Source of the DNA: Candidatus Binatia bacterium
Lineage (GTDB): Bacteria > Desulfobacterota > Binatia > HRBIN30
Length of the DNA: 64,000 nt
Assembly (NCBI GenBank): GCA_036382395.1
Contig: DASVHW010000043.1
Span: 7,678 to 71,677, forward strand
Direction: 5' to 3'
Shown here: one piece after another, positions 1 through 64,000 of the stretch
How the letters are laid out: the number at the start of each line of letters is the position of its first letter
Position numbering within the stretch: the first letter of the stretch is position 1
The notes under the pieces: generated by a model
What the model saw: the letters and a program-made list of their open reading frames with translations, nothing else
What the model was told of the DNA's origin: nothing
The model's database searches: none
Position numbers and translations under genes: made by a program

Positions 1-178
1 ACGCGTGATCTTTGGAGCACCGGCGGCAGTGCAGATCTTCTGGCCGGGAAACCGCGCGTTCCTACCGGCGGCCCTGGGCGAATGCCTCATCGTCACGGCA
101 AAAAAATCAGGATGACGCTGCCCACCAGCCCTCGACACGAACGCCGCTACGATCTATGAGGTTGGAGGCTTTCGATCC

Positions 179-3100
179 GTGATGAAATTCCTCCGTTCGT
201 TGTGGTCCAGCCCTCGCCTGTGGGTCGTCGTAATCGTCGTCTGTGCGGCGGCGGTGCGGTTGATCCACATCGAGTGGGATGAGAACCACTTCTTCCACCC
301 CGACGAACGCGCGGTGGCGTTTTCGGTGCAACGGCTGTCATTCCGGCCGCTGCAGATGGATCCCGACTTCTTCGCCTACGGGTCGCTGCCCATCTACCTG
401 GCAAAAATCACCAGCAGTGCTTTGGCGCTCGTCGATCCGCATGCGGCAACCTATGACGGCGTCATCGTCAACGGGCGGCGTGTATCCGCCGTCATCGGGG
501 CGCTCACGGTTTTCCTGCTGATCATCCTGGGCAGTCGGCTGTACGACCGCAGCGTCGGGCTGTTGTCGGGCGTGCTGTTGGCCGCCTGCGCCCTCCATTT
601 GCAGAACTCGCGCTTCATGACCGTGGACGTCACGCTGACGTTCGTCGTCCTGCTGGCGTTGTACCTCCTCGTGCGGGTTGCCACCGAGGGCCGGCTGACG
701 CACTTCATCCTGGCGGGCATAACCATCGGCTTGGCGACCGCCACCAAGTTCAGCGCCATGCCGCTCTTTCTGCCGCTGGGCATCGCCACCTTACGTCGCC
801 TCTGGGTGGAGCGCCGATTCTTCCCGATCGCCGCTCGCTGCGGCCTCGCGGTAGTGGCAGCGGTCTTGGCATTTGCGCTGGCCGAACCATACGCCGTGCT
901 CCGTTTCGGCCGTTTCTACCATGACATCCTGGAACAGAGCCACATGGTGCGCAATGCGGGGACGTTCCCCTACACCACCCAGTACATGGGAACGCCGAAG
1001 TACTGGTACGACCTCGAGCAGCTGATCATCTGGGGCATGGCCCCGGCACTGGGATTGGCCGCGGTGTGGGGAACCGCGACCCGGGTGGTGGCGGGATTCC
1101 GGGAGCGCCGGATCGAGGAATGGGTCCTGCTCTCGTGGGTCGTCCCGTTTTTCCTGATCACCGGCTGGTTCGAGGTGAAGTTTCCGCGTTATCTGCTGCC
1201 GATCTATCCGCTCATGATCCTCTGGGCGGCGGAGTGGCTGGTCCGCAAGTACCGGAGCGGGACACTCTTCGGCCGCCTCACCGCCCCGCTGGTGGTGGTC
1301 GGTACGCTGGCGGCGGCCAGCGCTTTCATGTCGATCTACACGCGGCCGTTCACCGAAGTCACCGCGTCGCAATGGGCCTACCGCCACATCCCATCGGGCA
1401 GCAAGATCCTCACGCAGGACTGGGACGAAGGCTTCCCGATGTCGTTGCCGCTCCCCGGAGCCCAGGCGGAACGCTACCGTGTGGTACCCTTCGGATACTA
1501 TGAGCAGCCGGACAGCTCGTCCAAGGTCCAGCGGCTCAGCCAAGAGCTGGCGAGCGCCGATTACATCGTCTTCCAGACCAAGCGACTGTACGGTGCGGTG
1601 ACTCGCGCCCCGGAGCGCTTTCCGCTGACCACCAACTACTTCTACGAGCTGTTCGCCGGCGATCTCGGCTACACGTTAGAGCAAGAAGTGGCGGCGCGGC
1701 CGGGGCTCTTCGGCTTCGAGATTCCGGACGAGTTGGCGGACGAGTCGCTCACGGTCTACGACCATCCGAAAGTCTTGATCTTTCGCAACACCGAGCGTCT
1801 GGCCGCGCCCGTCATCGCGGAGAAGATCCTGCGCGGCCTTCCTTCGCGGCCGCTGACTCGGAATGATCTCCTGCTGGCGCGTCCCAGCGGTGGCCTACCG
1901 CTGGAAACGACCGGCGCCGCGCCCCCCATTCAGTCGAGCCTTCTCGCACTGGTCTTGTTTGCGGCGCTGGTGGAGATCCTGAGTCTGGCCGCCTATCCGG
2001 TATTGCGTGTGTGGCTGACCGGCGTTGGCATCCTGGCGTTGAGCAAAACGCTCGGCGTACTGCTCTTTGCCTACCTTTCCTGGCTGATGATCAGCCTAGG
2101 CGCGGCCGATTTCACTCAAGGAGCGCTCAGCGCCATGGCATTCGGGCTGGCTGCCGTTGGCGCGTTGATGTGGCGGCGCACTCGCGTTCCACTGTCGCGC
2201 GGGGAGATCATCTCCACCGAGGCGCTGTTCTGGGGCGCGTTCGCCTATTTTCTTGTCGTGCGCATGTACAACCCCGAAGTCTACTGGGGCGAGAAGCCGA
2301 TGGACTTCTCTTTTCTGAACACTCTGACCCGCACGACCACGCTGCCGCCGGCGGAGCCCTGGTTCGCCGGCTCGCCCCTGCAGTACAGCTACTTCGGCCA
2401 CTACACCGTCGCCGCGTTGGGCAAGACGCTGCACCTCGATCCAGCGCTCACCTTCAATCTCGGCATTGCACTGATTGGCGGACTGACGGCGGTGGCGGCG
2501 TTTTCTGTCGGCGCGGTGGTTACGGGCCAGTGGCAAACGGGCCTGTTGGCGGCCTTCTTCGTTGCCTTGATCGGCAATCTCGCAGGCCCGCGGGAATGGT
2601 TCGCCCGCCACGCCATCGGCTTCGATTACTTTTGGGCAACATCGCGCGTCATCCGGGATACGATCAACGAGTTCCCGTTGTGGAGCTTCTTGTTCGCGGA
2701 TCTGCACGCCCACGTGCTGGTCATGCCGATCTCGTTGACGTTCCTGTGTCTCACCGTGTTGTGGGTGCGCACGCACGTGCTGCAGTCGCGCCAGCAGCGC
2801 CCCCGAGGCACGACTCTGGCGCTCCTGGTTCTGCTGTGCCTGACGTTGGGCGCCATCATGGTGACCAACACCTGGAGCACTCCCACTTACATTCTGTTCT
2901 TCGTCTTTTTGCTGGGCACACTCTGGCTCACCGAAGCGGAGCACGGAGGGTGGCTGGGCTTTCTGTTCGGCGGCATCGCCCGGGTTGGTATTCCGAGCGC
3001 CCTGCTCGTGGTTGGCGCCTATGTGCTTTTCCATCCGTACTGGAGCCACTTCGTGCGGGCAGAAGGCGCATGGTTGGGCTGGGAGCGTCTCGGGCCTGAC

Positions 3101-4957
3101 AAGCTGGTCCAGGGTTATGACTTTCTGACCGTGTTCGGTCTGTTTCTGTTCGTCCTAGTGCCCTTCGTGCTGGCGCTCTGGACGCGCAGCATCCGGCGGG
3201 GAGAGGAACCGCTCGGTGTTGGCCGGTCGTTGTTACTCATCGCCACGATCGCGCTGATACTAGTCAGCCTGGCGATCTCCACGCGGGTGTTCTCCGCCAT
3301 TCTGTTTCTGCTGACCTTACGTCCCCTGCTGGCGTTCAACACGGAACGCCGCTGGCGCATTCCGTTGACCATGGCGGCATTTGCCTTCGCCATCACCGCG
3401 GGCTGCGATCTCGTGTACGTGTGGGATCGCATGAACACCATCTTCAAGTTCTATCTGGAAGGATGGTTCTTGCTGGCCATTGCCGCTGCGGTCGCCGCCG
3501 GCGCACTCTGGAACGGCGCCGTGCGGCTGCCGTGGTTTCGGCCTATCTGGAAGGTCGCGCTCTCGCTGCTCATCGCCGTGGCGCTGTTCACTGCCGCAAC
3601 TGACACACTCGGGGTGATCCGCACCAACCGCATGCCGACCCCAAAACCGACGCTTGACGGCATGGCGTATCTCCGGGAGAAGGCCCCGTTCGAGTTGGCC
3701 GCGTTCGAGTGGTTGAACCGGCATATTCAAGGCATCCCGGTGATCTTGGAAGCGCACGGTGATTCGTACCAGGAATTCACCCGCGTCTCCATGAACACGG
3801 GCCTGCCGACGGTGCTGGGCTGGGAGTATCACGTCTTCCAGCGCGGCCACCCGCAGGCCGAAATCACTCGCCGCAAGAGCGACATCGAGTCGGTGTACAC
3901 CAGCAACAGCAAGGACAAGGTGGCGGCGTTGCTGCAACGCTATCACGTCGCCATGGTGTTCGTCGGAGCCCTGGAGCGTCGGGTGTACGCCGGTGGCAAC
4001 CTCGAGCGCTTCACGCAATGGAGCGACTTGCTGACCCCGGTGTACCGCAATCCCGGAGTCACGATCTTCGCGGTGAACGGCCGCTTTACGGGAACTATCC
4101 CGGTGACCACGATCGAGGACATTGCGCAGCCGGCGCCCGAGGAAGGAGCACCGCAGGACGCCCCCGGCAAGCTGCATCAGCCGCGCGGCGTGGCCGCGAC
4201 GCCGGAGGGCGATATCGTGGTGTGCGACTTCGGCAACAATCGTATCCAGGAGTTTGCCCGCGACTTGAGTTTCGTACGCGAATGGGGAACCCCAGGCCAG
4301 TTGCCAGGGCAGTTCAAGGAACCCTGCGGCATCGCTGTCAGTCCGAACGGTGAGGTCTTTGTTGCCGACACCTGGAATCATCGCGTGCAGGTGTTCTCCA
4401 AGGCAGGGGAGTACGTCCGCGAATGGGCAACCAGCTTCTATGGTCCACGCGGTGTGGCAGTGGACTCCACCGGGGCGGTGTTCGTGGCTGACACCGGCAA
4501 CAATCGCATCGTGCGCTTCGCTGCCGATGGACAGAAGGAGATGGAGTGGGGAGGAAAGGGATCGGAGCCGGGCCGCTTTCTCGAGCCGGTGGGGCTGACC
4601 GCCGATGCGGCCGGCACGGTCTACGTCTGCGACAACGGCAACGGCCGGCTACAGTTGTTCGGTCGCGACGGGCGTTTCGTCGGTGCCTTCCCGGTGGCCG
4701 GGTGGGAGAGCAAGGTGTATTCGGAACCCAACGTGGCTGTCGACCCGTCCGGCACGATCTGGGTGACCGTGCCGGGAGCCAAAGAGGTGCGCAACTATGA
4801 CCGGACCGGCAAGTTGTTGCGCACCATCACCGCTCAGAACACTCCCGGCGTGAGCTTCGGCATCCCCATGGGAATCACTTACCACGCCGCCGGCCATGCA
4901 ATGATCATCAGCGATCTCGATCACCGCCTGGTGCGCATCCCGCTGGCGCCACAGTGA
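179..4957 (+). CDS. Very large polytopic membrane protein (1592 aa). It has an N-terminal GT-C-type glycosyltransferase domain (PMT/ArnT, GT39-like; FHPDE motif), a second multi-TM domain (possibly DUF2298-like) and a C-terminal NHL-repeat six-bladed beta-propeller.
   Basis: Long ORF with GTG/ATG start at 179/182. Hydrophobic N-terminus with a 'FFHPDERAV' DE-type GT-C loop motif. Second TM-rich block carries 'EFPLWSFLFADLHAH'. C-terminus has repeated 'VCDFGNNRIQEF / VADTWNHRVQVF / VADTGNNRIVRF / VCDNGNGRLQLF' NHL blades. Confidence 0.65.
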   Translation: MMKFLRSLWSSPRLWVVVIVVCAAAVRLIHIEWDENHFFHPDERAVAFSVQRLSFRPLQMDPDFFAYGSLPIYLAKITSSALALVDPHAATYDGVIVNGRRVSAVIGALTVFLLIILGSRLYDRSVGLLSGVLLAACALHLQNSRFMTVDVTLTFVVLLALYLLVRVATEGRLTHFILAGITIGLATATKFSAMPLFLPLGIATLRRLWVERRFFPIAARCGLAVVAAVLAFALAEPYAVLRFGRFYHDILEQSHMVRNAGTFPYTTQYMGTPKYWYDLEQLIIWGMAPALGLAAVWGTATRVVAGFRERRIEEWVLLSWVVPFFLITGWFEVKFPRYLLPIYPLMILWAAEWLVRKYRSGTLFGRLTAPLVVVGTLAAASAFMSIYTRPFTEVTASQWAYRHIPSGSKILTQDWDEGFPMSLPLPGAQAERYRVVPFGYYEQPDSSSKVQRLSQELASADYIVFQTKRLYGAVTRAPERFPLTTNYFYELFAGDLGYTLEQEVAARPGLFGFEIPDELADESLTVYDHPKVLIFRNTERLAAPVIAEKILRGLPSRPLTRNDLLLARPSGGLPLETTGAAPPIQSSLLALVLFAALVEILSLAAYPVLRVWLTGVGILALSKTLGVLLFAYLSWLMISLGAADFTQGALSAMAFGLAAVGALMWRRTRVPLSRGEIISTEALFWGAFAYFLVVRMYNPEVYWGEKPMDFSFLNTLTRTTTLPPAEPWFAGSPLQYSYFGHYTVAALGKTLHLDPALTFNLGIALIGGLTAVAAFSVGAVVTGQWQTGLLAAFFVALIGNLAGPREWFARHAIGFDYFWATSRVIRDTINEFPLWSFLFADLHAHVLVMPISLTFLCLTVLWVRTHVLQSRQQRPRGTTLALLVLLCLTLGAIMVTNTWSTPTYILFFVFLLGTLWLTEAEHGGWLGFLFGGIARVGIPSALLVVGAYVLFHPYWSHFVRAEGAWLGWERLGPDKLVQGYDFLTVFGLFLFVLVPFVLALWTRSIRRGEEPLGVGRSLLLIATIALILVSLAISTRVFSAILFLLTLRPLLAFNTERRWRIPLTMAAFAFAITAGCDLVYVWDRMNTIFKFYLEGWFLLAIAAAVAAGALWNGAVRLPWFRPIWKVALSLLIAVALFTAATDTLGVIRTNRMPTPKPTLDGMAYLREKAPFELAAFEWLNRHIQGIPVILEAHGDSYQEFTRVSMNTGLPTVLGWEYHVFQRGHPQAEITRRKSDIESVYTSNSKDKVAALLQRYHVAMVFVGALERRVYAGGNLERFTQWSDLLTPVYRNPGVTIFAVNGRFTGTIPVTTIEDIAQPAPEEGAPQDAPGKLHQPRGVAATPEGDIVVCDFGNNRIQEFARDLSFVREWGTPGQLPGQFKEPCGIAVSPNGEVFVADTWNHRVQVFSKAGEYVREWATSFYGPRGVAVDSTGAVFVADTGNNRIVRFAADGQKEMEWGGKGSEPGRFLEPVGLTADAAGTVYVCDNGNGRLQLFGRDGRFVGAFPVAGWESKVYSEPNVAVDPSGTIWVTVPGAKEVRNYDRTGKLLRTITAQNTPGVSFGIPMGITYHAAGHAMIISDLDHRLVRIPLAPQ

Positions 4958-4972
4958 GCTGACCCGGCACCC

Positions 4973-7609
4973 ATGCACGCAACCGAGGCCACCCAGGCTC
5001 CAAGGATGCAAACGACTCATGCGCCGCTGACGTCGTCCACGCCAGTCAGGTGGCGAGGGCTGCGGATACTGCTGCTCGTGGCCGCGCTGGCGAGCGCCGC
5101 CGCAGGCCAGTATTGGCTCAGCATCCGGCACGTCGCGCTCTGGTCAGCGCCAGCATGGATGGCCGCGCTGGTCTGCTTCATCCTTCTGTACATCCTCGGA
5201 CGCGATGCTCGTGAACTCCCTTCTCCGAACGACGGTGCGGGCTCACGGTATGCGCAGTGGGGTTGGCTAGCGCTGGTGCTGGCTGTCGGCGTCTTCTTCA
5301 CCGTCTTTCGCCTCAATCAGTTCCCGCCGGGGTTGAATCACGACGCCGCCTACGAGGGCTTGTACGCCATCCGTATTCTCAACGGACTGCCCTATACGCC
5401 GTACACTCCAGAGGCCTGGGGTCGAGAAACGTTCACCTTCTATCTCCGGGCACTCAGCGTGCTGCTCCTCGGCCCGACGCGGCTGGCGGTCACGCTGCCG
5501 TCGACGGTGGCCGGCATCTTCATTCTGCCCTTCTTCTTCGTCTGGGCACGCAAGATGTTCGGCGCACGCTTCGGCCTGATGGCGACGCTCCTCCTCGGCG
5601 TCTCGGGTTGGCACCTGGTCTTCAGCCGCACCGGCTGGCGTTCCGATTTCCAGCCGCTGTTCATGACCATCACCTGTTGTTTTTTCATACGCGGCATGGA
5701 CACCGGTCGTGCGCTGGATTTCGCCCTCAGTGGAATCGGCTTGGCCGCGGCCTTGAACACCTACAACGGCGCGCGTCTCTTCCCGCTGCTTTTCCCGCTC
5801 TGGCTCGTTGCCGTCCTGCTGCAGTCCTGGCACTGGCGCGGATTCCTCCGCCAGTACTGGCACGGTCTGCTGTCCATGGCGGTGGCCTTCGGCATCGCCG
5901 TGGCGCCGTTGGCCTGGTACGCGGTACATAATTGGGAGGTCTTCCAGGGCCGGGCGCACGCGTTGGCGGGCGCCAGCACGCTGGTTGGAGCCCTCAAGGT
6001 TACGGCGCTGCTGTTCAACTACCGGGGAAATGGCGATGACTTTTTCATCGATACGCCGGCGCTTGAATACCCCGCCGCGATATTCCTGGCCTTTGGCATC
6101 TTGTGGGGCCTCGCCCGGATCCGCGACGAGCGCGTGCAGTTTGTCTTGCTGGGACTGGTGATCAACGCTGCCCCCGGCCTGGTGAGCAAGCCGAATATGA
6201 ACCGGGACATCGGCACGATGCCGTTCGTCTACTTCTTCGCCGCCTTGGGAGCCATGTTCTTCGCCACGCAGATCAGGCGGCTCATCCCTCGCGTGGGCCA
6301 TGTGCTGGCCTTGGCGTTCCTGGTGGTCGCCGGCGCTTCGGCACTGCAAGCGACGTTTGCACAGTACCTGGGTCAGCACCGGCGGGCCGTATGGGGCTAC
6401 TACCCCGAGACCACCGTGCTCGGAAACTACATCAAGACACTGGTACCGCAGTACAACATCTGGGTCGGTGGCGCGAATTTTCCGCGCGACGCCTTGACCT
6501 ATCTCTCGTACACCGGCCAAGTCGACCCGATGCAGCGCAACTACACCTGGCTGGATGATGTCACCGTGCTGTTGCAGATGAGCCCGGGGCTCGCGGCCAG
6601 CAAGGGACTGGCGTTCGTCTTGGCGACCAACGAGGAACCGAGCAGAACGGTCCTGCGCCAATTGGAGCAGCGCTATCCGCAGCACCAGGTAGTCGACGTA
6701 CGTTACCCGGAAGAGAACGGCCCGGTCTTCGCCAGGGCGCTACTGGTAAGTCCCGAGACTGCGACCGAAACGCCGGCACCAGCGACCGCCCCAAAACCCG
6801 CAGAGCCGCCGACTCCCATCGGACAAGTACATCAGCCGCGCGGGGTAGCGGCGACCGGCAATGGCCATGTCTTCGTGTGCGACTTCGGCAACAACCGCAT
6901 TCAGGAGTTCGGACGTGATCTGAACCCTGTGCGGCAATGGGGCGGCAGCGGCCAGACGCCCGGACGGTTCAACCAACCCTGTGGCGTGGCGGTGGATCCC
7001 GCTGGACAAGTCTTCGTCGCCGACACATGGAACCACCGTGTCCAGGTCTTCTCCGCGGAAGGCAATTTCGTGCGCGCGATGGCGGCGGATTTCTACGGAC
7101 CGCGCGGCATCGCGGCGGACGCGAACGGCAGCGTATTCGTCGCCGACACGGGAAACAACCGGATCGTGCGCTTGTCGGCGACCGGCCAGAAGGAGAAGGA
7201 GTGGGGCGGTAAGGGCTCAGAGCCGGGACGGTTCCTGGAGCCGGTGGGCCTGGCGGTGGACGGCACTGGGCAGGTGTACGTGTGCGACAACGGCAATGGG
7301 CGGCTGCAGACTTTTACCCGCGACGGGGAATTGCTGAGTCAGTTCCCGGTGCCGGGATGGCAAAGCGGGGTGTATTCCGAACCCTACGTGACTCTCGATC
7401 CGCGCGGCAACATTTGGGTCACGGTGCCGAGCGCAAAAGAGGTCCGCAGCTATGACCGCGCTGGGAAGTTGTTGCGTACCATCACGGGACAGGGCACCGG
7501 TGGCGTGACCTTCGACACGCCGATAGGCATCGCGTACAGCACCGCCGCGCGCGAGTTGATCGTCGCCGACCTCGCCGACCGCGTGGTGCGCATCCCGGAC
7601 AGCCGGTGA
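4973..7609 (+). CDS. Membrane glycosyltransferase (GT-C, ArnT/PMT-like) fused to a C-terminal NHL-repeat beta-propeller (878 aa). Paralog of the upstream gene.
   Basis: ATG at 4973, only 15 nt after the upstream stop. About 560 aa of multi-TM ArnT-like domain, then an NHL domain ~75% identical in protein (~80% nt) to the C-terminus of the 179..4957 product, with the same blade motifs. Confidence 0.65.
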   Translation: MHATEATQAPRMQTTHAPLTSSTPVRWRGLRILLLVAALASAAAGQYWLSIRHVALWSAPAWMAALVCFILLYILGRDARELPSPNDGAGSRYAQWGWLALVLAVGVFFTVFRLNQFPPGLNHDAAYEGLYAIRILNGLPYTPYTPEAWGRETFTFYLRALSVLLLGPTRLAVTLPSTVAGIFILPFFFVWARKMFGARFGLMATLLLGVSGWHLVFSRTGWRSDFQPLFMTITCCFFIRGMDTGRALDFALSGIGLAAALNTYNGARLFPLLFPLWLVAVLLQSWHWRGFLRQYWHGLLSMAVAFGIAVAPLAWYAVHNWEVFQGRAHALAGASTLVGALKVTALLFNYRGNGDDFFIDTPALEYPAAIFLAFGILWGLARIRDERVQFVLLGLVINAAPGLVSKPNMNRDIGTMPFVYFFAALGAMFFATQIRRLIPRVGHVLALAFLVVAGASALQATFAQYLGQHRRAVWGYYPETTVLGNYIKTLVPQYNIWVGGANFPRDALTYLSYTGQVDPMQRNYTWLDDVTVLLQMSPGLAASKGLAFVLATNEEPSRTVLRQLEQRYPQHQVVDVRYPEENGPVFARALLVSPETATETPAPATAPKPAEPPTPIGQVHQPRGVAATGNGHVFVCDFGNNRIQEFGRDLNPVRQWGGSGQTPGRFNQPCGVAVDPAGQVFVADTWNHRVQVFSAEGNFVRAMAADFYGPRGIAADANGSVFVADTGNNRIVRLSATGQKEKEWGGKGSEPGRFLEPVGLAVDGTGQVYVCDNGNGRLQTFTRDGELLSQFPVPGWQSGVYSEPYVTLDPRGNIWVTVPSAKEVRSYDRAGKLLRTITGQGTGGVTFDTPIGIAYSTAARELIVADLADRVVRIPDSR

Positions 7610-7637
7610 GCCGGAGGCGGACAGTGCGCCTCGAATC

Positions 7638-8141
7638 CTACTGCGACACCTCACTGTCGTAGGACAGCACGACGAGCACCTGACCTGCTTCGACCATATC
7701 GCCCGCCGAGACGCGTAACTCGCTGACCGTACCGGTGGCCTCGGCCACCAGGCGGTTCTCCATCTTCATCGCTTCCAGGATCAGCAAACCGTCGCCGGCC
7801 ACAATGTGCTGGCCCGGTTGCACCAGGGCTTCGAGCACTCGGCCCGGCATCGGGGCGGTGATTTCGGGAGACGCGACCGTCGCGACCCGGTGCGCCGACG
7901 CGCCACTCTCGGACACGAACTGATAGACCTCACCATCGACGGCGACCAACCGGTCCCGGCCGTTGCGCACCAAGTCGACGCGGTATTGCCGCCCGTCGAC
8001 GACGACAAAGAGCGTCGCATCATCCAGGTAGTGCGCTTCGACCACGTGCTCGGCACCATCCAGACCGACGCGATAGGCACCACCGTCGGACTGGACGTCG
8101 ACAGCGACATGGTGCTGCTTATGACGGAGCGAGATCCGCAT
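7638..8141 (-). CDS. Biotin carboxyl carrier protein (BCCP) / biotinyl-domain subunit of an acyl-CoA carboxylase.
   Basis: C-terminal biotinyl domain with the 'EAMKMEN' biotinylation motif. ATG at 8141 preceded by AAGAGG. It lies in the same reading frame as the upstream biotin carboxylase, separated only by a TAG plus 4 codons. Confidence 0.8.
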   Translation of the reverse strand: MRISLRHKQHHVAVDVQSDGGAYRVGLDGAEHVVEAHYLDDATLFVVVDGRQYRVDLVRNGRDRLVAVDGEVYQFVSESGASAHRVATVASPEITAPMPGRVLEALVQPGQHIVAGDGLLILEAMKMENRLVAEATGTVSELRVSAGDMVEAGQVLVVLSYDSEVSQ

Positions 8142-8153
8142 GGAGCCTCTTTG

Positions 8154-9647
8154 CTACCCCTGCCCCACACGCCAACTGCCAAGGGTCGTCCATGGCGAAC
8201 AGGCCGCTGAAGCTCCCGGCTGCGCCTGTGTGGATGGCCGGCTCCGGAGCAAATCGATGGCGGCGGCAATGGCGGCAATCGTCCGATGAAGCTCCCGGCC
8301 AGTCCACGAGGGGAAATGGTCGGCGATGAAATGGGTGTGCGTCTCGCCGCGAACGAACGCGGGGTGTTCCAGAACTTCGAGCAGGAAGGGAATATCGGTG
8401 GTGCAGCCGAGGATGACGTAATCCTTCAGCGCCACGAGCATCCGCCGCCGTGCCGCGTCGCGATTCTCTGCCCAGACTGACACTTTGGCGAGCAACGGGT
8501 CGTAATACATGGGCACCGCGTACCCTGCCCTGATTCCCGAATCGACGCGAATGCCCGGCCCACTCGGCTCACGCAGGTGTGCGATCGTCCCCGGGCTGGG
8601 GAGGAACTGTTGCGACGGGTCCTCGGCGCAAATCCGGCATTCGATGGCGTGTCCGCGGCTGCCAACGTCGTGCTGCCGCAACCACAGCGGTTCGCCGGCG
8701 GCGAGCCGGAGTTGCGCCTGCACGATGTCGATACCGGTGACCCACTCGGTGATGGGATGCTCGACCTGCAAGCGGGTGTTCATTTCGAGAAAATAGAAGC
8801 GCCCATCCGCATCGAGCAGGAACTCGACCGTCCCGGCGTTCCGATAGCCGGAGCAACGGGCGACCGCGACGGCGGCTTCGGTCATTTGCTGTCGGAGTGC
8901 GGGGTCAACGGCGGGCGAGGGAGTTTCTTCAATGATCTTCTGGTGGCGGCGTTGAACCGAGCACTCGCGCTCCCCGAGATGGACGACGGTGCCTGAATTG
9001 TCGGCCAGAATCTGGATCTCCACATGTCGTGGCCGTTCGAGGTAGCGCTCGAGAAACAGCCGGCCATCCCCAAACGCTCCAAGCGCCTCGCGCCCGGCAG
9101 CACTGAAGGCTGGCAGCAACTCGGTTTCATCGCGAACGATGCGCATGCCTTTGCCACCGCCGCCCGCTGCGGCCTTGATGATCAACGGGTAGCCGAGACG
9201 GCGGGCTGCTGCCACCAGCTGGGCGCTGCGCTGCGGCGGATTCTCCTCTGCCGGCACAACCGGGACACCGGCGCGCGCGACAGTCCGGCGCGCCAGGGTC
9301 TTGTCACCCATCATGGCGATCGACTCCGGGCTCGGACCGATGAACACCATACCGGCCTCTTCGACCGCTCGAGCGAAGGACGCGTTCTCCGCCAGAAAGC
9401 CGTAGCCCGGATGCACCGCATCCGCACCCGTCGTGCGGGCGGCCTCGATGATGCGTGGAATATTCAGATAGCTCTCGGCACTGGGTGGTGCGCCGACGCA
9501 GACCGCCGTATCCGCGTGCTCGACATGCGGCGCCTGCGCATCCGCCGCCGAATAGATGGCAACGGTTTCGATCCCGGTCTCGCGGCAGGCACGCATCACG
9601 CGGATGGCGATCTCGCCGCGGTTGGCAATGAGGACTCTGTGGAACAT
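8154..9647 (-). CDS. accC: Biotin carboxylase (alpha-subunit BC domain of an acetyl/propionyl/methylcrotonyl-CoA carboxylase).
   Basis: N-terminus 'MFHRVLIANRGEIAIRVMRA' and full ATP-grasp BC signature ('EMNTRLQVEHPITE'). ATG at 9647. Confidence 0.9.
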   Translation of the reverse strand: MFHRVLIANRGEIAIRVMRACRETGIETVAIYSAADAQAPHVEHADTAVCVGAPPSAESYLNIPRIIEAARTTGADAVHPGYGFLAENASFARAVEEAGMVFIGPSPESIAMMGDKTLARRTVARAGVPVVPAEENPPQRSAQLVAAARRLGYPLIIKAAAGGGGKGMRIVRDETELLPAFSAAGREALGAFGDGRLFLERYLERPRHVEIQILADNSGTVVHLGERECSVQRRHQKIIEETPSPAVDPALRQQMTEAAVAVARCSGYRNAGTVEFLLDADGRFYFLEMNTRLQVEHPITEWVTGIDIVQAQLRLAAGEPLWLRQHDVGSRGHAIECRICAEDPSQQFLPSPGTIAHLREPSGPGIRVDSGIRAGYAVPMYYDPLLAKVSVWAENRDAARRRMLVALKDYVILGCTTDIPFLLEVLEHPAFVRGETHTHFIADHFPSWTGRELHRTIAAIAAAIDLLRSRPSTQAQPGASAACSPWTTLGSWRVGQG

Positions 9648-9738
9648 GCTTGAAATAAGCTCTCAGCCCTCAGCTGTCAGCCCTTCCATATCTCTCGCCG
9701 CATTCCCTTGCTGATAGCTGACTGCTGACCGCTTCTCC

Positions 9739-11346
9739 TCACATCCGGAACACGCCCGGTCGCGTATCGGGGATCGGGCCGTGGGCGGCAGCCGCAAGGG
9801 CGAGGCCGAGGACGTGCCGGGTGTCGATGGGGTCAAGCACGCCGTCATCCCAGAGCCGCCCGGTCGAATAGTAGGGACTGCCTTCTCGTTCGTACTTCGC
9901 GAGGATGGGCGCCATGAACGCTTCTTGCTCCGCCGGCGTCAGTGTCTGCTGCCTGCTGGCGAGCTGCTGCAGCTTGACGGTAAGCAGCGTGCTGGCGGCC
10001 TGTTCGCCTCCCATCACCGATATGCGGCCGCCGGGCCACATACACAGCAGGCGCGGGCTGTAGGCACGGCCGCACATCCCGTAATTGCCCGCACCATTCG
10101 AGGCCCCGATGATCACCGTAAACTTCGGCACGGCCACCGTGCTGACCGCGTGCACCATTTTCGCGCCATCCTTGGCGATGCCACCTTGCTCGTACTTCTT
10201 TCCAACCATGAAACCGGTGATGTTCTGCAGAAAGATCAGGGGGATTTTCCGTTGCCCGCACAGCTCGATGAAGTGCGTCCCTTTGAGCGAGGACTCGGAG
10301 AACAGCGCACCGTTGTTCGCGACGAGGCCAACCAGATAGCCGTGGATACGGGCAAAGCCGGTGACCAGCGTGGTGCCGTAGAGCGGCTTGAACTCATGCA
10401 GTCGGCTGCCGTCCACCAGGCGCGCGATGATTTCGCGGACGTCGTACTGCCTTCTCGCATCGCATGGGAGGATGCCGTAGATCTCGCGCGCTTCGTACGC
10501 AGGCTCCTCCGGTGTCTGCTGATCCAGCACCGAGGGTGGCGCCGGACCCAGATTCTCAAAGATTGAGCGCGTAATTTCGATGGCGTGTTGGTCATTGGCG
10601 GCGAGATAATCGGAGACCCCGGAGATGCGCGTGTGCACATCACCGCCGCCGAGCTCCTCCGCCGACACCTCTTCGCCGGTGGCGGCCTTCACCAGCGGCG
10701 GTCCTCCCAGAAAAATCGTACCGACACCGCGCACGATCACGTTTTCGTCGCACATGGCGGGCACATACGCCCCGCCAGCCGTGCATGAGCCCATGACGAC
10801 CGCGATCTGCGCCATGCCGGCAGCGGAGAGGCGCGCTTGATTGAAAAAGATCCGCCCGAAATGCTCGCGGTCGGGGAAGATCTCCGCCTGCAGGGGCAGG
10901 AATGCACCGCCCGAGTCCACCAGGTACACACACGGCAGGCGGTTCTCCAACGCGATCTCTTGGGCGCGGAGGTGCTTCTTCACCGTCATCGGGAAGTAGG
11001 TACCGCCCTTGACCGTCGCATCGTTCGCCACAATCACCGTCTGCCGGCCACTGACGGTGCCGATACCCGTGACGATACCGGCCCCAGGAGCTTCGTTGTC
11101 GTACAGGCCGTACGCCGCCAGCGGCGACAGCTCCAGAAACGGCGTGTCCGGGTCGATCAGCGCGTCGATACGTTCGCGGGCGAGCAGTTTCCCGCGCTCT
11201 TTGTGGCGTCGCCGCAACTCTTCCGGTCCGCCGGCCCGCACCTCGAGCAGCCGCGCACGCAACTCCGCAGCCAGCGACTCGTTGTAGCGGCGGTTCTCTT
11301 CGAACCCCGGGTCAGTGAGGCGAACCTTAGTTTCAATCCGGCGCAT
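9739..11346 (-). CDS. Acyl-CoA carboxylase carboxyltransferase (beta) subunit, methylcrotonyl-CoA carboxylase beta-like.
   Basis: Carboxyl-transferase domain ('[20 protein letters not shown]', 'GGAYVPAM'). The track ORF extends to 11418, but the conserved N-terminus 'MRRIETKV' starts at the ATG at 11346. Confidence 0.85.
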
Positions 11347-11502
11347 TGGAGAACAGATACCAGATCGAGGACAGGGTCGGCCAGCGGCCCGAAGGCCATC
11401 TTCGCCGCACCCATCCATGGCGAGTTTCCGGCCCGTGTTTCCGGCCCGTTGCCACCAGGGCGAACTCGTGATAGCAAAATCCAGTTTTTGCCTGCAAGGT
11501 CA

Positions 11503-12066
11503 ATGGGGAAACACGTTCTGGACGGACAGCGCAACCGGGATATCGCCGGTGTGGTGAATCGCCTCCACCACCGGCTGGACTTTCGTTTTCCGCCGTTTCG
11601 CTTCGAAGATTTCCTTCGCGCGTTTGAGACCTACAAGATTTTCGAGGTCGACATGCCGCTGGGCCTCGATGGGCGAATCTTCTTGACCCCGGATGGCGAA
11701 CAGAAGACCATCTACCTGCGCAAGGACAATCCACGCACCCGGCTGCGATTCACGTTGGCGCACGAGATCATGCACGCGGAACTGCATTCCCGCAGCGGCA
11801 ACTTGCAAAACCTTACGGCCTGCCGGACCTCGGAGCACCACCGCGACGGGCGGCGTAACGTCTTAGAGCGCGAGGCTGATCTGGGTGCTGCAACCTTACT
11901 GATGCCGCTGTCGATGATCGATCGCCACCTACCCTATCGCATCAGGCGGGAGTATCGTGATTCCGTGGTCAAAGACATGGCACGTCTGTTTCGAGTCAGC
12001 GAAACCGCGAGGCGCATCCAACTGAAGAACTACGTCGCATACCCCGGGGAAATTGTCGCGCCTTAA
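11503..12066 (+). CDS. ImmA/IrrE-family (DUF955) zinc metallopeptidase-domain protein.
   Basis: HEXXH motif 'LAHEIMHAELH' in the DUF955 context. The ATG at 11503 sits after the divergent carboxyltransferase start. The upstream part of the track ORF (10837..11502) is antisense to that gene. Confidence 0.6.
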   Translation: MGKHVLDGQRNRDIAGVVNRLHHRLDFRFPPFRFEDFLRAFETYKIFEVDMPLGLDGRIFLTPDGEQKTIYLRKDNPRTRLRFTLAHEIMHAELHSRSGNLQNLTACRTSEHHRDGRRNVLEREADLGAATLLMPLSMIDRHLPYRIRREYRDSVVKDMARLFRVSETARRIQLKNYVAYPGEIVAP

Positions 12067-12175
12067 GCATCTGAACCCTGACCCGCTGCCGGAGGCGAGG
12101 GGACCCAACAGGGTACGTTGCCGAACTTATGAACCGGTGCACTGAGCCCTCAGCCGGATCCCGCATGGGCATTCG

Positions 12176-14071
<1,896 letters not shown>

Positions 14072-14128
14072 TCAGCAGGTCTCATGTAGCAAAACCAAGG
14101 CGGGAAAAAAGCAACATCGACCACTGCC

Positions 14129-14329
14129 CTAGCTCACCACCACCGCCCACAAGGTCCACGCAACGACACCCCACAGAGCCAAGCTGATAAGTGTTCCGGT
14201 AACAAACCCGAAGAATGGAATGTCACGCGTATCCTCGGGCGCCAGATCGTCAACTCGCCATGCCGCTCGGCTGTAAACCAGTTCCATAACTACCCTCCCG
14301 GTATTTCCGTAAAGCAATGGCTGTGCCAC
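14129..14329 (-). CDS. Small hypothetical membrane protein (66 aa) between bioA and bioD.
   Basis: ORF with a hydrophobic C-terminal helix 'FFGFVTGTLISLALWGVVAWTLWAVVV'. No recognised family. Support is positional only. Confidence 0.25.
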   Translation of the reverse strand: MAQPLLYGNTGRVVMELVYSRAAWRVDDLAPEDTRDIPFFGFVTGTLISLALWGVVAWTLWAVVVS

Positions 14330-14429
14330 CAGCGGTATTCGCTAACATAGGGCGCCGCCGAGCGAAATATCTTCTAATCAGAAGGCGAATACTGCAAGGA
14401 ATTTCCTAATTTTGCCGGAAGAATATGGT

Positions 14430-15794
14430 TCATGGCGCTTCTGTAACCTGGATGATCGAATCACGGACTACATCGCTGAGGAAATCCACCTGGTCTTCGG
14501 TGATGCAAAGCGGCGGCATCAACACAATTACGTTGCCGAGCGGCCGCAGAATGATGCCCCGTTTTCGAGCTTCCATGATGGTGCGCACGCCGACACGATC
14601 TGATGCCGCAAACGGATGTCGATTGTCACAATTTCGTACCAATTCGATACCAACCATTAGTCCTAGCTGTCGTATATCACCGACATGGCGTAACGGCAGG
14701 AAGTCACTCTCAAGTTTGCTGCGCAGTTGCTGGCTGCGCCGAATCACATTCTCGAGCACCCCTTCGTTCTCAAAAACCTGCAAACTAGCGAGTGCCACCG
14801 CGCAAGCAAGTGCATTACCGGTGTAAGTATGGCCGTGAAAGAAGGCCTTGAACTCTTCGTATGGCGCGAGGAAGGTCTGGAAGATCTCTTCCGTAGCGAA
14901 GGTCGCGGCCAGGGGAAGATACCCGCCAGTGATGCCCTTGCCGACACACATGAGATCCGGTTCGACCTGTTCGTGTTCAACAGCGAACATCTTCCCCGTC
15001 CGGCCAAACCCGGTGGCGACCTCGTCGCAGATCAGCAAGACACCATGCTGGCGGGTCAGCTGGCGCAGCCCCCGTACGTAGCCAGCGGGCTGCGACCACA
15101 TGCCGGCGGCACCCTGCATCAGCGGCTCGATGACAAGGGCGGCAATTTCGTCGCCTTTGCTTCCCAAGAGCGCCGCAGCCTCCGCCAGTGCGCTTTGCAG
15201 CGCATCCTCTTCATTCATCCCACGCTGCCAGCGGTAGACGTGGGGTGGATTCAGCCGATGGCAGGGGAAGAGCGCGGACTTGAAAAAGCGGTGGAAGGTC
15301 TCCGAGTACCCCACGCTGACGGCGCCGAGTGTATCGCCGTGGTATGACTCGGTCAGGGCCGCAAAGCGCGTCCGTTTCGTCTCTCCTCGGAGTTGCCAGT
15401 ACTGCAGCGCCAACTTCAGCGCGATTTCCACCGCCGTCGCGCCAGCATCAGAAAAGAACACCCGAGTCAAACCGCGTGGGGCGATATCGGCTAATCGTTT
15501 GGCGAGGATGATCGACGGCACGCTCGCCAGTCCCAGCAATGTGGAGTGCGCGATTTGCTCCGCCTGCTCGCGCAGAGCCCTGTCCAGCTCGGGATGGCGA
15601 TGCCCGTGCACGTTGCACCAGAGTGACGACACCCCATCCAGGTAGCGCGTGCCGGAGACGTCAATCAGGTACGCCCCTTCGCCGCTCGCAATGATCAGCG
15701 GTTCCTCGGCCAGCCACTCCTGCATCTGGGTAAACGGATGCCACAGATGGGCGTGGTCCCATCGCGCCAGCTCGGCGGGGTCGAAGCGGGTCAC
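14430..15794 (-). CDS. bioA: Adenosylmethionine-8-amino-7-oxononanoate aminotransferase.
   Basis: Class-III PLP aminotransferase with a BioA-type N-terminus 'WHPFTQMQEW...'. GTG start at 15794 overlaps the bioF stop (GTGA). Confidence 0.9.
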   Translation of the reverse strand: MTRFDPAELARWDHAHLWHPFTQMQEWLAEEPLIIASGEGAYLIDVSGTRYLDGVSSLWCNVHGHRHPELDRALREQAEQIAHSTLLGLASVPSIILAKRLADIAPRGLTRVFFSDAGATAVEIALKLALQYWQLRGETKRTRFAALTESYHGDTLGAVSVGYSETFHRFFKSALFPCHRLNPPHVYRWQRGMNEEDALQSALAEAAALLGSKGDEIAALVIEPLMQGAAGMWSQPAGYVRGLRQLTRQHGVLLICDEVATGFGRTGKMFAVEHEQVEPDLMCVGKGITGGYLPLAATFATEEIFQTFLAPYEEFKAFFHGHTYTGNALACAVALASLQVFENEGVLENVIRRSQQLRSKLESDFLPLRHVGDIRQLGLMVGIELVRNCDNRHPFAASDRVGVRTIMEARKRGIILRPLGNVIVLMPPLCITEDQVDFLSDVVRDSIIQVTEAP

Positions 15795-16957
15795 GATTCC
15801 TCCGAAAAGACCCGCCGAAAGGCCTCCAACGCAAAGGCCAGATCCTCCTGCGTGTGCGTGCTCATTGCCGTCACCCGGAGTCGCGCCGTGCCCGCAGGGA
15901 CGGTGGGCGGCCGGATGCCTTGCACGAACACGCCTGCGGCGAGCAAACGATCTGAAACACGCATGGCACGATCCGCGTCACCGATCGGCACCGGCAGGAT
16001 GTGAGTTGGCCGCGCGCCAACGCTCAGGCCGATCTGTTTGAATCCACGGTGGAGGTACGCGGCATTGTCTTCAAGCCGCTGCCTGCGCTCGGGATCGCTG
16101 GAGATGATGGTGAGTGCGGCTGCCGCCGCCGCCACCACCGGCGGGGGCAAGGCCGTAGTGTACACGAAGCTGCGAGCGGTATTGAGCAGCAGGTCGACCA
16201 GGGCACGGCTGCCGGCGACGAACGCGCCGAAGGTTCCCACCGCCTTACCCAGCGTACCCATCTGGATCGCAACGCGTTGCTGCAACCCCTCCGCCGCCAC
16301 CACACCACAGCCCTGTGGCCCCACGACGCCGGTGGCGTGCGCCTCATCCACCATGACGAACGCACCATGACGCTCCGCCACCTCACAGATGGCGGACAAT
16401 GGCGCCGTGTCACCGTCCATGCTGAATATCGACTCGGTCACCACCAGCTTCCGCCGCGCGGTCGTGCCGGCAAGCAAGGCGGCCAACGCTCCGACGTCGT
16501 TATGCCGGTAGACGCAAATGCGTGCCCCCGACAGGCGACAGCCGTCGATGACGCTGGCATGGTTCAGCTCATCGCTGAATACCGCATCCTCCTTGCCCAG
16601 CAAAGCAGTGATGGTCCCGATATTCGCGTGGTACCCTGAGTTGAACAGGAGCGCCGCCTCGGTGCACTTGAACGCCGCCAGCTGCTCCTCCAGCGCATGA
16701 TGCAGGCGCATGGATCCTGAGATCAGGCGGGACGCACCTGCACCGGCGCCGTAATCGACAGCGGCCTTCTGGGCCGCTTCTCTTACGGCGGGGTGATTTG
16801 CCAGGCCGAGATAGTTATTCGAGCACAAGAGCAGCGCGCGGCGGCCATCCACGGTCACCCATGTATCTTGAGCCCCGTCGATCCACCGCGGCCGGCGCTG
16901 CAATCCAGCCGTCCGAAGCGCCTCCAACTCACGCCTGGCGAAATCGTCGATTACCAT
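15791..16957 (-). CDS. bioF: 8-amino-7-oxononanoate synthase.
   Basis: Class-II aminotransferase/AONS signature ('LLCSNNYLGLANHP', 'SGYHANIG', 'DEAHATG'). Start chosen at the ATG at 16957 ('MVIDDFARRELEAL'); the track ORF extends to 17107. Confidence 0.85.
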   Translation of the reverse strand: MVIDDFARRELEALRTAGLQRRPRWIDGAQDTWVTVDGRRALLLCSNNYLGLANHPAVREAAQKAAVDYGAGAGASRLISGSMRLHHALEEQLAAFKCTEAALLFNSGYHANIGTITALLGKEDAVFSDELNHASVIDGCRLSGARICVYRHNDVGALAALLAGTTARRKLVVTESIFSMDGDTAPLSAICEVAERHGAFVMVDEAHATGVVGPQGCGVVAAEGLQQRVAIQMGTLGKAVGTFGAFVAGSRALVDLLLNTARSFVYTTALPPPVVAAAAAALTIISSDPERRQRLEDNAAYLHRGFKQIGLSVGARPTHILPVPIGDADRAMRVSDRLLAAGVFVQGIRPPTVPAGTARLRVTAMSTHTQEDLAFALEAFRRVFSEES

Positions 16958-17225
16958 CGGTTCCCGACGATTAGACTTGCGTGCTCGGGCTGTCAACGTC
17001 CCCACGGCCAGGCGAACTTGCCTTTGCCGGCGTTGATGGCGCGGCCGCATCGCCCTCGCCATCGGCGCGCGCAGGTTGCGGTCGCGGGCGACGCCCGGCC
17101 GTTCCACTACCGCATCGTGGGCTTCCTTCTCTGGAACTACGCCGATGGCGGGCAGCGGGGTACTCGCTCTAAGCCGTAGGGGCTGCTACAGAACCCTCGG
17201 ACTTTGTCATCGTCGAAATCTGAAT

Positions 17226-17579
17226 ATGGCTAAACTGCGTGTGCTCTTCGAGAGCGGTGCTCCGGAACGGACCATCGAATTCGACCCCGCCAAGGCTCCA
17301 TTCCAGCATAACGGCCGGCCGGGATCGATCCTCGACGTGCTACTGAGCCATGGCGTGCATCTCGAGCACGCCTGCGGCGGCAACTGTGCGTGCACCACCT
17401 GCCACGTGATCGTGAAGACTGGCGAAGGGAAGCTCTCCGAAGCGGAGGAGAACGAACTCGACCTTCTGGACAGAGCGCCGGGGCTGACATCCACGTCGCG
17501 CCTCGGATGTCAGGCGGTCATCCAGGATGATGCTGAGATTACCGTCCTCAGGCCGCGTTTCACTATCAACGCGGCCTGA
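17226..17579 (+). CDS. 2Fe-2S ferredoxin (adrenodoxin/ISC-Fdx type).
   Basis: Cys pattern 'CGGNCACTTCH ... C' typical of vertebrate-type 2Fe-2S ferredoxins. ATG at 17226 ('MAKLRVLF'). Confidence 0.75.
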   Translation: MAKLRVLFESGAPERTIEFDPAKAPFQHNGRPGSILDVLLSHGVHLEHACGGNCACTTCHVIVKTGEGKLSEAEENELDLLDRAPGLTSTSRLGCQAVIQDDAEITVLRPRFTINAA

Positions 17580-17605
17580 GGACGGCAGCGTGAGGGCGTC
17601 AAAGC

Positions 17606-18313
17606 GTGGAGCGTGAGAGCGACACTCCGCAGCGTGTAACGTACGCAGCAACGGTCGAACGCATGATCGAGAGCGCGCCTGGCACCAGGTCGCTTTTCTT
17701 GCGTCTTCCGCCGTCGCAACACTTCACCTTCATCCCCGGACAATTCATCTCCTGCTTGCTTCCGCTCGATGGCGAGCCTGCCATCCGGCCGTACTCAATC
17801 GCATCGAGTCCCGAAGAACCCGCACTGCTCGAGATCTGCTTGAACCTCGTACCCGGCGGTGTGGGTTCGCGATATCTTTTCAGCCTGGCCGTCGGTGCTG
17901 CTGTCCGGTTCACCGGACCGTGGGGACGCTTCACGCTGGACCGGCAGCCGCAGGCGGAATGTGTGTTCCTCGCCGAGGGCACCGGTATCGTGCCGATCCG
18001 CCCAATGCTGTGGCGCGCGCTGCAGAGCCGGGATACGTACCCACTGCGGCTGCATTACGCCGCTGCGAGTGCATCCCACCTGCTGTATGCCGACGAATTC
18101 GAGCGGGCGGCCCGGGAGCAGCCGCGATTCACCTTTGCTCCCTTGTTGGGTGTCTCGCTCGTCGAGCTCGTTACGCAGCACTACCTTGCAGGTGACACCG
18201 ACCGCACACGCCATTTCTACATCTGCGGCGTCGGCACAATCATCCCGCAGCTGCGCGATCTGCTGCGTCGTGGCGGATACGAGCGCCGCGCCGTGCACTA
18301 CGAGAAGTGGTAA
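17606..18313 (+). CDS. FNR-family FAD/NAD(P)-binding oxidoreductase (ferredoxin-NADP+ reductase-like).
   Basis: 'RPYSIASSP' FAD-binding RxYS motif and 'FLAEGTGIVPIRPML' NAD(P)-binding glycine-rich motif. Directly downstream of the ferredoxin. Confidence 0.75.
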   Translation: MERESDTPQRVTYAATVERMIESAPGTRSLFLRLPPSQHFTFIPGQFISCLLPLDGEPAIRPYSIASSPEEPALLEICLNLVPGGVGSRYLFSLAVGAAVRFTGPWGRFTLDRQPQAECVFLAEGTGIVPIRPMLWRALQSRDTYPLRLHYAAASASHLLYADEFERAAREQPRFTFAPLLGVSLVELVTQHYLAGDTDRTRHFYICGVGTIIPQLRDLLRRGGYERRAVHYEKW

Positions 18314-18397
18314 CCCACGCTGTCGAGACGGCTTCGGTAATCACCGATGCCGCAGCCCCGCAGAGCGCAACTCACGCCTCACAGGACGAACGGAATC

Positions 18398-19648
18398 TCA
18401 GGGCAAGCTCAAGTTGATGGTGGCAGATCGTCCGCCTTCGAGGTAGGGATCGTTGCTGGAAGTCGACAGCGCACCGGAGCCCGGAATGGTAAAGCGGTCG
18501 ATCACCAGACCAACCACTGGGACGTCCGTGCCCCGCACGACCAGGTGTGCGGTATCGGTGCCGACGGCGCTGCGGTGTAGGGCAAACAGGGAGCTGAAGC
18601 GCAAGCGGTTGAAGCAGGTGACGATGGTGGCGCCAGAGAACCGCTGTTCGAACTCGTTAACCACCGCCAGTTGTACATTGGCGCTCGACGGCAGTTGGTT
18701 GACCAAATCCTGCGAGCAGGGCACCAACACCAAGTCGCTGTCGGATCCGGCTTGGTTGGCGAGCACATTGAAATGCAAGCGGTCCGGACATTGCTCGTAG
18801 GTGATCCCGTCCAGCGAGACGACGCCGGTGAAATCGCCGGGGCTCAAGCGCCTGAATGCAATCGCGCTGTAGCCAACCATCTGGCCCTTCGTGTCGGACA
18901 TCAGCGCCCGGCCTTGCAGGGCATTGTAGGAGCTGAGGCCGGCGTCCGGCGTGCTCGGGACGACGACACATTTCAACTCGCCGTCGCCGAAGAAGGGCGA
19001 AGCGAGACGGCCGCCCGTTCCGTTTGCACCCGTGCTGGCCATCCATGATACCGGCTGATTCGGTGTCAGACTGAGGGAAAAACCGATCTCGTTGCAGGTT
19101 CCGCTACTGACGTAGAAGCATTCCACCGCAACGCGGGAGCCGGTAAGGTTCACCATCTCTATGCGCGTATCCTCCGTCGCCGAGGCCCGGACAAGCGGAT
19201 AAATCAACACCGCTGAAGGGAGCTTTTGCGCCGGCGGTACACCAACAACCTGGAACCCGGTGGGATCCGAACTCGATAGGGCGGCCGTCGGTGACGCCGT
19301 TGGCGTGGAGCTGAGAGTGAACGTCGCCGTTGCCGAAGGACTCGATGTGGCGGTTGTCGATGCCGTCGCGGTGGGGATGGAAGTTGCCGTGTACGTCGCC
19401 GTGGGCGTCAATGTCGGGGCGAGCGTGGCGTTGGGAACCGTCGTTGACGTCGGAATGAGAGTCGCTGTTGCCGTGGCCGTATTCGGTGGCGCATCCGTCG
19501 GCGTCGCGGTTGGCGGCGGGGTCGGTGTCAACATCGCCACGGTCGCCGTCGGCATAGTGCGGCGGGGCAAGAAATTGAACCGCCCATGACCAACATGGTG
19601 CATGTACAGCAAGGACAAAGCGGCCAGTATGCGGAGTAGCTCACTCAT
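18398..19648 (-). CDS. Secreted protein of unknown family. It has a signal peptide, a long Thr/Pro/Ala-rich low-complexity linker and a C-terminal ~270-aa Cys-containing domain.
   Basis: ATG at 19648 and hydrophobic N-terminus. TP-rich tract 'TPTPPPTATPTDAPPNTATATATLIPTSTT...'. The C-terminal domain shares 'PPAQKLPSA', 'ECFY', 'CNEIGF', 'QCP', 'VGTDTAH' with the adjacent paralog. Confidence 0.6.
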   Translation of the reverse strand: MSELLRILAALSLLYMHHVGHGRFNFLPRRTMPTATVAMLTPTPPPTATPTDAPPNTATATATLIPTSTTVPNATLAPTLTPTATYTATSIPTATASTTATSSPSATATFTLSSTPTASPTAALSSSDPTGFQVVGVPPAQKLPSAVLIYPLVRASATEDTRIEMVNLTGSRVAVECFYVSSGTCNEIGFSLSLTPNQPVSWMASTGANGTGGRLASPFFGDGELKCVVVPSTPDAGLSSYNALQGRALMSDTKGQMVGYSAIAFRRLSPGDFTGVVSLDGITYEQCPDRLHFNVLANQAGSDSDLVLVPCSQDLVNQLPSSANVQLAVVNEFEQRFSGATIVTCFNRLRFSSLFALHRSAVGTDTAHLVVRGTDVPVVGLVIDRFTIPGSGALSTSSNDPYLEGGRSATINLSLP

Positions 19649-19653
19649 GGCAT

Positions 19654-20589
19654 CTACGGAAAGGTCACGGTCGCAGAGCTACCGCCCTCGAAGGAAGGCT
19701 CATTGCCGGCAGTGCCGGTAGTGCCTCGGAACGGCACCTCATCCACGACCAATCCCAGGAGCGGTCCACCCGAGCCACGGACGACCACATGCGCCGTGTC
19801 GGTACCCACGACTGCTCGGGTCAGGGTGCCGGCGCCGATGTCCGTCAACGGGCGCTGGTCGAAGCATTTCAGGGTGCTGGCTGTGGAGAACTGCGATTCG
19901 AACTCGTTGTAGATGACGAACTGCACCCCCAGCGAGGTCGGGGTTTGCGTCAGCAAATTCTCGGTGCAGGGCACGAGAACCATCTCGCTCGAAGAGGTTG
20001 GTTGGTCCGCCGTCAGGACATCGAAGTGCAACCTGCTGGGGCACTGCGCGTATGTCGTCCCATCGAGCTTGAACACCCCGGTGTAGTCACCAGCGCTGAG
20101 GCGTTGAAAGCCTACGGCGCCGTAGGAAGCGGACTGCCCGTTCGACGAGGTAAAGATGGTCGCGCGCCCCTGAATGGCGTTGTGGGAATCGAGATCTGGC
20201 AAGGTTGCCTGCACGGCGCACTTCAATTCGCCCGTCCCAAAGAACGGCGGAGCAGCGCTGCTCCCACTGTTGAGCCCGGAACTGGCCAGCCACGCCATCG
20301 GCTGGTACGGCGTCAAAAGGACCATAAAGCCGATCTCGTTGCAGGATGCCCCGTCGATGTAGAAGCATTCGACCAACTGGGGATCGCCGGACAGATTGAC
20401 CAATTCAATTCGAGTGTCTTGCGCCAGATGGTTGGGTTGATCTTCAGACACCTGGACGAGCGGGAAGACGAGCAGCGCCGAGGGCAGCTTCTGGGCTGGA
20501 GGACCCCCTGCCCAGGCGCTTGAGAGCGACAACAACACTGCCCCCAAAACAACCAGCGCCTGTTTAGCCCACCACAGCAAACGCATCAC
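19654..20589 (-). CDS. Secreted Cys-containing protein, paralog of 18398..19648 without the TP-rich linker.
   Basis: Signal peptide 'MMRLLWWAKQALVVLGAVLLSLSSAWA'. Collinear conserved motifs with the upstream paralog. 5 nt downstream of the other gene's start. Confidence 0.6.
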   Translation of the reverse strand: MMRLLWWAKQALVVLGAVLLSLSSAWAGGPPAQKLPSALLVFPLVQVSEDQPNHLAQDTRIELVNLSGDPQLVECFYIDGASCNEIGFMVLLTPYQPMAWLASSGLNSGSSAAPPFFGTGELKCAVQATLPDLDSHNAIQGRATIFTSSNGQSASYGAVGFQRLSAGDYTGVFKLDGTTYAQCPSRLHFDVLTADQPTSSSEMVLVPCTENLLTQTPTSLGVQFVIYNEFESQFSTASTLKCFDQRPLTDIGAGTLTRAVVGTDTAHVVVRGSGGPLLGLVVDEVPFRGTTGTAGNEPSFEGGSSATVTFP

Positions 20590-20721
20590 TCACCCACACA
20601 AGCGAGCATCGTAGATGCCCGCCGAGATCAAATCAAGCCTAAAAGTCGCGTGCTGTCACGAAAAAAGCCTGCCAGTCCGCCAGGGTACAGCAACAATAGG
20701 GTTTTGTGCTAAGAGGGCTGC

Positions 20722-21174
20722 ATGCCTGACCGTCCCCCGCACATCCGGCGGAGCCGACGCACCGACTTCAACGCGGTGATGAAGCTGCTGGCCACCAGCG
20801 GCATTCCGGTCCCGCCGCCCGATCGCGCCACACTACGGCGCTTCCGGCACATCGTTGCCGACCTCGGGACTGACTTCTACCTCGCTTTGGTTGACGGTAC
20901 GCCGGTCGGTCTCGTACACGTAACCTATGCGCGTGCACTCACGCATGGACCCCGGGCCGGACTCAACCAGCTTGTGGTCGCCGACTCGTTTCGCCACCGC
21001 GGCATCGGCGCAGCGCTCCTCGATTTCGCCGCGCGCCGGGCCCGCAAACGCGGCTGCACGATTCTCTCTTGCGCGTTGCCGGCCGCGGGCGCCTCTCTCC
21101 GTGAGCTCTTTGCGAAGACCGGTCTTGAACCGGGCGGCGAATGGTTCGTCAAGAGGCTGCGCAGTGATGAGTGA
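20722..21174 (+). CDS. GNAT-family N-acetyltransferase.
   Basis: Acetyl-CoA binding motif 'FRHRGIGAALLDFAARRARKRGC'. 150 aa. Stop overlaps the gdh start. Confidence 0.7.
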   Translation: MPDRPPHIRRSRRTDFNAVMKLLATSGIPVPPPDRATLRRFRHIVADLGTDFYLALVDGTPVGLVHVTYARALTHGPRAGLNQLVVADSFRHRGIGAALLDFAARRARKRGCTILSCALPAAGASLRELFAKTGLEPGGEWFVKRLRSDE

Positions 21175-24100
21175 GCACCTGCTGCACGGGGCGTACCGTG
21201 GCTGAGTTGTCCAAAGCCATCGCGCGCCTCATGGAAGAGCGCGAGCGCACGCAGCCGCAGACCGTATCGGCAGACGTGCCCAAACTGCGCCAGGTAATTG
21301 AGGCGGTTCGCGCCAAGGTCACCGCCGGCGAACGCCCGCTAGCCGAGGCGTTCGCTCGCCAACTGTTTGACAAGGACGGTGCGGAGTTCCTCGAGGAGCG
21401 GGAAGTCAGCGAGTTGGCGGCAATTGCCGTGGTTGCCTTCCGATTCGTCGTCGAGCGGAGTCAGGGGGAGCCGCGGGTACGGGTGTTTGATCCGGATATG
21501 ACTCGGGAGGGCTGGGCGGCACCGTGTTCAGTCGTCGAAAGCATCCTGCGGGACCGCCCCTTCATTGTCGATACGATTCAGGAGACCCTGCGGCGCTCCG
21601 GTTGTGTCCTGCAGCGCTTGCTGCACCCGACTTTCGCGGTGGAGCGGGATGGGCGGGGAGCGGCGCTGGCCGTCGGGCCGGCCGGGGCGCTCGGGCACAA
21701 GGAGTCGTTCGTACACGTCGAGGTCGAACGCGTCGCCGATCCCGAAGCATTGTCCGCCTTGCTTCAGCAGCGTCTGACCGAAGTCGTCCTCGCCACCGAG
21801 GATTATCAAGCGATGCGCGCCAAAGCGGAGGAGCTGGCAACGCAGCTGCACACGCGTCCGTTGCGGCCGCCATGGAATGCCGATGTCGATGAGATCGCCG
21901 CATTCCTCCGCTGGCTGGGCGAGAAGAATTTCGTCTTCTTGGGGTATCGCGAGTACCAGTTCGCGGGAAGAGGGGCGGAGCGGACGGCCGAAGTTCGGCA
22001 CGGCTCCGGACTGGGAATCTCGCGCAACGAGGATCGATCGAGCTTCGCGGCGCCTCGGTCGCTGCCCGAGGCGCTGCGCCGCCGGCTCAACGAGCTGCCA
22101 CTGCTCCTGGTGTCGAAGACCAATGCCGAAAGCCCCGTGCATCGGGCTGAACACATGGATTACATCGGCATCAAGGAGATCGATGAGAACGGACTGGTGG
22201 TCGGCGAGAGACGCTTTCTCGGCCTGCTCACCTCCAAGGCCTACACCGAGGAATCGGCAGCGGTACCCCTGCTGCGGCGTAAGCTTGCCGCCATTCTCGA
22301 CGCCGAGGGCGCCATCGAAGACTCGTACGACTACAAGTCGATCGTCACGGTCTTCGACAGCATCCCGAAGGCCGACCTGCTCGCGGCTTCAGTCCCTGAA
22401 CTCCGCGCCGAGATCAAGACCATTCTGGCAGCAGAGGGTGGCAGCGAGGTGAAGGTCCTACAGCGCCCCGACGCCCTCGGCCGCGGCATATTCATCACCA
22501 TCATCCTGCCGCGCGAACGCTTTTCCAACGACTTGTATCGGCGGGTTGAAGCCCGCCTTGCGCAGGCGTTTTCGGCCATCGTGCTCGATCAGCGCCTGGT
22601 GATGGACGAGCGCGATCAGGTACGGCTGCACTTCTATCTCGCCACCGCGCCGGAGAACGTCCGCGCCGTGGCAGCAGAAGACCTGCAGGCGCAAATCACC
22701 AGCTTGTTACGGACGTGGAACGACCGGCTTCGCGATGCGCTCCGTGAACAGTTTCCGCGGGACCAGGTGCGCACCCTGGCAGACCGGTACACCGCCGCCT
22801 TCTCGAACGCGTACAAGGCCGCCACCGACGTCACAGTCGCCATCCGCGACCTCCAGTGCATCGAGGCGCTATTGTCAACGCGCGCACCCCAGGTCGATCT
22901 CATCAACGATAGCGCTGCCGGCGAGGAGCGGTTCTCTGCCCTGAAACTCTACTTGGCGGAAACGGAATTGGTCCTCAGCGATTTCCTGCCGGTGCTTGAA
23001 AATCTCGGCCTCAAAGTGTTTGCCGAAGACGCGGTCGGCGTCGCCCTCCCGGAACTCGGACGGATGCGGATCCACACGTTTTTCGTCCAGGATACCGCCG
23101 GCGCACGCCTGGATATCGCGCCTGCGGCACCGTTGCTCCAGCCGGCGCTGCTGACGCTCTTGGCGGGCAGCGTTGAAAACGACCGGCTAAACGGCCTGAT
23201 CCTGGAGGCCGACTTGGATTGGCGCCAAGTGGATCTGCTGCGTGCGTACGTGAACCACGGGGTGCAGATCGGTACCGCTCCCACCCGCAGCACGCTGATG
23301 CACGCGCTGCTCGGTGCCCCACGATCGGCACGCCTGCTGTGGGAATACTTCGAGGCCAAGTTCGATCCGCTACGGCCCCCTACCCCGCGCGAACGTCTGG
23401 CGCAGGTGTTGCCGGAAATCGAGCAGCGCCTCATCGCCAGCCTCGATGCAGTGCAGAGCGTGAGCGACGATCGCATGCTGCGTGCCCTCTTCAGTGCCGT
23501 TGCCGCCACCGTGCGCACCAACTTTTTCCGCCTGGAGTCCACTGCCCCTCGGACGGACCGGGCACGGCCCGACGCGGCGCGCGCCGCAGACGGCGGACCG
23601 CGGGCAGCAATCGCCGTAAAGTTGGAATGTGCCCGTATCCCACAGCTGCCACGCCCGCACCCGGAATACGAAATCTACGTCCACGCCCCGAACGTGGAGG
23701 GACTGCATTTGCGTGGCGCCAAGGTGGCGCGCGGCGGGATCCGCCTGAGCGACCGGCCGGATGATTTTCGCACCGAAATCCTCGGCCTCATGCAGACGCA
23801 GATGGTCAAGAACGCCGTCATCATACCAGCCGGTGCCAAGGGCGGTTTCATTCCGAAGCGCCGTCCCGGGACACCGCTCAACTCGGGCCAGACCGTGGCG
23901 GCGTATCGGAGTTTCATCAGCGCACTCCTGGATGTAACCGACAACCTCGTTCAAGGGCGCCTGGTCCCGCCAGCGGCGACCTTGCTCTACGATGATCCGG
24001 ATCCCTACCTGGTGGTGGCGGAGGACAAGGGCACCGCAACCTTCTCTGATATCGCCAACGAGATCGCGGCACGACATCAGTTCTGGCTCGGTGACGCCTT

Positions 24101-26123
24101 CGCGTCCGGCGGGGCTCACGGCTACGATCACAAGAAGGAAGGCATCACGGCGCGTGGCGCGTGGGAATGTGTGCGCCGTCACTTCCGCGAGATGGGAAGG
24201 AACGCGGACCGCGAGGTCATCACCGTCGTCGGCATCGGCGACATGAGTGGCGACGTATTTGGCAACGCGCTTTTACTGTCCCGCCGCGTGTGCCTGCGCG
24301 CGGCCTTCAACCACGTGCACATCTTCCTCGATCCTTCCCCGGACCCCGCCCGCGCCTTTGCCGAACGCGAGCGGCTGTTCGCTCTGCCGCGATCCAGCTG
24401 GTCCGATTATACCGCCAGTTTGATCAGTGAGGGTGGTGGCGTGTTTTCCCGCGCCGCAAAGAAAGTCCCACTGTCGGCACCCGTGCGCACCATGCTCGCA
24501 CTCGACAGCGAATACGCCACCGGCGAGGAAGTCGTGTGCGCCATCTTGCGGATGGACGCCGACCTGTTATGGAATGGTGGTATTGGAACCTACGTAAAAG
24601 CGAGTGATGAGACGCACGTCGGCGACAGCGCCAACGACTACGTGCGCATCAACGCGTCGGAACTGCGGGTGCGCGTGGTGGCGGAAGGTGGCAACCTCGG
24701 CTTCACGCAACGGGCACGTATCGAGTACGCGCTCCGCGGCGGGCGGATCAACACCGACGCCATCGACAACTCCGCGGGCGTGGACATGTCCGACCACGAG
24801 GTGAACTTGAAAATCGCGCTCGCCGGGCCAGTCGAGAAAGGACACCTGACCTTCGCCGAGCGCAACCGGCTACTGACCGAGCTGACCCCGGAAGTCACGC
24901 GCCGCGTCCTGTCGCACAACCGCCTCCAGGCCCGTATTCTCAGCCTCGATCAACTCCAAAGCCAGACACGGCTGAATGACTTCCGCGAGCTGATCACCCA
25001 ACTTGAAAACGAAGGAGGGCTCGACCGCCAACTCGAAGGCCTGCCAGATCGGGACACGCTGCGCAACCGCCGTAGCGTTCTCCTCGGCCTGACGCGGCCG
25101 GAGCTCGCCGTCTTGCTGGCGCACAGCAAGCTTTGGCTGCAGCACCACGTCCTGGCCTCGGCCCTGCCCGACGATCCCTTCTTCGAATCCTACCTGCGCG
25201 CGTATTTCCCCGAGGTGATCGATACGCGCTTCGGCCAGGCCGTGCGCAGCCACCGTCTGCGGCGTGAAATCATCGCCGTCGAGGCCGCCAATGCCCTCAT
25301 CGACACGATGGGGGCGGCATCCGTCAACCGGGTCGTCCATGATACCGGCACCGACCCCGCCTCGGTAGTCCGCGCGTGGGCCCTCGTAGTCGCGGCGAGC
25401 GGCGCCGCCGACCTGTGGGCGGAGATTGGCAATGCCGATCCAGCACTGCCCGTGGCAGCGGAGGTGCGCTGCTGGTCGACACTCCAGGGCGCGGTCGAGC
25501 GCGCCAGCAAGTGGATCATCGAAACGCAACCATCCACGCTGCCGGCGGCCCAGCTCGCCAACGCCTTGGGCACTTCGACGAAAGAGCTGCTCAGCATCCT
25601 GCCTCGCATTCTACCGCCTGCGGCACGAGCGGGATTGGCGGAGGCGGCTGATGCCTTGGCCAGCGAGGGAACCCCTCGCGCCCTCGCCGAACGCATCCCT
25701 CCCCTCGAACGCCTGGCGGAACTATTTGAAGTTGATCATATCGCCGGCGAACTCGGCGCGGCCCGCGCCACCGCCGCCGAAGCATACTACCAGGTGGATG
25801 ATCTGGTCGATCTCGCCTGGGTTCGCCAAAGCCTGACGGAGCTGCCGGCGGAAGACCGCTGGGAACGGCGCGCGGTTGAAGGCCTGATTGAAGGCTTGGT
25901 GTACGCGCGTCGGCAGCTGACGCACGCCATCCTCCTCCGCTGCCAGGAGGGAGGGGGGGGAGTTGAGGACTGCCTGCACGCCTACGTTCAGGAACACCAG
26001 GAACAGCTGCAGAAGCTGCGCACGCTCGTCAGCGACATCAAGAGCGCCAGGCGCACAACGCTTGCGGCGCTGCTGGTGGTGATGCGTGCGATCGGCCGGC
26101 TGGCCGACCGCGAGGACACGTGA
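21171..26123 (+). CDS. gdhB: NAD-specific glutamate dehydrogenase, large (~180 kDa) GdhB/Bac_GDH type.
   Basis: 1650 aa. Catalytic-core motifs 'GGIRLSDRPDDFRTEILGLMQTQMVKNAVIIPAGAKGGF' and 'GDMSGDVFGN'. The start is uncertain: GTG at 21171 or ATG at 21231. Confidence 0.9.
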   Translation: MSTCCTGRTVAELSKAIARLMEERERTQPQTVSADVPKLRQVIEAVRAKVTAGERPLAEAFARQLFDKDGAEFLEEREVSELAAIAVVAFRFVVERSQGEPRVRVFDPDMTREGWAAPCSVVESILRDRPFIVDTIQETLRRSGCVLQRLLHPTFAVERDGRGAALAVGPAGALGHKESFVHVEVERVADPEALSALLQQRLTEVVLATEDYQAMRAKAEELATQLHTRPLRPPWNADVDEIAAFLRWLGEKNFVFLGYREYQFAGRGAERTAEVRHGSGLGISRNEDRSSFAAPRSLPEALRRRLNELPLLLVSKTNAESPVHRAEHMDYIGIKEIDENGLVVGERRFLGLLTSKAYTEESAAVPLLRRKLAAILDAEGAIEDSYDYKSIVTVFDSIPKADLLAASVPELRAEIKTILAAEGGSEVKVLQRPDALGRGIFITIILPRERFSNDLYRRVEARLAQAFSAIVLDQRLVMDERDQVRLHFYLATAPENVRAVAAEDLQAQITSLLRTWNDRLRDALREQFPRDQVRTLADRYTAAFSNAYKAATDVTVAIRDLQCIEALLSTRAPQVDLINDSAAGEERFSALKLYLAETELVLSDFLPVLENLGLKVFAEDAVGVALPELGRMRIHTFFVQDTAGARLDIAPAAPLLQPALLTLLAGSVENDRLNGLILEADLDWRQVDLLRAYVNHGVQIGTAPTRSTLMHALLGAPRSARLLWEYFEAKFDPLRPPTPRERLAQVLPEIEQRLIASLDAVQSVSDDRMLRALFSAVAATVRTNFFRLESTAPRTDRARPDAARAADGGPRAAIAVKLECARIPQLPRPHPEYEIYVHAPNVEGLHLRGAKVARGGIRLSDRPDDFRTEILGLMQTQMVKNAVIIPAGAKGGFIPKRRPGTPLNSGQTVAAYRSFISALLDVTDNLVQGRLVPPAATLLYDDPDPYLVVAEDKGTATFSDIANEIAARHQFWLGDAFASGGAHGYDHKKEGITARGAWECVRRHFREMGRNADREVITVVGIGDMSGDVFGNALLLSRRVCLRAAFNHVHIFLDPSPDPARAFAERERLFALPRSSWSDYTASLISEGGGVFSRAAKKVPLSAPVRTMLALDSEYATGEEVVCAILRMDADLLWNGGIGTYVKASDETHVGDSANDYVRINASELRVRVVAEGGNLGFTQRARIEYALRGGRINTDAIDNSAGVDMSDHEVNLKIALAGPVEKGHLTFAERNRLLTELTPEVTRRVLSHNRLQARILSLDQLQSQTRLNDFRELITQLENEGGLDRQLEGLPDRDTLRNRRSVLLGLTRPELAVLLAHSKLWLQHHVLASALPDDPFFESYLRAYFPEVIDTRFGQAVRSHRLRREIIAVEAANALIDTMGAASVNRVVHDTGTDPASVVRAWALVVAASGAADLWAEIGNADPALPVAAEVRCWSTLQGAVERASKWIIETQPSTLPAAQLANALGTSTKELLSILPRILPPAARAGLAEAADALASEGTPRALAERIPPLERLAELFEVDHIAGELGAARATAAEAYYQVDDLVDLAWVRQSLTELPAEDRWERRAVEGLIEGLVYARRQLTHAILLRCQEGGGGVEDCLHAYVQEHQEQLQKLRTLVSDIKSARRTTLAALLVVMRAIGRLADREDT

Positions 26124-26869
26124 TGGCCGCGGCGCGTGTCGTCTTCCTCGGCAGCGGCGACGCCTTTTCCGCAGGGGGGCGTCATCAAGCCGGCTATCTC
26201 GTGCGGAGCCCTGAGGGCGTTTCCCTGCTTGATTGCGGCGCCTCAACCCTCACCGCGATGAAACAACACGGCATCGATACGGCACCGATCGATCAGATCC
26301 TCATCAGCCATTTCCACGGTGATCACTTCGCCGGTATCCCGTTCTTCCTGCTGGAGTACACCTACGAGCGACCCCGGCAACGCCCCTTGCGGATCGCCGG
26401 ACCGCCCGGCACGGAAGAACGCGTGCGGGCTCTGTTTTCAATCGTGTACAAGGAACCTGCCGCTCATCCTCTTCCGTTTCCGCTCGAATTCATCGAAATG
26501 CTACCGGATGTACCGGTAGTGTTCGGCGAACTCAGGATCGAGCCCTTCCGCGTACCGCACCAGGAAAAGGAGATCTCCCTCGGATTCAGTCTGAACTTCG
26601 CCGGGCGCCGCATTGTCTACTCCGGCGACACCGGCTGGACGGAAGAATTGATCACGCGTTCGCAGGGCGCTGATCTTTTCATCTGCGAGTGCTCTTATTT
26701 CGACACGCGTCAGCCATTCCACATTGACTACCCGCGACTTGCGGAGCACCGCTCCCGCTTCACCGCCAAGCGCATGATCCTGACACACTTGGGTCGGGAG
26801 ACGCTCACCCGGCATGACGAGATTGAAATGGAGTTGGCGTCCGACGGGCTGGCGGTGGAAATCGAGTAA
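26120..26869 (+). CDS. MBL-fold metallo-hydrolase (RNase Z / beta-lactamase superfamily).
   Basis: 'ILISHFHGDHFAGIPFFL' HxHxDH motif. ATGA overlap with the gdh stop. Confidence 0.75.
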   Translation: MMAAARVVFLGSGDAFSAGGRHQAGYLVRSPEGVSLLDCGASTLTAMKQHGIDTAPIDQILISHFHGDHFAGIPFFLLEYTYERPRQRPLRIAGPPGTEERVRALFSIVYKEPAAHPLPFPLEFIEMLPDVPVVFGELRIEPFRVPHQEKEISLGFSLNFAGRRIVYSGDTGWTEELITRSQGADLFICECSYFDTRQPFHIDYPRLAEHRSRFTAKRMILTHLGRETLTRHDEIEMELASDGLAVEIE

Positions 26870-27660
26870 TGCTGCCGCTAGATTTCGTTCGGCGAATGCA
26901 TCTCCCGGGGAGTAAGCAGGCTGTGACTGGTAACTGGCAGCGTTCTGTTCGCTTTGATGGCTGTTTGAACTTCCGCGACCTCGGCGGCTACCCGACCCGG
27001 AGCGGTCGGTTGGTTCGAACCGGACAGGTTTTCCGCAGTGACGCGCTCCACCTGCTCACCGCCAACGACATCGCGCGCCTGCGTCACGAACTCCGCATCG
27101 ACTGCGTCATCGATCTCCGGTCCACTGCCGAATTACGCACCGGCGGACGCGGTCTTCTGGAGCCCGAGCCCATTCACTTTCACCACCTGCCGCTCTTTGA
27201 CGGCGAGGCCACAGGAGGCAAGGATCTCCGGGAGGACCGCGATCTCGCCGATATCTACTTCCTCATCGCTGAATTCGCCATGCAGCGCATTGGCGGCGTC
27301 ATCACCGCCGTTGCGGAAGCGGCGGGACCCACCGTGTATCACTGCGCCGCCGGGAAGGACCGGACGGGCGTGATCTCGGCACTGATCCTGGGCATCCTGG
27401 AGGTTGAGGACGAGATCATCGTCGCGGACTACGCCCTCACGCAGGAGAACCTGGACGGCATCATTCAGCGCCTCATGGCGACTGAGGGGTACCGTACGAT
27501 GTTCGAATCGCTGCCGCCAGACACCATGCATGCGCGGCCGCAAACGATGATTGGCTTCCTCGAAAAGCTGCGCGCAAAGTACGGATCGATGCACGGATAT
27601 GCTCGGGCCGCGGGGATACCCGACGACACGATTCAACAGCTGAAAGAACGGCTCCTCTAG
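26869..27660 (+). CDS. Protein tyrosine/serine phosphatase (Y_phosphatase3-like).
   Basis: CX5R P-loop 'HCAAGKDRTG'. TAATG overlap with the upstream gene. Confidence 0.75.
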   Translation: MLPLDFVRRMHLPGSKQAVTGNWQRSVRFDGCLNFRDLGGYPTRSGRLVRTGQVFRSDALHLLTANDIARLRHELRIDCVIDLRSTAELRTGGRGLLEPEPIHFHHLPLFDGEATGGKDLREDRDLADIYFLIAEFAMQRIGGVITAVAEAAGPTVYHCAAGKDRTGVISALILGILEVEDEIIVADYALTQENLDGIIQRLMATEGYRTMFESLPPDTMHARPQTMIGFLEKLRAKYGSMHGYARAAGIPDDTIQQLKERLL

Positions 27661-27782
27661 CGCAATGTGCGTACCGCGCCCCCTCCGGGAAGCGGGTATC
27701 GAGAAACCCGCCCAAGACTTCTTGGCAGAGGTGCAGTCTCGTGCGGTTCGGAGCGCAAAAGCCGGAATCGAAATGATGGAAA

Positions 27783-27814
27783 CAAAAAGGGACCTCCGGC
27801 ATGCCGGAGGTCCC
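27783..27814. terminator. Bidirectional rho-independent terminator between convergent genes.
   Basis: Perfect 26-nt palindrome 'gggacctccggcatgccggaggtccc' (27789..27814) preceded by 'acaaaaa', which on the minus strand reads as a trailing T-run 'tttttgtt'. Confidence 0.7.
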
Positions 27815-27848
27815 TCCCTGACGACGGCCTAGTACGCGGGCCGGATTA

Positions 27849-28901
27849 CTACTTCACCTGCAGTTCCACACGCCGGTTTTGGGCGCGGCCCTCGTCGGTG
27901 TCGTTAGAGGCCACAGGCTGGCGCTTGCCGAAGCCTTCGCTGGAGAGGCGGCTGGCAGCAACGCCGTGTTTGACGAGGTATTGCTCTACCGAAGCGGCCC
28001 GGCGGTGCGACAGCTTCATGTTGTACGCGTCGGTGCCGACACCGTCCGTATGTCCCTGGATGGCGACGTTGATATCTCTCCGCTCCTTGAGGATGCTCGC
28101 GGCTTCGTCGAGAATCACCCGAGCATCGGGCCGGATGTTCGACTTATCGAAGTCGAAATGCACGGCACGCAGGACGATTTTCTCCTTCGTCGGCGGCGGG
28201 AGCGCTGGTGGTCTCACAACTGCCGCAGGCGGCGGTGGTGGCGGCGGCGCTGCGGCGGCTTCTTTGAACGACCACTTCAAGCCCACGCCAGCGGTGACCC
28301 ATTCGGCGTCGGCAGGTCCCTGCTCGTCGGCAACTTGGTAAAGGAGAATATTCGGACGTGGGGCCATGTAAGCCCGGTTCCAGCGGCCGAACAAGCCCAC
28401 TGAGAAATTCGGCATCACATTGACATCCAGGCCGCCACCCACCGAAAATCCCGGCGCCCACTGATTCAGACGCCCGCTCACACCCTTGAAGCCACCACCC
28501 TGGCCAGTGGCATACAGCTCCAGGAGGTCGCCAATCGGCTGCGCGATCCGTGGGCCGACCGTTACTCCGGCCATGGTCGTGTACCGGTTTTCATGGTTCA
28601 GACCCACCTGCCCTGGCATGTCTCTCCCATGGTCATTGTCCGGTGGCTGGAAGGTGAAATGCAATTGGCCCTGAATGCCGAGCCAATCGTTCAACATGTA
28701 CCCCGCAAACGGAGCGGCTGTCCCTCCCGTGTGGACGTGCGCACGATAATTGTCGTTGGTGGGCTCCGAAACGCCCAAATCCACTCCGAAGAACGGGCCA
28801 CCACCATCCGTTTTCGCTGGAGCCCGCTGGGCACGTGCCACCGGAGCGACCATGAGGAGGAACAAGGTCAAAAGGGTCAGGAAACTTTTCTGGCGGTTCA
28901 T
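27849..28901 (-). CDS. OmpA-family outer-membrane protein (N-terminal beta-barrel, Pro-rich linker, C-terminal OmpA peptidoglycan-binding domain).
   Basis: Signal peptide 'MNRQKSFLTLLTLFLLMVAPVARA'. Linker 'PPPPPPPAAVVRPPALPPP'. OmpA_C motifs 'GHTDGVGTDAYNMKLSHRRAASV ... NRRVEL'. Confidence 0.85.
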   Translation of the reverse strand: MNRQKSFLTLLTLFLLMVAPVARAQRAPAKTDGGGPFFGVDLGVSEPTNDNYRAHVHTGGTAAPFAGYMLNDWLGIQGQLHFTFQPPDNDHGRDMPGQVGLNHENRYTTMAGVTVGPRIAQPIGDLLELYATGQGGGFKGVSGRLNQWAPGFSVGGGLDVNVMPNFSVGLFGRWNRAYMAPRPNILLYQVADEQGPADAEWVTAGVGLKWSFKEAAAAPPPPPPPAAVVRPPALPPPTKEKIVLRAVHFDFDKSNIRPDARVILDEAASILKERRDINVAIQGHTDGVGTDAYNMKLSHRRAASVEQYLVKHGVAASRLSSEGFGKRQPVASNDTDEGRAQNRRVELQVK

Positions 28902-28968
28902 GCTATGAGATCTCCTTTCTCTCGCACGTCCAATTTGAAGTCGGCCTACACCATATCACTTTTGCCGA

Positions 28969-29001
28969 GACGTTCAATATCCCCTGACGTTCAATATCCC
29001 C
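28969..29001. promoter_or_regulatory. Tandem 16-bp direct repeat (gacgttcaatatcccc x2, 1-nt spacer) upstream of the OmpA-family gene. Candidate transcription-factor site.
   Basis: Exact duplication seen 68-100 bp upstream of the start at 28901. Confidence 0.3.
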
Positions 29002-29063
29002 CGCCTTGGTGCCGGCAGTCTAATTGGCACTGGGGCAAGAGGGTAAAGGAGTGGATTGGGGAC

Positions 29064-30053
29064 TTAGACCGCAGCGATCAGGAGGTATATCGCGCCAGCA
29101 ATGATGGCGGTACACGGAATCGTCAGCACCCAGGCCCAGACCACGTTGCGCGCCACACCCCAGCGAACCGCCGACACGCGCCGGCTGGCGCCGACGCCGA
29201 CGATGGCGCCGGTGATGGTGTGGGTCGTGCTCACGGGAATACCCGCTGCCGCTGCGCCGAGGATCGTGAACGCACCGGCGGTCTCGGCACAAAAGCCCCC
29301 GATGGGTTGCAGCTTGGTGATCTTCATTCCCATCGTCTTCACGATCCGCCAGCCACCGAATGTCGTGCCCAACGCGATTGCCGCGTGACAGATCAGGACC
29401 ACCCAGATCGGCACGAAAAACGTCGGCCCAAGATACCCGCTGGTGAACAGCAGCACGGTGATGATTCCCATCGTTTTCTGGGCGTCGTTGGTACCGTGGC
29501 CGAGACTGTAGAATGCGGCGGAAACGAGCTGCAGCCGCCGAAACAAGCTATCGACACGGGCAGGCGTGCTACGTCTCACCACGAAGGTGACCAGGGTCAT
29601 GAGAACGAGGCCGAGGATCAGACCAAGCGCCGGTGAGATGAAGACGAACAGAAAGACCTTCGTCAGGCCGCTGACCACCAGCACCTGCGGGCCGGCGGCG
29701 GCGACCCCGGCACCGGCAAAGCCGGCAATGAGCGCGTGAGAGGAGCTCGTCGGCAGCCCGTAGAGCCAGGTCACCACGTCCCAGGCAATCGCCGCGGCCA
29801 GCCCAGCGAACACGACACTGTGGGTGACGGCGCTGGGGTCAATGATGCCTTTGCCGACCGTGCTCGCAACGTTGACTCCGAAACCGAATGCCGCAACGAA
29901 GTTGAAGAACGCCGCCCACAACACCGCCTGGCGCGGGGTCAGGACCCGGGTGGAGACCACGGTGGCTACCGAGTTGGCCGCATCGTGGAAGCCGTTCATG
30001 AAATCGAACGCCAGCGCGACCAGAATGAGCCCCACCACGACCACCAACGACAT
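29064..30053 (-). CDS. pitA: Inorganic phosphate transporter, PiT family.
   Basis: N-terminus 'AFDFMNGFHDAANSVATVVSTRVL' and a second PHO4 repeat 'GHGTNDAQKTMGII'. Confidence 0.9.
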   Translation of the reverse strand: MSLVVVVGLILVALAFDFMNGFHDAANSVATVVSTRVLTPRQAVLWAAFFNFVAAFGFGVNVASTVGKGIIDPSAVTHSVVFAGLAAAIAWDVVTWLYGLPTSSSHALIAGFAGAGVAAAGPQVLVVSGLTKVFLFVFISPALGLILGLVLMTLVTFVVRRSTPARVDSLFRRLQLVSAAFYSLGHGTNDAQKTMGIITVLLFTSGYLGPTFFVPIWVVLICHAAIALGTTFGGWRIVKTMGMKITKLQPIGGFCAETAGAFTILGAAAAGIPVSTTHTITGAIVGVGASRRVSAVRWGVARNVVWAWVLTIPCTAIIAGAIYLLIAAV

Positions 30054-30107
30054 CTCCGCCCCCTAACCCAATGAGTGAACTTGCGGCCTCTGCCCGCGGA
30101 AGCGATG

Positions 30108-30737
30108 TCAGGAGTACTCGAGCGCGACGCCCTCGACCACGTTCGCCACGTCCTCGCACCGATCGATGGCGTCTTCGAGAAACTCGTAGATGTCCTTCCA
30201 CTTGATGACCATCAACGGCTCTTTGCTGTCTTGAAATAAGCGCGCCACGGCGCGCCGGAGCAGGGTGTCACCTTCGTTCTCGTAGCGATTGATCTCCATG
30301 CACACCTGCAGGAGCGCCTCACGGTTCTTCAAATCACGCAGCCCCACCATGGCGCGGCTGACCTCGCTCACGGCGCTGACCAGCGTGCCGGCCAGATCGC
30401 ACGCATCGCGGTCGACGCTGTCGATGCCGTAGAGCCAGATGCGTTCGGCGCTCGCATCGATCAGGTCGAGGACGTCGTCGAGCCGGGAAATCAATCGGTG
30501 GATGTCGCCCCGATCGATCGGCGTCACGAAGGTCCGATGCAGTATCTCCACGGCGCGATGGGTGATCACGTCGCCCTCGTGTTCCACCTCCTTGATGCGG
30601 CGCGCCTGGTCGGAGAGATCGACCGGGTTGTTCAGCATCGCTTGCAGGAGCCGCGCCGCCTCGAGCGTTTTGCCGGCGTGGCGTTCGAACAACTCGAAAA
30701 AGACCTTGCCTTCGGACGGAAACAGGCGGGCAAACAT
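30108..30737 (-). CDS. DUF47 (PhoU-like) protein, the usual partner of PiT transporters.
   Basis: TIGR00153/DUF47-like sequence. Start chosen at the ATG at 30737 ('MFARLFPSEGKVFFELFERHAG'); the track ORF extends to 30881. Confidence 0.8.
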   Translation of the reverse strand: MFARLFPSEGKVFFELFERHAGKTLEAARLLQAMLNNPVDLSDQARRIKEVEHEGDVITHRAVEILHRTFVTPIDRGDIHRLISRLDDVLDLIDASAERIWLYGIDSVDRDACDLAGTLVSAVSEVSRAMVGLRDLKNREALLQVCMEINRYENEGDTLLRRAVARLFQDSKEPLMVIKWKDIYEFLEDAIDRCEDVANVVEGVALEYS

Positions 30738-31155
30738 AGCGGGGGATACTACTGTTCCTGCTGCTAAGAGTAAAGGAAGCGCGCTGTCAATCTGCAGATC
30801 GGCTGGCATGAACGCCGCCGGCGCTCTCGGCGCTCCACCGCAGAACCGCAGTCCGCTATGTTTGGGCGGGAGAAACACCACCCCGGGGAACGGCTACCTG
30901 AAGCAACCGCTGGGGTACCAAATCAATCTGGCGAGGATTTGCGCGGCCGGCAGACGGCCGCAGAGTGTGCGCTTTAGGCCAGCGCGCGCTTCGGCTTGGT
31001 AATCACCACCACCTCCTGCCCATTCACCCGCAGCGTACGACGATCAGCCGGCGTTTGTCGCCCGCCTTGTTTGCGTGCACGCGCTTCGCGCCACTTGTGC
31101 AGTTCTTTCTCCAGGTTGCTCTTGAGCATACTGCCTCCTACTCTGCCGGAGCTGC

Positions 31156-32907
<1,752 letters not shown>

Positions 32908-33379
32908 GCCTCGCTCTCTCGTGCCGACTCCTACTACTTATGGGGAGACCGAAACGGCTTCAGGGGAGGTCCGGACTACGGGAATCCTCGAAGCTATACA
33001 CTTCCGAGGCCTACGCACAGCTATACCTGGTCAGATCCGGTTGCCACCGAAGCTCTTGGCGGGTTTGAGCTTCACAGCCAAGGGCGCCTTCTAGGGGGAG
33101 GAGTACTCACGTATCGAACGAATCTTAGCTCGGCAAAGCATTTAGACAAGGTGGGGGGTGGTAGTCAAGGCCCTTTTCGCTGTGTGCTGATCTTTCTTCA
33201 GATTATTCCGGCGCGGCGTGAGAGACCGTTGCCTCCGGCAGCGGACACCAGCTACTCACATTCCGCCGAGTCGGGGCGGATTAGCGGAAGAGCCGTAACG
33301 GCTCAGAAGAATTAATAGGCAGCGTATTTACTAGTCGGAAATGGCCTGCTAGCTAGCTGTCCGCTGGCAGAGGGGATCG

Positions 33380-33976
33380 ATGGCAGCACAGAAGGATTCC
33401 AATCACGCTGCTTCACGCGAGGGATTTCTCACACGGCTGCGCGCCGCCACAGGGCAGCCGCTGGTGGCAGGCGATGCATTTGGCGAAAGCTTCCTGCTCA
33501 CCCGGCTGAGCGACGCCGTGCAGTGGGCACGGAAGTATTCGTTCTTCCCCTACCCGTTCGTCACGGCATGCTGCGGCATGGAGTACTTCTCCGCCGCGGG
33601 GCCACGCTTCGACCTCGACCGTTTCGGTGCCGCGTTGCCCCGCTTCACGCCGCGGCAATCCGATTTGTTGATGGTGGTGGGCACGATCTCCCATCGGTTG
33701 GCACCGATACTGCAGCGCGTGTGGGAGCAGATGGCCGAACCCAAATGGGTGGTCTCCTTCGGGGCGTGCACGTCGTCGGGTGGCCCCTACAACAACTACG
33801 CGGTGGTGCAAGGCATCGACACGATCATCCCGGTGCATCTCTACATCCCGGGCTGTCCGCCGCGCCCCGAGGCGGTGCTGGACGGTCTGATCAAACTCCA
33901 GAAGCGAGTGCAGGAAGAACGCGGAGGGCAGCCGCTGCCGCATGTTCATGGCAGCGGGCGGTTGATCGAGGACTGA
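33380..33976 (+). CDS. nuoB: NADH-quinone oxidoreductase subunit B (20 kDa / PSST, cluster N2).
   Basis: 'CCGMEY', 'GACTSSGGPYN', 'IPGCPPRPE' Cys motifs. ATG at 33380 with an AGGGGA RBS. Confidence 0.9.
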   Translation: MAAQKDSNHAASREGFLTRLRAATGQPLVAGDAFGESFLLTRLSDAVQWARKYSFFPYPFVTACCGMEYFSAAGPRFDLDRFGAALPRFTPRQSDLLMVVGTISHRLAPILQRVWEQMAEPKWVVSFGACTSSGGPYNNYAVVQGIDTIIPVHLYIPGCPPRPEAVLDGLIKLQKRVQEERGGQPLPHVHGSGRLIED

Positions 33977-33982
33977 GAGGCC

Positions 33983-35581
33983 ATGCCGACCATCACTATT
34001 GACGGCCGAACCATTGAAGCACCAGCAAACGCGATGCTGCTGCCCGTCGCACTCGAGAACGGCATTCATATTCCGCACTACTGCTGGCATCCGAAACTGT
34101 CCATCGACGGCAGTTGCCGCATGTGCCAGGTCGAGGTCGAAGGCAGCCCGAAGCTCGTCATCTCGTGCAATACGCCCATCCGCGACGGCATGGTGGTGCG
34201 CACGACGACGCCGGCCGTACAGAAAGCGCGGCGGGCCGTGCTCGAGCTGCTGTTGGTGAACCATCCGCTCGATTGCCCCATTTGCGACAAAGCCGGCGAA
34301 TGCCTGCTGCAAGACTACTCCTTCGCCTTCGGTAGCCGGGAGGGGCGCAGCCGCGAACCACGGCGCAAGCTGCAGAAGCGCAAAGATATCGGCCCGCGCA
34401 TCGTGCTGGACCAAGAGCGCTGCATTCTCTGCCGACGCTGCGTGCGCTTCTGCCGCGAGATCACCGGCACCAACGAGTTGGGTGTGTTCAACATGGGCGA
34501 CCGCTCCATCCTCGACGTCATGGAGGGCAACCCGCTCGCCAACGATTACTCGATCTGCACCGCCGATATCTGCCCGGTCGGCGCGCTGGGGAACAAGGAG
34601 TTTCACCACCGCCTGCGCGTCTGGTTCCTCAAGAAAACGCCGAGCCTCTGTCCGAATTGCGCCAACGGCTGCAACATCACCGTGGATCATTATCGGGAAC
34701 GCATCTGGCGGCTCATGCCGCGGCGCAACGACGCCGTGAACGAGACCTGGATGTGTGATGCGGGACGTCTCAATCACGGCTATGTCAACAGTCCGGATCG
34801 CTTGCGCCAACCCCTCGTGCGCCGTAACGGGCAGCTGCAACCCTGCGAGTGGGAAGAGGCCCTTTCCACCGCAGCTTCACGCCTGCGGCGCAGCGCCCAT
34901 GACAGCGGGGGACGGGGGCTCGGAGCCATCGCCTCGCCCCACCTCACCAACGAAGAACACTTCCGTTTCTGGCAGCTATTGCGGGTCCTGGGTGTGCCGA
35001 ACGTCGATGTTGCCGTACGCACCGGGCCGAGCGACAACTTCCTGATCAAGGCGGAAAAGGCGGCGAACGCACGAGGCGCGAGAGACATCGGACTGCGGCC
35101 GAGCCCCGAAGGTGTGGGCCTGCCGGCACTGCTGGAGGCGGTCGCCAGCGGGCGCATCACGACGTTGTACGTGTGCGGACCCGATCTGTGGGAGACCGCC
35201 GATCGCGCCTTGCTCACGAAGGCCATGGATCGGCTCGAGTACCTGATCGTACAGGACATTTGCCGCTCGCCGCTGGCTGAGCGCGCCCACCTCGTCCTGC
35301 CGTCGCTGACGTTCGCGGAGAAGGTCGGGACCTTCACCAACTACGCCGGGCGGGTGCAGCGCTTGCACCGTGCCTTCGAACCCCCGGACAACCAACCAAG
35401 CGATGGGGAGATTTTCAGCCGGCTCCTCGGGCAGCTCAGTGAAGGTCGCTGGACCTTTCAACCGGAATCGGTCCTCGAAGAGATTGCCGCAGCGGTGCCG
35501 GCGTACGCCGGACTTACCTACGCGGGCGTCGGCCCGCTCGGCATTGCCGTCGCGGCAGCGAGTGCGGGAGCAGCCACCTGA
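33983..35581 (+). CDS. nuoG: NADH-quinone oxidoreductase subunit G (75 kDa), short form (532 aa).
   Basis: N-terminal 2Fe-2S ('CWHPKLSIDGSCRMCQVEV') and 4Fe-4S ('HPLDCPICDKAGECLLQD', 'CILCRRCVRFC') motifs, then a shortened molybdopterin-oxidoreductase-like domain. Confidence 0.8.
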   Translation: MPTITIDGRTIEAPANAMLLPVALENGIHIPHYCWHPKLSIDGSCRMCQVEVEGSPKLVISCNTPIRDGMVVRTTTPAVQKARRAVLELLLVNHPLDCPICDKAGECLLQDYSFAFGSREGRSREPRRKLQKRKDIGPRIVLDQERCILCRRCVRFCREITGTNELGVFNMGDRSILDVMEGNPLANDYSICTADICPVGALGNKEFHHRLRVWFLKKTPSLCPNCANGCNITVDHYRERIWRLMPRRNDAVNETWMCDAGRLNHGYVNSPDRLRQPLVRRNGQLQPCEWEEALSTAASRLRRSAHDSGGRGLGAIASPHLTNEEHFRFWQLLRVLGVPNVDVAVRTGPSDNFLIKAEKAANARGARDIGLRPSPEGVGLPALLEAVASGRITTLYVCGPDLWETADRALLTKAMDRLEYLIVQDICRSPLAERAHLVLPSLTFAEKVGTFTNYAGRVQRLHRAFEPPDNQPSDGEIFSRLLGQLSEGRWTFQPESVLEEIAAAVPAYAGLTYAGVGPLGIAVAAASAGAAT

Positions 35582-36123
35582 TGGCGGCGCGGGCGGTTTC
35601 CGTTTCACGGCCGCAGCCGATGCAGCAGCACTTGGGGCGCGCGGCCCTGGCGGTGCTGGTCGGGCTGTGGGTCACCAATCGTCATTTCATGCGCAACCTG
35701 TGGGGTTTCATCCGCCGCAAGCCGACGGTCTTTACCGTCCAGTTCCCGGAGCAACGGCTGGAACTCCCCAACGCCTTTCGCGGTATGCCGGTGCTGGTGC
35801 AGATGGACAACGGCAAGGAGCGCTGCGTGGCGTGCGGGTTGTGCGAGTGGGCGTGTCCCACCGACTGCATCACGATTTTCCCGGCGGAGACCGCCGACGA
35901 GATCGAACGCTACCCGGCGGTATTTGACATCAACCTGTCGCGTTGCATGTATTGCGGCCTGTGTGAAGAAGCCTGCCCGGAGGAAGCGATCGTCATGAGC
36001 CAGCGCGTGGAGGTCGCCACCTACACCCGACGCGCCATGCTCTGGCACAAGGAAGACCTGCTCGTTCCCGTCTCGCAGCTCGGCAAACGCCTCCAACACC
36101 TGCGCCGTGGCTACGACCGCTAG
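35581..36123 (+). CDS. nuoI: NADH-quinone oxidoreductase subunit I (2x[4Fe-4S], TYKY).
   Basis: 'CVACGLCEWACP' and 'CMYCGLCEEACP' ferredoxin motifs. Start overlaps the nuoG stop (TGATG). Confidence 0.85.
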   Translation: MAARAVSVSRPQPMQQHLGRAALAVLVGLWVTNRHFMRNLWGFIRRKPTVFTVQFPEQRLELPNAFRGMPVLVQMDNGKERCVACGLCEWACPTDCITIFPAETADEIERYPAVFDINLSRCMYCGLCEEACPEEAIVMSQRVEVATYTRRAMLWHKEDLLVPVSQLGKRLQHLRRGYDR

Positions 36124-36140
36124 CTGAAAGCTCGAAGCCG

Positions 36141-37892
36141 ATGGCTGAACCTGTCGTTGAAAGCTCCCCCGCCCCAGCCCATCCGATTCTGGATCGCCTG
36201 CAGGCACAATTCCCACACGACGTGACCGGCGTCAGTCTGTACCGCGGAGACGTCAGCGCCAGCATAGCGCCGGAACGCATCCTCGACGTAGCGCGCTTCA
36301 TCCGCGATGATCCCGCGCTGCGCTTCGACATGCCGCTGGATGTGACGGCGGTCGATTATCTGGGACAGCACCCGCGCTTCGAAGTCGTGTATCATTTGTA
36401 TTCTACCACGCACCATCACCGACTGCGGCTGAAGGCGCGTGTGCCGGAAGACCGCCCCCTCGCCAGCGTGACCCCGGTGTGGGTGGGCGCCAACTGGCTG
36501 GAACGGGAGACGTACGATATGTACGGCATCCGTTTCGCCGGCCATCCGGATCTGCGCCGGATTTATCTGTACGAGGAGTTCCAGGGGCATCCCTTGCGGA
36601 AAGACTACCCCAAGGACAGGCGGCAGCCGCTCATCGGCCCGGGCTCACGCCGCGGCGTGTCTACTGGCGACGACCGCCCGTACTCCACCGACTTGCCGAA
36701 ACCCCCGCACGGCAAAGGCATGCTGGGGGCGGACTTGATGCGGGTACAGCTCGGGCCGTCCCATCCTGCCACTCACGGCACGGTGCGTATCGTCGTGGAT
36801 CTGGACGGTGAAACCATCACCAACGCCGACGTGCAGGTCGGATTTCTGCATCGTGGCTTCGAGAAGGAATGCGAGAGCGGTTTCTACTATCAGGCGATTC
36901 CCTACACCGATCGCCTGAATTACAGTTCCGCGATCCTCTGCAACGTCGGTTACTGCATGGCGGTGGAGAAGTTGCTGGGGATCGAAACCACGCCGCGCTG
37001 CCAATTCCTGCGCGTCCTGTCCGGCGAGATGGCCCGCATGGCCGACCACTTCCTGTGTGTCGGCGCCACCGCGCTCGAGCTGAACGCGTTCACGCCCTTC
37101 TTGTACTGTCTCCAGGCACGCGAGCTGGTGTGGGACGTCGTCGATGCCCTCTGCGGTGGCCGCGTCACCAGCAACTACATCCGCATCGGCGGCGTCAGCG
37201 CCGACCTGCCTGAAGGCTTTGCCGAACTCGCTCGACTGAAGATTTCGAAGGCGCTGAAGCTGCTCGACGACACCGAAAAGTTGCTGACAGAGAATCCGAT
37301 TTTCCGCGCCCGCATGGAAGGTGTGGGCTATCTGCCGGCCGAGGAGCTCATCGCCTACGGCGTGTGTGGTCCCGTGCTGCGGGCGGCCGGTGTGGATCTC
37401 GATCTGCGGCGGGCGCAGCCATACTTGGTGTACGATCAGCTCGAATTCGACGTGCCCCTCGGAACGCGGGGCGACAACATGGACCGCTATCTGGTCCGCC
37501 TCGTGGAGCTTCGACAGAGCGCCCGCATCATCGAGCAATGCTTGCGCATGTTGCCGCCTGGTCCAGTGGACATCGACGACCCGGCGATTCGCTGGCCGGG
37601 AAAGTCAAAAGTGTTCGGCCGCATGGAGGAGCTCATCGACCAGTTCAAGCTGGTCACCGAAGGTGTCAAGCCGCCGCCCGGCGAAGTGTACGTCGGCACC
37701 GAGTCGGCCAACGGCGAGATCGGCTTCTTCCTGGTCAGCGATGGCACGGGAAAGCCCTACAAGTGCCGCGCCCGCACGCCGAGTTTTTCGAACACCCAGC
37801 CGCTGGCGCGCATGATTCAGGGACGGCTGATTGCCGATCTGGTCCCGACGTTCGACTTGCTCAACATGATCGGAGGAGAATGTGACCGCTGA
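36141..37892 (+). CDS. nuoCD: Fused NADH-quinone oxidoreductase subunits C and D (30 kDa + 49 kDa).
   Basis: N-terminal NuoC ('VWVGANWLERETYDMYGIRFAGHPDLRRIYL') joined to NuoD ('GPSHPATHGTVRIVVDLDGE', C-terminal '...GGECDR'). Confidence 0.9.
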   Translation: MAEPVVESSPAPAHPILDRLQAQFPHDVTGVSLYRGDVSASIAPERILDVARFIRDDPALRFDMPLDVTAVDYLGQHPRFEVVYHLYSTTHHHRLRLKARVPEDRPLASVTPVWVGANWLERETYDMYGIRFAGHPDLRRIYLYEEFQGHPLRKDYPKDRRQPLIGPGSRRGVSTGDDRPYSTDLPKPPHGKGMLGADLMRVQLGPSHPATHGTVRIVVDLDGETITNADVQVGFLHRGFEKECESGFYYQAIPYTDRLNYSSAILCNVGYCMAVEKLLGIETTPRCQFLRVLSGEMARMADHFLCVGATALELNAFTPFLYCLQARELVWDVVDALCGGRVTSNYIRIGGVSADLPEGFAELARLKISKALKLLDDTEKLLTENPIFRARMEGVGYLPAEELIAYGVCGPVLRAAGVDLDLRRAQPYLVYDQLEFDVPLGTRGDNMDRYLVRLVELRQSARIIEQCLRMLPPGPVDIDDPAIRWPGKSKVFGRMEELIDQFKLVTEGVKPPPGEVYVGTESANGEIGFFLVSDGTGKPYKCRARTPSFSNTQPLARMIQGRLIADLVPTFDLLNMIGGECDR

Positions 37893-39744
37893 GCACGTCC
37901 ACACGGGCGGCGCCGAGATCTCCGGCACACGAGCGGGCAGCCGCGGTGACCATAAGCTGTCAGACGCGTGTCGCGCCAGCATTGTGGCGCTGCGCAAGAA
38001 TTACCCGCAGCCCCGCGCGGCGCTGTTGCCGGCCTTGCACCTGGCACAGGCGGAATACGGCTACCTGCCACGCGAGATCGTCGACGAAATTGCGGGATTG
38101 CTGGACCTGCTCCCCATCCAGGTCCAGGAGGTCGTGTCGTTTTATCCCATGTTCCACAGCACCAAGGTGGGACGCTGCCACATCCAGGTGTGCACCAACA
38201 TCGCCTGTGCCTTGGGTGGTGCGCGCAAGCTGGTACGGCAAATCGAATCCACCCTGGGCATTCGCCCCGGCGAGGTCGCGCCGGACGGCAAGTTCTCGCT
38301 TGCCGAGGTGGAGTGTCTCGGATCGTGCGGCACCGCGCCCGTGCTCCAGCTCAACAACCAGCCGTTCCTCGAACGCGTGACAGCGGATGACATTGGCCGA
38401 TTGCTGAAAGCTGACGATCCGCTTCAGGTCACGCGCGAAGCACCAGAAATCTCGATGATCCCGGAGGGCATCGAAGGCTATCTCCTCCCGCCCAATGGGC
38501 AGGCACGCCGCGCCATCGACGACTACCTCGCGGTGGGCGGCTACCAGACAGCGCAGAAAGCTTGGCGCGAAATGCAGCCCGAGGAGATTCAAGAGATCGT
38601 CAAGGCCTCGGGCCTGCGCGGCCGCGGCGGCGCCGGTTTTGGAACCGGTATGAAGTGGACCTTCATGCCGAAGGAATCGCAGAAGCCGTGCTACCTTGCC
38701 GTCAACGGCGACGAGAGCGAACCCGCCACCTTCAAGGACCGGCAGATCCTCCAGCGCAACCCACATCAGTTCCTCGAGGGCGTGTTGATCGCCGGGCGCG
38801 CCATCCGCGCCCAGGCCGCCTATGTCTACCTGCGCGGCGAGTACGTCGTTCCCTACCTCACCTTGATGGAGGCCAGGGAGCAAGCGTACGCGCGCGGCCT
38901 CTTCGGCGACAACATCATGGGCACGGGAAACAAGTTCGACGTCTACGTCACCCGCGGCGCCGGCGCCTATATCTGCGGCGAAGAAACCGGCATGATGGAA
39001 TCGCTGGAAGGCAAGAAGGGCCAGCCCCGCAAGCGCCCGCCGTTTCCGGCCGCCTCGGGACTGTGGGCTTGCCCGACGACGGTCAACAACATCGAAACGA
39101 TGACCCATGTCCCGGCGATCGTCGGACGCGGGGCCGAGTGGTTCAAGAGCATGGGCACCGAGAAGAGCACGGGCAACACGCTTTTCGGCGTCAGCGGCCA
39201 CGTGCGCCGGCCGGGCGTGTACGAGCTGCCACTCGGCACGACGATGCAGGAGATCATCGAGAAGCATGCGGGCGGTTTGGCGAACGGCCGGCCGGTGAAG
39301 GCGATCATTCCAGGCGGCGTGTCGATGCCGGTGCTCACCGCTGACAGTATCGGCGTGCGCATGGATCACGATTCGCTGCAGAAGGCGGGCACGCTGCTCG
39401 GGACCGGTGGCATCGTGGTGATGGACGATTCCGTCTGCGTGGTGCGCGCCGCCGCCGTGATTGCGCGCTTCTTCCGGCACGAAACCTGTGGCCAGTGCAC
39501 CAATTGCCGCGAGGGCACCGCGTTCCTCTACAAGCTGCTCATGCGCATCGAGAACGGCGACGGAACGGAGGCCGACCTCGACACCATCGCTCAGGTGTGC
39601 GGCTACATGGAAGGGCAAACGATCTGCGTGCTCTCCGATGCCGCGGCATGGGCGGCCGGTAACTTCCTCAAGCGCTTTCGTAGTGAGTTCGAGCAGCACA
39701 TCCGAGAAAAGCGCTGCCCATTGCCGAACAGTTTTGAAATGTGA
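37882..39744 (+). CDS. nuoEF: Fused NADH-quinone oxidoreductase subunits E and F (24 kDa 2Fe-2S + 51 kDa FMN/NADH-binding).
   Basis: NuoE thioredoxin-like 2Fe-2S ('CTNIACALGG ... ECLGSCGTAP'), then NuoF ('GLRGRGGAGFGTGMKW', 'ETCGQCTNCREG'). 11-nt overlap with nuoCD. Confidence 0.9.
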   Translation: MTAEHVHTGGAEISGTRAGSRGDHKLSDACRASIVALRKNYPQPRAALLPALHLAQAEYGYLPREIVDEIAGLLDLLPIQVQEVVSFYPMFHSTKVGRCHIQVCTNIACALGGARKLVRQIESTLGIRPGEVAPDGKFSLAEVECLGSCGTAPVLQLNNQPFLERVTADDIGRLLKADDPLQVTREAPEISMIPEGIEGYLLPPNGQARRAIDDYLAVGGYQTAQKAWREMQPEEIQEIVKASGLRGRGGAGFGTGMKWTFMPKESQKPCYLAVNGDESEPATFKDRQILQRNPHQFLEGVLIAGRAIRAQAAYVYLRGEYVVPYLTLMEAREQAYARGLFGDNIMGTGNKFDVYVTRGAGAYICGEETGMMESLEGKKGQPRKRPPFPAASGLWACPTTVNNIETMTHVPAIVGRGAEWFKSMGTEKSTGNTLFGVSGHVRRPGVYELPLGTTMQEIIEKHAGGLANGRPVKAIIPGGVSMPVLTADSIGVRMDHDSLQKAGTLLGTGGIVVMDDSVCVVRAAAVIARFFRHETCGQCTNCREGTAFLYKLLMRIENGDGTEADLDTIAQVCGYMEGQTICVLSDAAAWAAGNFLKRFRSEFEQHIREKRCPLPNSFEM

Positions 39745-39791
39745 GAAGAGCCGTCAGCATTCAGCTAACAGCGGTCAGCTTCGGAGACCAG

Positions 39792-39828
39792 GTTCCCTCT
39801 CCCTCCGGGAGAGGGTCAGGGTGAGGGG
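39792..39828. repeat. REP-like palindromic intergenic repeat, copy 1 (gttCCCTCTCCCtccGGGAGAGGGtcagggtgagggg).
   Basis: 9-bp perfect inverted repeat CCCTCTCCC/GGGAGAGGG plus a 'tcagggtgaggg' tail. A near-identical copy is at 44926..44962. Sits just downstream of the nuoEF stop. Confidence 0.6.
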
Positions 39829-39893
39829 ACTAGATGATGGCTTCGACAAACGAGCTGAAAGCTGAGCGCTGAAAGCTGAGCGCTGGAGGATTC

Positions 39894-40172
39894 ATGCCCG
39901 GACCGATTCTTCGCAACGCAGTGGTGAAATACTTCGGCACACCGAACCAGACCGAAGGCAGCGTCAACGAGCCGCGCGAACGCGAAGAGCACGGCATGCA
40001 CTTCAATGAGAAGTGGACCTACCGCGGCCCGCGGCGCGACCCCGCTGGTGCCGTCGAGCGCATCATCTATTGGCACCGCTACGACTACGTCGGCGCGATG
40101 ATCCGCAAGACCAAAGACGGCGAGTGGCAGAAGGACGACAGCCTCCCACAAGCGCTCGGTCGGACGGCGTAG
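39894..40172 (+). CDS. Hypothetical small protein (92 aa).
   Basis: ATG with a strong RBS (ctGGAGGAttcATG). No family recognised. Confidence 0.4.
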   Translation: MPGPILRNAVVKYFGTPNQTEGSVNEPREREEHGMHFNEKWTYRGPRRDPAGAVERIIYWHRYDYVGAMIRKTKDGEWQKDDSLPQALGRTA

Positions 40173-40243
40173 CCACTTCACATCAAGTACGGAGTCCGGA
40201 TCAGGTTCCTCCCTTTGCCAGAGTCCGTCGATTTTCTCCGAAT

Positions 40244-40271
40244 GTAGCGGCGCAGCATGCTGCGCCGCTAC
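40244..40271. promoter_or_regulatory. Perfect 28-nt palindrome (gtagcggcgcagc-at-gctgcgccgctac). Candidate operator or terminator hairpin.
   Basis: Exact 13-bp inverted repeat around a 2-nt centre, between the 92-aa ORF and the secreted-protein gene. No T-run follows. Confidence 0.35.
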
Positions 40272-40402
40272 GGAAGGGCGCGGAAAATGCGGCCTACCAA
40301 GCCAGCGGCCGGTCATTTATCGACAGTCTCTGCCAAGGAGGGGAATGAGGCTGGATTCGCCACCGGGCTTGCCGCGCCGGCGGCACTTGATACGATCGCC
40401 CC

Positions 40403-40915
40403 ATGCGAATCGCAACCGTCTTCTTGGCATTCCTGTGCGCTGCCGCACTCAGCGCGGCCACGCCCCTGGGTACCGGCATGCGCATGCCGGCATTCACGTT
40501 AGCCGATCAGCACGACGTGCAAGGTTCGGTGCGCCCCGACACTCGCTGCGTCCTCTTCAGCCGCGACATGAGCGCCGCGAATGTCGTGAAGGAGGCGCTG
40601 GCCAACGACCCTGCTGCACTGATCGAGGCGGCTAGTGCCGTTGTCGTGTCCGACATCTCCGGCATGCCCAGCCTCATCACCAAGCTGTTCGCGTTACCGG
40701 CGCTACGCAAGCGCCCGTACCAAATACTGCTCGACCGCGACGGGAAAGTGACAGCGAACCTCCCCTCCATGAACGGCAAGGTCACGGTGCTTCAACTGCA
40801 GGCGCTCACCATCGAGCGCGTGGAGTACGTCGAGTCTGCCGACGCGCTCCGCGCGGCGCTGCGTCAGGCGGCCGCGCCGCCGCGGGACCATCGAGCCAGC
40901 GGGGACGCAGAATGA
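40403..40915 (+). CDS. Secreted hypothetical protein (170 aa), weak redoxin-like N-terminal pattern.
   Basis: Signal peptide 'MRIATVFLAFLCAAALSAA'. 'PAFTLADQHDVQ' resembles AhpC/TlpA-type beta-alpha-beta entries but has no CxxC. Confidence 0.45.
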   Translation: MRIATVFLAFLCAAALSAATPLGTGMRMPAFTLADQHDVQGSVRPDTRCVLFSRDMSAANVVKEALANDPAALIEAASAVVVSDISGMPSLITKLFALPALRKRPYQILLDRDGKVTANLPSMNGKVTVLQLQALTIERVEYVESADALRAALRQAAAPPRDHRASGDAE

Positions 40916-41712
40916 TCAGCCCGGACTTCCGGAGCATGATGGCGCTCGAGCCGCACGGGCCGGACACATTCGTGGCCACGGGTCCGCGCTATCCCTGGGG
41001 CGGACTCTACGGCGGCCAGATCATCGCGCAGGCGCTACGCGCCGCCTCACTCACCGTCGACCCGGCCTACCAGTTGCACTCGCTCCACGCCTACTTCATC
41101 CGCCTCGGCGATGCGGCGGAGCCCATTCGGCTCGAGGTCGACCGCATCCGCAACGGCCGCAGCTTTCTCACGCGGCGCGTCGTCGCGCGCCAGTCCGTTG
41201 GCGCCATCCTCAACATGTCCTCGTCGTTCCACGTGCCCGAGGAGGGCCCCGAGGTGCAAACGGAGGACATGCCGCGCGTCCCGCCGCCCGACCAACTCAC
41301 CCCCAATAGCTGGAGCCCACTCATCGAACGGCGCCTCCTGCGCGAGGACATCGCGCCGGGCCGCGTCGGCGCCTGGATGCGATTCGCGGAAGACATCGGC
41401 GACGATCCTCTCCTGAACGCCTGTGCGTTGGCCTACCTCTCGGACGATCTGCCGACCGACGCCGTGGTCGCGCGCCATCCCAATCGCCCGCCGCGCGATG
41501 CCGCGGAGCGAAGGTTCTGGAACGCCAGCCTCGACCACGCCATCTGGTTTCACCACCCGTTGCAGGTGAACGAGTGGCACCTGCACGATTTCACTTGTCG
41601 CGGACTCGTCGGCACGCGGGGCTTATCCGTCGGATCCATCTTCGACCGCCGCGGCCGGCACATCGCGACCGTGTCGCAGGAAGCCCTGATCCGGCCGATC
41701 CGCACCGACTGA
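40912..41712 (+). CDS. tesB: Acyl-CoA thioesterase II (TesB-like, double hot-dog).
   Basis: 'GGQIIAQALRAA', 'LHSLHAYFIRLGD', 'RNGRSF' motifs of the TesB family. ATGA overlap with the upstream gene. Confidence 0.8.
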   Translation: MISPDFRSMMALEPHGPDTFVATGPRYPWGGLYGGQIIAQALRAASLTVDPAYQLHSLHAYFIRLGDAAEPIRLEVDRIRNGRSFLTRRVVARQSVGAILNMSSSFHVPEEGPEVQTEDMPRVPPPDQLTPNSWSPLIERRLLREDIAPGRVGAWMRFAEDIGDDPLLNACALAYLSDDLPTDAVVARHPNRPPRDAAERRFWNASLDHAIWFHHPLQVNEWHLHDFTCRGLVGTRGLSVGSIFDRRGRHIATVSQEALIRPIRTD

Positions 41713-41722
41713 CCCAGCGCGC

Positions 41723-42082
41723 CTATTGCCAGCGGCCAAAACGCAGGGGCTCGCGTCCTTCGATTACCTCGGGCGTGATCATCGCTTGCCCGTCGGTAGA
41801 TTGCCACACGGCTCGCGCCGCCGCTTCATTGCCCCCGGTAATCCAGCCGGTGAATCCGCCGACTTCAGCAGTGGCCAGTGTGATCGTCAAGCGGAGCGGG
41901 AAGTACACGATATTGGTCAAGGCCGCCAGCAGACTTGCCCCCGCATCAGGCTCGAGGCCCGTCGACGTCTCCGTCATCTGCGAGGCAGGTTCGCCACCCG
42001 CCAGCATCTGCTCAGCCGCCCAAACCGGCATCGCGACTACAAGCGCCAGCAGAAGAAGCAACGCACATGATGCCTTCTTCAT
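41723..42082 (-). CDS. Small secreted hypothetical protein (119 aa).
   Basis: Signal peptide 'MKKASCALLLLLALVVAMPVWAA'. No family assigned. Confidence 0.45.
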   Translation of the reverse strand: MKKASCALLLLLALVVAMPVWAAEQMLAGGEPASQMTETSTGLEPDAGASLLAALTNIVYFPLRLTITLATAEVGGFTGWITGGNEAAARAVWQSTDGQAMITPEVIEGREPLRFGRWQ

Positions 42083-42196
42083 GAGGCCTCCCTTGCAACC
42101 ACTGTGAGCTTACACTCACGGCGAACGTTTGTCAGCACACACGCACCAGGCGCCGTTGTGACCCCTGGCCGTTCATGCTAATCGACTGCGGTTCTG

Positions 42197-43411
42197 ATGG
42201 CCAAATCGGCACCGCAACAGCGTCCGGCACTCACCATCATTTTCCTCACCGTCTTCGTTGACCTCTTGGGGTTCGGCATTGTCTTGCCTCTGCTGCCCTA
42301 CTACGCGCGCGAGTTTCATGCCTCTGGAATGACCGCCGGGGCACTGATCGCCGTTTATTCCGCCATGCAGTTCGTGTTTGCGCCGCTGTGGGGACGCTGG
42401 TCGGACCGCATTGGCCGGCGGCCTGTTCTTCTCGTGAGCCTGGCGGGTTCGACCTTGTCCTATCTGCTGTTTGCGCTCGCCGGCGGCATCGGCATGCTAT
42501 TCGTCTCCCGGATTTTTGCTGGCATTGCCGGCGCCAACATTCCGGTGGCGCAGGCATTCATCGCCGACAGCACGAGCGAGAAGGACAGGGCTCGCGGTAT
42601 GGGGCTCATCGGTGCCGCGTTCGGTCTCGGTTTCGTTTTTGGACCAGCGGTCGGCGGGTTACTGGCGCACTACGGTCATGCCGCCCCTGGTCTGGCAGCC
42701 ACGGCCATTTGTGGACTCAACTTCATCGGCGCGCTGTGGCGTCTGCCTGAGTCGCTTGCCCCGGAGCGCCGTCACGTCACTCGAGGCCGACACCCGGTGA
42801 CGCAGTTGCGTGAAGCGTTCCACCGGCCGCAGCTTGGCGTGTCCATGTTCATGTTCGCCGCCGTCGTGTTTTCGTTCTCCACCGTCGAGACGACACTTTC
42901 GTTGCTCTGCGCCACGTCCTACCGCATGAGCGCATCGCACATTTATTGGTTGTTTGCCTACCTGGGTGTGATGACCACGATCATGCAAGGCGGCCTCATG
43001 GGCCGGCTCTCCCACCGTATCGACGAGAGTCGCCTGGTTGTCATCGGCGCGGCACTGCTCGCTGCCGGCATCGCCGCGGCGCCGTACACACCGCCCATCA
43101 CCCCACTTCTCCTGGCCTTGGGCGCCATCGCGTTCGGCCAAGGCATCACGTCGCCAGTGTTATCGAGCTTGATCTCGAAAGCGAGCGGAGGAAAGGGACA
43201 CGGCGGCGTGCTTGGCATCTCCCAGTCGCTCGGCAGTCTGGCGCGCATCCTGGGCCCGCTGTGGGGCGGATTGATGTTCGACTACGGCGGACCAGCCGCG
43301 CCGTACCTGACCACAGCGGCCGTGATGGCCATCACGGCCTATGTCGGGCTCTCACTGCCGCACCACGCCCACGCCACAGCGGACGCCGGAGCGGAGTTGA
43401 AGGCAGGTTAG
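42197..43411 (+). CDS. MFS transporter (12-TM, DHA1-like).
   Basis: MFS signature 'GRWSDRIGRRPVLL' between TM2 and TM3. 404 aa. Confidence 0.85.
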   Translation: MAKSAPQQRPALTIIFLTVFVDLLGFGIVLPLLPYYAREFHASGMTAGALIAVYSAMQFVFAPLWGRWSDRIGRRPVLLVSLAGSTLSYLLFALAGGIGMLFVSRIFAGIAGANIPVAQAFIADSTSEKDRARGMGLIGAAFGLGFVFGPAVGGLLAHYGHAAPGLAATAICGLNFIGALWRLPESLAPERRHVTRGRHPVTQLREAFHRPQLGVSMFMFAAVVFSFSTVETTLSLLCATSYRMSASHIYWLFAYLGVMTTIMQGGLMGRLSHRIDESRLVVIGAALLAAGIAAAPYTPPITPLLLALGAIAFGQGITSPVLSSLISKASGGKGHGGVLGISQSLGSLARILGPLWGGLMFDYGGPAAPYLTTAAVMAITAYVGLSLPHHAHATADAGAELKAG

Positions 43412-44898
43412 AAAATCTTCTCACGCGCCGCGGTAATGGCACGCTGCCAGGCTTTGAACCGGCCCTCGCGCTCATCGGCACTCCAGCACGGCTCGAAGAT
43501 CCGTCCTGAGCGCCAGGCGTGACGGACGTCATCCAGACTGCGCCAGACACCGGTCGCCAGACCGGCCAGGTAGGCGGCGCCGAGCGCCGATGCCTGCACC
43601 GATTGCGGCCGCTCGACCGGCAGGCCCAGGACGTCGGCCAAGTGCTGGAGGAGAAAGTCGTTGACGGCGGCGCCACCATCAACTCGCAGGCGTGGCGGCC
43701 GCGGCGTCGATGAATCTTCGAGCAATGTCTCCAGCACTTCGCGGCTGCGATAGGCGATGCCTTCGAGCACGGCACGGACGACGTGCGCCCGCGTGCTGCC
43801 ACGCGACAACCCGCCAATGACCGCACGAGCATCCGCATCCATGTAGGGCGTCCCCAAACCCTGAAACGCGGGGACGGCCCACACGCCGCCGGAGTCCGGC
43901 ACCTGCATTGCCAGCGTGGCGCTTTCTTCCAAGCTTTGCAGCACGCCGAGGCCGTCACGCAGCCACTGCACCGCGGCGCCCGCGGTGGGCACCGTCCCTT
44001 CCAAGCAATAGGTGCGGCCCCCCGCCAGACCCCAGAGGATCAACGGGTAGGCACCATGCATCGAGAGCACCGGGAACTCGCCGACGTTGACGTCCGCCAT
44101 GGCCGATGTTCCGTAGGTGATCTTGACCGCACCTTTGTCGACGCCCAGCTCGCCGAACATCGCGGCCTGTTGATCGCCGGCCATACCGGCCACCGGAACT
44201 TCCGCACCAAAGGCGTGCAAGCTGGCGTGGCCGTAGGTCTCACTGGACGAGCGAATGGTGGGCAACATGGTCGCAGGGATATTCAGAAACTCCAGGATCT
44301 GTTGATCCCAGCCGCCTTGCATCGCATCGTAGAGGCCGGTGCACGAGGCGTTGGAGTGGTCCGTGGCGTACACCGCGCCACCGGTGAGCTTCCATAAGAG
44401 CCAAGTGTCCACCGTACCGAAGCAGAGCTCTCCGTTGGCAGCCCGCTGCGCACCATCCGGCAGCGTACGCAGTACCCATTCGAGCTTCGTGGCCGAGGCC
44501 ATGGCGTTCGTATAAATGCCGTGCGCCAGCAGCTCGGGCACACGATCAGCGGTGCGCGTGTCCTGCCACACGATGGCGGGGTAAATCGGGCGCCCCGAGT
44601 CGCGTTCCCAGACCACCGTCGTGGACCGCTGGTTGGCGATGCCGATAGCGGTGAGGTCGGCGGCCGTCAGCCGTGCGGCCTCCAAACTCCGCGCGCACAC
44701 GGCATGGGTCGCCTTCCAAATCTCCTCGGCATCCAATTCGACCCAACCGGGTCGGGGATAGCGCGGGGTCAACTCGTGATAGGCGACGCCGAGGACGGCG
44801 CTGCTGTCATCGATGACCAGCGCGCGCACGCCGGTCGTGCCTTCATCAATCGCGAGAACGTAACGCATGACCAAAAAGCCGTGAGTCGTGCTCGTCAA
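43408..44898 (-). CDS. glpK: Glycerol kinase (FGGY family).
   Basis: N-terminus 'YVLAIDEGTTGVRALV', 'GWVELDAEEIW', and C-terminal FGGY motifs 'VDGGAAVNDFLLQHLADVLGLPVERP'. Its stop overlaps the MFS stop on the other strand (ttag). Confidence 0.9.
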   Translation of the reverse strand: MTSTTHGFLVMRYVLAIDEGTTGVRALVIDDSSAVLGVAYHELTPRYPRPGWVELDAEEIWKATHAVCARSLEAARLTAADLTAIGIANQRSTTVVWERDSGRPIYPAIVWQDTRTADRVPELLAHGIYTNAMASATKLEWVLRTLPDGAQRAANGELCFGTVDTWLLWKLTGGAVYATDHSNASCTGLYDAMQGGWDQQILEFLNIPATMLPTIRSSSETYGHASLHAFGAEVPVAGMAGDQQAAMFGELGVDKGAVKITYGTSAMADVNVGEFPVLSMHGAYPLILWGLAGGRTYCLEGTVPTAGAAVQWLRDGLGVLQSLEESATLAMQVPDSGGVWAVPAFQGLGTPYMDADARAVIGGLSRGSTRAHVVRAVLEGIAYRSREVLETLLEDSSTPRPPRLRVDGGAAVNDFLLQHLADVLGLPVERPQSVQASALGAAYLAGLATGVWRSLDDVRHAWRSGRIFEPCWSADEREGRFKAWQRAITAAREKIF

Positions 44899-44925
44899 TC
44901 GTGTTCGGAAGAACAGCCCGGTTGG

Positions 44926-44962
44926 GTTCCCTCTCCCTTTGGGAGACGGTCAGGGTGAGGGC
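44926..44962. repeat. REP-like palindromic intergenic repeat, copy 2 (gttCCCTCTCCCtttGGGAGAcGGtcagggtgagggcc).
   Basis: Matches the 39792..39828 element at ~33 of 37 positions. Lies between the FAD-oxidase stop and the glpK start. Confidence 0.6.
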
Positions 44963-44989
44963 CAACAAGCCACGCCTCACGGACACGAC

Positions 44990-46408
44990 TCACGATTCTT
45001 CGGGGATCAGCACCCCGGGGTTCATGATGCCGTTGGGATCGAGGGTCTTCTTGATGCGCCGCAACACCGCCAGACCGTTGCCGAGTTCCCGCTCCATCCA
45101 CGGCATACGCAGGCGACCGATGCCGTGGTGGTGCGAAATCGTGCCGTGACAGCCGAGGGTCGCCTCCATCGCCTGGCGCCAGCACGCCAAGTACGTCGCT
45201 TCCGCCTGCTCTGGATCGTCGGGGCGCGCAACAAACGTGAAGTAAATGTTCGTGCCCTGCGGGTAGCTGTGGGAGCTGTGTCCGGATGCAATCACGATCC
45301 CCTCGACTTGTTGCAACGCGGCGATGACCTCGCGGTACAGGTCGTGAATGTGGTCCCAGGTGGTGGCGACCTCGATGGTATCCAACACGAAGCCTCGTTC
45401 GAGAAAGGTCTCGAAGCCGGGCACTTGGTTGCGCTCGACCAGCCAGTGCTGCACCGGCTCGGGTCCCACGACCTGTCCCCCGTTGGCCGAGCAGATGGCG
45501 TCGCTCGCCGTGCTTTCGGCCGCGGTCAACGCCGCCGGTCCTTCGGACAACAGCAACAGCAGGCAATTGTTGCCGGTGCTGGCGCTGGTGAACAAGCGTG
45601 CGGTCTCGATGCCATCGTACAACCGCACCACCGGCGGCTTCCATCCCGCACGCAGGATATGGCGAATCGCCTCCAAGCCCTCACCTATGGATGCAAAACT
45701 GTAGGCCTGGGGGACGCTGGTCTCAGGCCGAGGGAAGATCTTGGCCGTCACTTCGGTCACGATGCCAAGCGTACCTTCCGCACCCAAGAACAAGTGGCGC
45801 AGATCGGGCCCTGTTGCGGACCGCGGTCCCACCCGCGTGCGCAGCACGTGACCGTCGGGCAGCACCGCTTCGAGCGCGAGAACGATGTCCTCGATACTTC
45901 CGTAGCGCGTGGAGTACTGGCCCGCTGCCCGCGTCGCCACCCAGCCGCCGACAGTAGAGATGTCGATCGACTGTGGAAAATGCCCCATCGAGTACCCCGC
46001 TTCGTTCAGCGCCGCTTCGAAAGCATTGCCCATCATGCCGGCTTGCACGCGGACGGTCAGCGCGGTCTCGTTGAGCTCAACGATGCGATTCATCCGGCGC
46101 AGGTCGACGACGATGGCCCCATCGGCTGGCAGGACACCTCCGCACACACCGGAACCGGCGCCAAAGGGTACGATCGGAAGGTGCTGCTGATTGGCGTATT
46201 CGATCACCGTGCTGATGTGCTCGACTCCAGTGGGGCTCACGACGCACAGCGGGCGCGCGGTCAGGGTGCCACGCAGCGCGCGCAACACGGACAGACACCA
46301 GGTATCGCGGCTGTGTTGCCGCAAACTGTCGTCATTCCACCGCACGATCTCGCTGCCGAGTCGCGCCGTGAGTTCCTGGCGATGACGCACGAGGTCGGCT
46401 TCAGCCAT
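44990..46408 (-). CDS. FAD-linked oxidase (GlcD / D-lactate dehydrogenase-like; PCMH-type FAD-binding domain plus FAD-oxidase C-terminal domain).
   Basis: 'PIVPFGAGSGVCGG', 'VDLRRMNRIVELN', and C-terminal 'HHHGIGRLR' typical of the GlcD/AGPS family. Confidence 0.8.
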   Translation of the reverse strand: MAEADLVRHRQELTARLGSEIVRWNDDSLRQHSRDTWCLSVLRALRGTLTARPLCVVSPTGVEHISTVIEYANQQHLPIVPFGAGSGVCGGVLPADGAIVVDLRRMNRIVELNETALTVRVQAGMMGNAFEAALNEAGYSMGHFPQSIDISTVGGWVATRAAGQYSTRYGSIEDIVLALEAVLPDGHVLRTRVGPRSATGPDLRHLFLGAEGTLGIVTEVTAKIFPRPETSVPQAYSFASIGEGLEAIRHILRAGWKPPVVRLYDGIETARLFTSASTGNNCLLLLLSEGPAALTAAESTASDAICSANGGQVVGPEPVQHWLVERNQVPGFETFLERGFVLDTIEVATTWDHIHDLYREVIAALQQVEGIVIASGHSSHSYPQGTNIYFTFVARPDDPEQAEATYLACWRQAMEATLGCHGTISHHHGIGRLRMPWMERELGNGLAVLRRIKKTLDPNGIMNPGVLIPEES

Positions 46409-48095
46409 GCGCCACGCGCGGTGTGGTTTCGGCTTCCAACTCCGGCGAGAAGGTGTTCACTTCGCGTACGTGGCGCCGATAGTTTGTGAGCTCCGCGGCG
46501 ATACGACGGGCATCCCAACCCAAGAGATCGCCCATCAGCCGTGCCGCCTCGGGGGCCACGGTGAGACCGTTGTCGACATCCCACAAGAACAGACGCGCCC
46601 GCCGTTCCAGAAAGTCCTGCAACGTCATGGCCATCTCCTCGCGAACGGCGTAGGCCACCTCGCCGCGGGTGACCGCCTTGTCGGCGGCGCACCGGCGCGC
46701 CAACGCCGGGTCCGCCACCATGGCCTCCACCATCCGTTCCGCATTACTGCCGTAGAGACCCACCAACCGGTCGACGATGTCGGTCGCCACCTGCGGCCAA
46801 CGTTTCTTCAGGCGCGTGACGAAGGCCTCGATATCATCACCGGTCTCACCGCCAGACAACGGCACGCTGTCGCTGTCGCCCTTCCTCTCAGGCAGCCGTT
46901 CCCCGCCGGCCGACAGACGCTCGACCGCCATCTCCACCACGCGCTCCGCCATCTTTCGATACGTCGTCAGTTTGCCGCCGGCAATTGAGATCATCCCCGT
47001 CGGACCGACCATGATTTCATCCCGGCGTGAGATTTCCGTCGGCGTCTTGCCTTCCTGGTGCAACAGTGGCCGAAGCCCGGCCCACGCGCCAACGACGTCG
47101 CTCTCGGTGAGTCGATCCACATCGAACGTTGCGTTGGCGGCATCGAGCAGGTACGTGACATCCTCCGCCGTGATCCACGGGTCGTCGTAGCGCCCGTCGT
47201 AATCCGTGTCGGTTGTGCCGATATAGACGACGTCGCCGTGCGGCACGACGAAGACCGCGCGGTGATCGGAGGTGTTCATGACTACGATGCGTGAAACCGT
47301 CAGCCGCTCGCGCCGCAGGACAAGATGAATTCCCTTGGTAAGATGCAGGCGCGGGGTCTCTCCTTCCCCCTCGAGCAGGCGGACGGCATCGACCCAGGGA
47401 CCGGCGGCGTTGACGATCACCTTGGCACGCACGGAGCACTCGCCGCCGGTCATGGAGTCTTTGACCATCGCCGCGGACAACTTGCCGTTGTCCTTGGCCA
47501 AGCCCGTGACCTCGGAGTAGTTGGTGACGACCGCACCCAGCGCGGCAGCTGACTTCAGGGTGTCGAGCACCAGGCGCGCATCATCGGTGAGATACTCGAA
47601 GTAGAGACCGGCGCCGTACAGATCCTTCGGCCGCAACAACGGTTCCAAAGCAAGCGTCTCATCACGGTTGACCATCCGATAGCGCTCGTCTTCAAGGACC
47701 CGCGCCATGCGATCGAAGGTCCACAAGCCGACGCTGAGCTTGGCATAGGTCGGGCGCGAGTGGACGGGAACGAGCATGTGAATGGGCCGCGCCAGATGGG
47801 GTGCCAGGCGCCGCAGGACGCGGCGCTCGTTCGCGGCCTCCATGACCAGACCGACATCGCCTTGCTGCAGGTAGCGGACGCCCCCGTGAATCAGCTTCGA
47901 AGATCGGCTGCTGGTGCCAACGGCAAAGTCGCGCCGTTCCACCAGAGCGACGCGCAACCCACGCAGCGCCGCATCCCGCGCGATCCCAGCACCAGTGATA
48001 CCGCCGCCGATCACCAGCACATCGAATTGATCACGCGAGAGCTGTTCGAGATTCTTGGCTCGGGTTCGGAACGAGAAATCGAGAGAACGCGCCAT
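46401..48095 (-). CDS. glpD: FAD-dependent glycerol-3-phosphate dehydrogenase.
   Basis: 'FDVLVIGGGITGAGIARDAALRGLRVALVERRDFAVGTSSRSSKLIHGGVRYL' dinucleotide-binding motif and GlpD family features. 8-nt overlap with the downstream oxidase. Confidence 0.85.
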   Translation of the reverse strand: MARSLDFSFRTRAKNLEQLSRDQFDVLVIGGGITGAGIARDAALRGLRVALVERRDFAVGTSSRSSKLIHGGVRYLQQGDVGLVMEAANERRVLRRLAPHLARPIHMLVPVHSRPTYAKLSVGLWTFDRMARVLEDERYRMVNRDETLALEPLLRPKDLYGAGLYFEYLTDDARLVLDTLKSAAALGAVVTNYSEVTGLAKDNGKLSAAMVKDSMTGGECSVRAKVIVNAAGPWVDAVRLLEGEGETPRLHLTKGIHLVLRRERLTVSRIVVMNTSDHRAVFVVPHGDVVYIGTTDTDYDGRYDDPWITAEDVTYLLDAANATFDVDRLTESDVVGAWAGLRPLLHQEGKTPTEISRRDEIMVGPTGMISIAGGKLTTYRKMAERVVEMAVERLSAGGERLPERKGDSDSVPLSGGETGDDIEAFVTRLKKRWPQVATDIVDRLVGLYGSNAERMVEAMVADPALARRCAADKAVTRGEVAYAVREEMAMTLQDFLERRARLFLWDVDNGLTVAPEAARLMGDLLGWDARRIAAELTNYRRHVREVNTFSPELEAETTPRVAHG

Positions 48096-48267
48096 ATAAT
48101 TCTAGTAGAACACCGCCCCTTCGAATACCCGCCACCTTCGCTTCCCCTCCCGGGTTTGTCAACCGGAACCGCGGCGGCGTCATGGTTCGATATGGCGACG
48201 TGGTATCGCATTCAACCACTCATTTTGCTTCAGTTGACTCCGAAGGCTGGGCACGATTTACAGTACG

Positions 48268-48984
48268 GTGATGTTCCTTCGGGCGATACTTTTCGATTAC
48301 GGCGGCACGTTGGATGGGGCGGGCAGCCATTGGCTGCTTCGTTTCGAGGAACTGTACCGCCAATCGGGGCTCGATGTGCCATTCGAACGGCTGCGAGCCG
48401 CCTTCGATCATGCCACACAGTGCGCCTACGCGGACCCGACGGTGGCCGGGTTCGGACTGGAGACGCTCGTGCAGTATCACGTGCAGCGGCAGATGGAACA
48501 CCTCCGCATCTCCGACCCCACTCGTGCCGACATGGTGGTGGCGCGATTTCTCTACGCATCCCGGGCGGGACTGGAAGAGAGCCGCCTCGTACTCGACCGG
48601 CTCCGCCACCGTGTCGCCCTGGGAGTGATCTCGAATTTCTATGGGAATGTGCACCGGATTCTCAACGAAGCGGGGCTGGCGCCCCTACTGACCACCGTCA
48701 TTGATTCGGGCGTCGTGGGCTTGAAGAAACCCGATCCGGAGATCTTCGCCTTGGCGGTACGCCAGATCGGCTGCGCACCAGCAGAGGCGCTGTATGTCGG
48801 TGACTCCTTCGAGAAGGACATCGTTGGGGCACACATGGCCGGACTTCGCACCGCTTGGCTGGTCGGCACGACGGAACGTCCCTGTCCCCGCCCGCAGTGC
48901 GTCGACGTGCGGGTGCGCCGCCTCGCGGATGTGGAACGGATCGTCGACAGCTTCCCGAACGCCAGCGCCGCAGCTGAGTCGTAA
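48268..48984 (+). CDS. HAD-superfamily hydrolase (subfamily IA, haloacid-dehalogenase-type motif I).
   Basis: Motif I 'LFDYGGTL', motif II 'VISNF', motif III/IV 'KKPDPEIF ... YVGDSFEKDIVGA'. Confidence 0.75.
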   Translation: MMFLRAILFDYGGTLDGAGSHWLLRFEELYRQSGLDVPFERLRAAFDHATQCAYADPTVAGFGLETLVQYHVQRQMEHLRISDPTRADMVVARFLYASRAGLEESRLVLDRLRHRVALGVISNFYGNVHRILNEAGLAPLLTTVIDSGVVGLKKPDPEIFALAVRQIGCAPAEALYVGDSFEKDIVGAHMAGLRTAWLVGTTERPCPRPQCVDVRVRRLADVERIVDSFPNASAAAES

Positions 48985-48990
48985 GCGCCG

Positions 48991-49698
48991 ATGAAAGCCG
49001 GACTCATCGCTGCCGGGCTCGGCGTGCGCCTCCGCGAGCACGGCATCACGCTTCCCAAACCCCTGGTCCCCGTGGCCGGTAGAGCCTTGATCGACTACGT
49101 GCTGGGCGCCGCGGTCATGGCGGGAGTGCGTCAGATCGCGGCCATCGTCAACGAGGAGTCCAGCGGGATCGAGCAGCACTGTCAGGCGCATTGGCCGCAG
49201 CTGACATTCGAGTTTGTCCGGCGCACGACGCCAAGCTCGATGGAAAGCTTGTTCGCACTGCGCCCGTTGTTGGAAGGCGGACGGTTCGTGCTGCTGACGG
49301 TGGACGCGATTTTCGCACCGGCGGTGCTGCAAACATTCCTCAGCGCAGCAGCTGCGCGCGACGACGCACAGGGGGTGCTCGCATTGAGCGATTTCGTCGA
49401 TGATGAAAAGCCGCTCTATACGCGCATCGCGTCAGACGGCCGTATCACGGCACTGGGTGCCGACGCCCAAGGCGCCACGTTGGTCACTGCAGGATTCTAC
49501 GTGTTCGACCCAGTGATCTTCCGCGAAATCCCTCTCGCCAGGCAGTCCGGCTTCACGGCGTTGCGCCAGTTCTTGGGACACCTGCTCCAGCGGGGCTACC
49601 GTCTGTACGGCGAGCGGATTTCCAAGACCGTCGACGTCGACCGGCCGGAAGATATCGGTGTCGCCGAGGCCTTCATCCGCAGTGGATTCACAGCATGA
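48991..49698 (+). CDS. Sugar/polyol-phosphate nucleotidyltransferase (LicC/IPCT-like cytidylyltransferase fold).
   Basis: N-terminal 'MKAGLIAAGLGVRL' (G-x-G-x-R) NTP-transferase signature. 235 aa. Confidence 0.75.
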   Translation: MKAGLIAAGLGVRLREHGITLPKPLVPVAGRALIDYVLGAAVMAGVRQIAAIVNEESSGIEQHCQAHWPQLTFEFVRRTTPSSMESLFALRPLLEGGRFVLLTVDAIFAPAVLQTFLSAAAARDDAQGVLALSDFVDDEKPLYTRIASDGRITALGADAQGATLVTAGFYVFDPVIFREIPLARQSGFTALRQFLGHLLQRGYRLYGERISKTVDVDRPEDIGVAEAFIRSGFTA

Positions 49699-50504
49699 GC
49701 AAATTGGTTGGCATGACCCGTGAGCGGGTGTTCTCACCTGGCAAAGTGGAGGATGACAGCGCCATCCTCGAAGCAGCCGCCGCCCACCTGCGCGCACGGG
49801 GCCACGCCGTAACGGTGTGCCGCGCCGACGAACCCGAGTGGCCGGACCCAACGGGTGTCAGCTTGGTGTTCACCATGGCCCAAGGGGCCGCCGCGCTGGC
49901 GCGCCTGCAACACTGGCAAGCGCAGGGCGTGCGCATCATCAACAACCCGGACGGTATCCTCAATTGCCAGCGCCACCGAACGATTGCAGCCTTCGCCAAC
50001 GCAAAGATTCCGTTTCCCCAGAGTGTTCTCTTGGAGACGAGCGACGGCGCGGCTCTGCCGCAATGGGTGGCGCAGGGGGCATGGGTGAAGCGGGGGGACG
50101 TCCACGCCACCGAAGCGGGAGACGTGATCCGGATCGACAGCCGCGCCGCCGCGCGCGACGTGCTGCAGCGGCTGCAGCAGAGGGGTATCCGTACCGCCCT
50201 GGTGCAGCGGCACGTGCTGGGAACGGTGCTGAAGTTTTATGGTGTCTGGCAACGGTTCTTTCATTGCGTGCCCCCGCTCAACGGCTCGCCTCTTCCAGCC
50301 GACGTGCTCGAGCAAATGGAGGCGCTGGGCCGACGCGCGGCGCAAGCGCTGAACGTCGAAATCTACGGTGGTGATTGTGTTTACGCCGCCAACGGCGCGC
50401 TGTCCTTGATTGACTTGAACGATTGGCCCAGCTACGCTTCGTGCCGCGCTGAGGCGGCCATTGAGATAGCAGCCTATTTGCATGCGCGAGAAGCCGCAAC
50501 TTGA
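49695..50504 (+). CDS. ATP-grasp domain protein (RimK/GshB-like ligase, or ITPK1-like kinase fold).
   Basis: 'GVRIINNPDGILNCQRHRTIAAFANAKIPFPQS' pre-ATP-grasp/ATP-grasp junction, 'WVKRGDVHATEAGDV' and 'LIDLNDWPS' motifs. Start overlaps the upstream stop. Confidence 0.6.
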   Translation: MSKLVGMTRERVFSPGKVEDDSAILEAAAAHLRARGHAVTVCRADEPEWPDPTGVSLVFTMAQGAAALARLQHWQAQGVRIINNPDGILNCQRHRTIAAFANAKIPFPQSVLLETSDGAALPQWVAQGAWVKRGDVHATEAGDVIRIDSRAAARDVLQRLQQRGIRTALVQRHVLGTVLKFYGVWQRFFHCVPPLNGSPLPADVLEQMEALGRRAAQALNVEIYGGDCVYAANGALSLIDLNDWPSYASCRAEAAIEIAAYLHAREAAT

Positions 50505-51862
50505 TGGGAAAAGCTGCATCGAAGAAAGCGCCGGCCCACGATCGACTCCCCGGGCCAAAATCACGCGCCCTCATCGCCACCGAGGGTGAGTACATTGCCC
50601 CGGGACTGCAACGCATTGCCCAGCTCTCCGAAATCGCCTTGGTGGAAGGGCGTGGGTGCACGCTGGTCGATGCCGACGGCAACGAATACCTTGATTTCTT
50701 TGCGGGCGTTGCGGTCGCCAGTCTCGGCCACTCCCACCCACGGTTCGTCTCCGCGCTGATCCATCAGCTCGAAAGGCTGGCGGTGGGGAGCTTCACCAAC
50801 GAGCCGCGGACCGCATTGCTGAAACTCTTGGCGGAGCTGGCGCCGGGGGCGTTGAAACGGACCCAACTCTACAGCGGTGGGGCGGAGGCGGTCGAAGCCG
50901 CTGTTCGGTTGGCAAAATCGTACACCAAGAAGCACGAGGTCGTCGGCTTCTGGGGCGGTTTCCACGGCAAGACCGGTGGGGTGATGGGGCTGATCGGCGA
51001 TGCGTGGAAGCAGAAATGGGGGCCGCTCGCTCCAGGCACATACCTCGTGCCGTATGCCGATTGCTATCGTTGCCCCTTCAAGTTGAGCTACCCGAATTGC
51101 GGCCTGTTCTGCGTCGAATTCATGCGCAAGTCCCTCAAGACCACTACCGCAGGGGCCATCGCCGCGATCATCGTCGAGCCGATGCAGGGGACGGCGGGAA
51201 ACGTCATTCCACCACCGGAGTTCCTGCCCGCGGTGGCGGAGGTCGCGCGCGAGAACGATGCCCTCCTCATCATCGATGAAATGATCACCGGTTTCGGCCG
51301 CACCGGAAGCATGTTCGGCTGTGACCATACCGACACCGAGCCGGACGTCATGACGATCGGCAAAGGATTCGGGTCGGGGTTCCCGGTCACCGGCCTGGTC
51401 TCCACCGACGAGATCACCGCTTCCTTCCCCTTCGCCAAGCCGAGTTCCTCCTCGTCGAGCTACGGCGGCAACCCGCTGGGCGCGGCGGCGGCGCTGGCCA
51501 CCGTCGAAACGATCTTGGACGAGGAACTGGTGGAGAACTCGCAACGCGTCGGCACGGTGCTGCTGCACGAGCTGCGTCGCTTGCAGGACAAATACGAGTT
51601 CATCGGCGATGTCCGCGGCTCCGGTCTCTTGATTGGGCTCGATCTGGTGAAAGATCGGACCACGAAGCAGCCGCTGTCCTCGGCTGTCACGGAAGAAATC
51701 TTCCGAGGCGCGCTTCGGCGCGGCCTGCTGCTGATGGGGTACTTCGCGCGCGTACGCATCAATCCACCTCTCATCCTGACAGAAATGGAAGCAAGGGACG
51801 GCGTCGCCATCCTGGATGAAGTCTTTGCCGAGGTGGCGCGAACCGGCAGCTACCGGCAATGA
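50501..51862 (+). CDS. Class-III pyridoxal-phosphate aminotransferase.
   Basis: 'LIIDEMITGFGRTGSMFGCDHTDTEPDVMTIGKGFGSGFPV', with the PLP lysine in 'TIGKG'. 453 aa. Confidence 0.85.
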   Translation: MMGKAASKKAPAHDRLPGPKSRALIATEGEYIAPGLQRIAQLSEIALVEGRGCTLVDADGNEYLDFFAGVAVASLGHSHPRFVSALIHQLERLAVGSFTNEPRTALLKLLAELAPGALKRTQLYSGGAEAVEAAVRLAKSYTKKHEVVGFWGGFHGKTGGVMGLIGDAWKQKWGPLAPGTYLVPYADCYRCPFKLSYPNCGLFCVEFMRKSLKTTTAGAIAAIIVEPMQGTAGNVIPPPEFLPAVAEVARENDALLIIDEMITGFGRTGSMFGCDHTDTEPDVMTIGKGFGSGFPVTGLVSTDEITASFPFAKPSSSSSSYGGNPLGAAAALATVETILDEELVENSQRVGTVLLHELRRLQDKYEFIGDVRGSGLLIGLDLVKDRTTKQPLSSAVTEEIFRGALRRGLLLMGYFARVRINPPLILTEMEARDGVAILDEVFAEVARTGSYRQ

Positions 51863-52908
51863 CGAGAGTCCGTGATGGCGCGATCATTGGCTTCGGTAAC
51901 ATGGCAGCCAATGGTCACCTACCGGTCTGGCGCGAGCGCTCCGACTTTCGCATTGTCGCCGTAGCCGACTCGGACCCGGGCCGGCGCGCGCTGGCGGAGC
52001 AGGCCATCGCCGGCGTCCGGACGTACACGGATTACTACGAGTTGCTGCGCAGTGAGCGGTTGGATTTCGTCGACATCGCCACCCCGCCCTCGTTGCACGC
52101 GCCGGCGATCATCGCTGCGGCGCGGGCCGGTGTAGACGTATTGTGTGAAAAACCCGTCACGCCGTCGCTGCACGAATACCGCGCCGTGCGGACCGCTGTG
52201 AGCCAAGGCGGGGTGGTGTTGCACACGGTCCACAACTGGAAATACTCGGAAGCATTTCGTACGGCGCGGGGGCTGTTGGCGGCAGGCGGCCTCGGCTCGC
52301 TGCGCGCGATCTCGTTCGACACCGCGCGCAACGGCTGCGCCAGCAGCACCAGCGGCAACTGGCGCGTGCAGGCGTCCGTCGCCGGCGGCGGGATTCTCAT
52401 CGACCACGGCTGGCACACCTTCTACCTGCTGTTGGCGCTGGCAAACGAACAGCCGTGCCGGATCCGCGCCGCACTGGAGCGGCGCCGCTACGTCGATGCC
52501 GAAGTCGAAGACACCGCCGTGTGCACCATCGATTTTCCGTCGCTCGTGGCTGAGATTCGCTTGACCTGGGCCGCGAGTGAGCGCCGAACACAGTGGCGGC
52601 TCGTCGGTAACGACGGCGATCTGCTGATCGACGACGACCAGGTGGTCATGCAGGGAAAGACGGCGCGACACTCGCAGCAGTTGGCGACGGCATTGTCCGC
52701 CGGCTCCCACCACCCGGAATGGTTTGCCGGTGTGGTGGACTCGTTTCGCCAGGAGCTGGATGAACCGGAGGTGCGGGGCACGAATCAAACAGAAGCTGAG
52801 TGGTGCCTGCTCATGCTCGACCTGGCGTATGCCTCCGATGCCCGTGATTCGCGGCCAATCGACGTTCCTCGGCTCAGCGAGTGGTTTGAGGGGGGGGTGG
52901 GGAATTGA
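51859..52908 (+). CDS. Gfo/Idh/MocA-family NAD(P)-dependent oxidoreductase (inositol/sugar dehydrogenase-like).
   Basis: N-terminal Rossmann 'IIGFGNMAANGHLPVW', 'CEKP' motif, and the Gfo/Idh/MocA C-terminal domain. Confidence 0.85.
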   Translation: MTRVRDGAIIGFGNMAANGHLPVWRERSDFRIVAVADSDPGRRALAEQAIAGVRTYTDYYELLRSERLDFVDIATPPSLHAPAIIAAARAGVDVLCEKPVTPSLHEYRAVRTAVSQGGVVLHTVHNWKYSEAFRTARGLLAAGGLGSLRAISFDTARNGCASSTSGNWRVQASVAGGGILIDHGWHTFYLLLALANEQPCRIRAALERRRYVDAEVEDTAVCTIDFPSLVAEIRLTWAASERRTQWRLVGNDGDLLIDDDQVVMQGKTARHSQQLATALSAGSHHPEWFAGVVDSFRQELDEPEVRGTNQTEAEWCLLMLDLAYASDARDSRPIDVPRLSEWFEGGVGN

Positions 52909-54104
52909 AAACTGCTGTGATTCTTCCGCCGACAGCCGCAAGCTTTCAGACCGTCGCCGGCCTACCGCTGATTCAGCGCACCGTGCTGAGCGCGGCTCGA
53001 TGCGACTTCGACCGTATCGTCGTTCTCGGAAACGGACGTGCCGAGCCTCTGCGCACGCTGCTTGCCGGAGACAAGCGCACGCGTGCCGTCGAGGTGACCA
53101 AGGGCCTGTCGCAAGTCGAAGGCTCATCCGTGACTGTGATCCCGAGCGATCGCCTACTGACCGCTGCGACCCTCGCACGCGTCAATGCGGCCAGTTTGGA
53201 TGGCCGGCCGCTCCTGTTCGGTGCGGGCGGTCGCCATGACATCGCCGTGTGCCGGCCCGGGATGCTCTCTGGTATCGACCTCAACGCGCTCGCCGCACAG
53301 GGAGCCGACGCCGTGTGGGCGGCACTCCATGCGCGCGGGGCGCAGACCCTTCCGCTCGACGGGGAGGTCTGTCTGCCGGTCGGCGACGAACACTCCGCGG
53401 CCGCGGCGGAACTGGCGTTGTGCAAACGTCTGCGGGCTGACAGCGCCGCCAGTGATGGGCCGCTGGCCCACTGGATCGACCGCCGCATCTCGCTACGGAT
53501 CAGCCGCTGGCTCGCCAACCACACGCGCGTGCGGCCGAACCACATCACCATCGTCGGGACCTCGATCGGGCTGCTCGCCGCCGCCACGCTCAGTGTCGGC
53601 ACCTACTGGGCCGGAGTCGCCGGCACGCTGCTGTTTCTGTGCGCCACCATTCTCGACGGTTGCGATGGCGAGGTGGCCCGACTGACGTTCTTCGATTCCC
53701 CGTTCGGCGAGAAGTTCGATGTCATCACCGACAACATCGTGCATGTCGCGATTTTCATCGGCTTGGCGCTCGGCCTGTACCACCAAAACGCCAGCGGCCA
53801 TTACCCTCTTCTGATCTCCATCTTGCTCGGCGGATTCGCATGCGACACAGCCCTGAGCTACTTTTTCCTCGTTCGGCGGCCGGGCTTCGCCCGCAGCGGC
53901 GGCGCGCCGGTGACTTTGAAAGGCAAGGTCCGGCGGAAGCTGCTGGGCCTCTTCGAGGCCATGATGAACCGCGACTTCGCTTACCTGCTCCTCGTGCTGG
54001 CAGTGGTCGATCGCTTATACTGGTTTTTCTGGGGCGCCGCGTTCGGCACCTATCTCTTCGCGATTCTGTTAGTGTGGATTTACCGATGGCGTGATGCGGC
54101 ATGA
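52905..54104 (+). CDS. CDP-alcohol phosphatidyltransferase-family membrane enzyme with an N-terminal degenerate nucleotidyltransferase-like domain (IPCT/DIPPS-like architecture).
   Basis: C-terminal 'DGCDGEVAR ... GEKFDVITDNIVH' matches the CDP-OH-P transferase motif D-G-x2-A-R...G-x3-D-x3-D. N-terminal 'MKTAVILPP...GLPLIQR' is NTP-transferase-like but lacks the GxGxR loop. TTG start overlaps the upstream stop. Confidence 0.7.
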   Translation: MKTAVILPPTAASFQTVAGLPLIQRTVLSAARCDFDRIVVLGNGRAEPLRTLLAGDKRTRAVEVTKGLSQVEGSSVTVIPSDRLLTAATLARVNAASLDGRPLLFGAGGRHDIAVCRPGMLSGIDLNALAAQGADAVWAALHARGAQTLPLDGEVCLPVGDEHSAAAAELALCKRLRADSAASDGPLAHWIDRRISLRISRWLANHTRVRPNHITIVGTSIGLLAAATLSVGTYWAGVAGTLLFLCATILDGCDGEVARLTFFDSPFGEKFDVITDNIVHVAIFIGLALGLYHQNASGHYPLLISILLGGFACDTALSYFFLVRRPGFARSGGAPVTLKGKVRRKLLGLFEAMMNRDFAYLLLVLAVVDRLYWFFWGAAFGTYLFAILLVWIYRWRDAA

Positions 54105-54206
54105 GCACGGGCGCGGGCCGACTGACACCGTCACTCTCGTGCTCCGGCCTGCCCGGCATACGCCGATGATCCAATCCTTGGCTCTGGAGACATAGGCACA
54201 AGACGC

Positions 54207-55214
54207 ATGTTTACTCAGCGTGTATTCCGTATCGCCGAACGCCTCTTTCTCGTCGGCGGATTGATTCTGCTCGGGTTCATCCTGCGCGAGCTTGGGGTGC
54301 GGGCCGTGCTCGCCAACCTCCAGCTCGTCGGTTGGGGAATTGTCGCGCTCGTGCTTCAGGAGATGCTGGCGTACGTGGCAAACACGCTGGGCTGGCGGGC
54401 GGCTTTCCCGACTCCCCGGCCCCGGATTCCGTTCACACAGCTGCTCACCGCACGCATCGCGGGCGACGCGGTCAACTACCTCACCCCAACCGCAACCCTC
54501 GGCGGTGAATTCGTGCGGACCCGTTATTTGCGCGGCCAAGCCGAAGGCACGTCATTGGTGGCATCGGTCGCTGTCGCCAAACTGACCCAGACCATCGGCC
54601 AGATTGCGTTCGTCATCATCGGCCTGGCGTTCGTGCTCGACGATACGCCGCTTCCGTCTGCCGTCCGGCACGGCCTGTTCGTCGGATTGGCAGCGTTTTC
54701 AGCGCTGACGCTGGCACTGGTCATGGCGCAGCGCCGTGGGATGTTCGCCCCGATGCTGCGGATGGCGCAACGCCTGGGGTTGCCGGATCGGGCGCCGGAG
54801 TTCGGGCGACGTCTGCAGCGTCTGGATGCAGAGATCGCCCGTTTTCATGGTGAGGGCAACGGCGCCTTTTTCCTCTCATCGGCGAGCTTTTTCGCCGGAT
54901 GGGCCATGGGCGTCGTGGAAATTTACCTTATCCTTTGGCTGCTCGGGCTGCCCGTCAGTGTGCATCGCGCCCTCACCATCGAAGTGTTCTCGGTCGCCAT
55001 CGACGGAATGTTCTTCTTCGTGCCGGCGAAGGTGGGGACACAGGAGGGCGGAAAGGTGCTCATCTTCACCCTGCTGGGCCTCGACCCGGGCAAGGGCCTG
55101 GCGTTAGGACTCTTGCGGCGCATACGCGAACTGACCTGGGCTCTGGTGGGAATGCTGATTCTGTCACGCCAGCAAATGGCGCCGCGCCCCGTCTTCCAAC
55201 CCCTCGTCCGGTAG
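54207..55214 (+). CDS. UPF0104 / lysyl-PG-synthase-TM-domain (flippase-like) membrane protein, HpnL-like.
   Basis: Multi-TM protein of ~335 aa with 'FFFVPAKVGTQEGG' near the C-terminus, typical of the TIGR00374/HpnL family. Immediately precedes an HpnK-like gene. Confidence 0.55.
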   Translation: MFTQRVFRIAERLFLVGGLILLGFILRELGVRAVLANLQLVGWGIVALVLQEMLAYVANTLGWRAAFPTPRPRIPFTQLLTARIAGDAVNYLTPTATLGGEFVRTRYLRGQAEGTSLVASVAVAKLTQTIGQIAFVIIGLAFVLDDTPLPSAVRHGLFVGLAAFSALTLALVMAQRRGMFAPMLRMAQRLGLPDRAPEFGRRLQRLDAEIARFHGEGNGAFFLSSASFFAGWAMGVVEIYLILWLLGLPVSVHRALTIEVFSVAIDGMFFFVPAKVGTQEGGKVLIFTLLGLDPGKGLALGLLRRIRELTWALVGMLILSRQQMAPRPVFQPLVR

Positions 55215-55320
55215 CGATGCGGGCTGCGCCCAGCGTCCGTTCGGCGGGACCGCTCCCCGCCCGCACTCCAGAGGCTTCCGGCGGACGTGTTGGGTCGCTT
55301 CGGGTGGCTACCAACGGCAC

Positions 55321-56247
55321 TTGACGGAGATGCGAAAAGTCGCAGGCGCAATGCACGAGCGGCCCATGTCCCGAACCCCCGAGCGAAGGCGGCTGATCGT
55401 ATCCGGTGACGACTTTGGTATGTCGCCGGGCGTCAACGCCGGAATCATCGCGGGGCATCGCAACGGCATTTTGACCGATGCCAGCCTGATGGTGAACGGG
55501 ACCGCCTTTGCAGAGGCGGTCGATCTCGCACGCGCCACCCCGACACTGGCGGTCGGCCTGCACCTCGTTCTGGTGCAGGGCCGCGCCACGTCGGCGGCGC
55601 ACCAGGTGCCCGGCCTAGTGGATGCCGCCGGCATGTTCCGGAACAACTCGGTGGCGGCGGGATTGCGCTACTTCTTCGCCCCCGGAATGCGCGCCCAAAT
55701 TGAACGCGAAGTGAGTGCTCAACTGGAAAAATACCTCGCCACCGGGCTGCCGCTGGCGCACGTGGACGGTCACCTCAATATCCACATGCACCCGACCGTC
55801 CTGATGATCCTGTTGCGGCTCGCCTCACGCTACGGCGTCCGTGCCATGCGCCTGCCGCGCGAACCGTGGCGGATTTCGCTGCGGCTGGACCGGCGTGAAC
55901 GCCGGCGTAAGCTGGTCGAAGCGCTGATCTTCCGCAACCTCACGCGTTACGCCCACCCGCGGCTAGCGGCGCATGGTATCCGCCATCCTGATCAGCTGTT
56001 CGGACTGCACCAGAGCGGCCACGTCAACGAACCATACCTGCTCAGTGTATTGAGCGCGTTGCCCGCGGGCCTCACCGAAGTCTACTGCCACCCTGCCTTC
56101 ACCGACGACGAGGCACGACGGTGGCGTCCAGCAGATTACGAAAGCGAGGTCGAACTGGCGGCGTTGACCAGCCCCCGCGTTCGCCGGGCGCTACGCACGA
56201 GCGCGATCGAGCCCATGAGCTACGAGGACCTTGCCTCCTCGGGCTGA
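55321..56247 (+). CDS. YdjC/ChbG-family carbohydrate deacetylase, HpnK-like.
   Basis: 'LIVSGDDFGMSPGVNAGIIAGHRNGILTDASLMVNG' and 'AVGLHLVL', 'HVDGHLNIHMHP' YdjC motifs. Start ambiguous (55321 or 55366). Confidence 0.75.
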   Translation: MTEMRKVAGAMHERPMSRTPERRRLIVSGDDFGMSPGVNAGIIAGHRNGILTDASLMVNGTAFAEAVDLARATPTLAVGLHLVLVQGRATSAAHQVPGLVDAAGMFRNNSVAAGLRYFFAPGMRAQIEREVSAQLEKYLATGLPLAHVDGHLNIHMHPTVLMILLRLASRYGVRAMRLPREPWRISLRLDRRERRRKLVEALIFRNLTRYAHPRLAAHGIRHPDQLFGLHQSGHVNEPYLLSVLSALPAGLTEVYCHPAFTDDEARRWRPADYESEVELAALTSPRVRRALRTSAIEPMSYEDLASSG

Positions 56248-57092
56248 GTACTTCCAGGGGCCGCGACCGAGCCTTCGCCGAAACCCGCCAGCAGAGCGGC
56301 GCCTGCGATCGCCAGTGTGAAGGCCAGTGGCCGTAGCACCGCCGCCGGTCCCTCGCTCGGCAGGGCTTCGCCAAACACCATGATGCCGCCCACGATGGGC
56401 ACCAGATTCGACAGGCCGGAATAGAGCGGCATCACCACCACCCCGCGGCCGCTCTGTAATGCCGCCTGCATCAGGGCAAATCCGACGATATTGGCGCCCG
56501 TAGTGAGAACGATGTAGATCACCGCATCCTGGGAGGCGAACGACCCCTCGTCGGCAAGCCCCTTGGCATAGACGGACGCCAAGCCCAAGATCAATCCGCT
56601 GGCGACGCTCATGCCGATGGCACGGCCCGGCTGCTGATCGGCAAACCACGCCAACGCGGAGAGGGCGAGCACCGCCACCGAAAACAGAAACAGGTCATGC
56701 GCCGCGCGGTGTGCCGCGGGATCGCTCGACAACGATACGCTCAACGTGATCAGCGAGGCGGTGATCAGCAAGACACCGAGCCACTCGACCGGCCGCGGCT
56801 CTTCCCCCAGTCCCACCACGGAAAGAATCACGAAGAGGACGATGCCACCGTTCAGCGCCGTGTGCACGATGGAGAGCGGGGCGGCGCGTAGCGCCATGAA
56901 GTAGAACCCGTAACCGACGATCTGCAGCGCCAGACCGATCATCCACAACGGATCGCGAACGAAGGCCCACCAGGCGCTGAGGCGCCAGCCACCACCGAGG
57001 GACGGCAGATGCTCCGCCTGACGCTTCATGAGATACAAGCCGAGCGTCAGCAAGGTACTGGCAACAATGGCTAACAGGGAAGCGAACTCCAT
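56220..57092 (-). CDS. EamA/DMT-superfamily membrane transporter.
   Basis: 10-TM hydrophobic protein (290 aa) with two EamA-like halves. 3' end overlaps the hpnK-like gene on the other strand. Confidence 0.55.
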   Translation of the reverse strand: MEFASLLAIVASTLLTLGLYLMKRQAEHLPSLGGGWRLSAWWAFVRDPLWMIGLALQIVGYGFYFMALRAAPLSIVHTALNGGIVLFVILSVVGLGEEPRPVEWLGVLLITASLITLSVSLSSDPAAHRAAHDLFLFSVAVLALSALAWFADQQPGRAIGMSVASGLILGLASVYAKGLADEGSFASQDAVIYIVLTTGANIVGFALMQAALQSGRGVVVMPLYSGLSNLVPIVGGIMVFGEALPSEGPAAVLRPLAFTLAIAGAALLAGFGEGSVAAPGSTQPEEARSS

Positions 57093-57184
57093 ACCCAGGC
57101 GGGTCGCAGAACCTCAGTCCGACGTCAAGCGCGCGCAACAGATCGGCAACGGCATCCGCCCCGTGAGCGCCAACGAGCCGGCAC

Positions 57185-58648
57185 TCACGACGCAGGAGAC
57201 GTCGTCGAGTTGGCTGCGGCCTTACCGTTGCCAGCTGCGCGGCGCTTGCGCATGGTGGACAGGAATTCGCGGGCTTCCCGCAACATGCGTTTGCGCTCAT
57301 CGCGGCTCTTCAGCATTTTCTTCGCCGCCTTCATGAAATATCTCGGCCGGAAATAGTACTTGCGGTAGAAGCGCTCGACGGCCGCGAAAATCTCCTCGGC
57401 CGAAGCCTCCGGATAACTGACCGTGCACCGCTGGTAGCCGGCTTCGTCGTTGTAGACGTCCTGCACGAGGAAGTTGTGCTCTTTCACATATTCATAGAAG
57501 TGCGTGCCCGGATAGGGCGATGCCAGCGACACCTGGATGGTTTCCGGGTCCATTTCGCGGGCGAAACGGATCGACTCCTCGATGGTCGCCAGCGTTTCGC
57601 CGGGGAGGCCGACGATGAACGTGCCGTGAATGAGAATGCCGAGATCGTGGCAATCCTTCGTGAAGCGGCGTGCCCGTTCGAGGCTGACGCCCTTCTTGAT
57701 GTTCTGCAAGATCTGCTCGTTGCCGGACTCGTACCCGACCACGAACAAGCGCAGCCCACCGTCCTTGAGAACCCGCAACGTCTCCCGGTCCACGTTGGCG
57801 CGCGCATTGGTCGACCAGCACAACCCGAGCGGTTTGAACAACTGCGCCAGCTGCCTGGCACGAGGTGGATCCGCGGTGAACGTATCATCGTCGAAGAAGA
57901 TCTCTTTCATCTCCGGGAAGAGGCGCTTCATGTCCTTGACTTCCTCGAAGACGTTCTCCGAACTGCGGGTGCGGTAGGAATGGCCGGTCGTGACCTGCGG
58001 CCAGAGACAGAACGTACAGCGCGCGGGGCAGCCGCGGCCGGTGTACATGGAGACGTAGGGATACTGGCAATAGGGGCTGTTGTACTTCAGGTACTGAAGG
58101 TCGCGATGGTAAATCTGGGTCACGAAAGGCATCGCGTCGAGTTCCGCGGTGGTCAGCGGCAAGCGCTCTGGATTGTGAATCACGTTGCCGTTTTGCCGAT
58201 AGCTGATGCCTGGAATGCGTGACCAGTCATGGCCCAGGGCAACGTCCCGAACGGCGTAGTCGAATTCCTTGCGCGCCACCAGGTCGATGGCCGACGACGC
58301 TTTCAGAGAGGCTTCCGCCTGCACCGTGACATGGCCGCCGACAAACGCGATGGTACACTTCGGATTGGCATCCTTGATCATTTCCGCCGTGCGCGCGTCG
58401 AGCCGGAACGAAGGCGTGCTGGTGTGCACGACGACGAAGTCGTAGGCGCTGGCGATGGCCACCGTTTGCTCCTGGTTGAGGTGCTCGGGCGGCGCATCGA
58501 GGACGCGGCTGTCCGCCACCAGCCCGGCCGGGTAGCAGAGCCAGGTGGGATACCAGAAAGACCACACTTCGCGGGTCGCCTGGTAGCGTGATCCTGCCCC
58601 GCCGTCGAAGTCCTCGTAGGCAGGCGGGTTCAGAAAGAGCGTCTTCAT
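57185..58648 (-). CDS. B12-binding radical SAM protein, hopanoid-associated HpnJ-like.
   Basis: N-terminus 'MKTLFLNPPAYEDFDGGAGSRYQATREVWSFWYPTWL' is characteristic of HpnJ. Radical-SAM motif 'CPARCTFC'. Start at the ATG at 58648; the track ORF extends to 58753. Confidence 0.75.
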   Translation of the reverse strand: MKTLFLNPPAYEDFDGGAGSRYQATREVWSFWYPTWLCYPAGLVADSRVLDAPPEHLNQEQTVAIASAYDFVVVHTSTPSFRLDARTAEMIKDANPKCTIAFVGGHVTVQAEASLKASSAIDLVARKEFDYAVRDVALGHDWSRIPGISYRQNGNVIHNPERLPLTTAELDAMPFVTQIYHRDLQYLKYNSPYCQYPYVSMYTGRGCPARCTFCLWPQVTTGHSYRTRSSENVFEEVKDMKRLFPEMKEIFFDDDTFTADPPRARQLAQLFKPLGLCWSTNARANVDRETLRVLKDGGLRLFVVGYESGNEQILQNIKKGVSLERARRFTKDCHDLGILIHGTFIVGLPGETLATIEESIRFAREMDPETIQVSLASPYPGTHFYEYVKEHNFLVQDVYNDEAGYQRCTVSYPEASAEEIFAAVERFYRKYYFRPRYFMKAAKKMLKSRDERKRMLREAREFLSTMRKRRAAGNGKAAANSTTSPAS

Positions 58649-58872
58649 ACAACTCCCATTGTGCCTCGTCCGATTGCTATTTCGAGCCAGCAGAGTAACC
58701 GAGCCCACCCGCCCGATCAAGAGCGCATCGATCCGAGCGCATCGATCCGCCACTCTCGGCCGTCACGGCAATGAGGATCGATGGCGCCCTCTCGGCGCAC
58801 ACGCACCAGAGTCGCGGAAACGCGTATCTCAGCCGGCTTTTCCTCTCAAGCCGGCTGTGATCTTATACCCCA

Positions 58873-60096
58873 ATGCCGGTCGCCATCCGCCGCTACGCCG
58901 CGGTAATCGCGGTAATTGTCGCCTGCGTTGCGTGTCTCGTCATCCTTGGCGAACGGGCGGACGCGGATATGACGCTGATTCCATTGCCGGAAGTCATCGT
59001 TGATCCGAACGAAGGCACCACCGTCGGTTTTCTTCCCGTCATGCTGATCGCCAACGACGCCAAGAGCATCCGCAGTATCATCGCTCCCGACGTCCGTTAC
59101 AACGACACCTTCGGTGTGTACCCGACGGTTCGCTTCTTCGACTATCCCGATCCCAAACAGAAGTACTTCATCATGGGCGGGAAAGGGAGCAAGCGCGGCG
59201 AGGACCTCGAAGGGAATTATGCCGGCCAGGATCTTCTCGCCGGCTGGCTGGACCTGCGCGCCGACGCCGCGCACGAGGATGACCCGTTCGAACGGTTTTA
59301 TGGCTTCGGCAACCACACCCCGAACTCGAACGAGGCCAATTGGACCTCGAGGACCAACGGCGGAACATTTTTCACCGGCTTGAACTTTTTCGGAGATTTC
59401 CAGGCCTTCTGGCAGCCGCGGCTGCGCCAAGTGCGTGTCGGCCGAGGCGGCATCGGCACCCTGCCGCAAGTTCGCGATCCGACATCCGGTTTTTCCAGCG
59501 TCAACGGTGTCACCGGCGCCTCGATCTTCGGCCAGCAGTTCGGATTGATCTACGACGATCGTGATGTTCGCGACATTCCCACGCAAGGCGTGTTTGCCCA
59601 GAGCTCCATCGAGATCGTCGACAAAGCCCTCGGCAGCTCGAACTCGTTCATCAAATATGCGTTCGAGGGCAAGTCGTTCATTCCGTTGCGGCCGGACAAG
59701 AAGTTCATCGTTGCGCTGCATGCGGTGTTGAATTATCTGCAGCACGGTGAGGATGCCCCGTTCTACGAGAAGAACAGCGTCGGCGGCATTGGCAGCCTGC
59801 GCGCCTTCGGCAGCCACCGGTTCACCGACAACCATCGTTTTTTCCTCCGGGGTGAGCTGCGCACCAACGTCTACGAACGGGAAGTCTTCGGCGTACGGGC
59901 GCATCTCGAGATCGCACCGTTTCTCGACGTCGGCAAGGTGTTCAATTCCTCCAGGGAGTTTCCCCTCGAAGACCTACACGTCGTCGGCGGGCTCGGCTTC
60001 CGTGCCGTCGTCGTCCCCCAGGTGGTTGCGTACGTCGACTTTGGCAGCTCGGGCGGAGCCCCCGCCGCGTTTACCGGGATCGACTATCCGTTCTAG
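58873..60096 (+). CDS. Outer-membrane beta-barrel protein (Omp85/surface-antigen-like barrel, C-terminal Phe).
   Basis: Signal/anchor 'MPVAIRRYAAVIAVIVACVACLVILG'. Alternating beta-strand pattern. Ends '...GIDYPF', the canonical OMP C-terminal aromatic signature. Confidence 0.5.
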   Translation: MPVAIRRYAAVIAVIVACVACLVILGERADADMTLIPLPEVIVDPNEGTTVGFLPVMLIANDAKSIRSIIAPDVRYNDTFGVYPTVRFFDYPDPKQKYFIMGGKGSKRGEDLEGNYAGQDLLAGWLDLRADAAHEDDPFERFYGFGNHTPNSNEANWTSRTNGGTFFTGLNFFGDFQAFWQPRLRQVRVGRGGIGTLPQVRDPTSGFSSVNGVTGASIFGQQFGLIYDDRDVRDIPTQGVFAQSSIEIVDKALGSSNSFIKYAFEGKSFIPLRPDKKFIVALHAVLNYLQHGEDAPFYEKNSVGGIGSLRAFGSHRFTDNHRFFLRGELRTNVYEREVFGVRAHLEIAPFLDVGKVFNSSREFPLEDLHVVGGLGFRAVVVPQVVAYVDFGSSGGAPAAFTGIDYPF

Positions 60097-60344
60097 AGGC
60101 CCGGCCGAAAATGGGTTCCGAAGCGAAACTCGTCAGCCGCAGTGCGCGCACGTCGGCGCTTTCGACGCTCGCACGCCTCGCAACGGCTGACCTTCGCATC
60201 GCTGATGCTGGTTGACATTGTCGGGCCGTAGGGCTTTGACACCGCTGCGGATCGCGCGCGGCACGCAATCCGTTGGCAGAAGAGACACTCCGCTTCGGTG
60301 GCAGGTCGAGAAGGCACGCTGATGACGCTCGGGAGGATACGCAC

Positions 60345-61256
60345 ATGATGCTGAAGGACAAGGTTGCGGTGGTCACGGGTGCGGGCGGCGGCATCGGCCG
60401 TGGCATCGCACTGTCGCTCGCCCGGGAGGGCGCCAAGGTGGTCGTCAACGACCTTGGCGGCAGCGCCATCGGTGAGGGTCGGGATGCGGCGCCGGCGGAC
60501 CAGGTGGTGGCCGAGATCGTCGCGGCGGGCGGGACCGCGGTGAGCAACTACGACTCCGTCGCCAGCCTCGCCGGCGGCGAGAAGATCATCGGCACCGCCT
60601 TGGAGAAGTTTGGCCGCATCGACGTGGTCGTCAACAACGCGGGTATTCTGCGCGACCGCATGCTGTTCAACATGAGCGAAGACGATTGGGATGCGGTCAT
60701 CGCCGTGCATCTGAAGGGTGCGTTCGCCTGCACGCGGGCGGCGGCCCCTCACATGCGCCAGCAGAAGAGCGGGCGGATCATCAACATCACGTCGACGTCG
60801 GGGTTGATCGGCAACTACGGCCAGGCCAACTACGCGGCGGCGAAGTTGGGCGTCGTCGGCCTGACCAAAGGTGCCGCGCTCGATCTCGCTCGCTACGGTG
60901 TCACCGCCAACTGCATCGCCCCGTTCGCCTGGACACGGATGATCGGCTCCATTCCCACCGAGACCGAGGCGCAAAAGGCCCGCGTCGAGAAGATCAAGAA
61001 AATGGACCCGGCGATGATCGCGCCGCTGGTGGTCTTCCTGGCAAGCGATGCGGCCCAGGAAATCACCGGCCAAATCTTTTGCGTGCGCGGCAAGGAGATC
61101 ATCCTGTTCTCCCAGCCACGGCCCATCCGCCAGATCGTGGATGTCGCAGGCTGGACGGCCGAGAAGGTCGCCGCCGTCGTGCCCGACGCGTTCAAGAGTT
61201 CTTTCTACAAGCTCGATGTCAGCGCGGATATTTTTCCGTACGATCCGTTCGTGTGA
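60345..61256 (+). CDS. SDR-family NAD(P)-dependent oxidoreductase with a ~50-aa C-terminal extension.
   Basis: 'VAVVTGAGGGIGRGIAL' TGxxxGxG, 'NNAG', catalytic 'YAAAKLG'. ATG at 60345 with a GGGAGGA RBS. Confidence 0.8.
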   Translation: MMLKDKVAVVTGAGGGIGRGIALSLAREGAKVVVNDLGGSAIGEGRDAAPADQVVAEIVAAGGTAVSNYDSVASLAGGEKIIGTALEKFGRIDVVVNNAGILRDRMLFNMSEDDWDAVIAVHLKGAFACTRAAAPHMRQQKSGRIINITSTSGLIGNYGQANYAAAKLGVVGLTKGAALDLARYGVTANCIAPFAWTRMIGSIPTETEAQKARVEKIKKMDPAMIAPLVVFLASDAAQEITGQIFCVRGKEIILFSQPRPIRQIVDVAGWTAEKVAAVVPDAFKSSFYKLDVSADIFPYDPFV

Positions 61257-61281
61257 GCCAAATTACCCGGGGCTGCCGATC

Positions 61282-61387
61282 GGCTCGGCTTCCGTGCCGT
61301 CGTCGTCCCCCAGGTGTTGCGTACGTCGACGTTGGCAGCTCGGGCGGAGCGCCCGCCGCGTTCACCGGGATCGACTATCCGTTCTAG
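61282..61387 (+). pseudogene. Duplicated 3'-terminal fragment (~106 bp) of the outer-membrane protein gene. Degenerate copy with a 1-bp deletion.
   Basis: 61282..61387 aligns to 59990..60096 with 3 substitutions and 1 indel, including the terminal '...GIDYPF*' codons and the TAG stop. Confidence 0.7.
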
Positions 61388-61389
61388 CC

Positions 61390-61589
61390 GCAATGCCAGT
61401 AACTTAAGCGGCGTCGTGCCAAGATCGCATCCTTCGAGACGGCGCCTGAAGGACGGCGCCTCCTCAGGATGAGCGGATAATCATTGTTGCATCAAGCCAA
61501 TACCGCTCACCCTGAGGCCGCATCTCCTCAGCGGCCGTCTCCTCGAAGGGTGGCGGCCACCTCGGAGGCCCTTAAGTTACTGGCATTGC
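61390..61589. mobile_element. MITE-like 200-bp element with perfect 19-bp terminal inverted repeats (gcaatgccagtaacttaag ... cttaagttactggcattgc) and a nested 15-bp hairpin.
   Basis: Left TIR 61390..61408, right TIR 61571..61589. Inner stem 61452..61466 / 61493..61507 (14/15 match). No ORF inside. Lies between the duplicated gene fragment and the epimerase gene stop. Confidence 0.45.
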
Positions 61590-61601
61590 TCCTAGCCCCC
61601 G

Positions 61602-62699
61602 CTACTCGGTCGGCGGGCGATCTCTCTGGACCTTCGGATCGAAGTATGCGAGCCCGAGCCCCGGCGGCTGCTTGAAGCGGACCTGGCTCAGTCGCTCGAG
61701 GCCGTCCTTGTACAACGCAATCAGTCGGTCCTCCGAATCGTACTCGAACGGGTCCTGCAGGATCCACTCCGTTTCGCCCCCGGGCGGTGGTGGGTTGGCG
61801 ACGTACCAGCGGGCGGTGAGCGCAAGCGCTGCCGGCGGGGAGACCGGATCTCGATATCCAAGCTCGCGCCGGAGCTTGCCGATGTCGAGCACTCGGTGGG
61901 TCGGCAACGGGTGCATGATCATCGGCCACGCGGGGCGCGCCACCTCCCAAGGCATCGACACGATCTCCATCTCGTGGTCGAGGGCGGCGCAGATGCACTC
62001 GACGACCTGCCTGAGGCTCAGCACCTGTTCGTCCCCGGCGTTGTACACCTGCCCGGCCGAAACCGCGGGGTTGTCGAGGGCCAGCAGGACGGCGTGCGCC
62101 ACGTTTCCCGAGTAGCCGAAGGTGCACAGCGTCAGGCCGCCCTCCGGAAGGATTATGTGTCGCCGGCCGTCGATGATGCGGCGAACGATGCACCATTCGC
62201 GCGGCACGAGCTGCCGGGGGCCGTAGACGTACGGGTAGCGGATGTGCGTCGCCTCGGGATGCAGCGCCAGCACCGTCTCCTCCGTCATGCGGATGCGGTA
62301 GCCCTTGCGGTGCTCCTCCTCGCTGGCCACCTTGGGTCCATCCTCGTAGGTCGGCACCGGCATCCCCACCGGCGTGAACCGTCCCGGCTCGAAGTAGCCG
62401 CGATAGCACGGGAAGCCGCCCGCGGAGATCAGGCGGCCCGTTTTGCCGACGAGGAGTTCGGCGATCGCGCGCAGCCGCCCGTAGGTGACGACACTCACAT
62501 CGAACGTGCGACCGGCCAGCGCCTCCCGAACGGCGCCGGGCTCCCAAGGATCCACGTGGATGTGCTCGACCTCGGACGGGATCTCATCGATCTCGTGCAG
62601 GCTCCTGTGCAGCATGGACACGCGGTAGCCGCGCTCGATGAGCCCGCGAATGATGAACGGCCCCGTGGGGCCGGTCCCGCCGACGATGAGAGCCTTCAT
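61602..62699 (-). CDS. NAD-dependent epimerase/dehydratase (extended SDR).
   Basis: 'MKALIVGGTGPTGPFIIRGLIERGYRV' Rossmann motif. Start at the ATG at 62699; the track ORF extends to 62729. Confidence 0.8.
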   Translation of the reverse strand: MKALIVGGTGPTGPFIIRGLIERGYRVSMLHRSLHEIDEIPSEVEHIHVDPWEPGAVREALAGRTFDVSVVTYGRLRAIAELLVGKTGRLISAGGFPCYRGYFEPGRFTPVGMPVPTYEDGPKVASEEEHRKGYRIRMTEETVLALHPEATHIRYPYVYGPRQLVPREWCIVRRIIDGRRHIILPEGGLTLCTFGYSGNVAHAVLLALDNPAVSAGQVYNAGDEQVLSLRQVVECICAALDHEMEIVSMPWEVARPAWPMIMHPLPTHRVLDIGKLRRELGYRDPVSPPAALALTARWYVANPPPPGGETEWILQDPFEYDSEDRLIALYKDGLERLSQVRFKQPPGLGLAYFDPKVQRDRPPTE

Positions 62700-62988
62700 C
62701 GCCCGTGCCCCGTGCCGGCGGCCGAACACGCCGCTTGCACCAACCCAGCGCTCGGCCTTACGCCTGAAAGGCGGAGAACACTCGTCCTCATCGACCTCCC
62801 GCTATCATATGGAGCGTGGAAAAAGCAGACCTCCCGATCTCGCGTGATCGGCCGACAGCGCAATGGGCCTCGGAAGCGCTTGACGCTCAAGGTGTCGCCG
62901 CCAGATCGAAGCGGAGATCCTGCGCAAGTGAGCAAGCGCCTCCGCGGCGTGGGAGTCAGCGAAGCCATAGTATTGCTTAGCTGAGTGC

Positions 62989-64000
62989 TTACGACTTCTT
63001 TAGACAGCTCAGGAATGCTTTCAGCGGCTTGGTGTTGATGACATCCGACTTCTCCGCCCAGCCGCGACGAGCGGTGGCGACGCCGAAGTGGAGGTAGTGG
63101 AGGTGGTTGACGTTGTGGGCGTCGGTGTCGATGACCAGCGGCACGCCGGCCTCAACGGCCTTGCGCACGTGTTCGTCCTTCAGATCGAGCCGGTCCGGAA
63201 AGGCGTCGATCTCCAGCACGGTGCCGGTGCGCTTGGCGGCGGCAATGACCGCATCAATGTCGAGGTCGACGGGCTCGCGCTTGTTCAGGACGCGCCCGGT
63301 CGGATGAAAGAGGATGTCGGCGTGCGGGTTTTCCATGGCGCGGATGACCCGGCGGGTCATTTCCTCGCGCGGCAGGCTGAAGTGGGAGTGCACCGCGACG
63401 CCCACCACGTCGAGCTTGGCCAAGGTCTCATCGGCGATGTCCAGCGTGCCGTCCTTGTTGATGTTGACCTCGGCGCCCTTCAACACCGTGATGCCGTGGA
63501 GCCGCTTGTTGAGCTTGTCGATCGCCGACATTTGCTGCTTGAGCTTCTTCTCGTCTGACCCGCCGGTCATTGCGAGGCTCTTGGTGTGGTCGGTGATGGC
63601 GATGTACTCGAGACCCAACCGCTGCGCTTCCTCGACCATCTCCTCGATCGTGTTCTGCCCGTCGGTCCACGTGGTCTGCGTTTGGAGGTCGCCGCGCAGG
63701 TCGCCGTACGCAACCAGCTTCGGCAGCTTCCCGGCCATGGCCGCTTCGATCTCTCCCGTGTTCTCGCGAATCTCGGGTGGGATGTAGGGCAGGCCCAATA
63801 CCTTGTACACTTCCTCTTCGGTCTTGCCGGCAATCGCCTTGTCGCCGCGGAAAACGCCATACTCGTTCAGCTTCAGCTTTTTCTCGATGGCCAATCGGCG
63901 CAGCGCGACGTTGTGGTCCTTGCTGCCGGTGAAGTAATTCAACGCCGCGCCGAAGCTGTCCTGCGGCACGACCCGCACATCGACATCCATGCCGGTGTGC
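62989..64000 (-). CDS. polX: DNA polymerase X family protein, C-terminal PHP (3'-5' exonuclease/phosphoesterase) domain. Partial: the N-terminal part lies beyond the window edge.
   Basis: 'YIAITDHT', 'HSHFS', 'HADILFHPTGR', 'IDTDAHN' PHP metal-binding motifs preceded by a PolX thumb-like segment. The ORF runs to the window end. Confidence 0.7.
   Translation of the reverse strand, partial: HTGMDVDVRVVPQDSFGAALNYFTGSKDHNVALRRLAIEKKLKLNEYGVFRGDKAIAGKTEEEVYKVLGLPYIPPEIRENTGEIEAAMAGKLPKLVAYGDLRGDLQTQTTWTDGQNTIEEMVEEAQRLGLEYIAITDHTKSLAMTGGSDEKKLKQQMSAIDKLNKRLHGITVLKGAEVNINKDGTLDIADETLAKLDVVGVAVHSHFSLPREEMTRRVIRAMENPHADILFHPTGRVLNKREPVDLDIDAVIAAAKRTGTVLEIDAFPDRLDLKDEHVRKAVEAGVPLVIDTDAHNVNHLHYLHFGVATARRGWAEKSDVINTKPLKAFLSCLKKS

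What the first reader, a model, noticed from the sequence alone, without database searches (positions are those of the whole stretch)
179..7609. Tandem giant paralogs: GT-C membrane glycosyltransferase domains fused to near-identical NHL beta-propellers
Two adjacent genes (1592 aa and 878 aa, 15-nt spacer) each join a polytopic PMT/ArnT-like GT-C domain to a C-terminal six-bladed NHL domain. The NHL domains are ~75% identical in protein and ~80% in nucleotides, while the membrane domains differ: one is GT39-like with FHPDE plus a second DUF2298-like TM block, the other ArnT-like. A GT-C enzyme carrying a periplasmic NHL propeller suggests a protein- or glycan-recognising glycosyltransferase pair, and the duplicated 3' segments could drive recombination between the two genes. 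This architecture is not a textbook family.
Basis: partly seen in the sequence, partly recalled or inferred. Interest (0 to 1): 0.6.

Follow-up and report, generated by a model that had tools for sequence, protein, structure and literature searches.

The report
Paired membrane glycosyltransferases with NHL propellers
Two adjacent genes of an uncultured Binatia bacterium encode large membrane sugar-transferase-like proteins, each ending in a periplasmic six-bladed NHL propeller; they are real genes and the tail of an operon conserved across this lineage, but its function is untested and the design is a variation on a known theme.

Summary
Both ORFs, the 15-nt spacer and all named domains are real. 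The NHL domains are 69% identical in protein and 71% in DNA, not 75%/80% and not "near-identical". They are old paralogs, not an assembly artefact.

The pair is the 3' end of an operon that the window cuts: standalone DUF2298, sometimes a GT4, a methyltransferase, then A and B. This operon recurs across Binatia. A-like proteins with NHL also occur in Acidobacteriota. The NHL-less core is in Chloroflexota and Bdellovibrionota.

B's NHL is confined to Binatia, is sometimes absent, and is never monophyletic. In the window's lineage it nests among A-type NHLs, which points to an old A-to-B gene conversion.

The most likely function is periplasmic glycosylation from a polyprenyl-phosphate sugar, with the NHL propellers holding the acceptor. 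No family member is characterised, and the GT-C status of DUF2298 is only hinted at. I rate it a new variant of a known kind, of moderate interest.

The parts
2..115 (+). 3' end (last 37 codons plus stop) of the upstream class-I SAM methyltransferase gene. The window cuts the operon here.
   Evidence: Frame-2 translation RVIFGAPAAVQIFWPGNRAFLPAALGECLIVTAKKSG* matches the C-terminus of the L003 methyltransferase (Methyltransf_23, 2.5e-25)..
179..4957 (+). Gene A, 1592 aa from GTG 179 (1591 aa from ATG 182). Order: PMT_2-like GT-C, periplasmic domain, DUF2298/TIGR03662 module, C-terminal domain, NHL propeller.
   Evidence: More than 120 full-length ortholog clusters at 51-94% identity, with source names mostly Candidatus Binatia.
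179..1354 (+). A N-terminal PMT/ArnT-like GT-C module (aa 1-392). The putative catalytic D42-E43 lies in HFFHPDER (nt 302-307).
   Evidence: PMT_2 52.8 bits and PMT 48.5 bits. Profile against PDB: Pmt1 6p25 E 2.9e-7 and ArnT 5ezm E 1.2e-5, with PDE aligned to ArnT PDE. The Asp is at least 90% conserved across phyla. This module was not modelled.
1355..1939 (+). A periplasmic alpha/beta linker domain (aa 393-587). It matches no Pfam family.
   Evidence: AlphaFold model. No Pfam hit. It always accompanies the fusion across phyla (the linkA HMM).
1940..3622 (+). A DUF2298 / Chlor_Arch_YYY polytopic membrane module (aa 588-1148). Invariant loop-1 motif WGEKPMD (E705-D709, nt 2291-2305). YSYFG 'YYY' motif (aa 736-740). 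FADLHAH (D841, H843, H845). DRMNTxFKF (aa 1083-1091).
   Evidence: DUF2298 4.6e-89 and TIGR03662 1.8e-143. Cross-phylum invariant residues. AlphaFold pLDDT 88.
3626..4123 (+). A periplasmic C-terminal domain of the YYY module (aa 1150-1315), highly conserved (W1178, E1191, GW1214-1215, H1218, R1232, E1266).
   Evidence: Lies inside the TIGR03662 match (aa 589-1299). No Pfam family of its own.
4166..4942 (+). A six-bladed NHL beta-propeller (aa 1330-1588), preceded by a Pro-rich linker.
4958..4972 (.). 15-nt A-B spacer. No terminator-like site here, so the two genes are probably co-transcribed.
4973..7609 (+). Gene B, 878 aa (867 aa if it starts at ATG 5006). Order: ArnT-fold GT-C, periplasmic alpha/beta domain, NHL propeller.
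   Evidence: AlphaFold pLDDT 94, pTM 0.83.
5054..6370 (+). B membrane GT-C domain (aa 28-466). Two extra N-terminal TM helices, then the canonical core. Invariant P118, G120, N122, D124 (D124 = nt 5342-5344) at the start of juxtamembrane helix 1. Also E152 and the NGDDFF loop (aa 353-358).
6404..6772 (+). B periplasmic alpha/beta domain (aa 478-600). No family match.
6821..7597 (+). B six-bladed NHL beta-propeller (aa 617-875). It is 69% identical in protein and 71% in DNA to A's NHL, and is of the A type by phylogeny.
   Evidence: Phylogeny.

Best explanation
A and B are the last two genes of a conserved envelope-glycosylation operon of an uncultured Binatia (Binatota) bacterium: standalone DUF2298, an optional cytoplasmic GT4, a SAM methyltransferase, then A and B.

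Proposed mechanism. The PMT/ArnT-like modules are inverting GT-C transferases. These are A's N-terminal module (D42/E43) and B (D124). Each would take a sugar from a polyprenyl-phosphate-linked donor at the periplasmic face of the inner membrane and transfer it to an acceptor. The DUF2298 modules probably add further catalytic or donor-handling sites of the same general design (E705/D709 on the first periplasmic loop). The C-terminal NHL propellers, tethered by Pro-rich linkers in the periplasm, would bind the acceptor (an envelope protein or glycan) and present it to the membrane-embedded sites. TPR repeats in TMTC enzymes, MIR domains in PMTs and carbohydrate-binding modules in EmbC/AftD are thought to do the same job.

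History. B's NHL was copied from A's NHL by non-allelic gene conversion, or by re-acquisition, in the ancestor of the window's sub-lineage. This would give both enzymes the same acceptor-binding module.

Shown: gene structure; domain identities; the GT-C fold of B; conservation of the acidic loop-1 residues; operon conservation; phyletic distribution; the A-type origin of B's NHL.

Inferred: periplasmic topology; catalytic competence; lipid-linked donor; acceptor binding by NHL; any role of DUF2298.
For: Domains and folds:
- Domain hits are above curated cutoffs.
- A's N-module is homologous to B's, and to Pmt1 and ArnT with PDE on PDE.

Conserved residues:
- D42 is at least 90% conserved across four phyla.
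- D124 is invariant in 108 B relatives.
- E705, K706 and M708 are invariant and D709 at least 90% conserved in DUF2298 across phyla.

DUF2298 resembles the GT-C layout:
- D709 and D124 both sit at the N-terminus of the first juxtamembrane helix, each 30 residues before the second.
- The only hhalign signal between DUF2298 and PMT_2-like profiles superposes exactly that JM2-TM2-TM3 segment (E 4.5e-4, probability 33%).

Topology:
- In B, every Arg/Lys-rich loop falls on the cytoplasmic side when the helices are counted from a cytoplasmic N-terminus. This puts the soluble domains and the NHL outside.

NHL type:

Operon and distribution:
- The same operon occurs in independent Binatia assemblies.
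- A-like proteins carry NHL in 17/18 Binatia-like and 39/45 Acidobacteriota loci, and in 0/17 Chloroflexota or Bdellovibrionota loci.
- B carries NHL only in Binatia-like loci (10/18, against 0/45 in Acidobacteriota).

Origin of B's NHL:
- B-NHLs were never monophyletic (0 of 200 bootstraps). The window-lineage clade of A and B NHLs together had 70% support.
- Quartets of the window against distant genomes favour the (A,B | A,B) topology in 80-99.7% of bootstraps.
- Window B-NHL is 59-61% identical to A-NHLs of L002, L015 and L020, but 39-40% to their B-NHLs. The B membrane domains of those loci are 54-59% identical to the window's.
- blastn with window B-NHL finds the A-NHL of L002 and L009, and no hit to their B-NHLs.
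Against: - No member of DUF2298/TIGR03662, and no PMT_2+NHL protein, has been studied experimentally in the literature I could search.
- DUF2298 has no detectable relative among solved structures by sequence (best E 0.4).
- DUF2298 members hit no other Pfam family.
- No lipid-sugar synthase (a GT2 of the DPM1/ArnC/GtrB type) lies in the operon. The GT4 is a nucleotide-sugar enzyme and is absent from some loci.
- The acceptor is unknown.
- The nearest named relative of the PMT-like modules, TIGR03663/Agl23, is reported as a lipid-linked-sugar flippase, not a transferase.
- The phylogeny uses neighbour-joining on about 260 columns, and B-NHLs evolve fast. The key clade has only 70% support.
Confidence: 0.55

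Rival explanations
1. Lipid-carrier handling rather than transfer. The PMT-like modules of A and B act like haloarchaeal Agl23, translocating or delivering polyprenyl-phosphate-linked sugars across the membrane. Any transfer would be done by the DUF2298 modules or by other enzymes. The NHL domains only dock the complex to its target.
For: - Both modules give their best NCBIfam membrane hit to TIGR03663, now named 'flippase activity-associated protein Agl23'.
- Purified Haloarcula hispanica Agl23 flips M5GN2-PP-Dol in proteoliposomes and rescues yeast rft1-delta (PMC11182771).
- From my memory of the TIGRFAMs description, not checked here: TIGR03663 and TIGR03662 proteins tend to be encoded side by side. 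That would make A a fusion of that pair.
Against: - The TIGR03663 scores are 28.5 and 27.2 bits against a cutoff of 126, so neither module is a member.
- The loop-1 Asp/Glu typical of catalytic GT-C enzymes is strictly kept.
- B's fold is closest to a proven transferase, ArnT.
- A flippase role and a transferase role are not mutually exclusive.
Confidence: 0.15
2. The NHL propellers are enzymes (a lyase, lactonase or esterase acting on a periplasmic glycan or lipid), not acceptor-binding modules. A and B would then be bifunctional, coupling glycosyl transfer to a second chemical step.
For: - Partial hits to SGL (gluconolactonase), Vgb_lyase and Phytase-like families.
- JGI names for B orthologs include 'streptogramin lyase' and 'sugar lactone lactonase YvrE'.
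Against: - Vgb_lyase scores (43.7 and 37.6) are below its cutoff of 50. The NCBIfam Vgb models score 15-20 bits against 600.
- The best matches by a wide margin are non-enzymatic TRIM-type NHL domains and the PknD sensor domain.
- The invariant residues are the structural NHL-repeat positions.
- Metal-site residues were not checked directly.
Confidence: 0.08
3. Non-catalytic envelope scaffold or sensor. The membrane modules have lost transferase activity. The proteins serve as anchors that display NHL propellers in the periplasm for binding or signalling, as in PknD.
For: - The NHL domains resemble the PknD extracellular sensor domain.
- No function has been demonstrated for the family.
Against: - There is no cytoplasmic output domain.
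- Loop-1 acidic residues and many other polar residues in periplasmic loops and membrane helices are strictly conserved across four phyla.
- The genes are linked in an operon with a GT4 glycosyltransferase and a methyltransferase.
Confidence: 0.07
4. Assembly artefact. The second NHL-bearing gene is a collapsed or chimeric duplicate created by the assembler.
For: None beyond the presence of a repeated 3' segment.
Against: - The copies are only 71% identical, with a 20-nt maximum identical run and purifying-selection codon patterns (78%, 83% and 51% identity at codon positions 1, 2 and 3).
- The same A-B tandem occurs in at least a dozen independent assemblies from NCBI, JGI, ENA and Logan.
Confidence: 0.01

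Closest known systems
ArnT (GT83, undecaprenyl-phosphate-L-Ara4N:lipid A transferase; PDB 5ezm/5f15)
   Same: - Profile hits come from both A's N-module (E 1.2e-5) and B (E 1.6e-3).
- The PDE motif after TM1 aligns with A's HPDE.
- ArnT likewise has a periplasmic C-terminal domain after the last TM helix.
   Different: - Only 12% identity, and no NCBIfam ArnT model hit.
- B has two extra N-terminal TM helices, a different periplasmic domain and an NHL propeller.
- A adds a whole DUF2298 module.
- The acceptor is unlikely to be lipid A. Nothing links the operon to LPS modification.
Protein O-mannosyltransferases Pmt1/Pmt2 (GT39; PDB 6p25) and bacterial PMT_2 proteins
   Same: - The Pfam PMT and PMT_2 models hit A's N-module above cutoff.
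- Pmt1 is the best PDB profile hit (E 2.9e-7).
- The conserved Asp-Glu on loop 1 is present.
- From general knowledge: a lipid-phosphate-sugar donor and a lumenal or periplasmic accessory domain that engages the acceptor.
   Different: - No MIR domain and no PMT_4TMC domain were detected.
- The match covers only aa ~96-231 of the Pfam model.
- Here the accessory domain is a C-terminal NHL propeller, not an intra-loop beta-trefoil.
TMTC1-4 (GT105) and bacterial PMT_2+TPR proteins (from general knowledge; a PMT_2+TPR gene lies near the operon in L086)
   Same: Same design logic: a GT-C membrane transferase with a C-terminal repeat domain on the non-cytoplasmic side that is thought to select the protein acceptor.
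   Different: The repeat domain is TPR (alpha-solenoid), not an NHL beta-propeller. No DUF2298 module. Not tested here beyond domain composition.
TIGR03662 Chlor_Arch_YYY / Pfam DUF2298
   Same: A's second membrane block is a full-length member (479.8 bits against cutoff 300; DUF2298 300 bits). The upstream standalone gene in relatives is also a member (503 bits).
   Different: - The family itself has no known function.
- It comprises 6,429 clusters of representatives at 50% identity.
- Most members lack NHL. The C-terminal NHL addition is restricted to Binatia and Acidobacteriota.
TIGR03663 / Agl23 (Haloarcula hispanica)
   Same: A PMT-like polytopic protein. It gives weak hits from both A's N-module (aa 15-363) and B. 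It is the only experimentally studied relative of this neighbourhood of families.
   Different: Scores are far below the cutoff (28.5 and 27.2 bits against 126). Agl23 is archaeal, has no NHL, and is reported as a flippase for dolichol-linked sugars.
PknD extracellular NHL sensor domain (M. tuberculosis, PDB 1rwi) and TRIM-NHL domains
   Different: Here it is attached to glycosyltransferase-like membrane modules rather than to a kinase or an E3 ligase. The ligand is unknown in both bacterial cases.

Membership tests
GT-C glycosyltransferase superfamily, PMT_2 branch (PF13231): A N-module | Profile match above the curated cutoff | tested here: met
   PMT_2 52.8 bits (cutoff 26.1) and PMT 48.5 bits (cutoff 22.7).
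GT-C glycosyltransferase superfamily, PMT_2 branch (PF13231): A N-module | Conserved acidic catalytic residue on the first extracytoplasmic loop just after TM1 | tested here: met
   HFFHPDER. D42 is at least 90% conserved across four phyla and aligns with the PDE of ArnT.
GT-C glycosyltransferase superfamily, PMT_2 branch (PF13231): A N-module | GT-C three-dimensional fold | not tested
   The N-module (aa 1-392) was outside the modelled fragment. Its fold is inferred only from homology to B (hhalign 96%).
GT-C glycosyltransferase superfamily, PMT_2 branch: B | Profile match above the curated cutoff | tested here: met
   PMT_2 31.0 bits against cutoff 26.1. The margin is small.
GT-C glycosyltransferase superfamily, PMT_2 branch: B | GT-C fold | tested here: met
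   [not shown]
GT-C glycosyltransferase superfamily, PMT_2 branch: B | Conserved loop-1 acidic residue | tested here: met
   D124 is invariant in 108 relatives, at least 90% conserved in wider paralogs, and sits at the N-terminus of JM helix 1.
GT-C glycosyltransferases (all modules) | Uses a polyprenyl-phosphate- or diphosphate-linked sugar donor and transfers it on the non-cytoplasmic side | not testable with these tools
   Needs biochemistry.
GT39 protein O-mannosyltransferase | MIR beta-trefoil domain in the large lumenal loop, plus the C-terminal PMT_4TMC module | tested here: not met
   No MIR or PMT_4TMC hit at E up to 0.01. A is therefore PMT-like, not a GT39 member.
ArnT (GT83) | Match to a curated ArnT model | tested here: not met
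   No ArnT model among the NCBIfam hits. The only links are fold similarity and remote profile similarity.
TIGR03662 Chlor_Arch_YYY / DUF2298 | Full-length profile match above cutoff | tested here: met
   479.8 bits against 300.25 over model positions 3-726 of 727. DUF2298 300 bits against 27.8.
TIGR03662 Chlor_Arch_YYY / DUF2298 | YYYxG motif (recalled from the TIGRFAMs description) | tested here: met
   The cross-phylum consensus is L.YYYFG. The window has YSYFG. Y736 and G740 are invariant and Y738 is at least 90% conserved.
DUF2298 as a GT-C fold family | Structural or profile similarity to established GT-C enzymes | tested here: inconclusive
   - No PDB sequence relative and no other Pfam family hit.
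- hhalign gives 33% probability (E 4.5e-4) on the JM2-TM2-TM3 segment.
- The Asp-to-JM2 spacing is the same as in B.
TIGR03663 / Agl23 | Profile match above cutoff | tested here: not met
   28.5 bits (A) and 27.2 bits (B) against cutoff 126.25.
NHL-repeat six-bladed beta-propeller | NHL repeat profile hits and a six-bladed propeller fold | tested here: met
   [not shown]
Streptogramin B lyase (Vgb) / ScyF / SMP-30 lactonase (names attached to orthologs by some sources) | Match above the curated cutoffs | tested here: not met
   - Vgb_lyase 43.7 and 37.6 bits against 50.
- Vgb(A)/(B) 15-20 bits against 600.
- ScyF 136 and 153 bits against 350.
- SGL exceeds its Pfam cutoff but only over a 38-80-residue stretch.

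The most novel reading that the evidence does not exclude
The operon encodes a multi-site periplasmic glycan-assembly machine with four GT-C-type catalytic modules: the standalone DUF2298, A's PMT-like module, A's DUF2298 module, and B. It would build a lineage-specific envelope glycoconjugate of Binatia and Thermoanaerobaculia. DUF2298 would be a previously unrecognised glycosyltransferase family. The NHL propellers would act as shared acceptor clamps, and their sequence would be kept matched between the two enzymes by recurrent A-to-B gene conversion. If so, DUF2298/TIGR03662 (about 6,400 clusters at 50% identity) would gain its first function. NHL would also join TPR, MIR and carbohydrate-binding modules as an acceptor-selecting module of GT-C enzymes.
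Probability: 0.2. Interest if true: 0.65.

Novelty: new variant of a known kind. Interest (0 to 1): 0.4.

Why it matters
GT-C enzymes build or decorate most extracytoplasmic glycoconjugates, including N- and O-glycoproteins, lipid A modifications and mycobacterial arabinans. How they choose acceptors is often decided by an appended soluble domain.

This locus shows an NHL propeller in that position. It sits on a protein that also fuses a PMT/ArnT-like module to DUF2298, a large family (thousands of clusters across Chloroflexota, Archaea, Bdellovibrionota, Acidobacteriota and Binatia) with no known function. The fusion and the conserved operon give a concrete and testable hypothesis for DUF2298. 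They also point to an unknown envelope glycosylation pathway in two abundant soil and sediment lineages with few or no cultured members.

The domain-level phylogeny gives a clean small example of concerted evolution confined to one domain of two adjacent paralogs.

Nothing here overturns current understanding. The value is as a lead for annotating a dark family.

Tried and rejected
1. Fold searches aimed at classifying DUF2298 failed.
   - The afdb50 library was unavailable.
2. A DUF2298+CTD profile against PDB sequences found nothing (best E 0.4).
3. Pfam at E up to 1 on 34 diverse DUF2298 members found only DUF2298.
4. hhalign of shallow Binatia-only profiles showed no DUF2298/PMT_2 relation. 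Deeper profiles gave only a weak, though geometrically consistent, match.
5. hhalign among the three small periplasmic domains (A linker, A CTD, B alpha/beta domain) found no relation. None has a Pfam family.
6. Literature searches found no functional study.
   - Terms tried: DUF2298, TIGR03662, YYY domain, PF10060, COG5427, IPR018746, TIGR03663, GT-C+NHL, and Binatia+glycosyltransferase.
   - The 'YYY domain' hits concern an unrelated Y_Y_Y domain.
   - The Binatia ALG1 preprint concerns a different cytosolic enzyme.
7. Recent recombination between the two NHL-coding segments was considered and rejected. Sliding identity is 62-77%, there is no conversion tract, and the longest identical run is 20 nt.
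8. Assembly artefact: rejected (see the rival explanations).
9. The source annotations 'streptogramin lyase', 'YncE', 'PknD' and 'lactonase' for orthologs were rejected as family assignments. Scores fall below the cutoffs, or only the generic propeller matches.
10. The promoter and terminator scan gave nothing useful (0 promoter-like sites; the terminator-like sites lie inside coding sequence).
Full report
**What is in the sequence.** The window holds two co-directional ORFs at the stated coordinates. A runs 179..4957 and is 1592 aa from GTG. The ATG at 182 gives the 1591 aa of the closest ortholog. B runs 4973..7609 and is 878 aa. An ATG at 5006 would give the 867-aa product that JGI called. 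The two are separated by 15 nt. No terminator-like site lies in the spacer.

**Domain content.** Pfam and NCBIfam give the following for A:
- PMT_2 (52.8 bits) and PMT (48.5 bits) on aa ~96-231
- DUF2298 (300 bits) on aa 629-1099
- TIGR03662 'Chlor_Arch_YYY' (479.8 bits, cutoff 300) on aa 589-1299
- NHL (119 bits) at the C-terminus

For B they give PMT_2 (31.0 bits, cutoff 26.1) and NHL (124.5 bits).

**The similarity figures are not correct.** The NHL domains align without gaps over 259 residues at 69% identity. The coding DNA is 71% identical: 78%, 83% and 51% at codon positions 1, 2 and 3, against 34% expected at position 3 from composition. The longest identical run is 20 nt. These are old paralogs under purifying selection. 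They are not near-identical copies, they are not an assembly artefact, and they are not a plausible substrate for homologous recombination today.

**Organism and conservation.** A has more than 120 full-length ortholog clusters at 51-94% identity. Source names are mostly 'Candidatus Binatia', along with older 'Deltaproteobacteria' labels. The proteins are annotated as DUF2298, YYY-domain or GT39 proteins. Window nt 1-7694 is 91% identical to a Binatia MAG contig (L003, GCA_044450645.1).

**The operon.** In five independently assembled relatives the A-B tandem is conserved and preceded by the same genes:
- a standalone DUF2298/TIGR03662 protein of about 705 aa
- in some loci, a GT4 glycosyltransferase
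- a class-I SAM methyltransferase

Window nt 2-115 encode the last 37 residues of that methyltransferase. The window therefore starts inside the operon, and the finding is its 3' half. Downstream, the convergent biotin-carboxylase genes are not part of it.

**Phyletic distribution.** A scan of one genome per species found 590 relatives. I annotated the best 80 loci with HMMs built from my own module alignments.
- The core, PMT-like module + linker domain + DUF2298 + C-terminal domain, occurs in Binatia, Acidobacteriota (Thermoanaerobaculia, Holophagales), Bdellovibrionota and Chloroflexota.
- In three Bdellovibrionota-type loci the PMT-like module is a separate neighbouring gene.
- The C-terminal NHL on A is present in 17/18 Binatia-like and 39/45 Acidobacteriota loci. 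It is absent from all 17 Bdellovibrionota and Chloroflexota loci.
- A B-type gene with NHL occurs only in Binatia-like loci (10/18, against 0/45 in Acidobacteriota).
- Some Binatia carry B at the same operon position without any NHL (575-584 aa).
- The DUF2298+CTD segment alone finds 6,429 clusters of 50%-identity representatives. Their length classes correspond to standalone, linker-fused, PMT-fused, NHL-fused and doubled forms.

**Topology of B.** Counting helices from a cytoplasmic N-terminus puts every Arg/Lys-rich loop inside (aa 76-91, 193-199, 285-295, 382-388, 434-441). It puts the conserved polar loops, the alpha/beta domain and the NHL outside. D124 is invariant in 108 relatives and sits at the N-terminus of the first juxtamembrane helix.

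**A's N-terminal module.** It is homologous to B's membrane domain (hhalign 96%, E 2e-9). Its cross-phylum profile hits Pmt1 (E 2.9e-7) and ArnT (E 1.2e-5), with HPDE aligned on ArnT's PDE. This module was not modelled.

**The A fragment, aa 393-1592.** The model has pLDDT 88. It shows:
- a periplasmic alpha/beta linker domain
- one TM helix returning to the cytoplasm
- the DUF2298 module, whose fourth helix (aa 674-697) leads into a loop carrying the cross-phylum invariant WGEKPMD
- about twelve more helices
- a conserved C-terminal domain, a Pro-rich linker and the propeller

**Is DUF2298 a GT-C enzyme?** This stays open.
- For: D709 sits at the N-terminus of the first juxtamembrane helix, exactly 30 residues before the second. 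That is the same geometry as D124 in B.
- For: the only profile-profile signal (probability 33%, E 4.5e-4) aligns precisely the JM2-TM2-TM3 segments of the two models.
- For: invariant E705, K706, D841-x-H843-x-H845, R1084 and K1090 are the kind of residues that bind metal and phosphate in GT-C enzymes. This last point is inference.

**History of the two NHL domains.** The evidence that B's NHL derives from A's comes from several independent analyses.
- In 33 genome pairs, A-NHL is slowly evolving (57-79% identity to the window's). B-NHL is fast evolving (33-72%).
- Within-genome A-B identity falls from 65-71% in the window's sub-lineage to 32-45% in distant ones.
- The window's B-NHL is 59-61% identical to the A-NHLs of L002, L015 and L020, but only 39-40% to their B-NHLs. 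The B membrane domains of the same loci are 54-59% identical to the window's.
- Four-taxon tests of the window against distant genomes favour (A,B | A,B) over orthology in 80-99.7% of bootstraps.
- In a neighbour-joining tree of loci with verified gene adjacency plus Acidobacteriota, B-NHLs are never monophyletic (0/200). They fall into at least three groups. The window-lineage clade of A and B NHLs together has 70% support.
- blastn with the window's B-NHL finds the A-NHL of L002 and L009, and no hit to their B-NHLs.
- Third-position identity between the window's A and B copies (0.51) is slightly below that between window and L004 orthologs (0.54-0.61). It is about that of window against L002 or L009 (0.47-0.48).

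Taken together, B's NHL in this lineage was overwritten by, or re-acquired from, A's NHL before the window/L003/L004 group radiated and after it split from the L002-type lineages. Non-allelic gene conversion is the simplest mechanism, because the two segments are direct repeats 2.65 kb apart. One caveat applies: this is distance-based phylogeny on about 260 columns with strong rate differences between the two domains.

**Most likely function.** I favour the following, at confidence 0.55. The operon is an envelope glycosylation system in which the PMT/ArnT-like modules, and probably the DUF2298 modules, transfer sugars from polyprenyl-phosphate donors on the periplasmic face. The tethered NHL propellers would hold the acceptor. 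This mirrors the role of TPR repeats in TMTCs, MIR domains in PMTs and carbohydrate-binding modules in EmbC/AftD, all from general knowledge.

**What is shown and what is inferred.**
- Shown: the domain identities, B's GT-C fold, the conserved acidic residues and the operon linkage to a GT4 and a methyltransferase.
- Inferred: catalysis, the donor, the acceptor and the role of the NHL.

**Rivals.**
- An Agl23-like lipid-sugar flippase or handling role for the PMT-like modules. Agl23/TIGR03663 is their best named relative, but the scores are far below its cutoff.
- A catalytic NHL, as in PAL or the lactonases.
- A non-catalytic scaffold.

**Comparison with known families and novelty.** A and B pass the tests for PMT_2-type GT-C, and B also passes by fold. 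Both pass for the NHL propeller, and A passes for TIGR03662. They fail the tests for GT39 proper (no MIR or PMT_4TMC domains), ArnT, Agl23/TIGR03663, Vgb lyase and ScyF. No paper in the searchable library describes DUF2298 function or a GT-C+NHL fusion. The proteins are already in public databases under generic names. I therefore rate this a new variant of a known kind: a GT-C enzyme with an appended acceptor-side domain. It is of moderate interest, mainly because it offers a handle on a large uncharacterised membrane-protein family and on an unknown glycosylation pathway in Binatia and Thermoanaerobaculia.

Noticed in passing
window 7638-11418 (- strand): Genes for a biotin carboxyl carrier protein, a biotin carboxylase and a carboxyltransferase (an acyl-CoA carboxylase set) lie between gene B and larC. 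In the 91%-identical relative L003 this slot instead holds acetyl-CoA synthetase, thiolase, OB-fold and M78 peptidase genes. Similarity resumes at window 11434. This is a local gene-content swap between close relatives.
   Followed up: partly
window 12176-17107: larC (Ni insertion protein) is followed on the minus strand by bioD-like, class-III aminotransferase (bioA-like) and class I/II aminotransferase (bioF-like) genes, which together suggest a biotin-synthesis cluster.
   Followed up: no
window 21171-26123 (+): A 1650-aa large NAD-specific glutamate dehydrogenase (Bac_GDH_CD 7.6e-222, with its ACT and helical-motif domains).
   Followed up: no
window 36141-39744 (+): Complex I genes occur in fused form: NuoC+NuoD in one 583-aa ORF and NuoE+NuoF in one 620-aa ORF.
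   Followed up: no
L086 10887-18074; L002 21834-22829: A 2395-aa CLIPPER (DUF11)-repeat protein lies directly downstream of the NHL-less B gene in L086. A smaller CLIPPER gene lies 7 kb downstream of the operon in L002. These are possible surface acceptors of the glycosylation system. L086 also has a PMT_2+TPR gene just upstream.
   Followed up: no
L001 17329-20913: After B, this Binatia genome carries a third B-like membrane gene (818 aa; no Pfam hit, but it matches my modB HMM) and a YncE-like beta-propeller protein.
   Followed up: partly
L041-L069 (Acidobacteriota loci): In Thermoanaerobaculia the A-like+NHL gene is typically followed by separate large NHL-repeat ORFs and by NHL-less B-like genes. 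The propeller there is supplied as separate proteins rather than fused to B. ORF calls in these high-GC loci are stop-to-stop and overlap, so gene boundaries are approximate.
   Followed up: partly
L007, L010, L032, L036: Contigs labelled Margulisiibacteriota, Myxococcales or Deltaproteobacteria carry the Binatia-type operon at 41-68% identity to A. The record labels are probably loose, or the result of binning errors.
   Followed up: no
P0258-P0277 and similar: DUF2298 relatives of 1,900-2,750 aa have 3-6 matched stretches. They are giant proteins with two or more YYY modules, the second architecture class I recall from the TIGR03662 description.
   Followed up: no

Follow-up and report, generated by a model that had tools for sequence, protein, structure and literature searches.

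Can a bacterial complex I locus that encodes only subunits of the peripheral arm belong to a membrane-bound enzyme? This question is raised by a nuo gene block located at positions 33380-39744 (+ strand) of the window, i.e. the whole 64-kb stretch of DNA analyzed here, on a contig of a metagenome-assembled genome (MAG) of an uncultured Candidatus Binatia bacterium. The original prediction from the sequence had left two readings: a membrane arm encoded elsewhere, or a second, soluble complex-I-like module. Five tightly packed plus-strand open reading frames were found as predicted, encoding NuoB, a 532-aa NuoG, NuoI, a fused NuoCD, and a fused NuoEF. Neighboring genes are at most 17 nt apart, the junctions being in gene order a 6-nt gap, a 1-nt overlap, a 17-nt gap, and an 11-nt overlap. 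The predicted operon end at 39744 has to be revised, since the operon probably extends with a sixth, small gene to position 40172. The features are as follows:

31156-32907, minus strand: rpoD, divergent neighbor of nuoB
32908..33379, no strand: intergenic region, 472 bp between divergent rpoD and nuoB
33380..33976, plus strand: nuoB, 198 aa, cluster N2; Oxidored_q6, nuoB_fam 198 bits
33983..35581, plus strand: nuoG, short form, 532 aa; Fer2_4, NADH-G_4Fe-4S_3, Fer4_Nqo3, Molybdop_Fe4S4, Molybdopterin
35581..36123, plus strand: nuoI, 180 aa, clusters N6a and N6b; TIGR01971, 123 bits
36141..37892, plus strand: fused nuoCD, 583 aa, quinone-site subunit; Complex1_30kDa and Complex1_49kDa in one chain
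37882..39744, plus strand: fused nuoEF, 620 aa, NADH/FMN input subunit; 2Fe-2S_thioredx, Complex1_51K, SLBB, and NADH_4Fe-4S in one ORF
39745..39893, plus strand: structured spacer, 149 nt, between nuoEF and the small gene
39894..40172, plus strand: S92, conserved 92-aa gene following nuoEF, found in Binatia only

The gap between rpoD and nuoB, predicted at about 470 bp, presumably contains the operon promoter and 5' UTR, as its position suggests; neither an ORF with coding-type GC3 nor a sigma-70 consensus site nor an Rfam match was found within it. The locus is not a canonical colinear nuoA-N operon, which would unite 13-14 genes in A-N order; its order is B-G-I-CD-EF. An ORF and family scan across the whole 64 kb detected none of nuoA, nuoH, and nuoJ-N, and tblastn of NuoA/H/J/K/L/M/N from a canonical operon against the window gave no match. 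All ORFs rich in transmembrane segments belong to other families (DUF2298/PMT/NHL, PHO4, MFS, LPG_synthase, and EamA-like). The predicted absence of nuoA upstream and of nuoH/J/K/L/M/N downstream thus holds for the entire window.

Cofactor sites and the quinone site

Every cofactor motif of complex I (FMN, N1a, N3, N1b, N4, N5, N7, N6a/b, and N2) is intact. By family models and by solved structures (Thermus Nqo6 and Nqo1, M. smegmatis NuoG, Aquifex NuoCD2, and the mitochondrial 49 kDa subunit), the five products matched bona fide complex I subunits best; hydrogenase and formate dehydrogenase models scored far under their cut-offs. An 11-subunit complex I-like enzyme without NADH module was ruled out, since the locus contains E, F, and G.

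The N2 ligands of NuoB and the quinone-site residues of NuoD had been named in the original prediction as points to be checked. NuoB matched Thermus Nqo6 best among PDB entries (E 5.6e-51), and all four N2 ligands align with this protein (ACCGME, GACTSSGG, PGCPP), including the tandem CC. NuoCD comprises a Complex1_30kDa domain (residues 42-160) and a Complex1_49kDa domain (residues 315-583, 335 bits), with Aquifex NuoCD2 as best PDB match (7Q5Y_B, E 9e-122). It retains the His (HPATHG) and Tyr (DRLNY) of the quinone site; they align with the mitochondrial and Aquifex residues and correspond to Thermus His38 and Tyr87, and the equivalent of Thermus Asp139 is a Glu in this lineage (ALELNA), a conservative change. 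The N-terminal Cys pair of the [NiFe] site is absent, and the C-terminus reads GGECDR. All intact Binatia loci scanned contain YTDRLNY and the N2 motifs, and the majority also GPSHP[AS]THGTVR. This conservation indicates selection on quinone reduction, which needs NuoH; it argues for a quinone-reducing enzyme depending on NuoH rather than a free-standing soluble module.

NuoG scored 461.8 bits against TIGR01973, just below the cut-off of 470 because the protein is short. It carries the motifs for N1b (C34, 45, 48, 62), N5 (H94, C98, 101, 107), N4 (C147, 150, 153, 197), and N7 (C223, 226, 230, 258), and NuoI contains CxxCxxCxxxCP twice (residues 82 and 122), so that all ligand motifs for N1b, N4, and N5 as well as for N6a and N6b are present. 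NuoG aligns with residues 16-382 and 527-625 of M. smegmatis NuoG and is shorter than this protein by about 145 residues in the middle and by the C-terminal domain. Its molybdopterin region is truncated, and a full Mo/W-bis-PGD subunit of the Fds type is not present. The short NuoG had been listed as a peculiarity; the length was correct, but it is normal for clade C complex I (Gemmatimonas aurantiaca, some Deltaproteobacteria), in which NuoG is short as a rule with an average of 493 aa (Spero et al. 2015). Outside Binatia, the closest relatives recovered belong to Myxococcota, Gemmatimonadota, and Planctomycetota, and their NuoG-homologous segments are about 500 aa long. Together, NuoG length and these relatives point toward a clade C affinity of the Binatia locus.

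The nuoEF gene starts with GTG, and its product is identical to NCBI protein P0001. A 2Fe-2S_thioredx domain (residues 38-176) with the N1a cysteines 104, 109, 145, and 149 is followed by Complex1_51K/SLBB/NADH_4Fe-4S (residues 240-606) with the N3 cysteines 536, 539, 542, and 582; together with the motif GAGAYICGEETG, the FMN/NADH site and both clusters are thus in place. The protein scored 575 bits against TIGR01959, above the cut-off of 558.65, and its F part matched Thermus Nqo1 best among PDB entries (E 3.6e-131). The E-F fusion was predicted correctly, but it is less rare than claimed, since single chains spanning NuoE and NuoF occur in at least 12 other 50%-identity clusters and also in HoxF/FdsB-type proteins; it is specific to some Binatia lineages, yet not unique.

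A free-standing soluble complex-I-like NADH dehydrogenase (diaphorase), which never joins a membrane arm and passes electrons to a soluble acceptor, would agree with the lack of membrane subunit genes in 33 kb upstream and 24 kb downstream, with the predicted solubility of all five products, and with the E-F fusion, which is typical of soluble HoxF/FdsB-type enzymes; moreover, the structure of the homologous Aquifex peripheral arm was solved alone (7Q5Y). Indeed, the diaphorase subunits HoxF, FdsB, and HydB (7E5Z_B, 5XF9_A, 7T2R_B) resemble NuoEF in combining a NuoE-like [2Fe-2S] domain and a subsequent NuoF-like FMN domain in one chain. However, the whole FdsB chain reached only 322 bits with NuoEF as compared to 442 bits for Thermus Nqo1 alone, and the partners of HoxF and FdsB are catalytic subunits of hydrogenase or formate dehydrogenase, whereas those of NuoEF are NuoB, CD, I, and G. 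The soluble reading is very improbable: no function of NuoB, NuoCD, or NuoI other than in a membrane-bound complex is known, cluster N2 as well as the His and Tyr of the quinone site are kept across the class, NuoD lacks the [NiFe] ligand set and thus an alternative active site, and the membrane operon of relatives described below is stripped of exactly these genes. The second reading of the original prediction therefore gained no positive support. A soluble NAD-reducing [NiFe] hydrogenase or formate dehydrogenase diaphorase (Hox, Fds) was also rejected, as the large subunit is of the NuoD type and HoxU, HoxE, and Fdh-alpha scored far under cut-offs.

Peripheral and membrane-arm operons in Binatia

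The order B-G-I-C-D-E-F, which as predicted departs from the canonical order, was found in about 40 independent Binatia assemblies (NuoEF identity 54-96%) stemming from different projects and assemblers. The flanks of the operon vary among these assemblies, and membrane subunit genes were not detected within 10 kb of the loci in any of them. Recurrence of the order with varying flanks identifies the operon as a real inherited unit. A chimeric contig misjoining fragments of a normal nuo operon could be suspected, because the source is a MAG and some related long-read MAG contigs are frameshifted (L062, L065). Such an assembly or binning artefact is already refuted and of negligible probability: identical gene order and junctions exist on eight independent contigs with identical NuoCD, the order recurs across assemblers, and overlaps of 1 nt and 11 nt join the genes.

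A complementary operon was found in relatives. In the Binataceae-labeled MAGs GCA_035524375.1 and GCA_027318025.1, genes for a NuoE-like protein and H-J-K-L-M-N, without nuoI, B, C, D, F, and G, are located between coaD/rsmD and an L-PSP gene. In all 80 metagenome loci listed (NuoH identity 62-100%), nuoH is directly followed by nuoJ, and nuoI, B, C, D, F, and G are missing; nuoA heads the operon in three of these loci. In the canonical operons compared, nuoI always lies between H and J. The two Binatia operon types are therefore complementary, except for nuoA, which in Binataceae is missing from both, and the extra NuoE-like gene. The label Candidatus Binataceae is attached to NuoH proteins sharing 73-93% identity with NuoH of contig L065, although such labels come from MAGs and could be wrong through mis-binning. 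For the genome studied here and its sub-lineage, the search did not retrieve a membrane-arm operon; the matches listed comprised Binataceae-type NuoH and three unassigned A-H-J-K-L-M-N contigs. Likewise, no single assembly with both operons was found, and the four MAGs checked per type differ in accession. According to a published KO survey, every Binatota genome encodes the full set of complex I subunits (Murphy et al. 2021, PMC8262859, Fig. S4 legend).

In principle, the locus could also be a duplicate or exchangeable peripheral module accompanying a complete nuo or nuoABCDHIJKLMN operon elsewhere, and this second copy would then form an isozyme or an NADH-input module docking on another membrane complex. 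Several nuo clusters are common in related phyla, as in MBNT15 with nuoA-N plus nuoABCDHIJKLMN (PMC9386147), and genomes have been listed in which nuoEFG is single but the remaining genes occur twice (Spero et al. 2015). Furthermore, the Binataceae contig L077 carries a second, divergent cluster A2-B2-C2-D2-H2 beside its E'-H-J-K-L-M-N operon, the NuoB of which is only 42% identical to NuoB of the window. Paralogous nuo modules thus occur within Binatia, and that the two arms pair is what we infer. Nevertheless, we regard a duplicate module as unlikely, because scanning genomes with NuoEF peptide patterns revealed NuoE/F only in the B-G-I-C-D-E-F context in every Binatia assembly reached, membrane operons without I, B, C, and D need exactly what the peripheral operon supplies, and the second cluster of L077 is already equipped with B, C, D, and H and hence needs no B-G-I-CD-EF module.

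A split nuo system is the best reading, because the peripheral operon is conserved, the quinone site and N2 are intact, and a complementary operon exists in Binataceae-labeled relatives. Most probably, the locus is the complete peripheral-arm operon of a proton-pumping NADH:quinone oxidoreductase in a class whose nuo genes are split by arm, with a second operon elsewhere for the membrane arm. The first alternative of the original prediction agrees with all this evidence and with the survey, but the membrane operon was not found in this genome; we infer its presence there and the joint assembly of both product sets into one enzyme. Operon one, nuoB-G-I-C-D-E-F (C-D and E-F fused here) plus a small Binatia-specific gene, would provide the NADH-oxidizing and quinone-reducing modules. 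Operon two, nuoH-J-K-L-M-N, would lie elsewhere on the chromosome, encode the membrane arm, and be headed, depending on the lineage, by a NuoE-like gene, nuoA, or nothing. By analogy with the canonical enzyme, NADH would reduce FMN in the NuoF part, and electrons would pass via N3, N1b, N4, N5, N6a, N6b, and N2 to menaquinone at the NuoB/NuoD/NuoH interface; quinone reduction would then drive proton pumping by NuoL, M, and N and by H/J/K.

Comparison with known enzymes

Canonical complex I (E. coli Nuo, Thermus thermophilus Nqo1-14, Mycobacterium smegmatis Nuo) shares the seven hydrophilic core subunits and their full set of cofactor motifs, but is encoded by one colinear nuoA-N operon, whereas in the Binatia locus the order is B-G-I-C-D-E-F, E and F are fused, and the membrane genes are probably elsewhere. 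The non-Binatia relatives mentioned above likewise show the canonical order A-B-C-D-E-F-G-H-I-J-K-L-M-N with separate E and F; in the Myxococcota relative L044 the genes are partitioned differently again, as A-E-F-G-H-J-K-L-M-N with B, C, D, and I missing. The NuoCD fusion, originally counted among the odd features, is well known and shared with E. coli. It is also found in the 'minimalistic' peripheral arm of Aquifex aeolicus, where NuoG is reduced as well (632 aa), but E and F are separate chains.

In other organisms, too, one enzyme is encoded at several loci. The nuo genes of A. aeolicus are dispersed in this way: B, CD, H, I, and J-N form one group, from which E, F, and G are separated; this split does not follow the arm boundary, whereas that of Binatia would. 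Cyanobacterial NDH-1 and the Rhodothermus marinus nqo genes, arranged in two operons plus single genes, are further examples, but in neither case is the whole peripheral arm known to be separated from the whole membrane arm.

The enzyme thus looks ordinary and its gene layout unusual. In a whole bacterial class, the hydrophilic subunits would be encoded in one compact operon and the antiporter-like and channel subunits in another, mirroring the origin of complex I from modules and its assembly in steps. In this lineage, two fusions reduce the peripheral operon to five genes, providing a natural minimal peripheral arm of five polypeptides, which could be expressed alone as for Aquifex. Our understanding of how complex I works is unchanged by this locus; it is a warning to pathway callers that assume colinear nuo operons.

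The region downstream of nuoEF

The conserved gene S92 is probably the sixth gene of the nuo operon. Its product may serve as a lineage-specific accessory or assembly factor and is a candidate new small partner protein. A more far-reaching and rather doubtful possibility is that Binatia complex I is non-canonical also in its subunit set: S92 would add a lineage-specific subunit or assembly factor to the peripheral arm, the second NuoE-type [2Fe-2S] protein, which Binataceae encode alongside nuoH, would be an additional component bound to the membrane arm or delivered together with it, and the arm split would reflect two independently regulated and assembled modules.

The spacer preceding S92 is without a terminator-like site. 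Its predicted RNA fold has a free energy of -74.7 kcal/mol (z = -5.6 vs. shuffles), and it holds two tandem copies of GCTGAAAGCTGAGC. L014, a relative with 96% identity, also has the spacer; L015 and L016 lack it, and their small gene starts 31-43 nt after nuoEF.

Gene content and cofactor motifs of the window operon

The region 33380-39744 of the window is filled by five open reading frames on the plus strand, which were assigned to complex I subunits with Pfam and NCBIfam.

Genes of the window operon in gene order
NuoB, 198 aa, plus strand
NuoG, 532 aa, plus strand
NuoI, 180 aa, plus strand
36141-37892, plus strand, NuoC-NuoD fusion, 583 aa
NuoE-NuoF fusion, 620 aa, plus strand

NuoB and nuoG are 6 nt apart, nuoG and nuoI overlap by 1 nt, 17 nt lie between nuoI and nuoCD, and nuoCD overlaps nuoEF by 11 nt. 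ORF coordinates and domain matches thus agree with the tight packing, the order B-G-I-CD-EF, and the two fusions proposed in the original prediction. Upstream, 472 bp of non-coding DNA (predicted: about 470 bp) separate nuoB from the divergent rpoD at 31156-32907. A promoter scan of this gap revealed no consensus promoter; Rfam gave zero matches across the window, hence no known leader or riboswitch precedes nuoB.

Neither nuoA upstream nor nuoH/J/K/L/M/N downstream had been seen, and this absence was found to extend over the entire 64 kb. A coding-potential pass followed by Pfam analysis of each transmembrane-rich or long ORF identified no Nuo membrane subunit, and tblastn with NuoA/H/J/K/L/M/N of a canonical operon as queries gave no match in the window. 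Its hydrophobic proteins all belong to other families: glycosyltransferase-like giants (DUF2298/PMT/NHL), a phosphate transporter (PHO4), an exporter (MFS), and LPG-synthase-like and EamA-like proteins. The large transmembrane-rich ORFs at 179-7609 were considered as fused Nuo membrane subunits and rejected, being DUF2298/PMT/NHL proteins. These two adjacent plus-strand genes (179-4957 and 4973-7609) encode giant membrane proteins of 1592 and 878 aa with PMT-type glycosyltransferase domains and C-terminal NHL repeats, the larger one also carrying DUF2298. Elsewhere in the window, a large-type NAD-specific glutamate dehydrogenase of 1650 aa (21171-26123, plus strand; Bac_GDH_CD and ACT domains) is preceded and overlapped by a small gene for a GNAT acetyltransferase.

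The original prediction had singled out the N2 cluster ligands of NuoB and the quinone site of NuoD. All four N2 ligands align with those of Thermus Nqo6. Of the quinone-site residues, His and Tyr are present; residue ~313 of NuoCD is Glu (ALELNA) in place of Asp139 of Thermus Nqo4 (ALDxGA), an exchange found in the majority of loci of the window's sub-lineage. NuoCD aligned best with Aquifex NuoCD2 (7Q5Y) and mitochondrial 49-kDa subunits, and the alignment revealed no [NiFe] ligand set. Furthermore, NuoG carries the motifs for N1b, N5, N4, and N7, NuoI two 4Fe-4S motifs, and NuoEF those for N1a and N3 as well as the FMN loop. The motifs YTDRLNY, ACCGME, GACTSSGG, and PGCPP occur in all intact Binatia loci scanned, GPSHP[AS]THGTVR in most of them. 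NuoG is indeed short: as compared to M. smegmatis NuoG, ~145 residues are missing from its middle, as is the molybdopterin-type domain at the C-terminus. Its length is nonetheless a known feature of one clade, since NuoG of clade C complex I has a mean length of 493 aa (Spero et al. 2015).

Conservation of gene order and fusions

The window NuoEF is 100% identical to an NCBI protein encoded on a 73,192-bp contig of a 'Candidatus Binatia bacterium' MAG. The best 120 NuoEF homologues are all fused chains of ~600 aa; those with a name are labelled Binatia, Binataceae, or the older 'Deltaproteobacteria'. An identical NuoCD with the same neighbours was found on eight independent metagenome contigs, and the same gene order recurs with unrelated flanks in GCA_026004215.1 (1.74-Mb contig), GCA_021324455.1, and ENA contigs; an assembly artefact as the origin of the arrangement is excluded. 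NuoEF peptide patterns, searched in a single genome of each GTDB species, yielded 54 loci. In the Binatia-type loci, tblastn mapped the genes in the order B-G-I-C-D-E-F wherever the sequence extended far enough to reveal it (about 40 loci); the NuoEF matches of these loci were 63-96% identical, except in the frameshifted locus L062, and NuoF was 61-62% identical in the Binataceae-type loci L011-L013. The arrangement is real and inherited.

The two fusions are lineage traits within the class. Fusion of C and D is limited to the sub-lineage of the window, E and F are fused there and in the Binataceae-type loci L011-L013, and another sub-clade of Binatia with the same order has separate E and F. 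In some Binataceae, a gene for an MFS transporter sits between nuoG and nuoI of the peripheral operon.

MFS transporter gene between nuoG and nuoI in three loci
L154, 3544-4989
L155, 4009-5454
L150, 1-388

In contrast, loci of Gemmatimonadota, Planctomycetota, Verrucomicrobiota, and Limnocylindrales obtained in the same scan show the canonical operon, in which E and F are separate genes and nuoI follows H and precedes J wherever the locus extends far enough; ORF analysis led us to reject non-Binatia scan loci as carriers of a fused NuoEF. In the Latescibacterota locus L056, tblastn found neither nuoB nor nuoI. A different partition was observed in L044 from a Myxococcota-labelled MAG (9633-21100), which encodes nuoA-E-F-G-H-J-K-L-M-N, whereas B, C, D, and I are missing there. 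Outside Binatia, the nearest relatives of the window's NuoF and NuoG are those of L044 (56% and 47% identity; NuoG of 505 aa). Among 1.84 billion cluster representatives, we found a dozen or more further clusters (41-54% identity) with a single chain spanning the E and F parts, and many HoxF/FdsB-like fusions at 35-40% identity, with examples in the PDB. The E-F fusion is thus uncommon, as predicted, yet not unique.

The membrane-arm operon of relatives

A survey of Binatota genomes reported that every genome encodes all complex I subunits, without giving synteny (PMC8262859). In our scan, the match in L065 (2.3-Mb contig) was confined to the NuoE part, and the matching gene is followed by nuoH-J-K-L-M-N. 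The NuoH proteins of L065 and L044 were combined as a search profile, and the best 120 matches comprised an L044-type group labelled Myxococcota and a narrow L065-type clade (73-93% identical; named members labelled Candidatus Binataceae), with no other Binatia lineage among them. GCA_035524375.1 and GCA_027318025.1 share the arrangement coaD(-), rsmD-like(-), NuoE-like (166 aa)-NuoH-J-K-L-M-N, L-PSP(-). JGI metagenomes scanned with the Binataceae NuoH profile gave a further 80 loci (62-100% identity). In all 80, J directly follows H and none contains I, B, C, D, F, or G; three variants occur, with the NuoE-like gene, without it, or with nuoA before H. These operons lack exactly those genes which the window operon supplies, apart from nuoA and the extra NuoE-like gene. 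We conclude that the window locus is probably one half of a split complex I, namely its peripheral-arm operon. Systems of this kind are known, and the enzyme itself is ordinary; new are the division of the nuo genes at the arm boundary throughout the class, the order B-G-I-C-D-E-F, and the lineage-specific double fusion.

No membrane subunit was detected within 10 kb of any Binatia peripheral locus, and, apart from a Fur homologue, no non-nuo gene occurs both next to 83 membrane-arm loci (L065, L068-L149) and next to ~40 peripheral loci. The two operons therefore do not lie near each other. The best 120 NuoH matches included no membrane operon of the window genome or its sub-lineage, and seven loci of the two operon types that were traced to their assemblies came from seven different ones. 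Considering the retained quinone-site His and Tyr and the N2 ligands, we regard a free-standing soluble module as very improbable.

A duplicate or exchangeable peripheral module is unlikely as well, albeit somewhat less so. Paralogous complex I-like modules do exist in the class, since L077 (342-kb metagenome contig) carries a divergent A2-B2-C2-D2-H2 cluster (18029-21095) just downstream of the NuoE-like gene and H-J-K-L-M-N. This second cluster, whose NuoB is 42% identical to that of the window, looks like an 11-subunit-type paralogue.

In Binataceae-type genomes, nuoA is absent from both operon types; this covers the membrane-arm loci L068, L069-L145, and L149 as well as every Binatia peripheral locus. 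It directly precedes nuoH only in three contigs of 68% G+C (L146-L148).

Candidate additional components

Two possible extra components, likewise new, are the NuoE-like protein and a 92-aa protein. The NuoE-like gene heading the membrane operon encodes 166-198 aa, overlaps the start of nuoH, and retains all four [2Fe-2S] Cys residues.

NuoE-like gene in three membrane-arm loci
L068, 9511-10011
L149, 9508-10008
L065, 9839-10435

In Binataceae families with this gene, NuoF is itself fused to a NuoE domain.

After nuoEF, the window contains a spacer and then a conserved gene.

Features downstream of nuoEF
39745-39893, plus strand, 149-nt spacer
39894-40172, plus strand, 92-aa gene

The 92-aa family has no Pfam domain, and its few named members are labelled Binataceae. 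A confident model predicts a small alpha+beta protein, which could be an accessory subunit or an assembly factor of complex I. For the spacer, a hairpin of very high stability is predicted (-74.7 kcal/mol, z = -5.6), and a 14-mer occurs in it as a tandem repeat (GCTGAAAGCTGAGC x2). The 96%-identical relative L014 has the spacer too, and the 81-87% relatives L015 and L016 lack it; thus, a palindromic element seems to have been inserted here recently.

What the first reader, a model, noticed from the sequence alone, without database searches (positions are those of the whole stretch)
48268..58648. Candidate undescribed head-group pathway: aminocyclitol-like phosphodiester module joined to HpnJ/K/L hopanoid-tailoring homologues, with no HpnI
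Eight tightly overlapping plus-strand genes encode a HAD phosphatase, a nucleotidyltransferase, an ATP-grasp enzyme, a class-III aminotransferase, a Gfo/Idh/MocA dehydrogenase, an IPCT/DIPPS-like CDP-alcohol phosphotransferase, an HpnL-like flippase-family protein and an HpnK-like YdjC deacetylase. A DMT transporter and an HpnJ-like B12 radical SAM gene follow on the opposite strand.

From established knowledge:
- Gfo/Idh/MocA dehydrogenase plus aminotransferase is the standard route to amino-cyclitols and amino-sugars (for example inositol to inosose to inosamine).
- Nucleotidyltransferase plus CDP-alcohol phosphotransferase builds polyol phosphodiesters (DIP or glycerophospho-inositol type).
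- HpnI (a GT2), HpnK and HpnJ convert bacteriohopanetetrol to the aminocyclitol 'cyclitol ether'.

In this window the GT2 HpnI is absent and a phosphotransferase/aminocyclitol module sits in its place. My inference is that this is a non-canonical route to an amino-cyclitol(-phosphate) polar head group for a hopanoid or other lipid, or a novel compatible solute.
Basis: partly seen in the sequence, partly recalled or inferred. Interest (0 to 1): 0.75.

Follow-up and report, generated by a model that had tools for sequence, protein, structure and literature searches.

The report
Uncharacterised membrane-lipid head-group gene cluster
An uncultured soil bacterium (Binatia) carries a ten-gene cluster that joins enzymes for activating and transferring a sugar-alcohol phosphate to enzymes otherwise known only for decorating hopanoids (bacterial sterol-like lipids); the same partnership, sometimes as single fused proteins, recurs in several phyla and probably builds a membrane-lipid head group that has not been described.

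Summary
Window 48268-58753 carries HAD, nucleotidyltransferase, ATP-grasp, class-III aminotransferase, Gfo/Idh/MocA, an IPCT/DIPPS-like CDP-alcohol phosphotransferase (CDPOH), an HpnL-like protein and HpnK on the plus strand, then DMT and HpnJ on the minus strand. There is no HpnI, SHC or inositol-phosphate synthase (MIPS) in the 64 kb.

The window is from a Candidatus Binatia MAG. CDPOH plus HpnL is the constant core in at least seven phylum-level labels. Two modules attach to it:
- the five-gene HAD-to-GFO module (Binatia, Myxococcota, Planctomycetota, Elusimicrobia, one gammaproteobacterium);
- HpnI/J/K.

Fused proteins tie the parts together: HpnJ::CDPOH (at least 28 clusters), NTase::ATP-grasp, HAD::NTase::ATP-grasp and ATP-grasp::CDPOH. 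MIPS flanks the core in eight loci. HpnN-, HpnM- and MlaA-like transporter genes, or SHC, flank it in others.

Best reading: a Kennedy-type CDP-(amino)inositol route that attaches a phosphodiester head group to a membrane lipid, probably an extended hopanoid, and is coupled to HpnK/J tailoring and HpnL flipping. The product, the anchor lipid and the ATP-grasp role (kinase or ligase) are inferred. No paper in the searched library links hopanoids with a CDP-alcohol phosphotransferase. I rate it a new variant of a known kind, interest about 0.7.

The parts
48268..48984 (+). HAD-IA family hydrolase (238 aa); putative phosphatase of the module
   Evidence: PF00702/PF13419. Best NCBIfam hits are the DREG-2/CTE7/YjjG families, all below cut-off. 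Motif I is FDYGGTL: the nucleophile Asp is present, but Asp+2 is Gly in all orthologues. Occurs fused as HAD::NTase::ATP-grasp in P0481.
48991..49698 (+). Stand-alone sugar/inositol-1-phosphate-type nucleotidyltransferase (235 aa)
   Evidence: PF00483/PF12804. Intact signature LIAAGLGVRL...LPKPLVPVAG. Weak best hits are MurU 4y7t and IPCT 2xme/4mnd and NF041135 IPCT/DIPPS at 47.6 bits. NTase::ATP-grasp fusions exist in six 50%-identity clusters.
49695..50504 (+). Orphan ATP-grasp enzyme (269 aa); kinase or carboxylate-amine ligase
50501..51862 (+). Class-III (GabT-like) PLP aminotransferase (453 aa)
   Evidence: PF00202 at 330 bits. Closest PDB entry is 7vno, then GabT entries. The equivalents of K268, D239 and R398 are conserved. 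R141->K and E211->T in all cluster orthologues. It is the most conserved gene of the block, at 53-86% identity across phyla.
51859..52908 (+). Gfo/Idh/MocA NAD(P) dehydrogenase (349 aa)
   Evidence: PF01408, PF22725 and PF02894. Best NCBIfam is iolG at 74 bits, cut-off 355. GxGxxA, EKP and DHGWH motifs are present. Closest PDB entries are aldose-aldose oxidoreductase and GFOR at about 67 bits.
52905..54104 (+). IPCT/DIPPS-like CDP-alcohol phosphotransferase (399 aa) with a degenerate N-terminal nucleotidyltransferase-fold domain
54207..55214 (+). HpnL-like / LPG_synthase_TM (MprF flippase-domain family) membrane protein (335 aa)
   Evidence: PF03706 at 96.7 bits. TIGR03476 HpnL at 187.6 bits versus cut-off 195.65. 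30% identical to the Mycetohabitans hpnL-position protein. It sits beside the window-type (DGCDGEVAR-motif) CDPOH in every locus that also carries the HAD-GFO module or Hpn genes, except L072 and the truncated L046; some loci with a more distant CDPOH homologue have no HpnL.
55321..56247 (+). HpnK (YdjC-family carbohydrate deacetylase, 308 aa)
   Evidence: TIGR03473 at 339 bits, cut-off 232.6. PF04794 at 259 bits. 42% identical to Mycetohabitans HpnK. Follows HpnL in about 20 Binatia-type loci, including some without HpnJ.
56220..57092 (-). DMT/EamA-type transporter (290 aa), co-transcribed with HpnJ
   Evidence: Weak PF00892/PF05653 and NF038012 hits, all below cut-off. Found between HpnK and HpnJ in the window and L002-4, L010, L011, L024, L026, L028.
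57185..58753 (-). HpnJ, B12-binding radical SAM enzyme (522-aa ORF; HMM match from residue 36)
   Evidence: TIGR03471 at 712.5 bits, cut-off 577.6. PF04055 plus PF02310. 52% identical to Mycetohabitans HpnJ.
58873..60096 (+). Omp85-family outer-membrane protein; possible accessory, membership uncertain
   Evidence: PF01103. NF047779 at 143 bits, cut-off 200. An orthologue sits next to the cluster in L003 and L006, and an Omp85 gene lies beside MIPS/HpnL in the Elusimicrobia locus L060.
43408..48095 (-). Divergent glpK / alkyl-DHAP-synthase-like FAD oxidase / glpD-like operon; conserved neighbour, membership uncertain
   Evidence: NCBIfam/Pfam. The FAD oxidase's best PDB hits are alkyl-DHAP synthases 2uuu at 218 bits and 4bby at 205 bits. 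The trio is conserved beside the block in L002, L004, L014, L020, L021, L026 and L027.

Best explanation
The cluster is an operon for building and exporting a polar head group on a membrane lipid through CDP-alcohol (Kennedy-type) chemistry.

Proposed order. All steps are inferred unless marked otherwise.
1. Inositol phosphate comes from a MIPS encoded elsewhere in this genome. The HAD enzyme dephosphorylates it, or instead dephosphorylates the final product.
2. The Gfo/Idh/MocA dehydrogenase oxidises the cyclitol to a keto-cyclitol.
3. The class-III aminotransferase converts that to an amino-cyclitol, using glutamate.
4. The ATP-grasp enzyme either phosphorylates the amino-cyclitol (kinase reading, favoured by the NTase fusions) or ligates a carboxylate to its amine (ligase reading, favoured by the fold ranking).
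5. The stand-alone nucleotidyltransferase makes the CDP-activated alcohol.
6. The IPCT/DIPPS-like membrane phosphotransferase forms the phosphodiester on a lipid-bound or inositol-phosphate acceptor. Its own nucleotidyltransferase domain has decayed.
7. HpnK (deacetylase) and HpnJ (radical SAM) tailor a hexosamine-derived part of the same lipid.
8. The HpnL-like MprF-flippase-type protein moves the amine-bearing lipid across the inner membrane.

The lipid anchor is most likely an extended hopanoid (bacteriohopanetetrol or its glycoside), but this is the weakest link.

What is shown here: gene content, conservation, domain folds and catalytic motifs, the fusions, and the MIPS, HpnN-like and SHC neighbourhoods. 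Substrates, products and order of steps are inferred.
For: 1. Family and fold assignments. The CDPOH catalytic motif is invariant. The NTase, GFO and AT3 catalytic residues are intact.

2. Conservation. The HAD-NTase-ATP-grasp-AT3-GFO-CDPOH-HpnL order recurs in about 27 loci labelled Binatia, Myxococcota, Planctomycetota, Elusimicrobia and Ectothiorhodospiraceae.

3. Fusions.
- HpnJ::CDPOH in two MAGs from two phyla. Both ORFs are uninterrupted, and the HpnJ part of the L076 protein scores 761 bits on TIGR03471.
- The same fusion in at least 28 clusters at 90% identity, alongside HpnI::HpnJ and HpnJ::HpnK fusions.
- NTase::ATP-grasp in six clusters, plus HAD::NTase::ATP-grasp and ATP-grasp::CDPOH.

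4. Inositol link.
- MIPS lies beside the core in L015, L029, L031, L038, L043, L060, L050 and L077.
- The closest CDPOH relatives by HMM and by fold use inositol-1-phosphate: DIPPS, archaetidylinositol-phosphate synthase and PIP synthase.
- GFO's best equivalog hit is iolG, though weak.

5. Lipid and hopanoid link.
- HpnJ and HpnK pass their equivalog cut-offs.
- A true HpnI (330.5 bits, cut-off 310) sits with CDPOH-HpnL-HpnJ in other loci.
- HpnN-like RND, MlaA-like and HpnM/MlaC-like genes flank the block in Binatia locus L015. HpnN-like genes also flank it in L071 and L076.
- An SHC-MIPS-bifunctional IPCT/DIPPS arrangement with HpnN and HpnM is seen in L050. Its relatives L085 (86%) and L086 (73%) keep SHC, HpnN and HpnM beside the bifunctional enzyme, L086 with MIPS as well.
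- A preprint reports that HpnJ domains were found only in genomes that contain SHC and HpnH (10.1101/2025.07.29.667474).

6. Precedent. PMC9246714 proposes MIPS + NTP-transferase + CDP-alcohol phosphatidyltransferase + HAD, with an LPG-synthase homologue nearby, as an unconfirmed CDP-inositol route to inositol lipids.

7. Logic of the module. Phosphatase, Gfo-family dehydrogenase, aminotransferase and kinase is the order of the early scyllo-inosamine-phosphate steps of streptidine biosynthesis (my own knowledge, not tested here).
Against: - No shc, hpnH, hpnG, hpnI or MIPS lies in the 64-kb window. The hopanoid anchor and the inositol input therefore rest on other loci.
- The five-gene module with CDPOH-HpnL occurs without any HpnI/J/K in Myxococcota, Planctomycetota and Elusimicrobia. 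In Myxococcota it sits with MacB-type ABC and TolC-like genes. The head-group pathway therefore does not need Hpn tailoring.
- Some Binatia loci keep HpnK but have no HpnJ within 10 kb.
- HpnK needs an N-acetyl-hexosamine substrate in the canonical pathway, yet no glycosyltransferase or acetyltransferase is in the block.
- The alkyl-DHAP-synthase-like neighbour points to ether glycerolipids instead.
- HpnL is below its cut-off.
- The HAD lacks the Asp+2 general acid.
- Inosose aminotransferases in the aminocyclitol pathways I know of are DegT-type, not class III (my own knowledge).
- All GFO, NTase and AT3 equivalog scores are far below cut-off.
- The SHC adjacency is confined to one lineage.
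Confidence: 0.45

Rival explanations
1. This is a glycerolipid or sphingolipid inositol-lipid pathway of the Bacteroides vulgatus/Prevotella 'alternative' type. CDP-inositol or CDP-aminoinositol is transferred to diacylglycerol, alkylglycerol or ceramide. HpnK, HpnJ and the HpnL-like protein act on that head group, and no hopanoid is involved.
For: - The gene set NTase + CDP-alcohol PT + HAD + LPG-synthase-like + MIPS matches the cluster proposed in PMC9246714.
- The module occurs without Hpn genes in Myxococcota. According to PMC9246714, Myxococcus xanthus makes ceramide phosphoinositol.
- The divergent glpK / alkyl-DHAP-synthase-like / glpD operon is conserved beside the block in at least 8 Binatia loci.
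- No shc or hpnH is in the window.
Against: - HpnJ and HpnK score as equivalogs of the hopanoid enzymes.
- A true HpnI, HpnN-like, HpnM-like and MlaA-like genes, or SHC, flank the core elsewhere.
- A preprint reports HpnJ only in SHC/HpnH genomes.
- The extra ATP-grasp/AT3/GFO trio is not part of the Bacteroides cluster as described in PMC9246714.
Confidence: 0.25
2. Two independent pathways merely sit side by side. One is a canonical BHT-cyclitol-ether branch (HpnJ, HpnK, HpnL, with hpnI elsewhere in the genome). The other is a separate inositol-derived pathway (HAD through CDPOH).
For: - The module and HpnJ/K occur independently of each other in different lineages.
- HpnL and HpnK are separated from the six tightly packed genes by gaps of about 100 nt.
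- HpnJ is on the other strand.
- hpnI could lie outside the window (not testable here).
Against: - HpnJ::CDPOH fusion proteins exist in at least 28 clusters.
- CDPOH sits directly beside HpnL in nearly all loci, including those with HpnI/J/K and no module.
- The arrangement is conserved across phyla, and no terminator-like sites above chance lie within the block.
Confidence: 0.12
3. The cluster makes a soluble di-inositol-phosphate-like or amino-cyclitol phosphodiester compatible solute, as IPCT/DIPPS does in hyperthermophiles.
For: - MIPS + NTase + DIPPS-like phosphotransferase + phosphatase is the DIP pathway (my own knowledge).
- The top fold hit is the A. fulgidus IPCT/DIPPS.
- Generic MIPS plus IPCT/DIPPS pairs are common in metagenomes, 33 of 80 loci.
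- DIPPS is itself membrane-embedded although its product is soluble (my own knowledge).
Against: - The window-type CDPOH is paired with a flippase-family membrane protein in nearly all loci that carry the module or Hpn genes.
- Lipid transporters are frequent neighbours: HpnN-like RND, MlaA/C-like and MacB/TolC-like.
- CDPOH is fused to the lipid-tailoring enzyme HpnJ.
- The carriers are mesophilic soil and groundwater MAGs by their record titles.
Confidence: 0.07

Closest known systems
Archaeal/Thermotoga IPCT/DIPPS pathway for di-myo-inositol phosphate (MIPS, CTP:inositol-1-P cytidylyltransferase, DIPP synthase, phosphatase)
   Same: - Intact CDP-alcohol phosphotransferase motif.
- An NTase and a putative phosphatase sit in the same operon.
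- MIPS lies beside related loci.
   Different: - The NTase-fold domain of the window protein has lost GxGxR and PKPL, and a separate NTase gene is present.
- The score on NF041135 is 65.6 bits against a cut-off of 580.
- Extra ATP-grasp, aminotransferase, dehydrogenase, flippase-like and Hpn genes are present.
- The hosts are mesophilic bacteria, and the product is probably a lipid.
Proposed 'alternative' inositol-lipid cluster of Bacteroides vulgatus/Prevotella (Heaver et al. 2022, PMC9246714), itself unconfirmed
   Same: NTP-transferase, CDP-alcohol phosphatidyltransferase, HAD hydrolase, a lysyl-PG-synthase-family neighbour and MIPS, with a Kennedy-type CDP-inositol logic.
   Different: - No sequence comparison with the Bacteroides genes was possible here.
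- The window adds ATP-grasp, class-III aminotransferase, Gfo/Idh/MocA, HpnK, DMT and HpnJ.
- The window has no MIPS.
Canonical HpnI-HpnK-HpnJ(-HpnL) route to bacteriohopanetetrol cyclitol ether (Burkholderia, Zymomonas; reference locus Mycetohabitans pBRH01, L082)
   Same: - HpnJ and HpnK pass the equivalog cut-offs and are 52% and 42% identical to the reference.
- An HpnL-family protein is adjacent (one search shows hpnI-J-K-L contiguous in the reference).
   Different: - No HpnI, shc, hpnH or hpnG in the window.
- HpnL is just below its cut-off and only 30% identical.
- A CDP-alcohol phosphotransferase is an added, sometimes fused, partner that no paper in the searched library mentions.
Early streptidine steps to scyllo-inosamine phosphate: inositol-phosphate phosphatase, Gfo-family inositol dehydrogenase, aminotransferase, kinase (my own knowledge)
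   Same: The same four chemical steps could be assigned to HAD, GFO, AT3 and the ATP-grasp enzyme.
   Different: - The enzyme families differ: class III instead of DegT-type aminotransferase, ATP-grasp instead of APH-type kinase, HAD instead of IMPase-type phosphatase.
- No activity was tested.
- The product would be nucleotide-activated and transferred rather than amidinated.
MprF (lysyl-phosphatidylglycerol synthase/flippase)
   Same: The HpnL-like protein belongs to the MprF flippase-domain family, PF03706. The predicted cargo would also be an amine-bearing lipid.
   Different: There is no aminoacyl-tRNA-dependent synthase domain. The score on the MprF equivalog is 25 bits against a cut-off of 600.

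Membership tests
HpnJ (TIGR03471) | Score at or above the curated equivalog cut-off, with B12-binding and radical SAM domains | tested here: met
   712.5 bits against 577.6. PF02310 plus PF04055. 52% identical to Mycetohabitans HpnJ.
HpnJ (TIGR03471) | Genomic association with shc/hpnH/hpnI (hopanoid producer) | tested here: not met
   None of these lies in the 64-kb window or in the +/-10 kb flanks of window-type loci. The rest of the genome could not be searched.
HpnJ (TIGR03471) | [quoted passage not shown] | not testable with these tools
   This function is known only from a knock-out in Burkholderia (PMC13459092).
HpnK (TIGR03473) | Score at or above cut-off; YdjC fold family | tested here: met
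   339 bits against 232.6. PF04794 at 259 bits.
HpnL (TIGR03476) | Score at or above the curated cut-off | tested here: not met
   187.6 bits against 195.65, so it is borderline. PF03706 passes at 96.7 bits against 33.4.
Canonical HpnIJK(L) module | An HpnI GT2 glycosyltransferase is present | tested here: not met
   No tblastn hit in the window with three HpnI queries at E<=1e-5. HpnI is present in other CDPOH-HpnL loci, for example L016 at 330.5 bits against 310.
IPCT/DIPPS bifunctional enzyme (NF041135) | Equivalog score | tested here: not met
   65.6 bits against 580, matching the C-terminal domain only.
IPCT/DIPPS bifunctional enzyme (NF041135) | Two-domain fold: cytidylyltransferase domain plus six-helix CDP-alcohol phosphotransferase domain | tested here: met
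   [not shown]
IPCT/DIPPS bifunctional enzyme (NF041135) | Active nucleotidyltransferase signature (GxGxR, PKPL) in the N-domain | tested here: not met
   Absent from the window protein and from all DGCDGEVAR-type homologues except L050.
CDP-alcohol phosphotransferase (PF01066) | Motif Dx2DGx2ARx8Gx3Dx3D | tested here: met
   D251, D254, G255, A258, R259, G268, D272 and D276 are invariant in 14 and in 37 sequences.
Bacteroides/Prevotella alternative inositol-lipid cluster | NTase + CDP-alcohol PT + HAD (+ LPG-synthase-like) clustered with MIPS | tested here: inconclusive
   The first four are present. MIPS is absent from the window but adjacent in eight related loci. No Bacteroides sequences were available for direct comparison.
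Inositol 2-dehydrogenase IolG (TIGR04380) | Equivalog score | tested here: not met
   74 bits against 355. The general Gfo/Idh/MocA motifs are present.
GabT-type class-III aminotransferase | Equivalog score and the distal carboxylate site (R141, E211 in E. coli GabT) | tested here: not met
   TIGR00700 at 282.6 bits against 506.65. R141->K and E211->T, while K268, D239 and R398 are kept.
RimK-family ATP-grasp ligase (TIGR00768) | Family score | tested here: not met
   [not shown]
HAD phosphatase | Motif I DxD (nucleophile plus Asp+2 general acid) | tested here: not met
   The motif is FD[YFL]GGTL. Asp+2 is Gly in the window protein and in every orthologue where the motif could be located.

The most novel reading that the evidence does not exclude
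The cluster makes a new class of composite hopanoid in which a phosphodiester links the hopanoid side chain, or its cyclitol ether, to an inositol-derived amino-cyclitol. One mechanistic version is as follows. The sugar-1-phosphate-type NTase activates the phospho-ribosylhopane expected from HpnG phosphorolysis to CDP-ribosylhopane, a hopanoid analogue of CDP-diacylglycerol. The DIPPS/PIPS-like phosphotransferase then couples it to (amino)inositol phosphate. HpnL then flips the product. This would give HpnL and the CDP-alcohol phosphotransferase their first functions in hopanoid biology. It would also predict phospho-BHPs in soils and sediments that have so far gone undetected.
Probability: 0.15. 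Interest if true: 0.85.

Novelty: new variant of a known kind. Interest (0 to 1): 0.7.

Why it matters
- Hopanoid side-chain chemistry underlies widely used geochemical biomarkers, yet HpnL has no known function (PMC12583986 and the preprint 10.1101/2025.07.29.667474).
- No phosphodiester-linked or inositol-linked hopanoid was found in the searched literature.
- A conserved, sometimes physically fused, partnership between HpnJ and a CDP-alcohol phosphotransferase gives a concrete, testable route to such lipids. It also suggests a role for HpnL as flippase of amine-bearing head groups.
- Independently of the anchor, the HAD-NTase-ATP-grasp-aminotransferase-dehydrogenase module would be a new way to make a nucleotide-activated amino-cyclitol. 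It would extend the still unconfirmed bacterial CDP-inositol lipid pathway to uncultured soil phyla: Binatia, Myxococcota, Planctomycetota, Elusimicrobia, Methylomirabilota and Gemmatimonadota.
- The orphan ATP-grasp family has no Pfam model and is a clean marker for the module.

Tried and rejected
- Searching for hopanoid core genes in the window. I used tblastn with the A. acidocaldarius SHC (my recalled sequence, verified against PDB 1gsz) and with HpnI. I also ran Pfam on all remaining ORFs. Nothing was found.
- Sequence search of the ATP-grasp enzyme against PDB. No significant hit, so the fold search was needed.
- Using the GabT active-site residues to read the aminotransferase substrate. 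This shows only that the distal site differs (R141K, E211T). It does not name a substrate.
- 'HpnI and the five-gene module are mutually exclusive, so the module replaces HpnI.' I rejected this as a general rule. L038 and L058 carry both, and the Binatia pattern may reflect only two lineages.
- Promoter and terminator scan. Uninformative.
- Foldseek against afdb50. Not available.
- Literature searches for hopanoid plus CDP-alcohol, bacteriohopane plus inositol, Binatia plus hopanoid, and inosamine lipids. None returned a description of this system.
- Metagenome scan with the L050 bifunctional enzyme. SHC adjacency appears only in its two close relatives. The remaining hits are generic MIPS plus IPCT/DIPPS pairs.

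Full report

The plus-strand genes are 48268-48984, 48991-49698, 49695-50504, 50501-51862, 51859-52908, 52905-54104, 54207-55214 and 55321-56247. The minus-strand genes are 56220-57092 and 57185-58753. All have GC3 of 0.75-0.80.

Pfam and NCBIfam confirm most family calls:
- HAD, NTP_transferase, Aminotran_3 (330 bits) and Gfo/Idh/MocA.
- CDP-OH_P_transf, only at residues 210-309 of a 399-aa protein. Its best NCBIfam hit is the bifunctional IPCT/DIPPS at 65.6 bits.
- LPG_synthase_TM, with HpnL TIGR03476 at 187.6 bits, just under the 195.65 cut-off.
- HpnK TIGR03473 at 339 bits (cut-off 232.6).
- A weak DMT/EamA protein.
- HpnJ TIGR03471 at 712.5 bits (cut-off 577.6).

Only the first six genes are tightly packed. 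HpnL and HpnK follow gaps of about 100 nt.

No HpnI-like glycosyltransferase, squalene-hopene cyclase or inositol-phosphate synthase is in the 64 kb. The rest of the window is housekeeping: acyl-CoA carboxylase, LarC, NAD-glutamate dehydrogenase, Nuo subunits, sigma-70 and a phosphate transporter.

**2. Where is it from, and is it conserved?**

The phosphotransferase (CDPOH) is 100% identical to a protein of a Candidatus Binatia MAG. It has 581 homologues, the listed ones almost all about 399 aa long. A scan of one genome per species returned 80 loci. A tblastn table of the window proteins against them shows a modular picture.

- CDPOH plus the HpnL-like gene is the constant core.
- The five genes HAD-NTase-ATP-grasp-AT3-GFO always travel together. 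They sit next to the core in about 19 Binatia-type loci. They also do so in loci labelled Myxococcaceae/Myxococcota, Planctomycetota, Elusimicrobia and Ectothiorhodospiraceae.
- HpnK follows HpnL in nearly all Binatia-type loci.
- HpnJ, with the DMT gene, is present in only about half of them.
- Other Binatia, Elusimicrobia, Gemmatimonadetes, Methylomirabilia and Rokubacteria loci have CDPOH-HpnL with HpnJ, usually HpnK, and a genuine HpnI (L016 copy 330.5 bits, cut-off 310). These loci lack the five-gene module.
- Two loci, L038 and L058, have everything.

So CDPOH is not simply a replacement for HpnI.

**3. Are the parts functionally coupled?**

Yes, by fused proteins. In L076 (Methylomirabilia) and L071 (Gemmatimonadetes) a single uninterrupted ORF of about 900 aa encodes HpnJ followed by the CDP-alcohol phosphotransferase domain. 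In L076 the HpnJ part scores 761 bits on TIGR03471.

A database search with that protein finds at least 28 distinct clusters with the same PF04055+PF01066 architecture. They sit next to HpnI::HpnJ and HpnJ::HpnK fusions.

An exhaustive profile search with the ATP-grasp family finds only 456 clusters at E<=1e-30 among 1.84 billion representatives. Among these are NTase::ATP-grasp (six clusters), HAD::NTase::ATP-grasp and ATP-grasp::CDPOH fusions.

The chain HAD - NTase - ATP-grasp - CDPOH - HpnJ - HpnI/HpnK is therefore linked by gene fusion as well as by synteny. This argues strongly against two unrelated pathways lying side by side.

**4. What does the chemistry look like?**

The N-domain has lost the GxGxR and PKPL signatures in every DGCDGEVAR-type homologue except L050. 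The separate NTase gene keeps them (LIAAGLGVRL...LPKPLVPVAG). This looks like a bifunctional IPCT/DIPPS ancestor whose activation step moved to a stand-alone gene.

*Substrate hints.* The nearest characterised relatives of CDPOH all use inositol-1-phosphate as one substrate: DIPPS, archaetidylinositol-phosphate synthase and PIP synthase.

MIPS genes lie beside the core in L015, L029, L031, L043, L038 and L060, and beside the more distant L050 and L077.

*The other enzymes.*
- GFO has its catalytic motifs. Its best, though weak, equivalog hit is inositol 2-dehydrogenase.
- AT3 keeps the PLP lysine and the alpha-carboxylate arginine, but replaces GabT R141 and E211 with Lys and Thr in all orthologues.
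- The HAD keeps the nucleophile but not the Asp+2 general acid, so 'phosphatase' is uncertain.

*Best-fitting scheme (inference).* Inositol phosphate is dephosphorylated, oxidised, transaminated and re-phosphorylated, or alternatively acylated, by the ATP-grasp enzyme. It is then CDP-activated by the NTase and coupled by CDPOH.

This mirrors the phosphatase, dehydrogenase, aminotransferase and kinase order of early streptidine biosynthesis (my own knowledge). It also mirrors the CDP-inositol route proposed, but not confirmed, for Bacteroides vulgatus/Prevotella. That cluster likewise contains an NTP-transferase, a CDP-alcohol phosphatidyltransferase, a HAD hydrolase and a nearby lysyl-PG-synthase homologue (PMC9246714).

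**5. Which lipid?**

*For a hopanoid:*
- HpnJ and HpnK pass the equivalog cut-offs. They are 52% and 42% identical to the proteins of a canonical hpnI-J-K-L locus.
- A true HpnI accompanies CDPOH-HpnL-HpnJ elsewhere.
- HpnN-like RND transporters (530-575 bits on TIGR03480, the best hit but below cut-off) flank the core in L015, L071 and L076. In the Binatia locus L015 they sit with MlaA-like and HpnM/MlaC-like genes.
- In L050 an SHC (45% identical to the A. acidocaldarius enzyme) lies with HpnN and HpnM next to MIPS and the one bifunctional, fully intact IPCT/DIPPS of this subfamily.
- Two metagenome relatives, L085 and L086, keep SHC, HpnN and HpnM beside the bifunctional enzyme. L086 also keeps MIPS.
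- A recent preprint finds HpnJ domains only in genomes with SHC and HpnH, and states that HpnL's function is unknown. PMC12583986 agrees on HpnL.

*Against a hopanoid:*
- Nothing hopanoid-specific beyond J, K and L is in the window.
- The module occurs without any Hpn gene in Myxococcota, next to MacB-type ABC and TolC-like genes and a second CDP-alcohol phosphotransferase paralogue.
- The divergent neighbour of the block in at least 8 Binatia loci is glpK, an FAD oxidase and glpD. The oxidase's best PDB matches are alkyl-DHAP synthases. This hints at ether glycerolipids.
- HpnK's canonical substrate needs a GlcNAc transferase, and the block lacks one.

**6. Known or new?**

Searches of 8 million papers and preprints covered hopanoid plus CDP-alcohol, bacteriohopane plus inositol, Binatia plus hopanoid, and inosamine lipids. 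None returned a description of this system.

Each enzyme family is familiar, and the NTase/CDPOH/HAD/flippase-like core has a proposed analogue in Bacteroidetes. The following appear to be undescribed:
- the addition of the ATP-grasp/aminotransferase/dehydrogenase trio;
- the decay of the IPCT domain;
- the recurrent, sometimes fused, partnership with HpnJ, HpnK and HpnI.

I class it as a new variant of a known kind.

**7. Verdict.**

It is right that this is an undescribed head-group pathway joining CDP-alcohol and aminocyclitol-type chemistry to Hpn tailoring enzymes. It is wrong, or at least unproven, that the module replaces HpnI.

My confidence that the cluster makes a phosphodiester-linked, inositol-derived (probably aminated) head group on a membrane lipid, coupled to HpnK/J/L, is about 0.45. 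The hopanoid anchor is the least secure element.

Interest is 0.7. The system is widespread in uncultured phyla, directly testable, and bears on the open questions of HpnL function and hidden bacteriohopanepolyol diversity.

Noticed in passing
window 43408-48095 (minus strand): A divergent operon of glpK, an FAD-linked oxidase and a glpD-like gene. The oxidase's best PDB hits are alkyl-DHAP synthases (2uuu at 218 bits, 4bby at 205 bits), ahead of D-lactate dehydrogenase. The trio is conserved beside the block in L002, L004, L014, L020, L021, L026 and L027. It may indicate an ether-lipid link.
   Followed up: partly
L050 1490-12433; L085; L086: A Methylomirabilota-type locus with the order HpnM, HpnN-like, HpnM, SHC, MIPS, a fully intact bifunctional IPCT/DIPPS (243 bits on NF041135) and a radical SAM gene. 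Two metagenome relatives (86% and 73% identical) keep SHC, HpnN and HpnM beside the bifunctional enzyme, L086 with MIPS as well. This places an inositol-phosphate activating enzyme inside a hopanoid gene cluster.
   Followed up: partly
L076 7982-10729; L071 2238-4901; P0241-P0268: HpnJ::CDP-alcohol phosphotransferase fusion proteins of about 880 aa in Methylomirabilia/Rokubacteria and Gemmatimonadetes. The same search also found HpnI::HpnJ (P0271, P0275, P0276, P0299, P0330) and HpnJ::HpnK (P0302, P0320, P0333) fusions.
   Followed up: yes
P0369, P0380, P0437, P0445, P0449, P0464, P0481, P0480: The orphan ATP-grasp family has no Pfam model. It occurs fused as NTase::ATP-grasp, HAD::NTase::ATP-grasp (802 aa) and ATP-grasp::CDP-OH phosphotransferase (700 aa).
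   Followed up: yes
L031 1-15000; L043; L058; L072; L042: Myxococcota versions of the block carry MIPS, a second CDP-alcohol phosphotransferase paralogue (motif DGVDGKLAR, about 440 aa), a MacB-type ABC/FtsX pair, a TolC-like OEP and an 800-aa protein with no Pfam hit. This suggests export of the product to the outer membrane.
   Followed up: partly
window 58873-60096; L003; L006; L060 7654-9150: An Omp85-family gene lies directly after HpnJ in the window and in two Binatia relatives. In an Elusimicrobia locus an Omp85 gene lies between MIPS and HpnL.
   Followed up: no
window 179-7609: Two adjacent giant membrane proteins (1592 and 878 aa) combine PMT_2/GT-C glycosyltransferase, DUF2298 and NHL-repeat domains.
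   Followed up: no
window 14430-17107 (minus strand): A second class-III aminotransferase lies next to a class I/II aminotransferase (alpha-oxoamine-synthase-like). It could be BioA/BioF, or a sphingolipid-type pair. Not resolved.
   Followed up: no
window 18398-20589 (minus strand): Two consecutive ORFs (416 and 311 aa) with good coding signal but no Pfam hit.
   Followed up: no
L011 (DATKMS010000301.1): This contig is labelled Candidatus Margulisiibacteriota but carries the whole block at 57-85% protein identity to the Binatia window. The bin is probably mislabelled or contaminated.
   Followed up: no
window 56220-57092 and related loci: The DMT/EamA transporter gene is found only together with HpnJ, on the same strand, in window-type loci. 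It may supply or export something specific to the HpnJ step.
   Followed up: no
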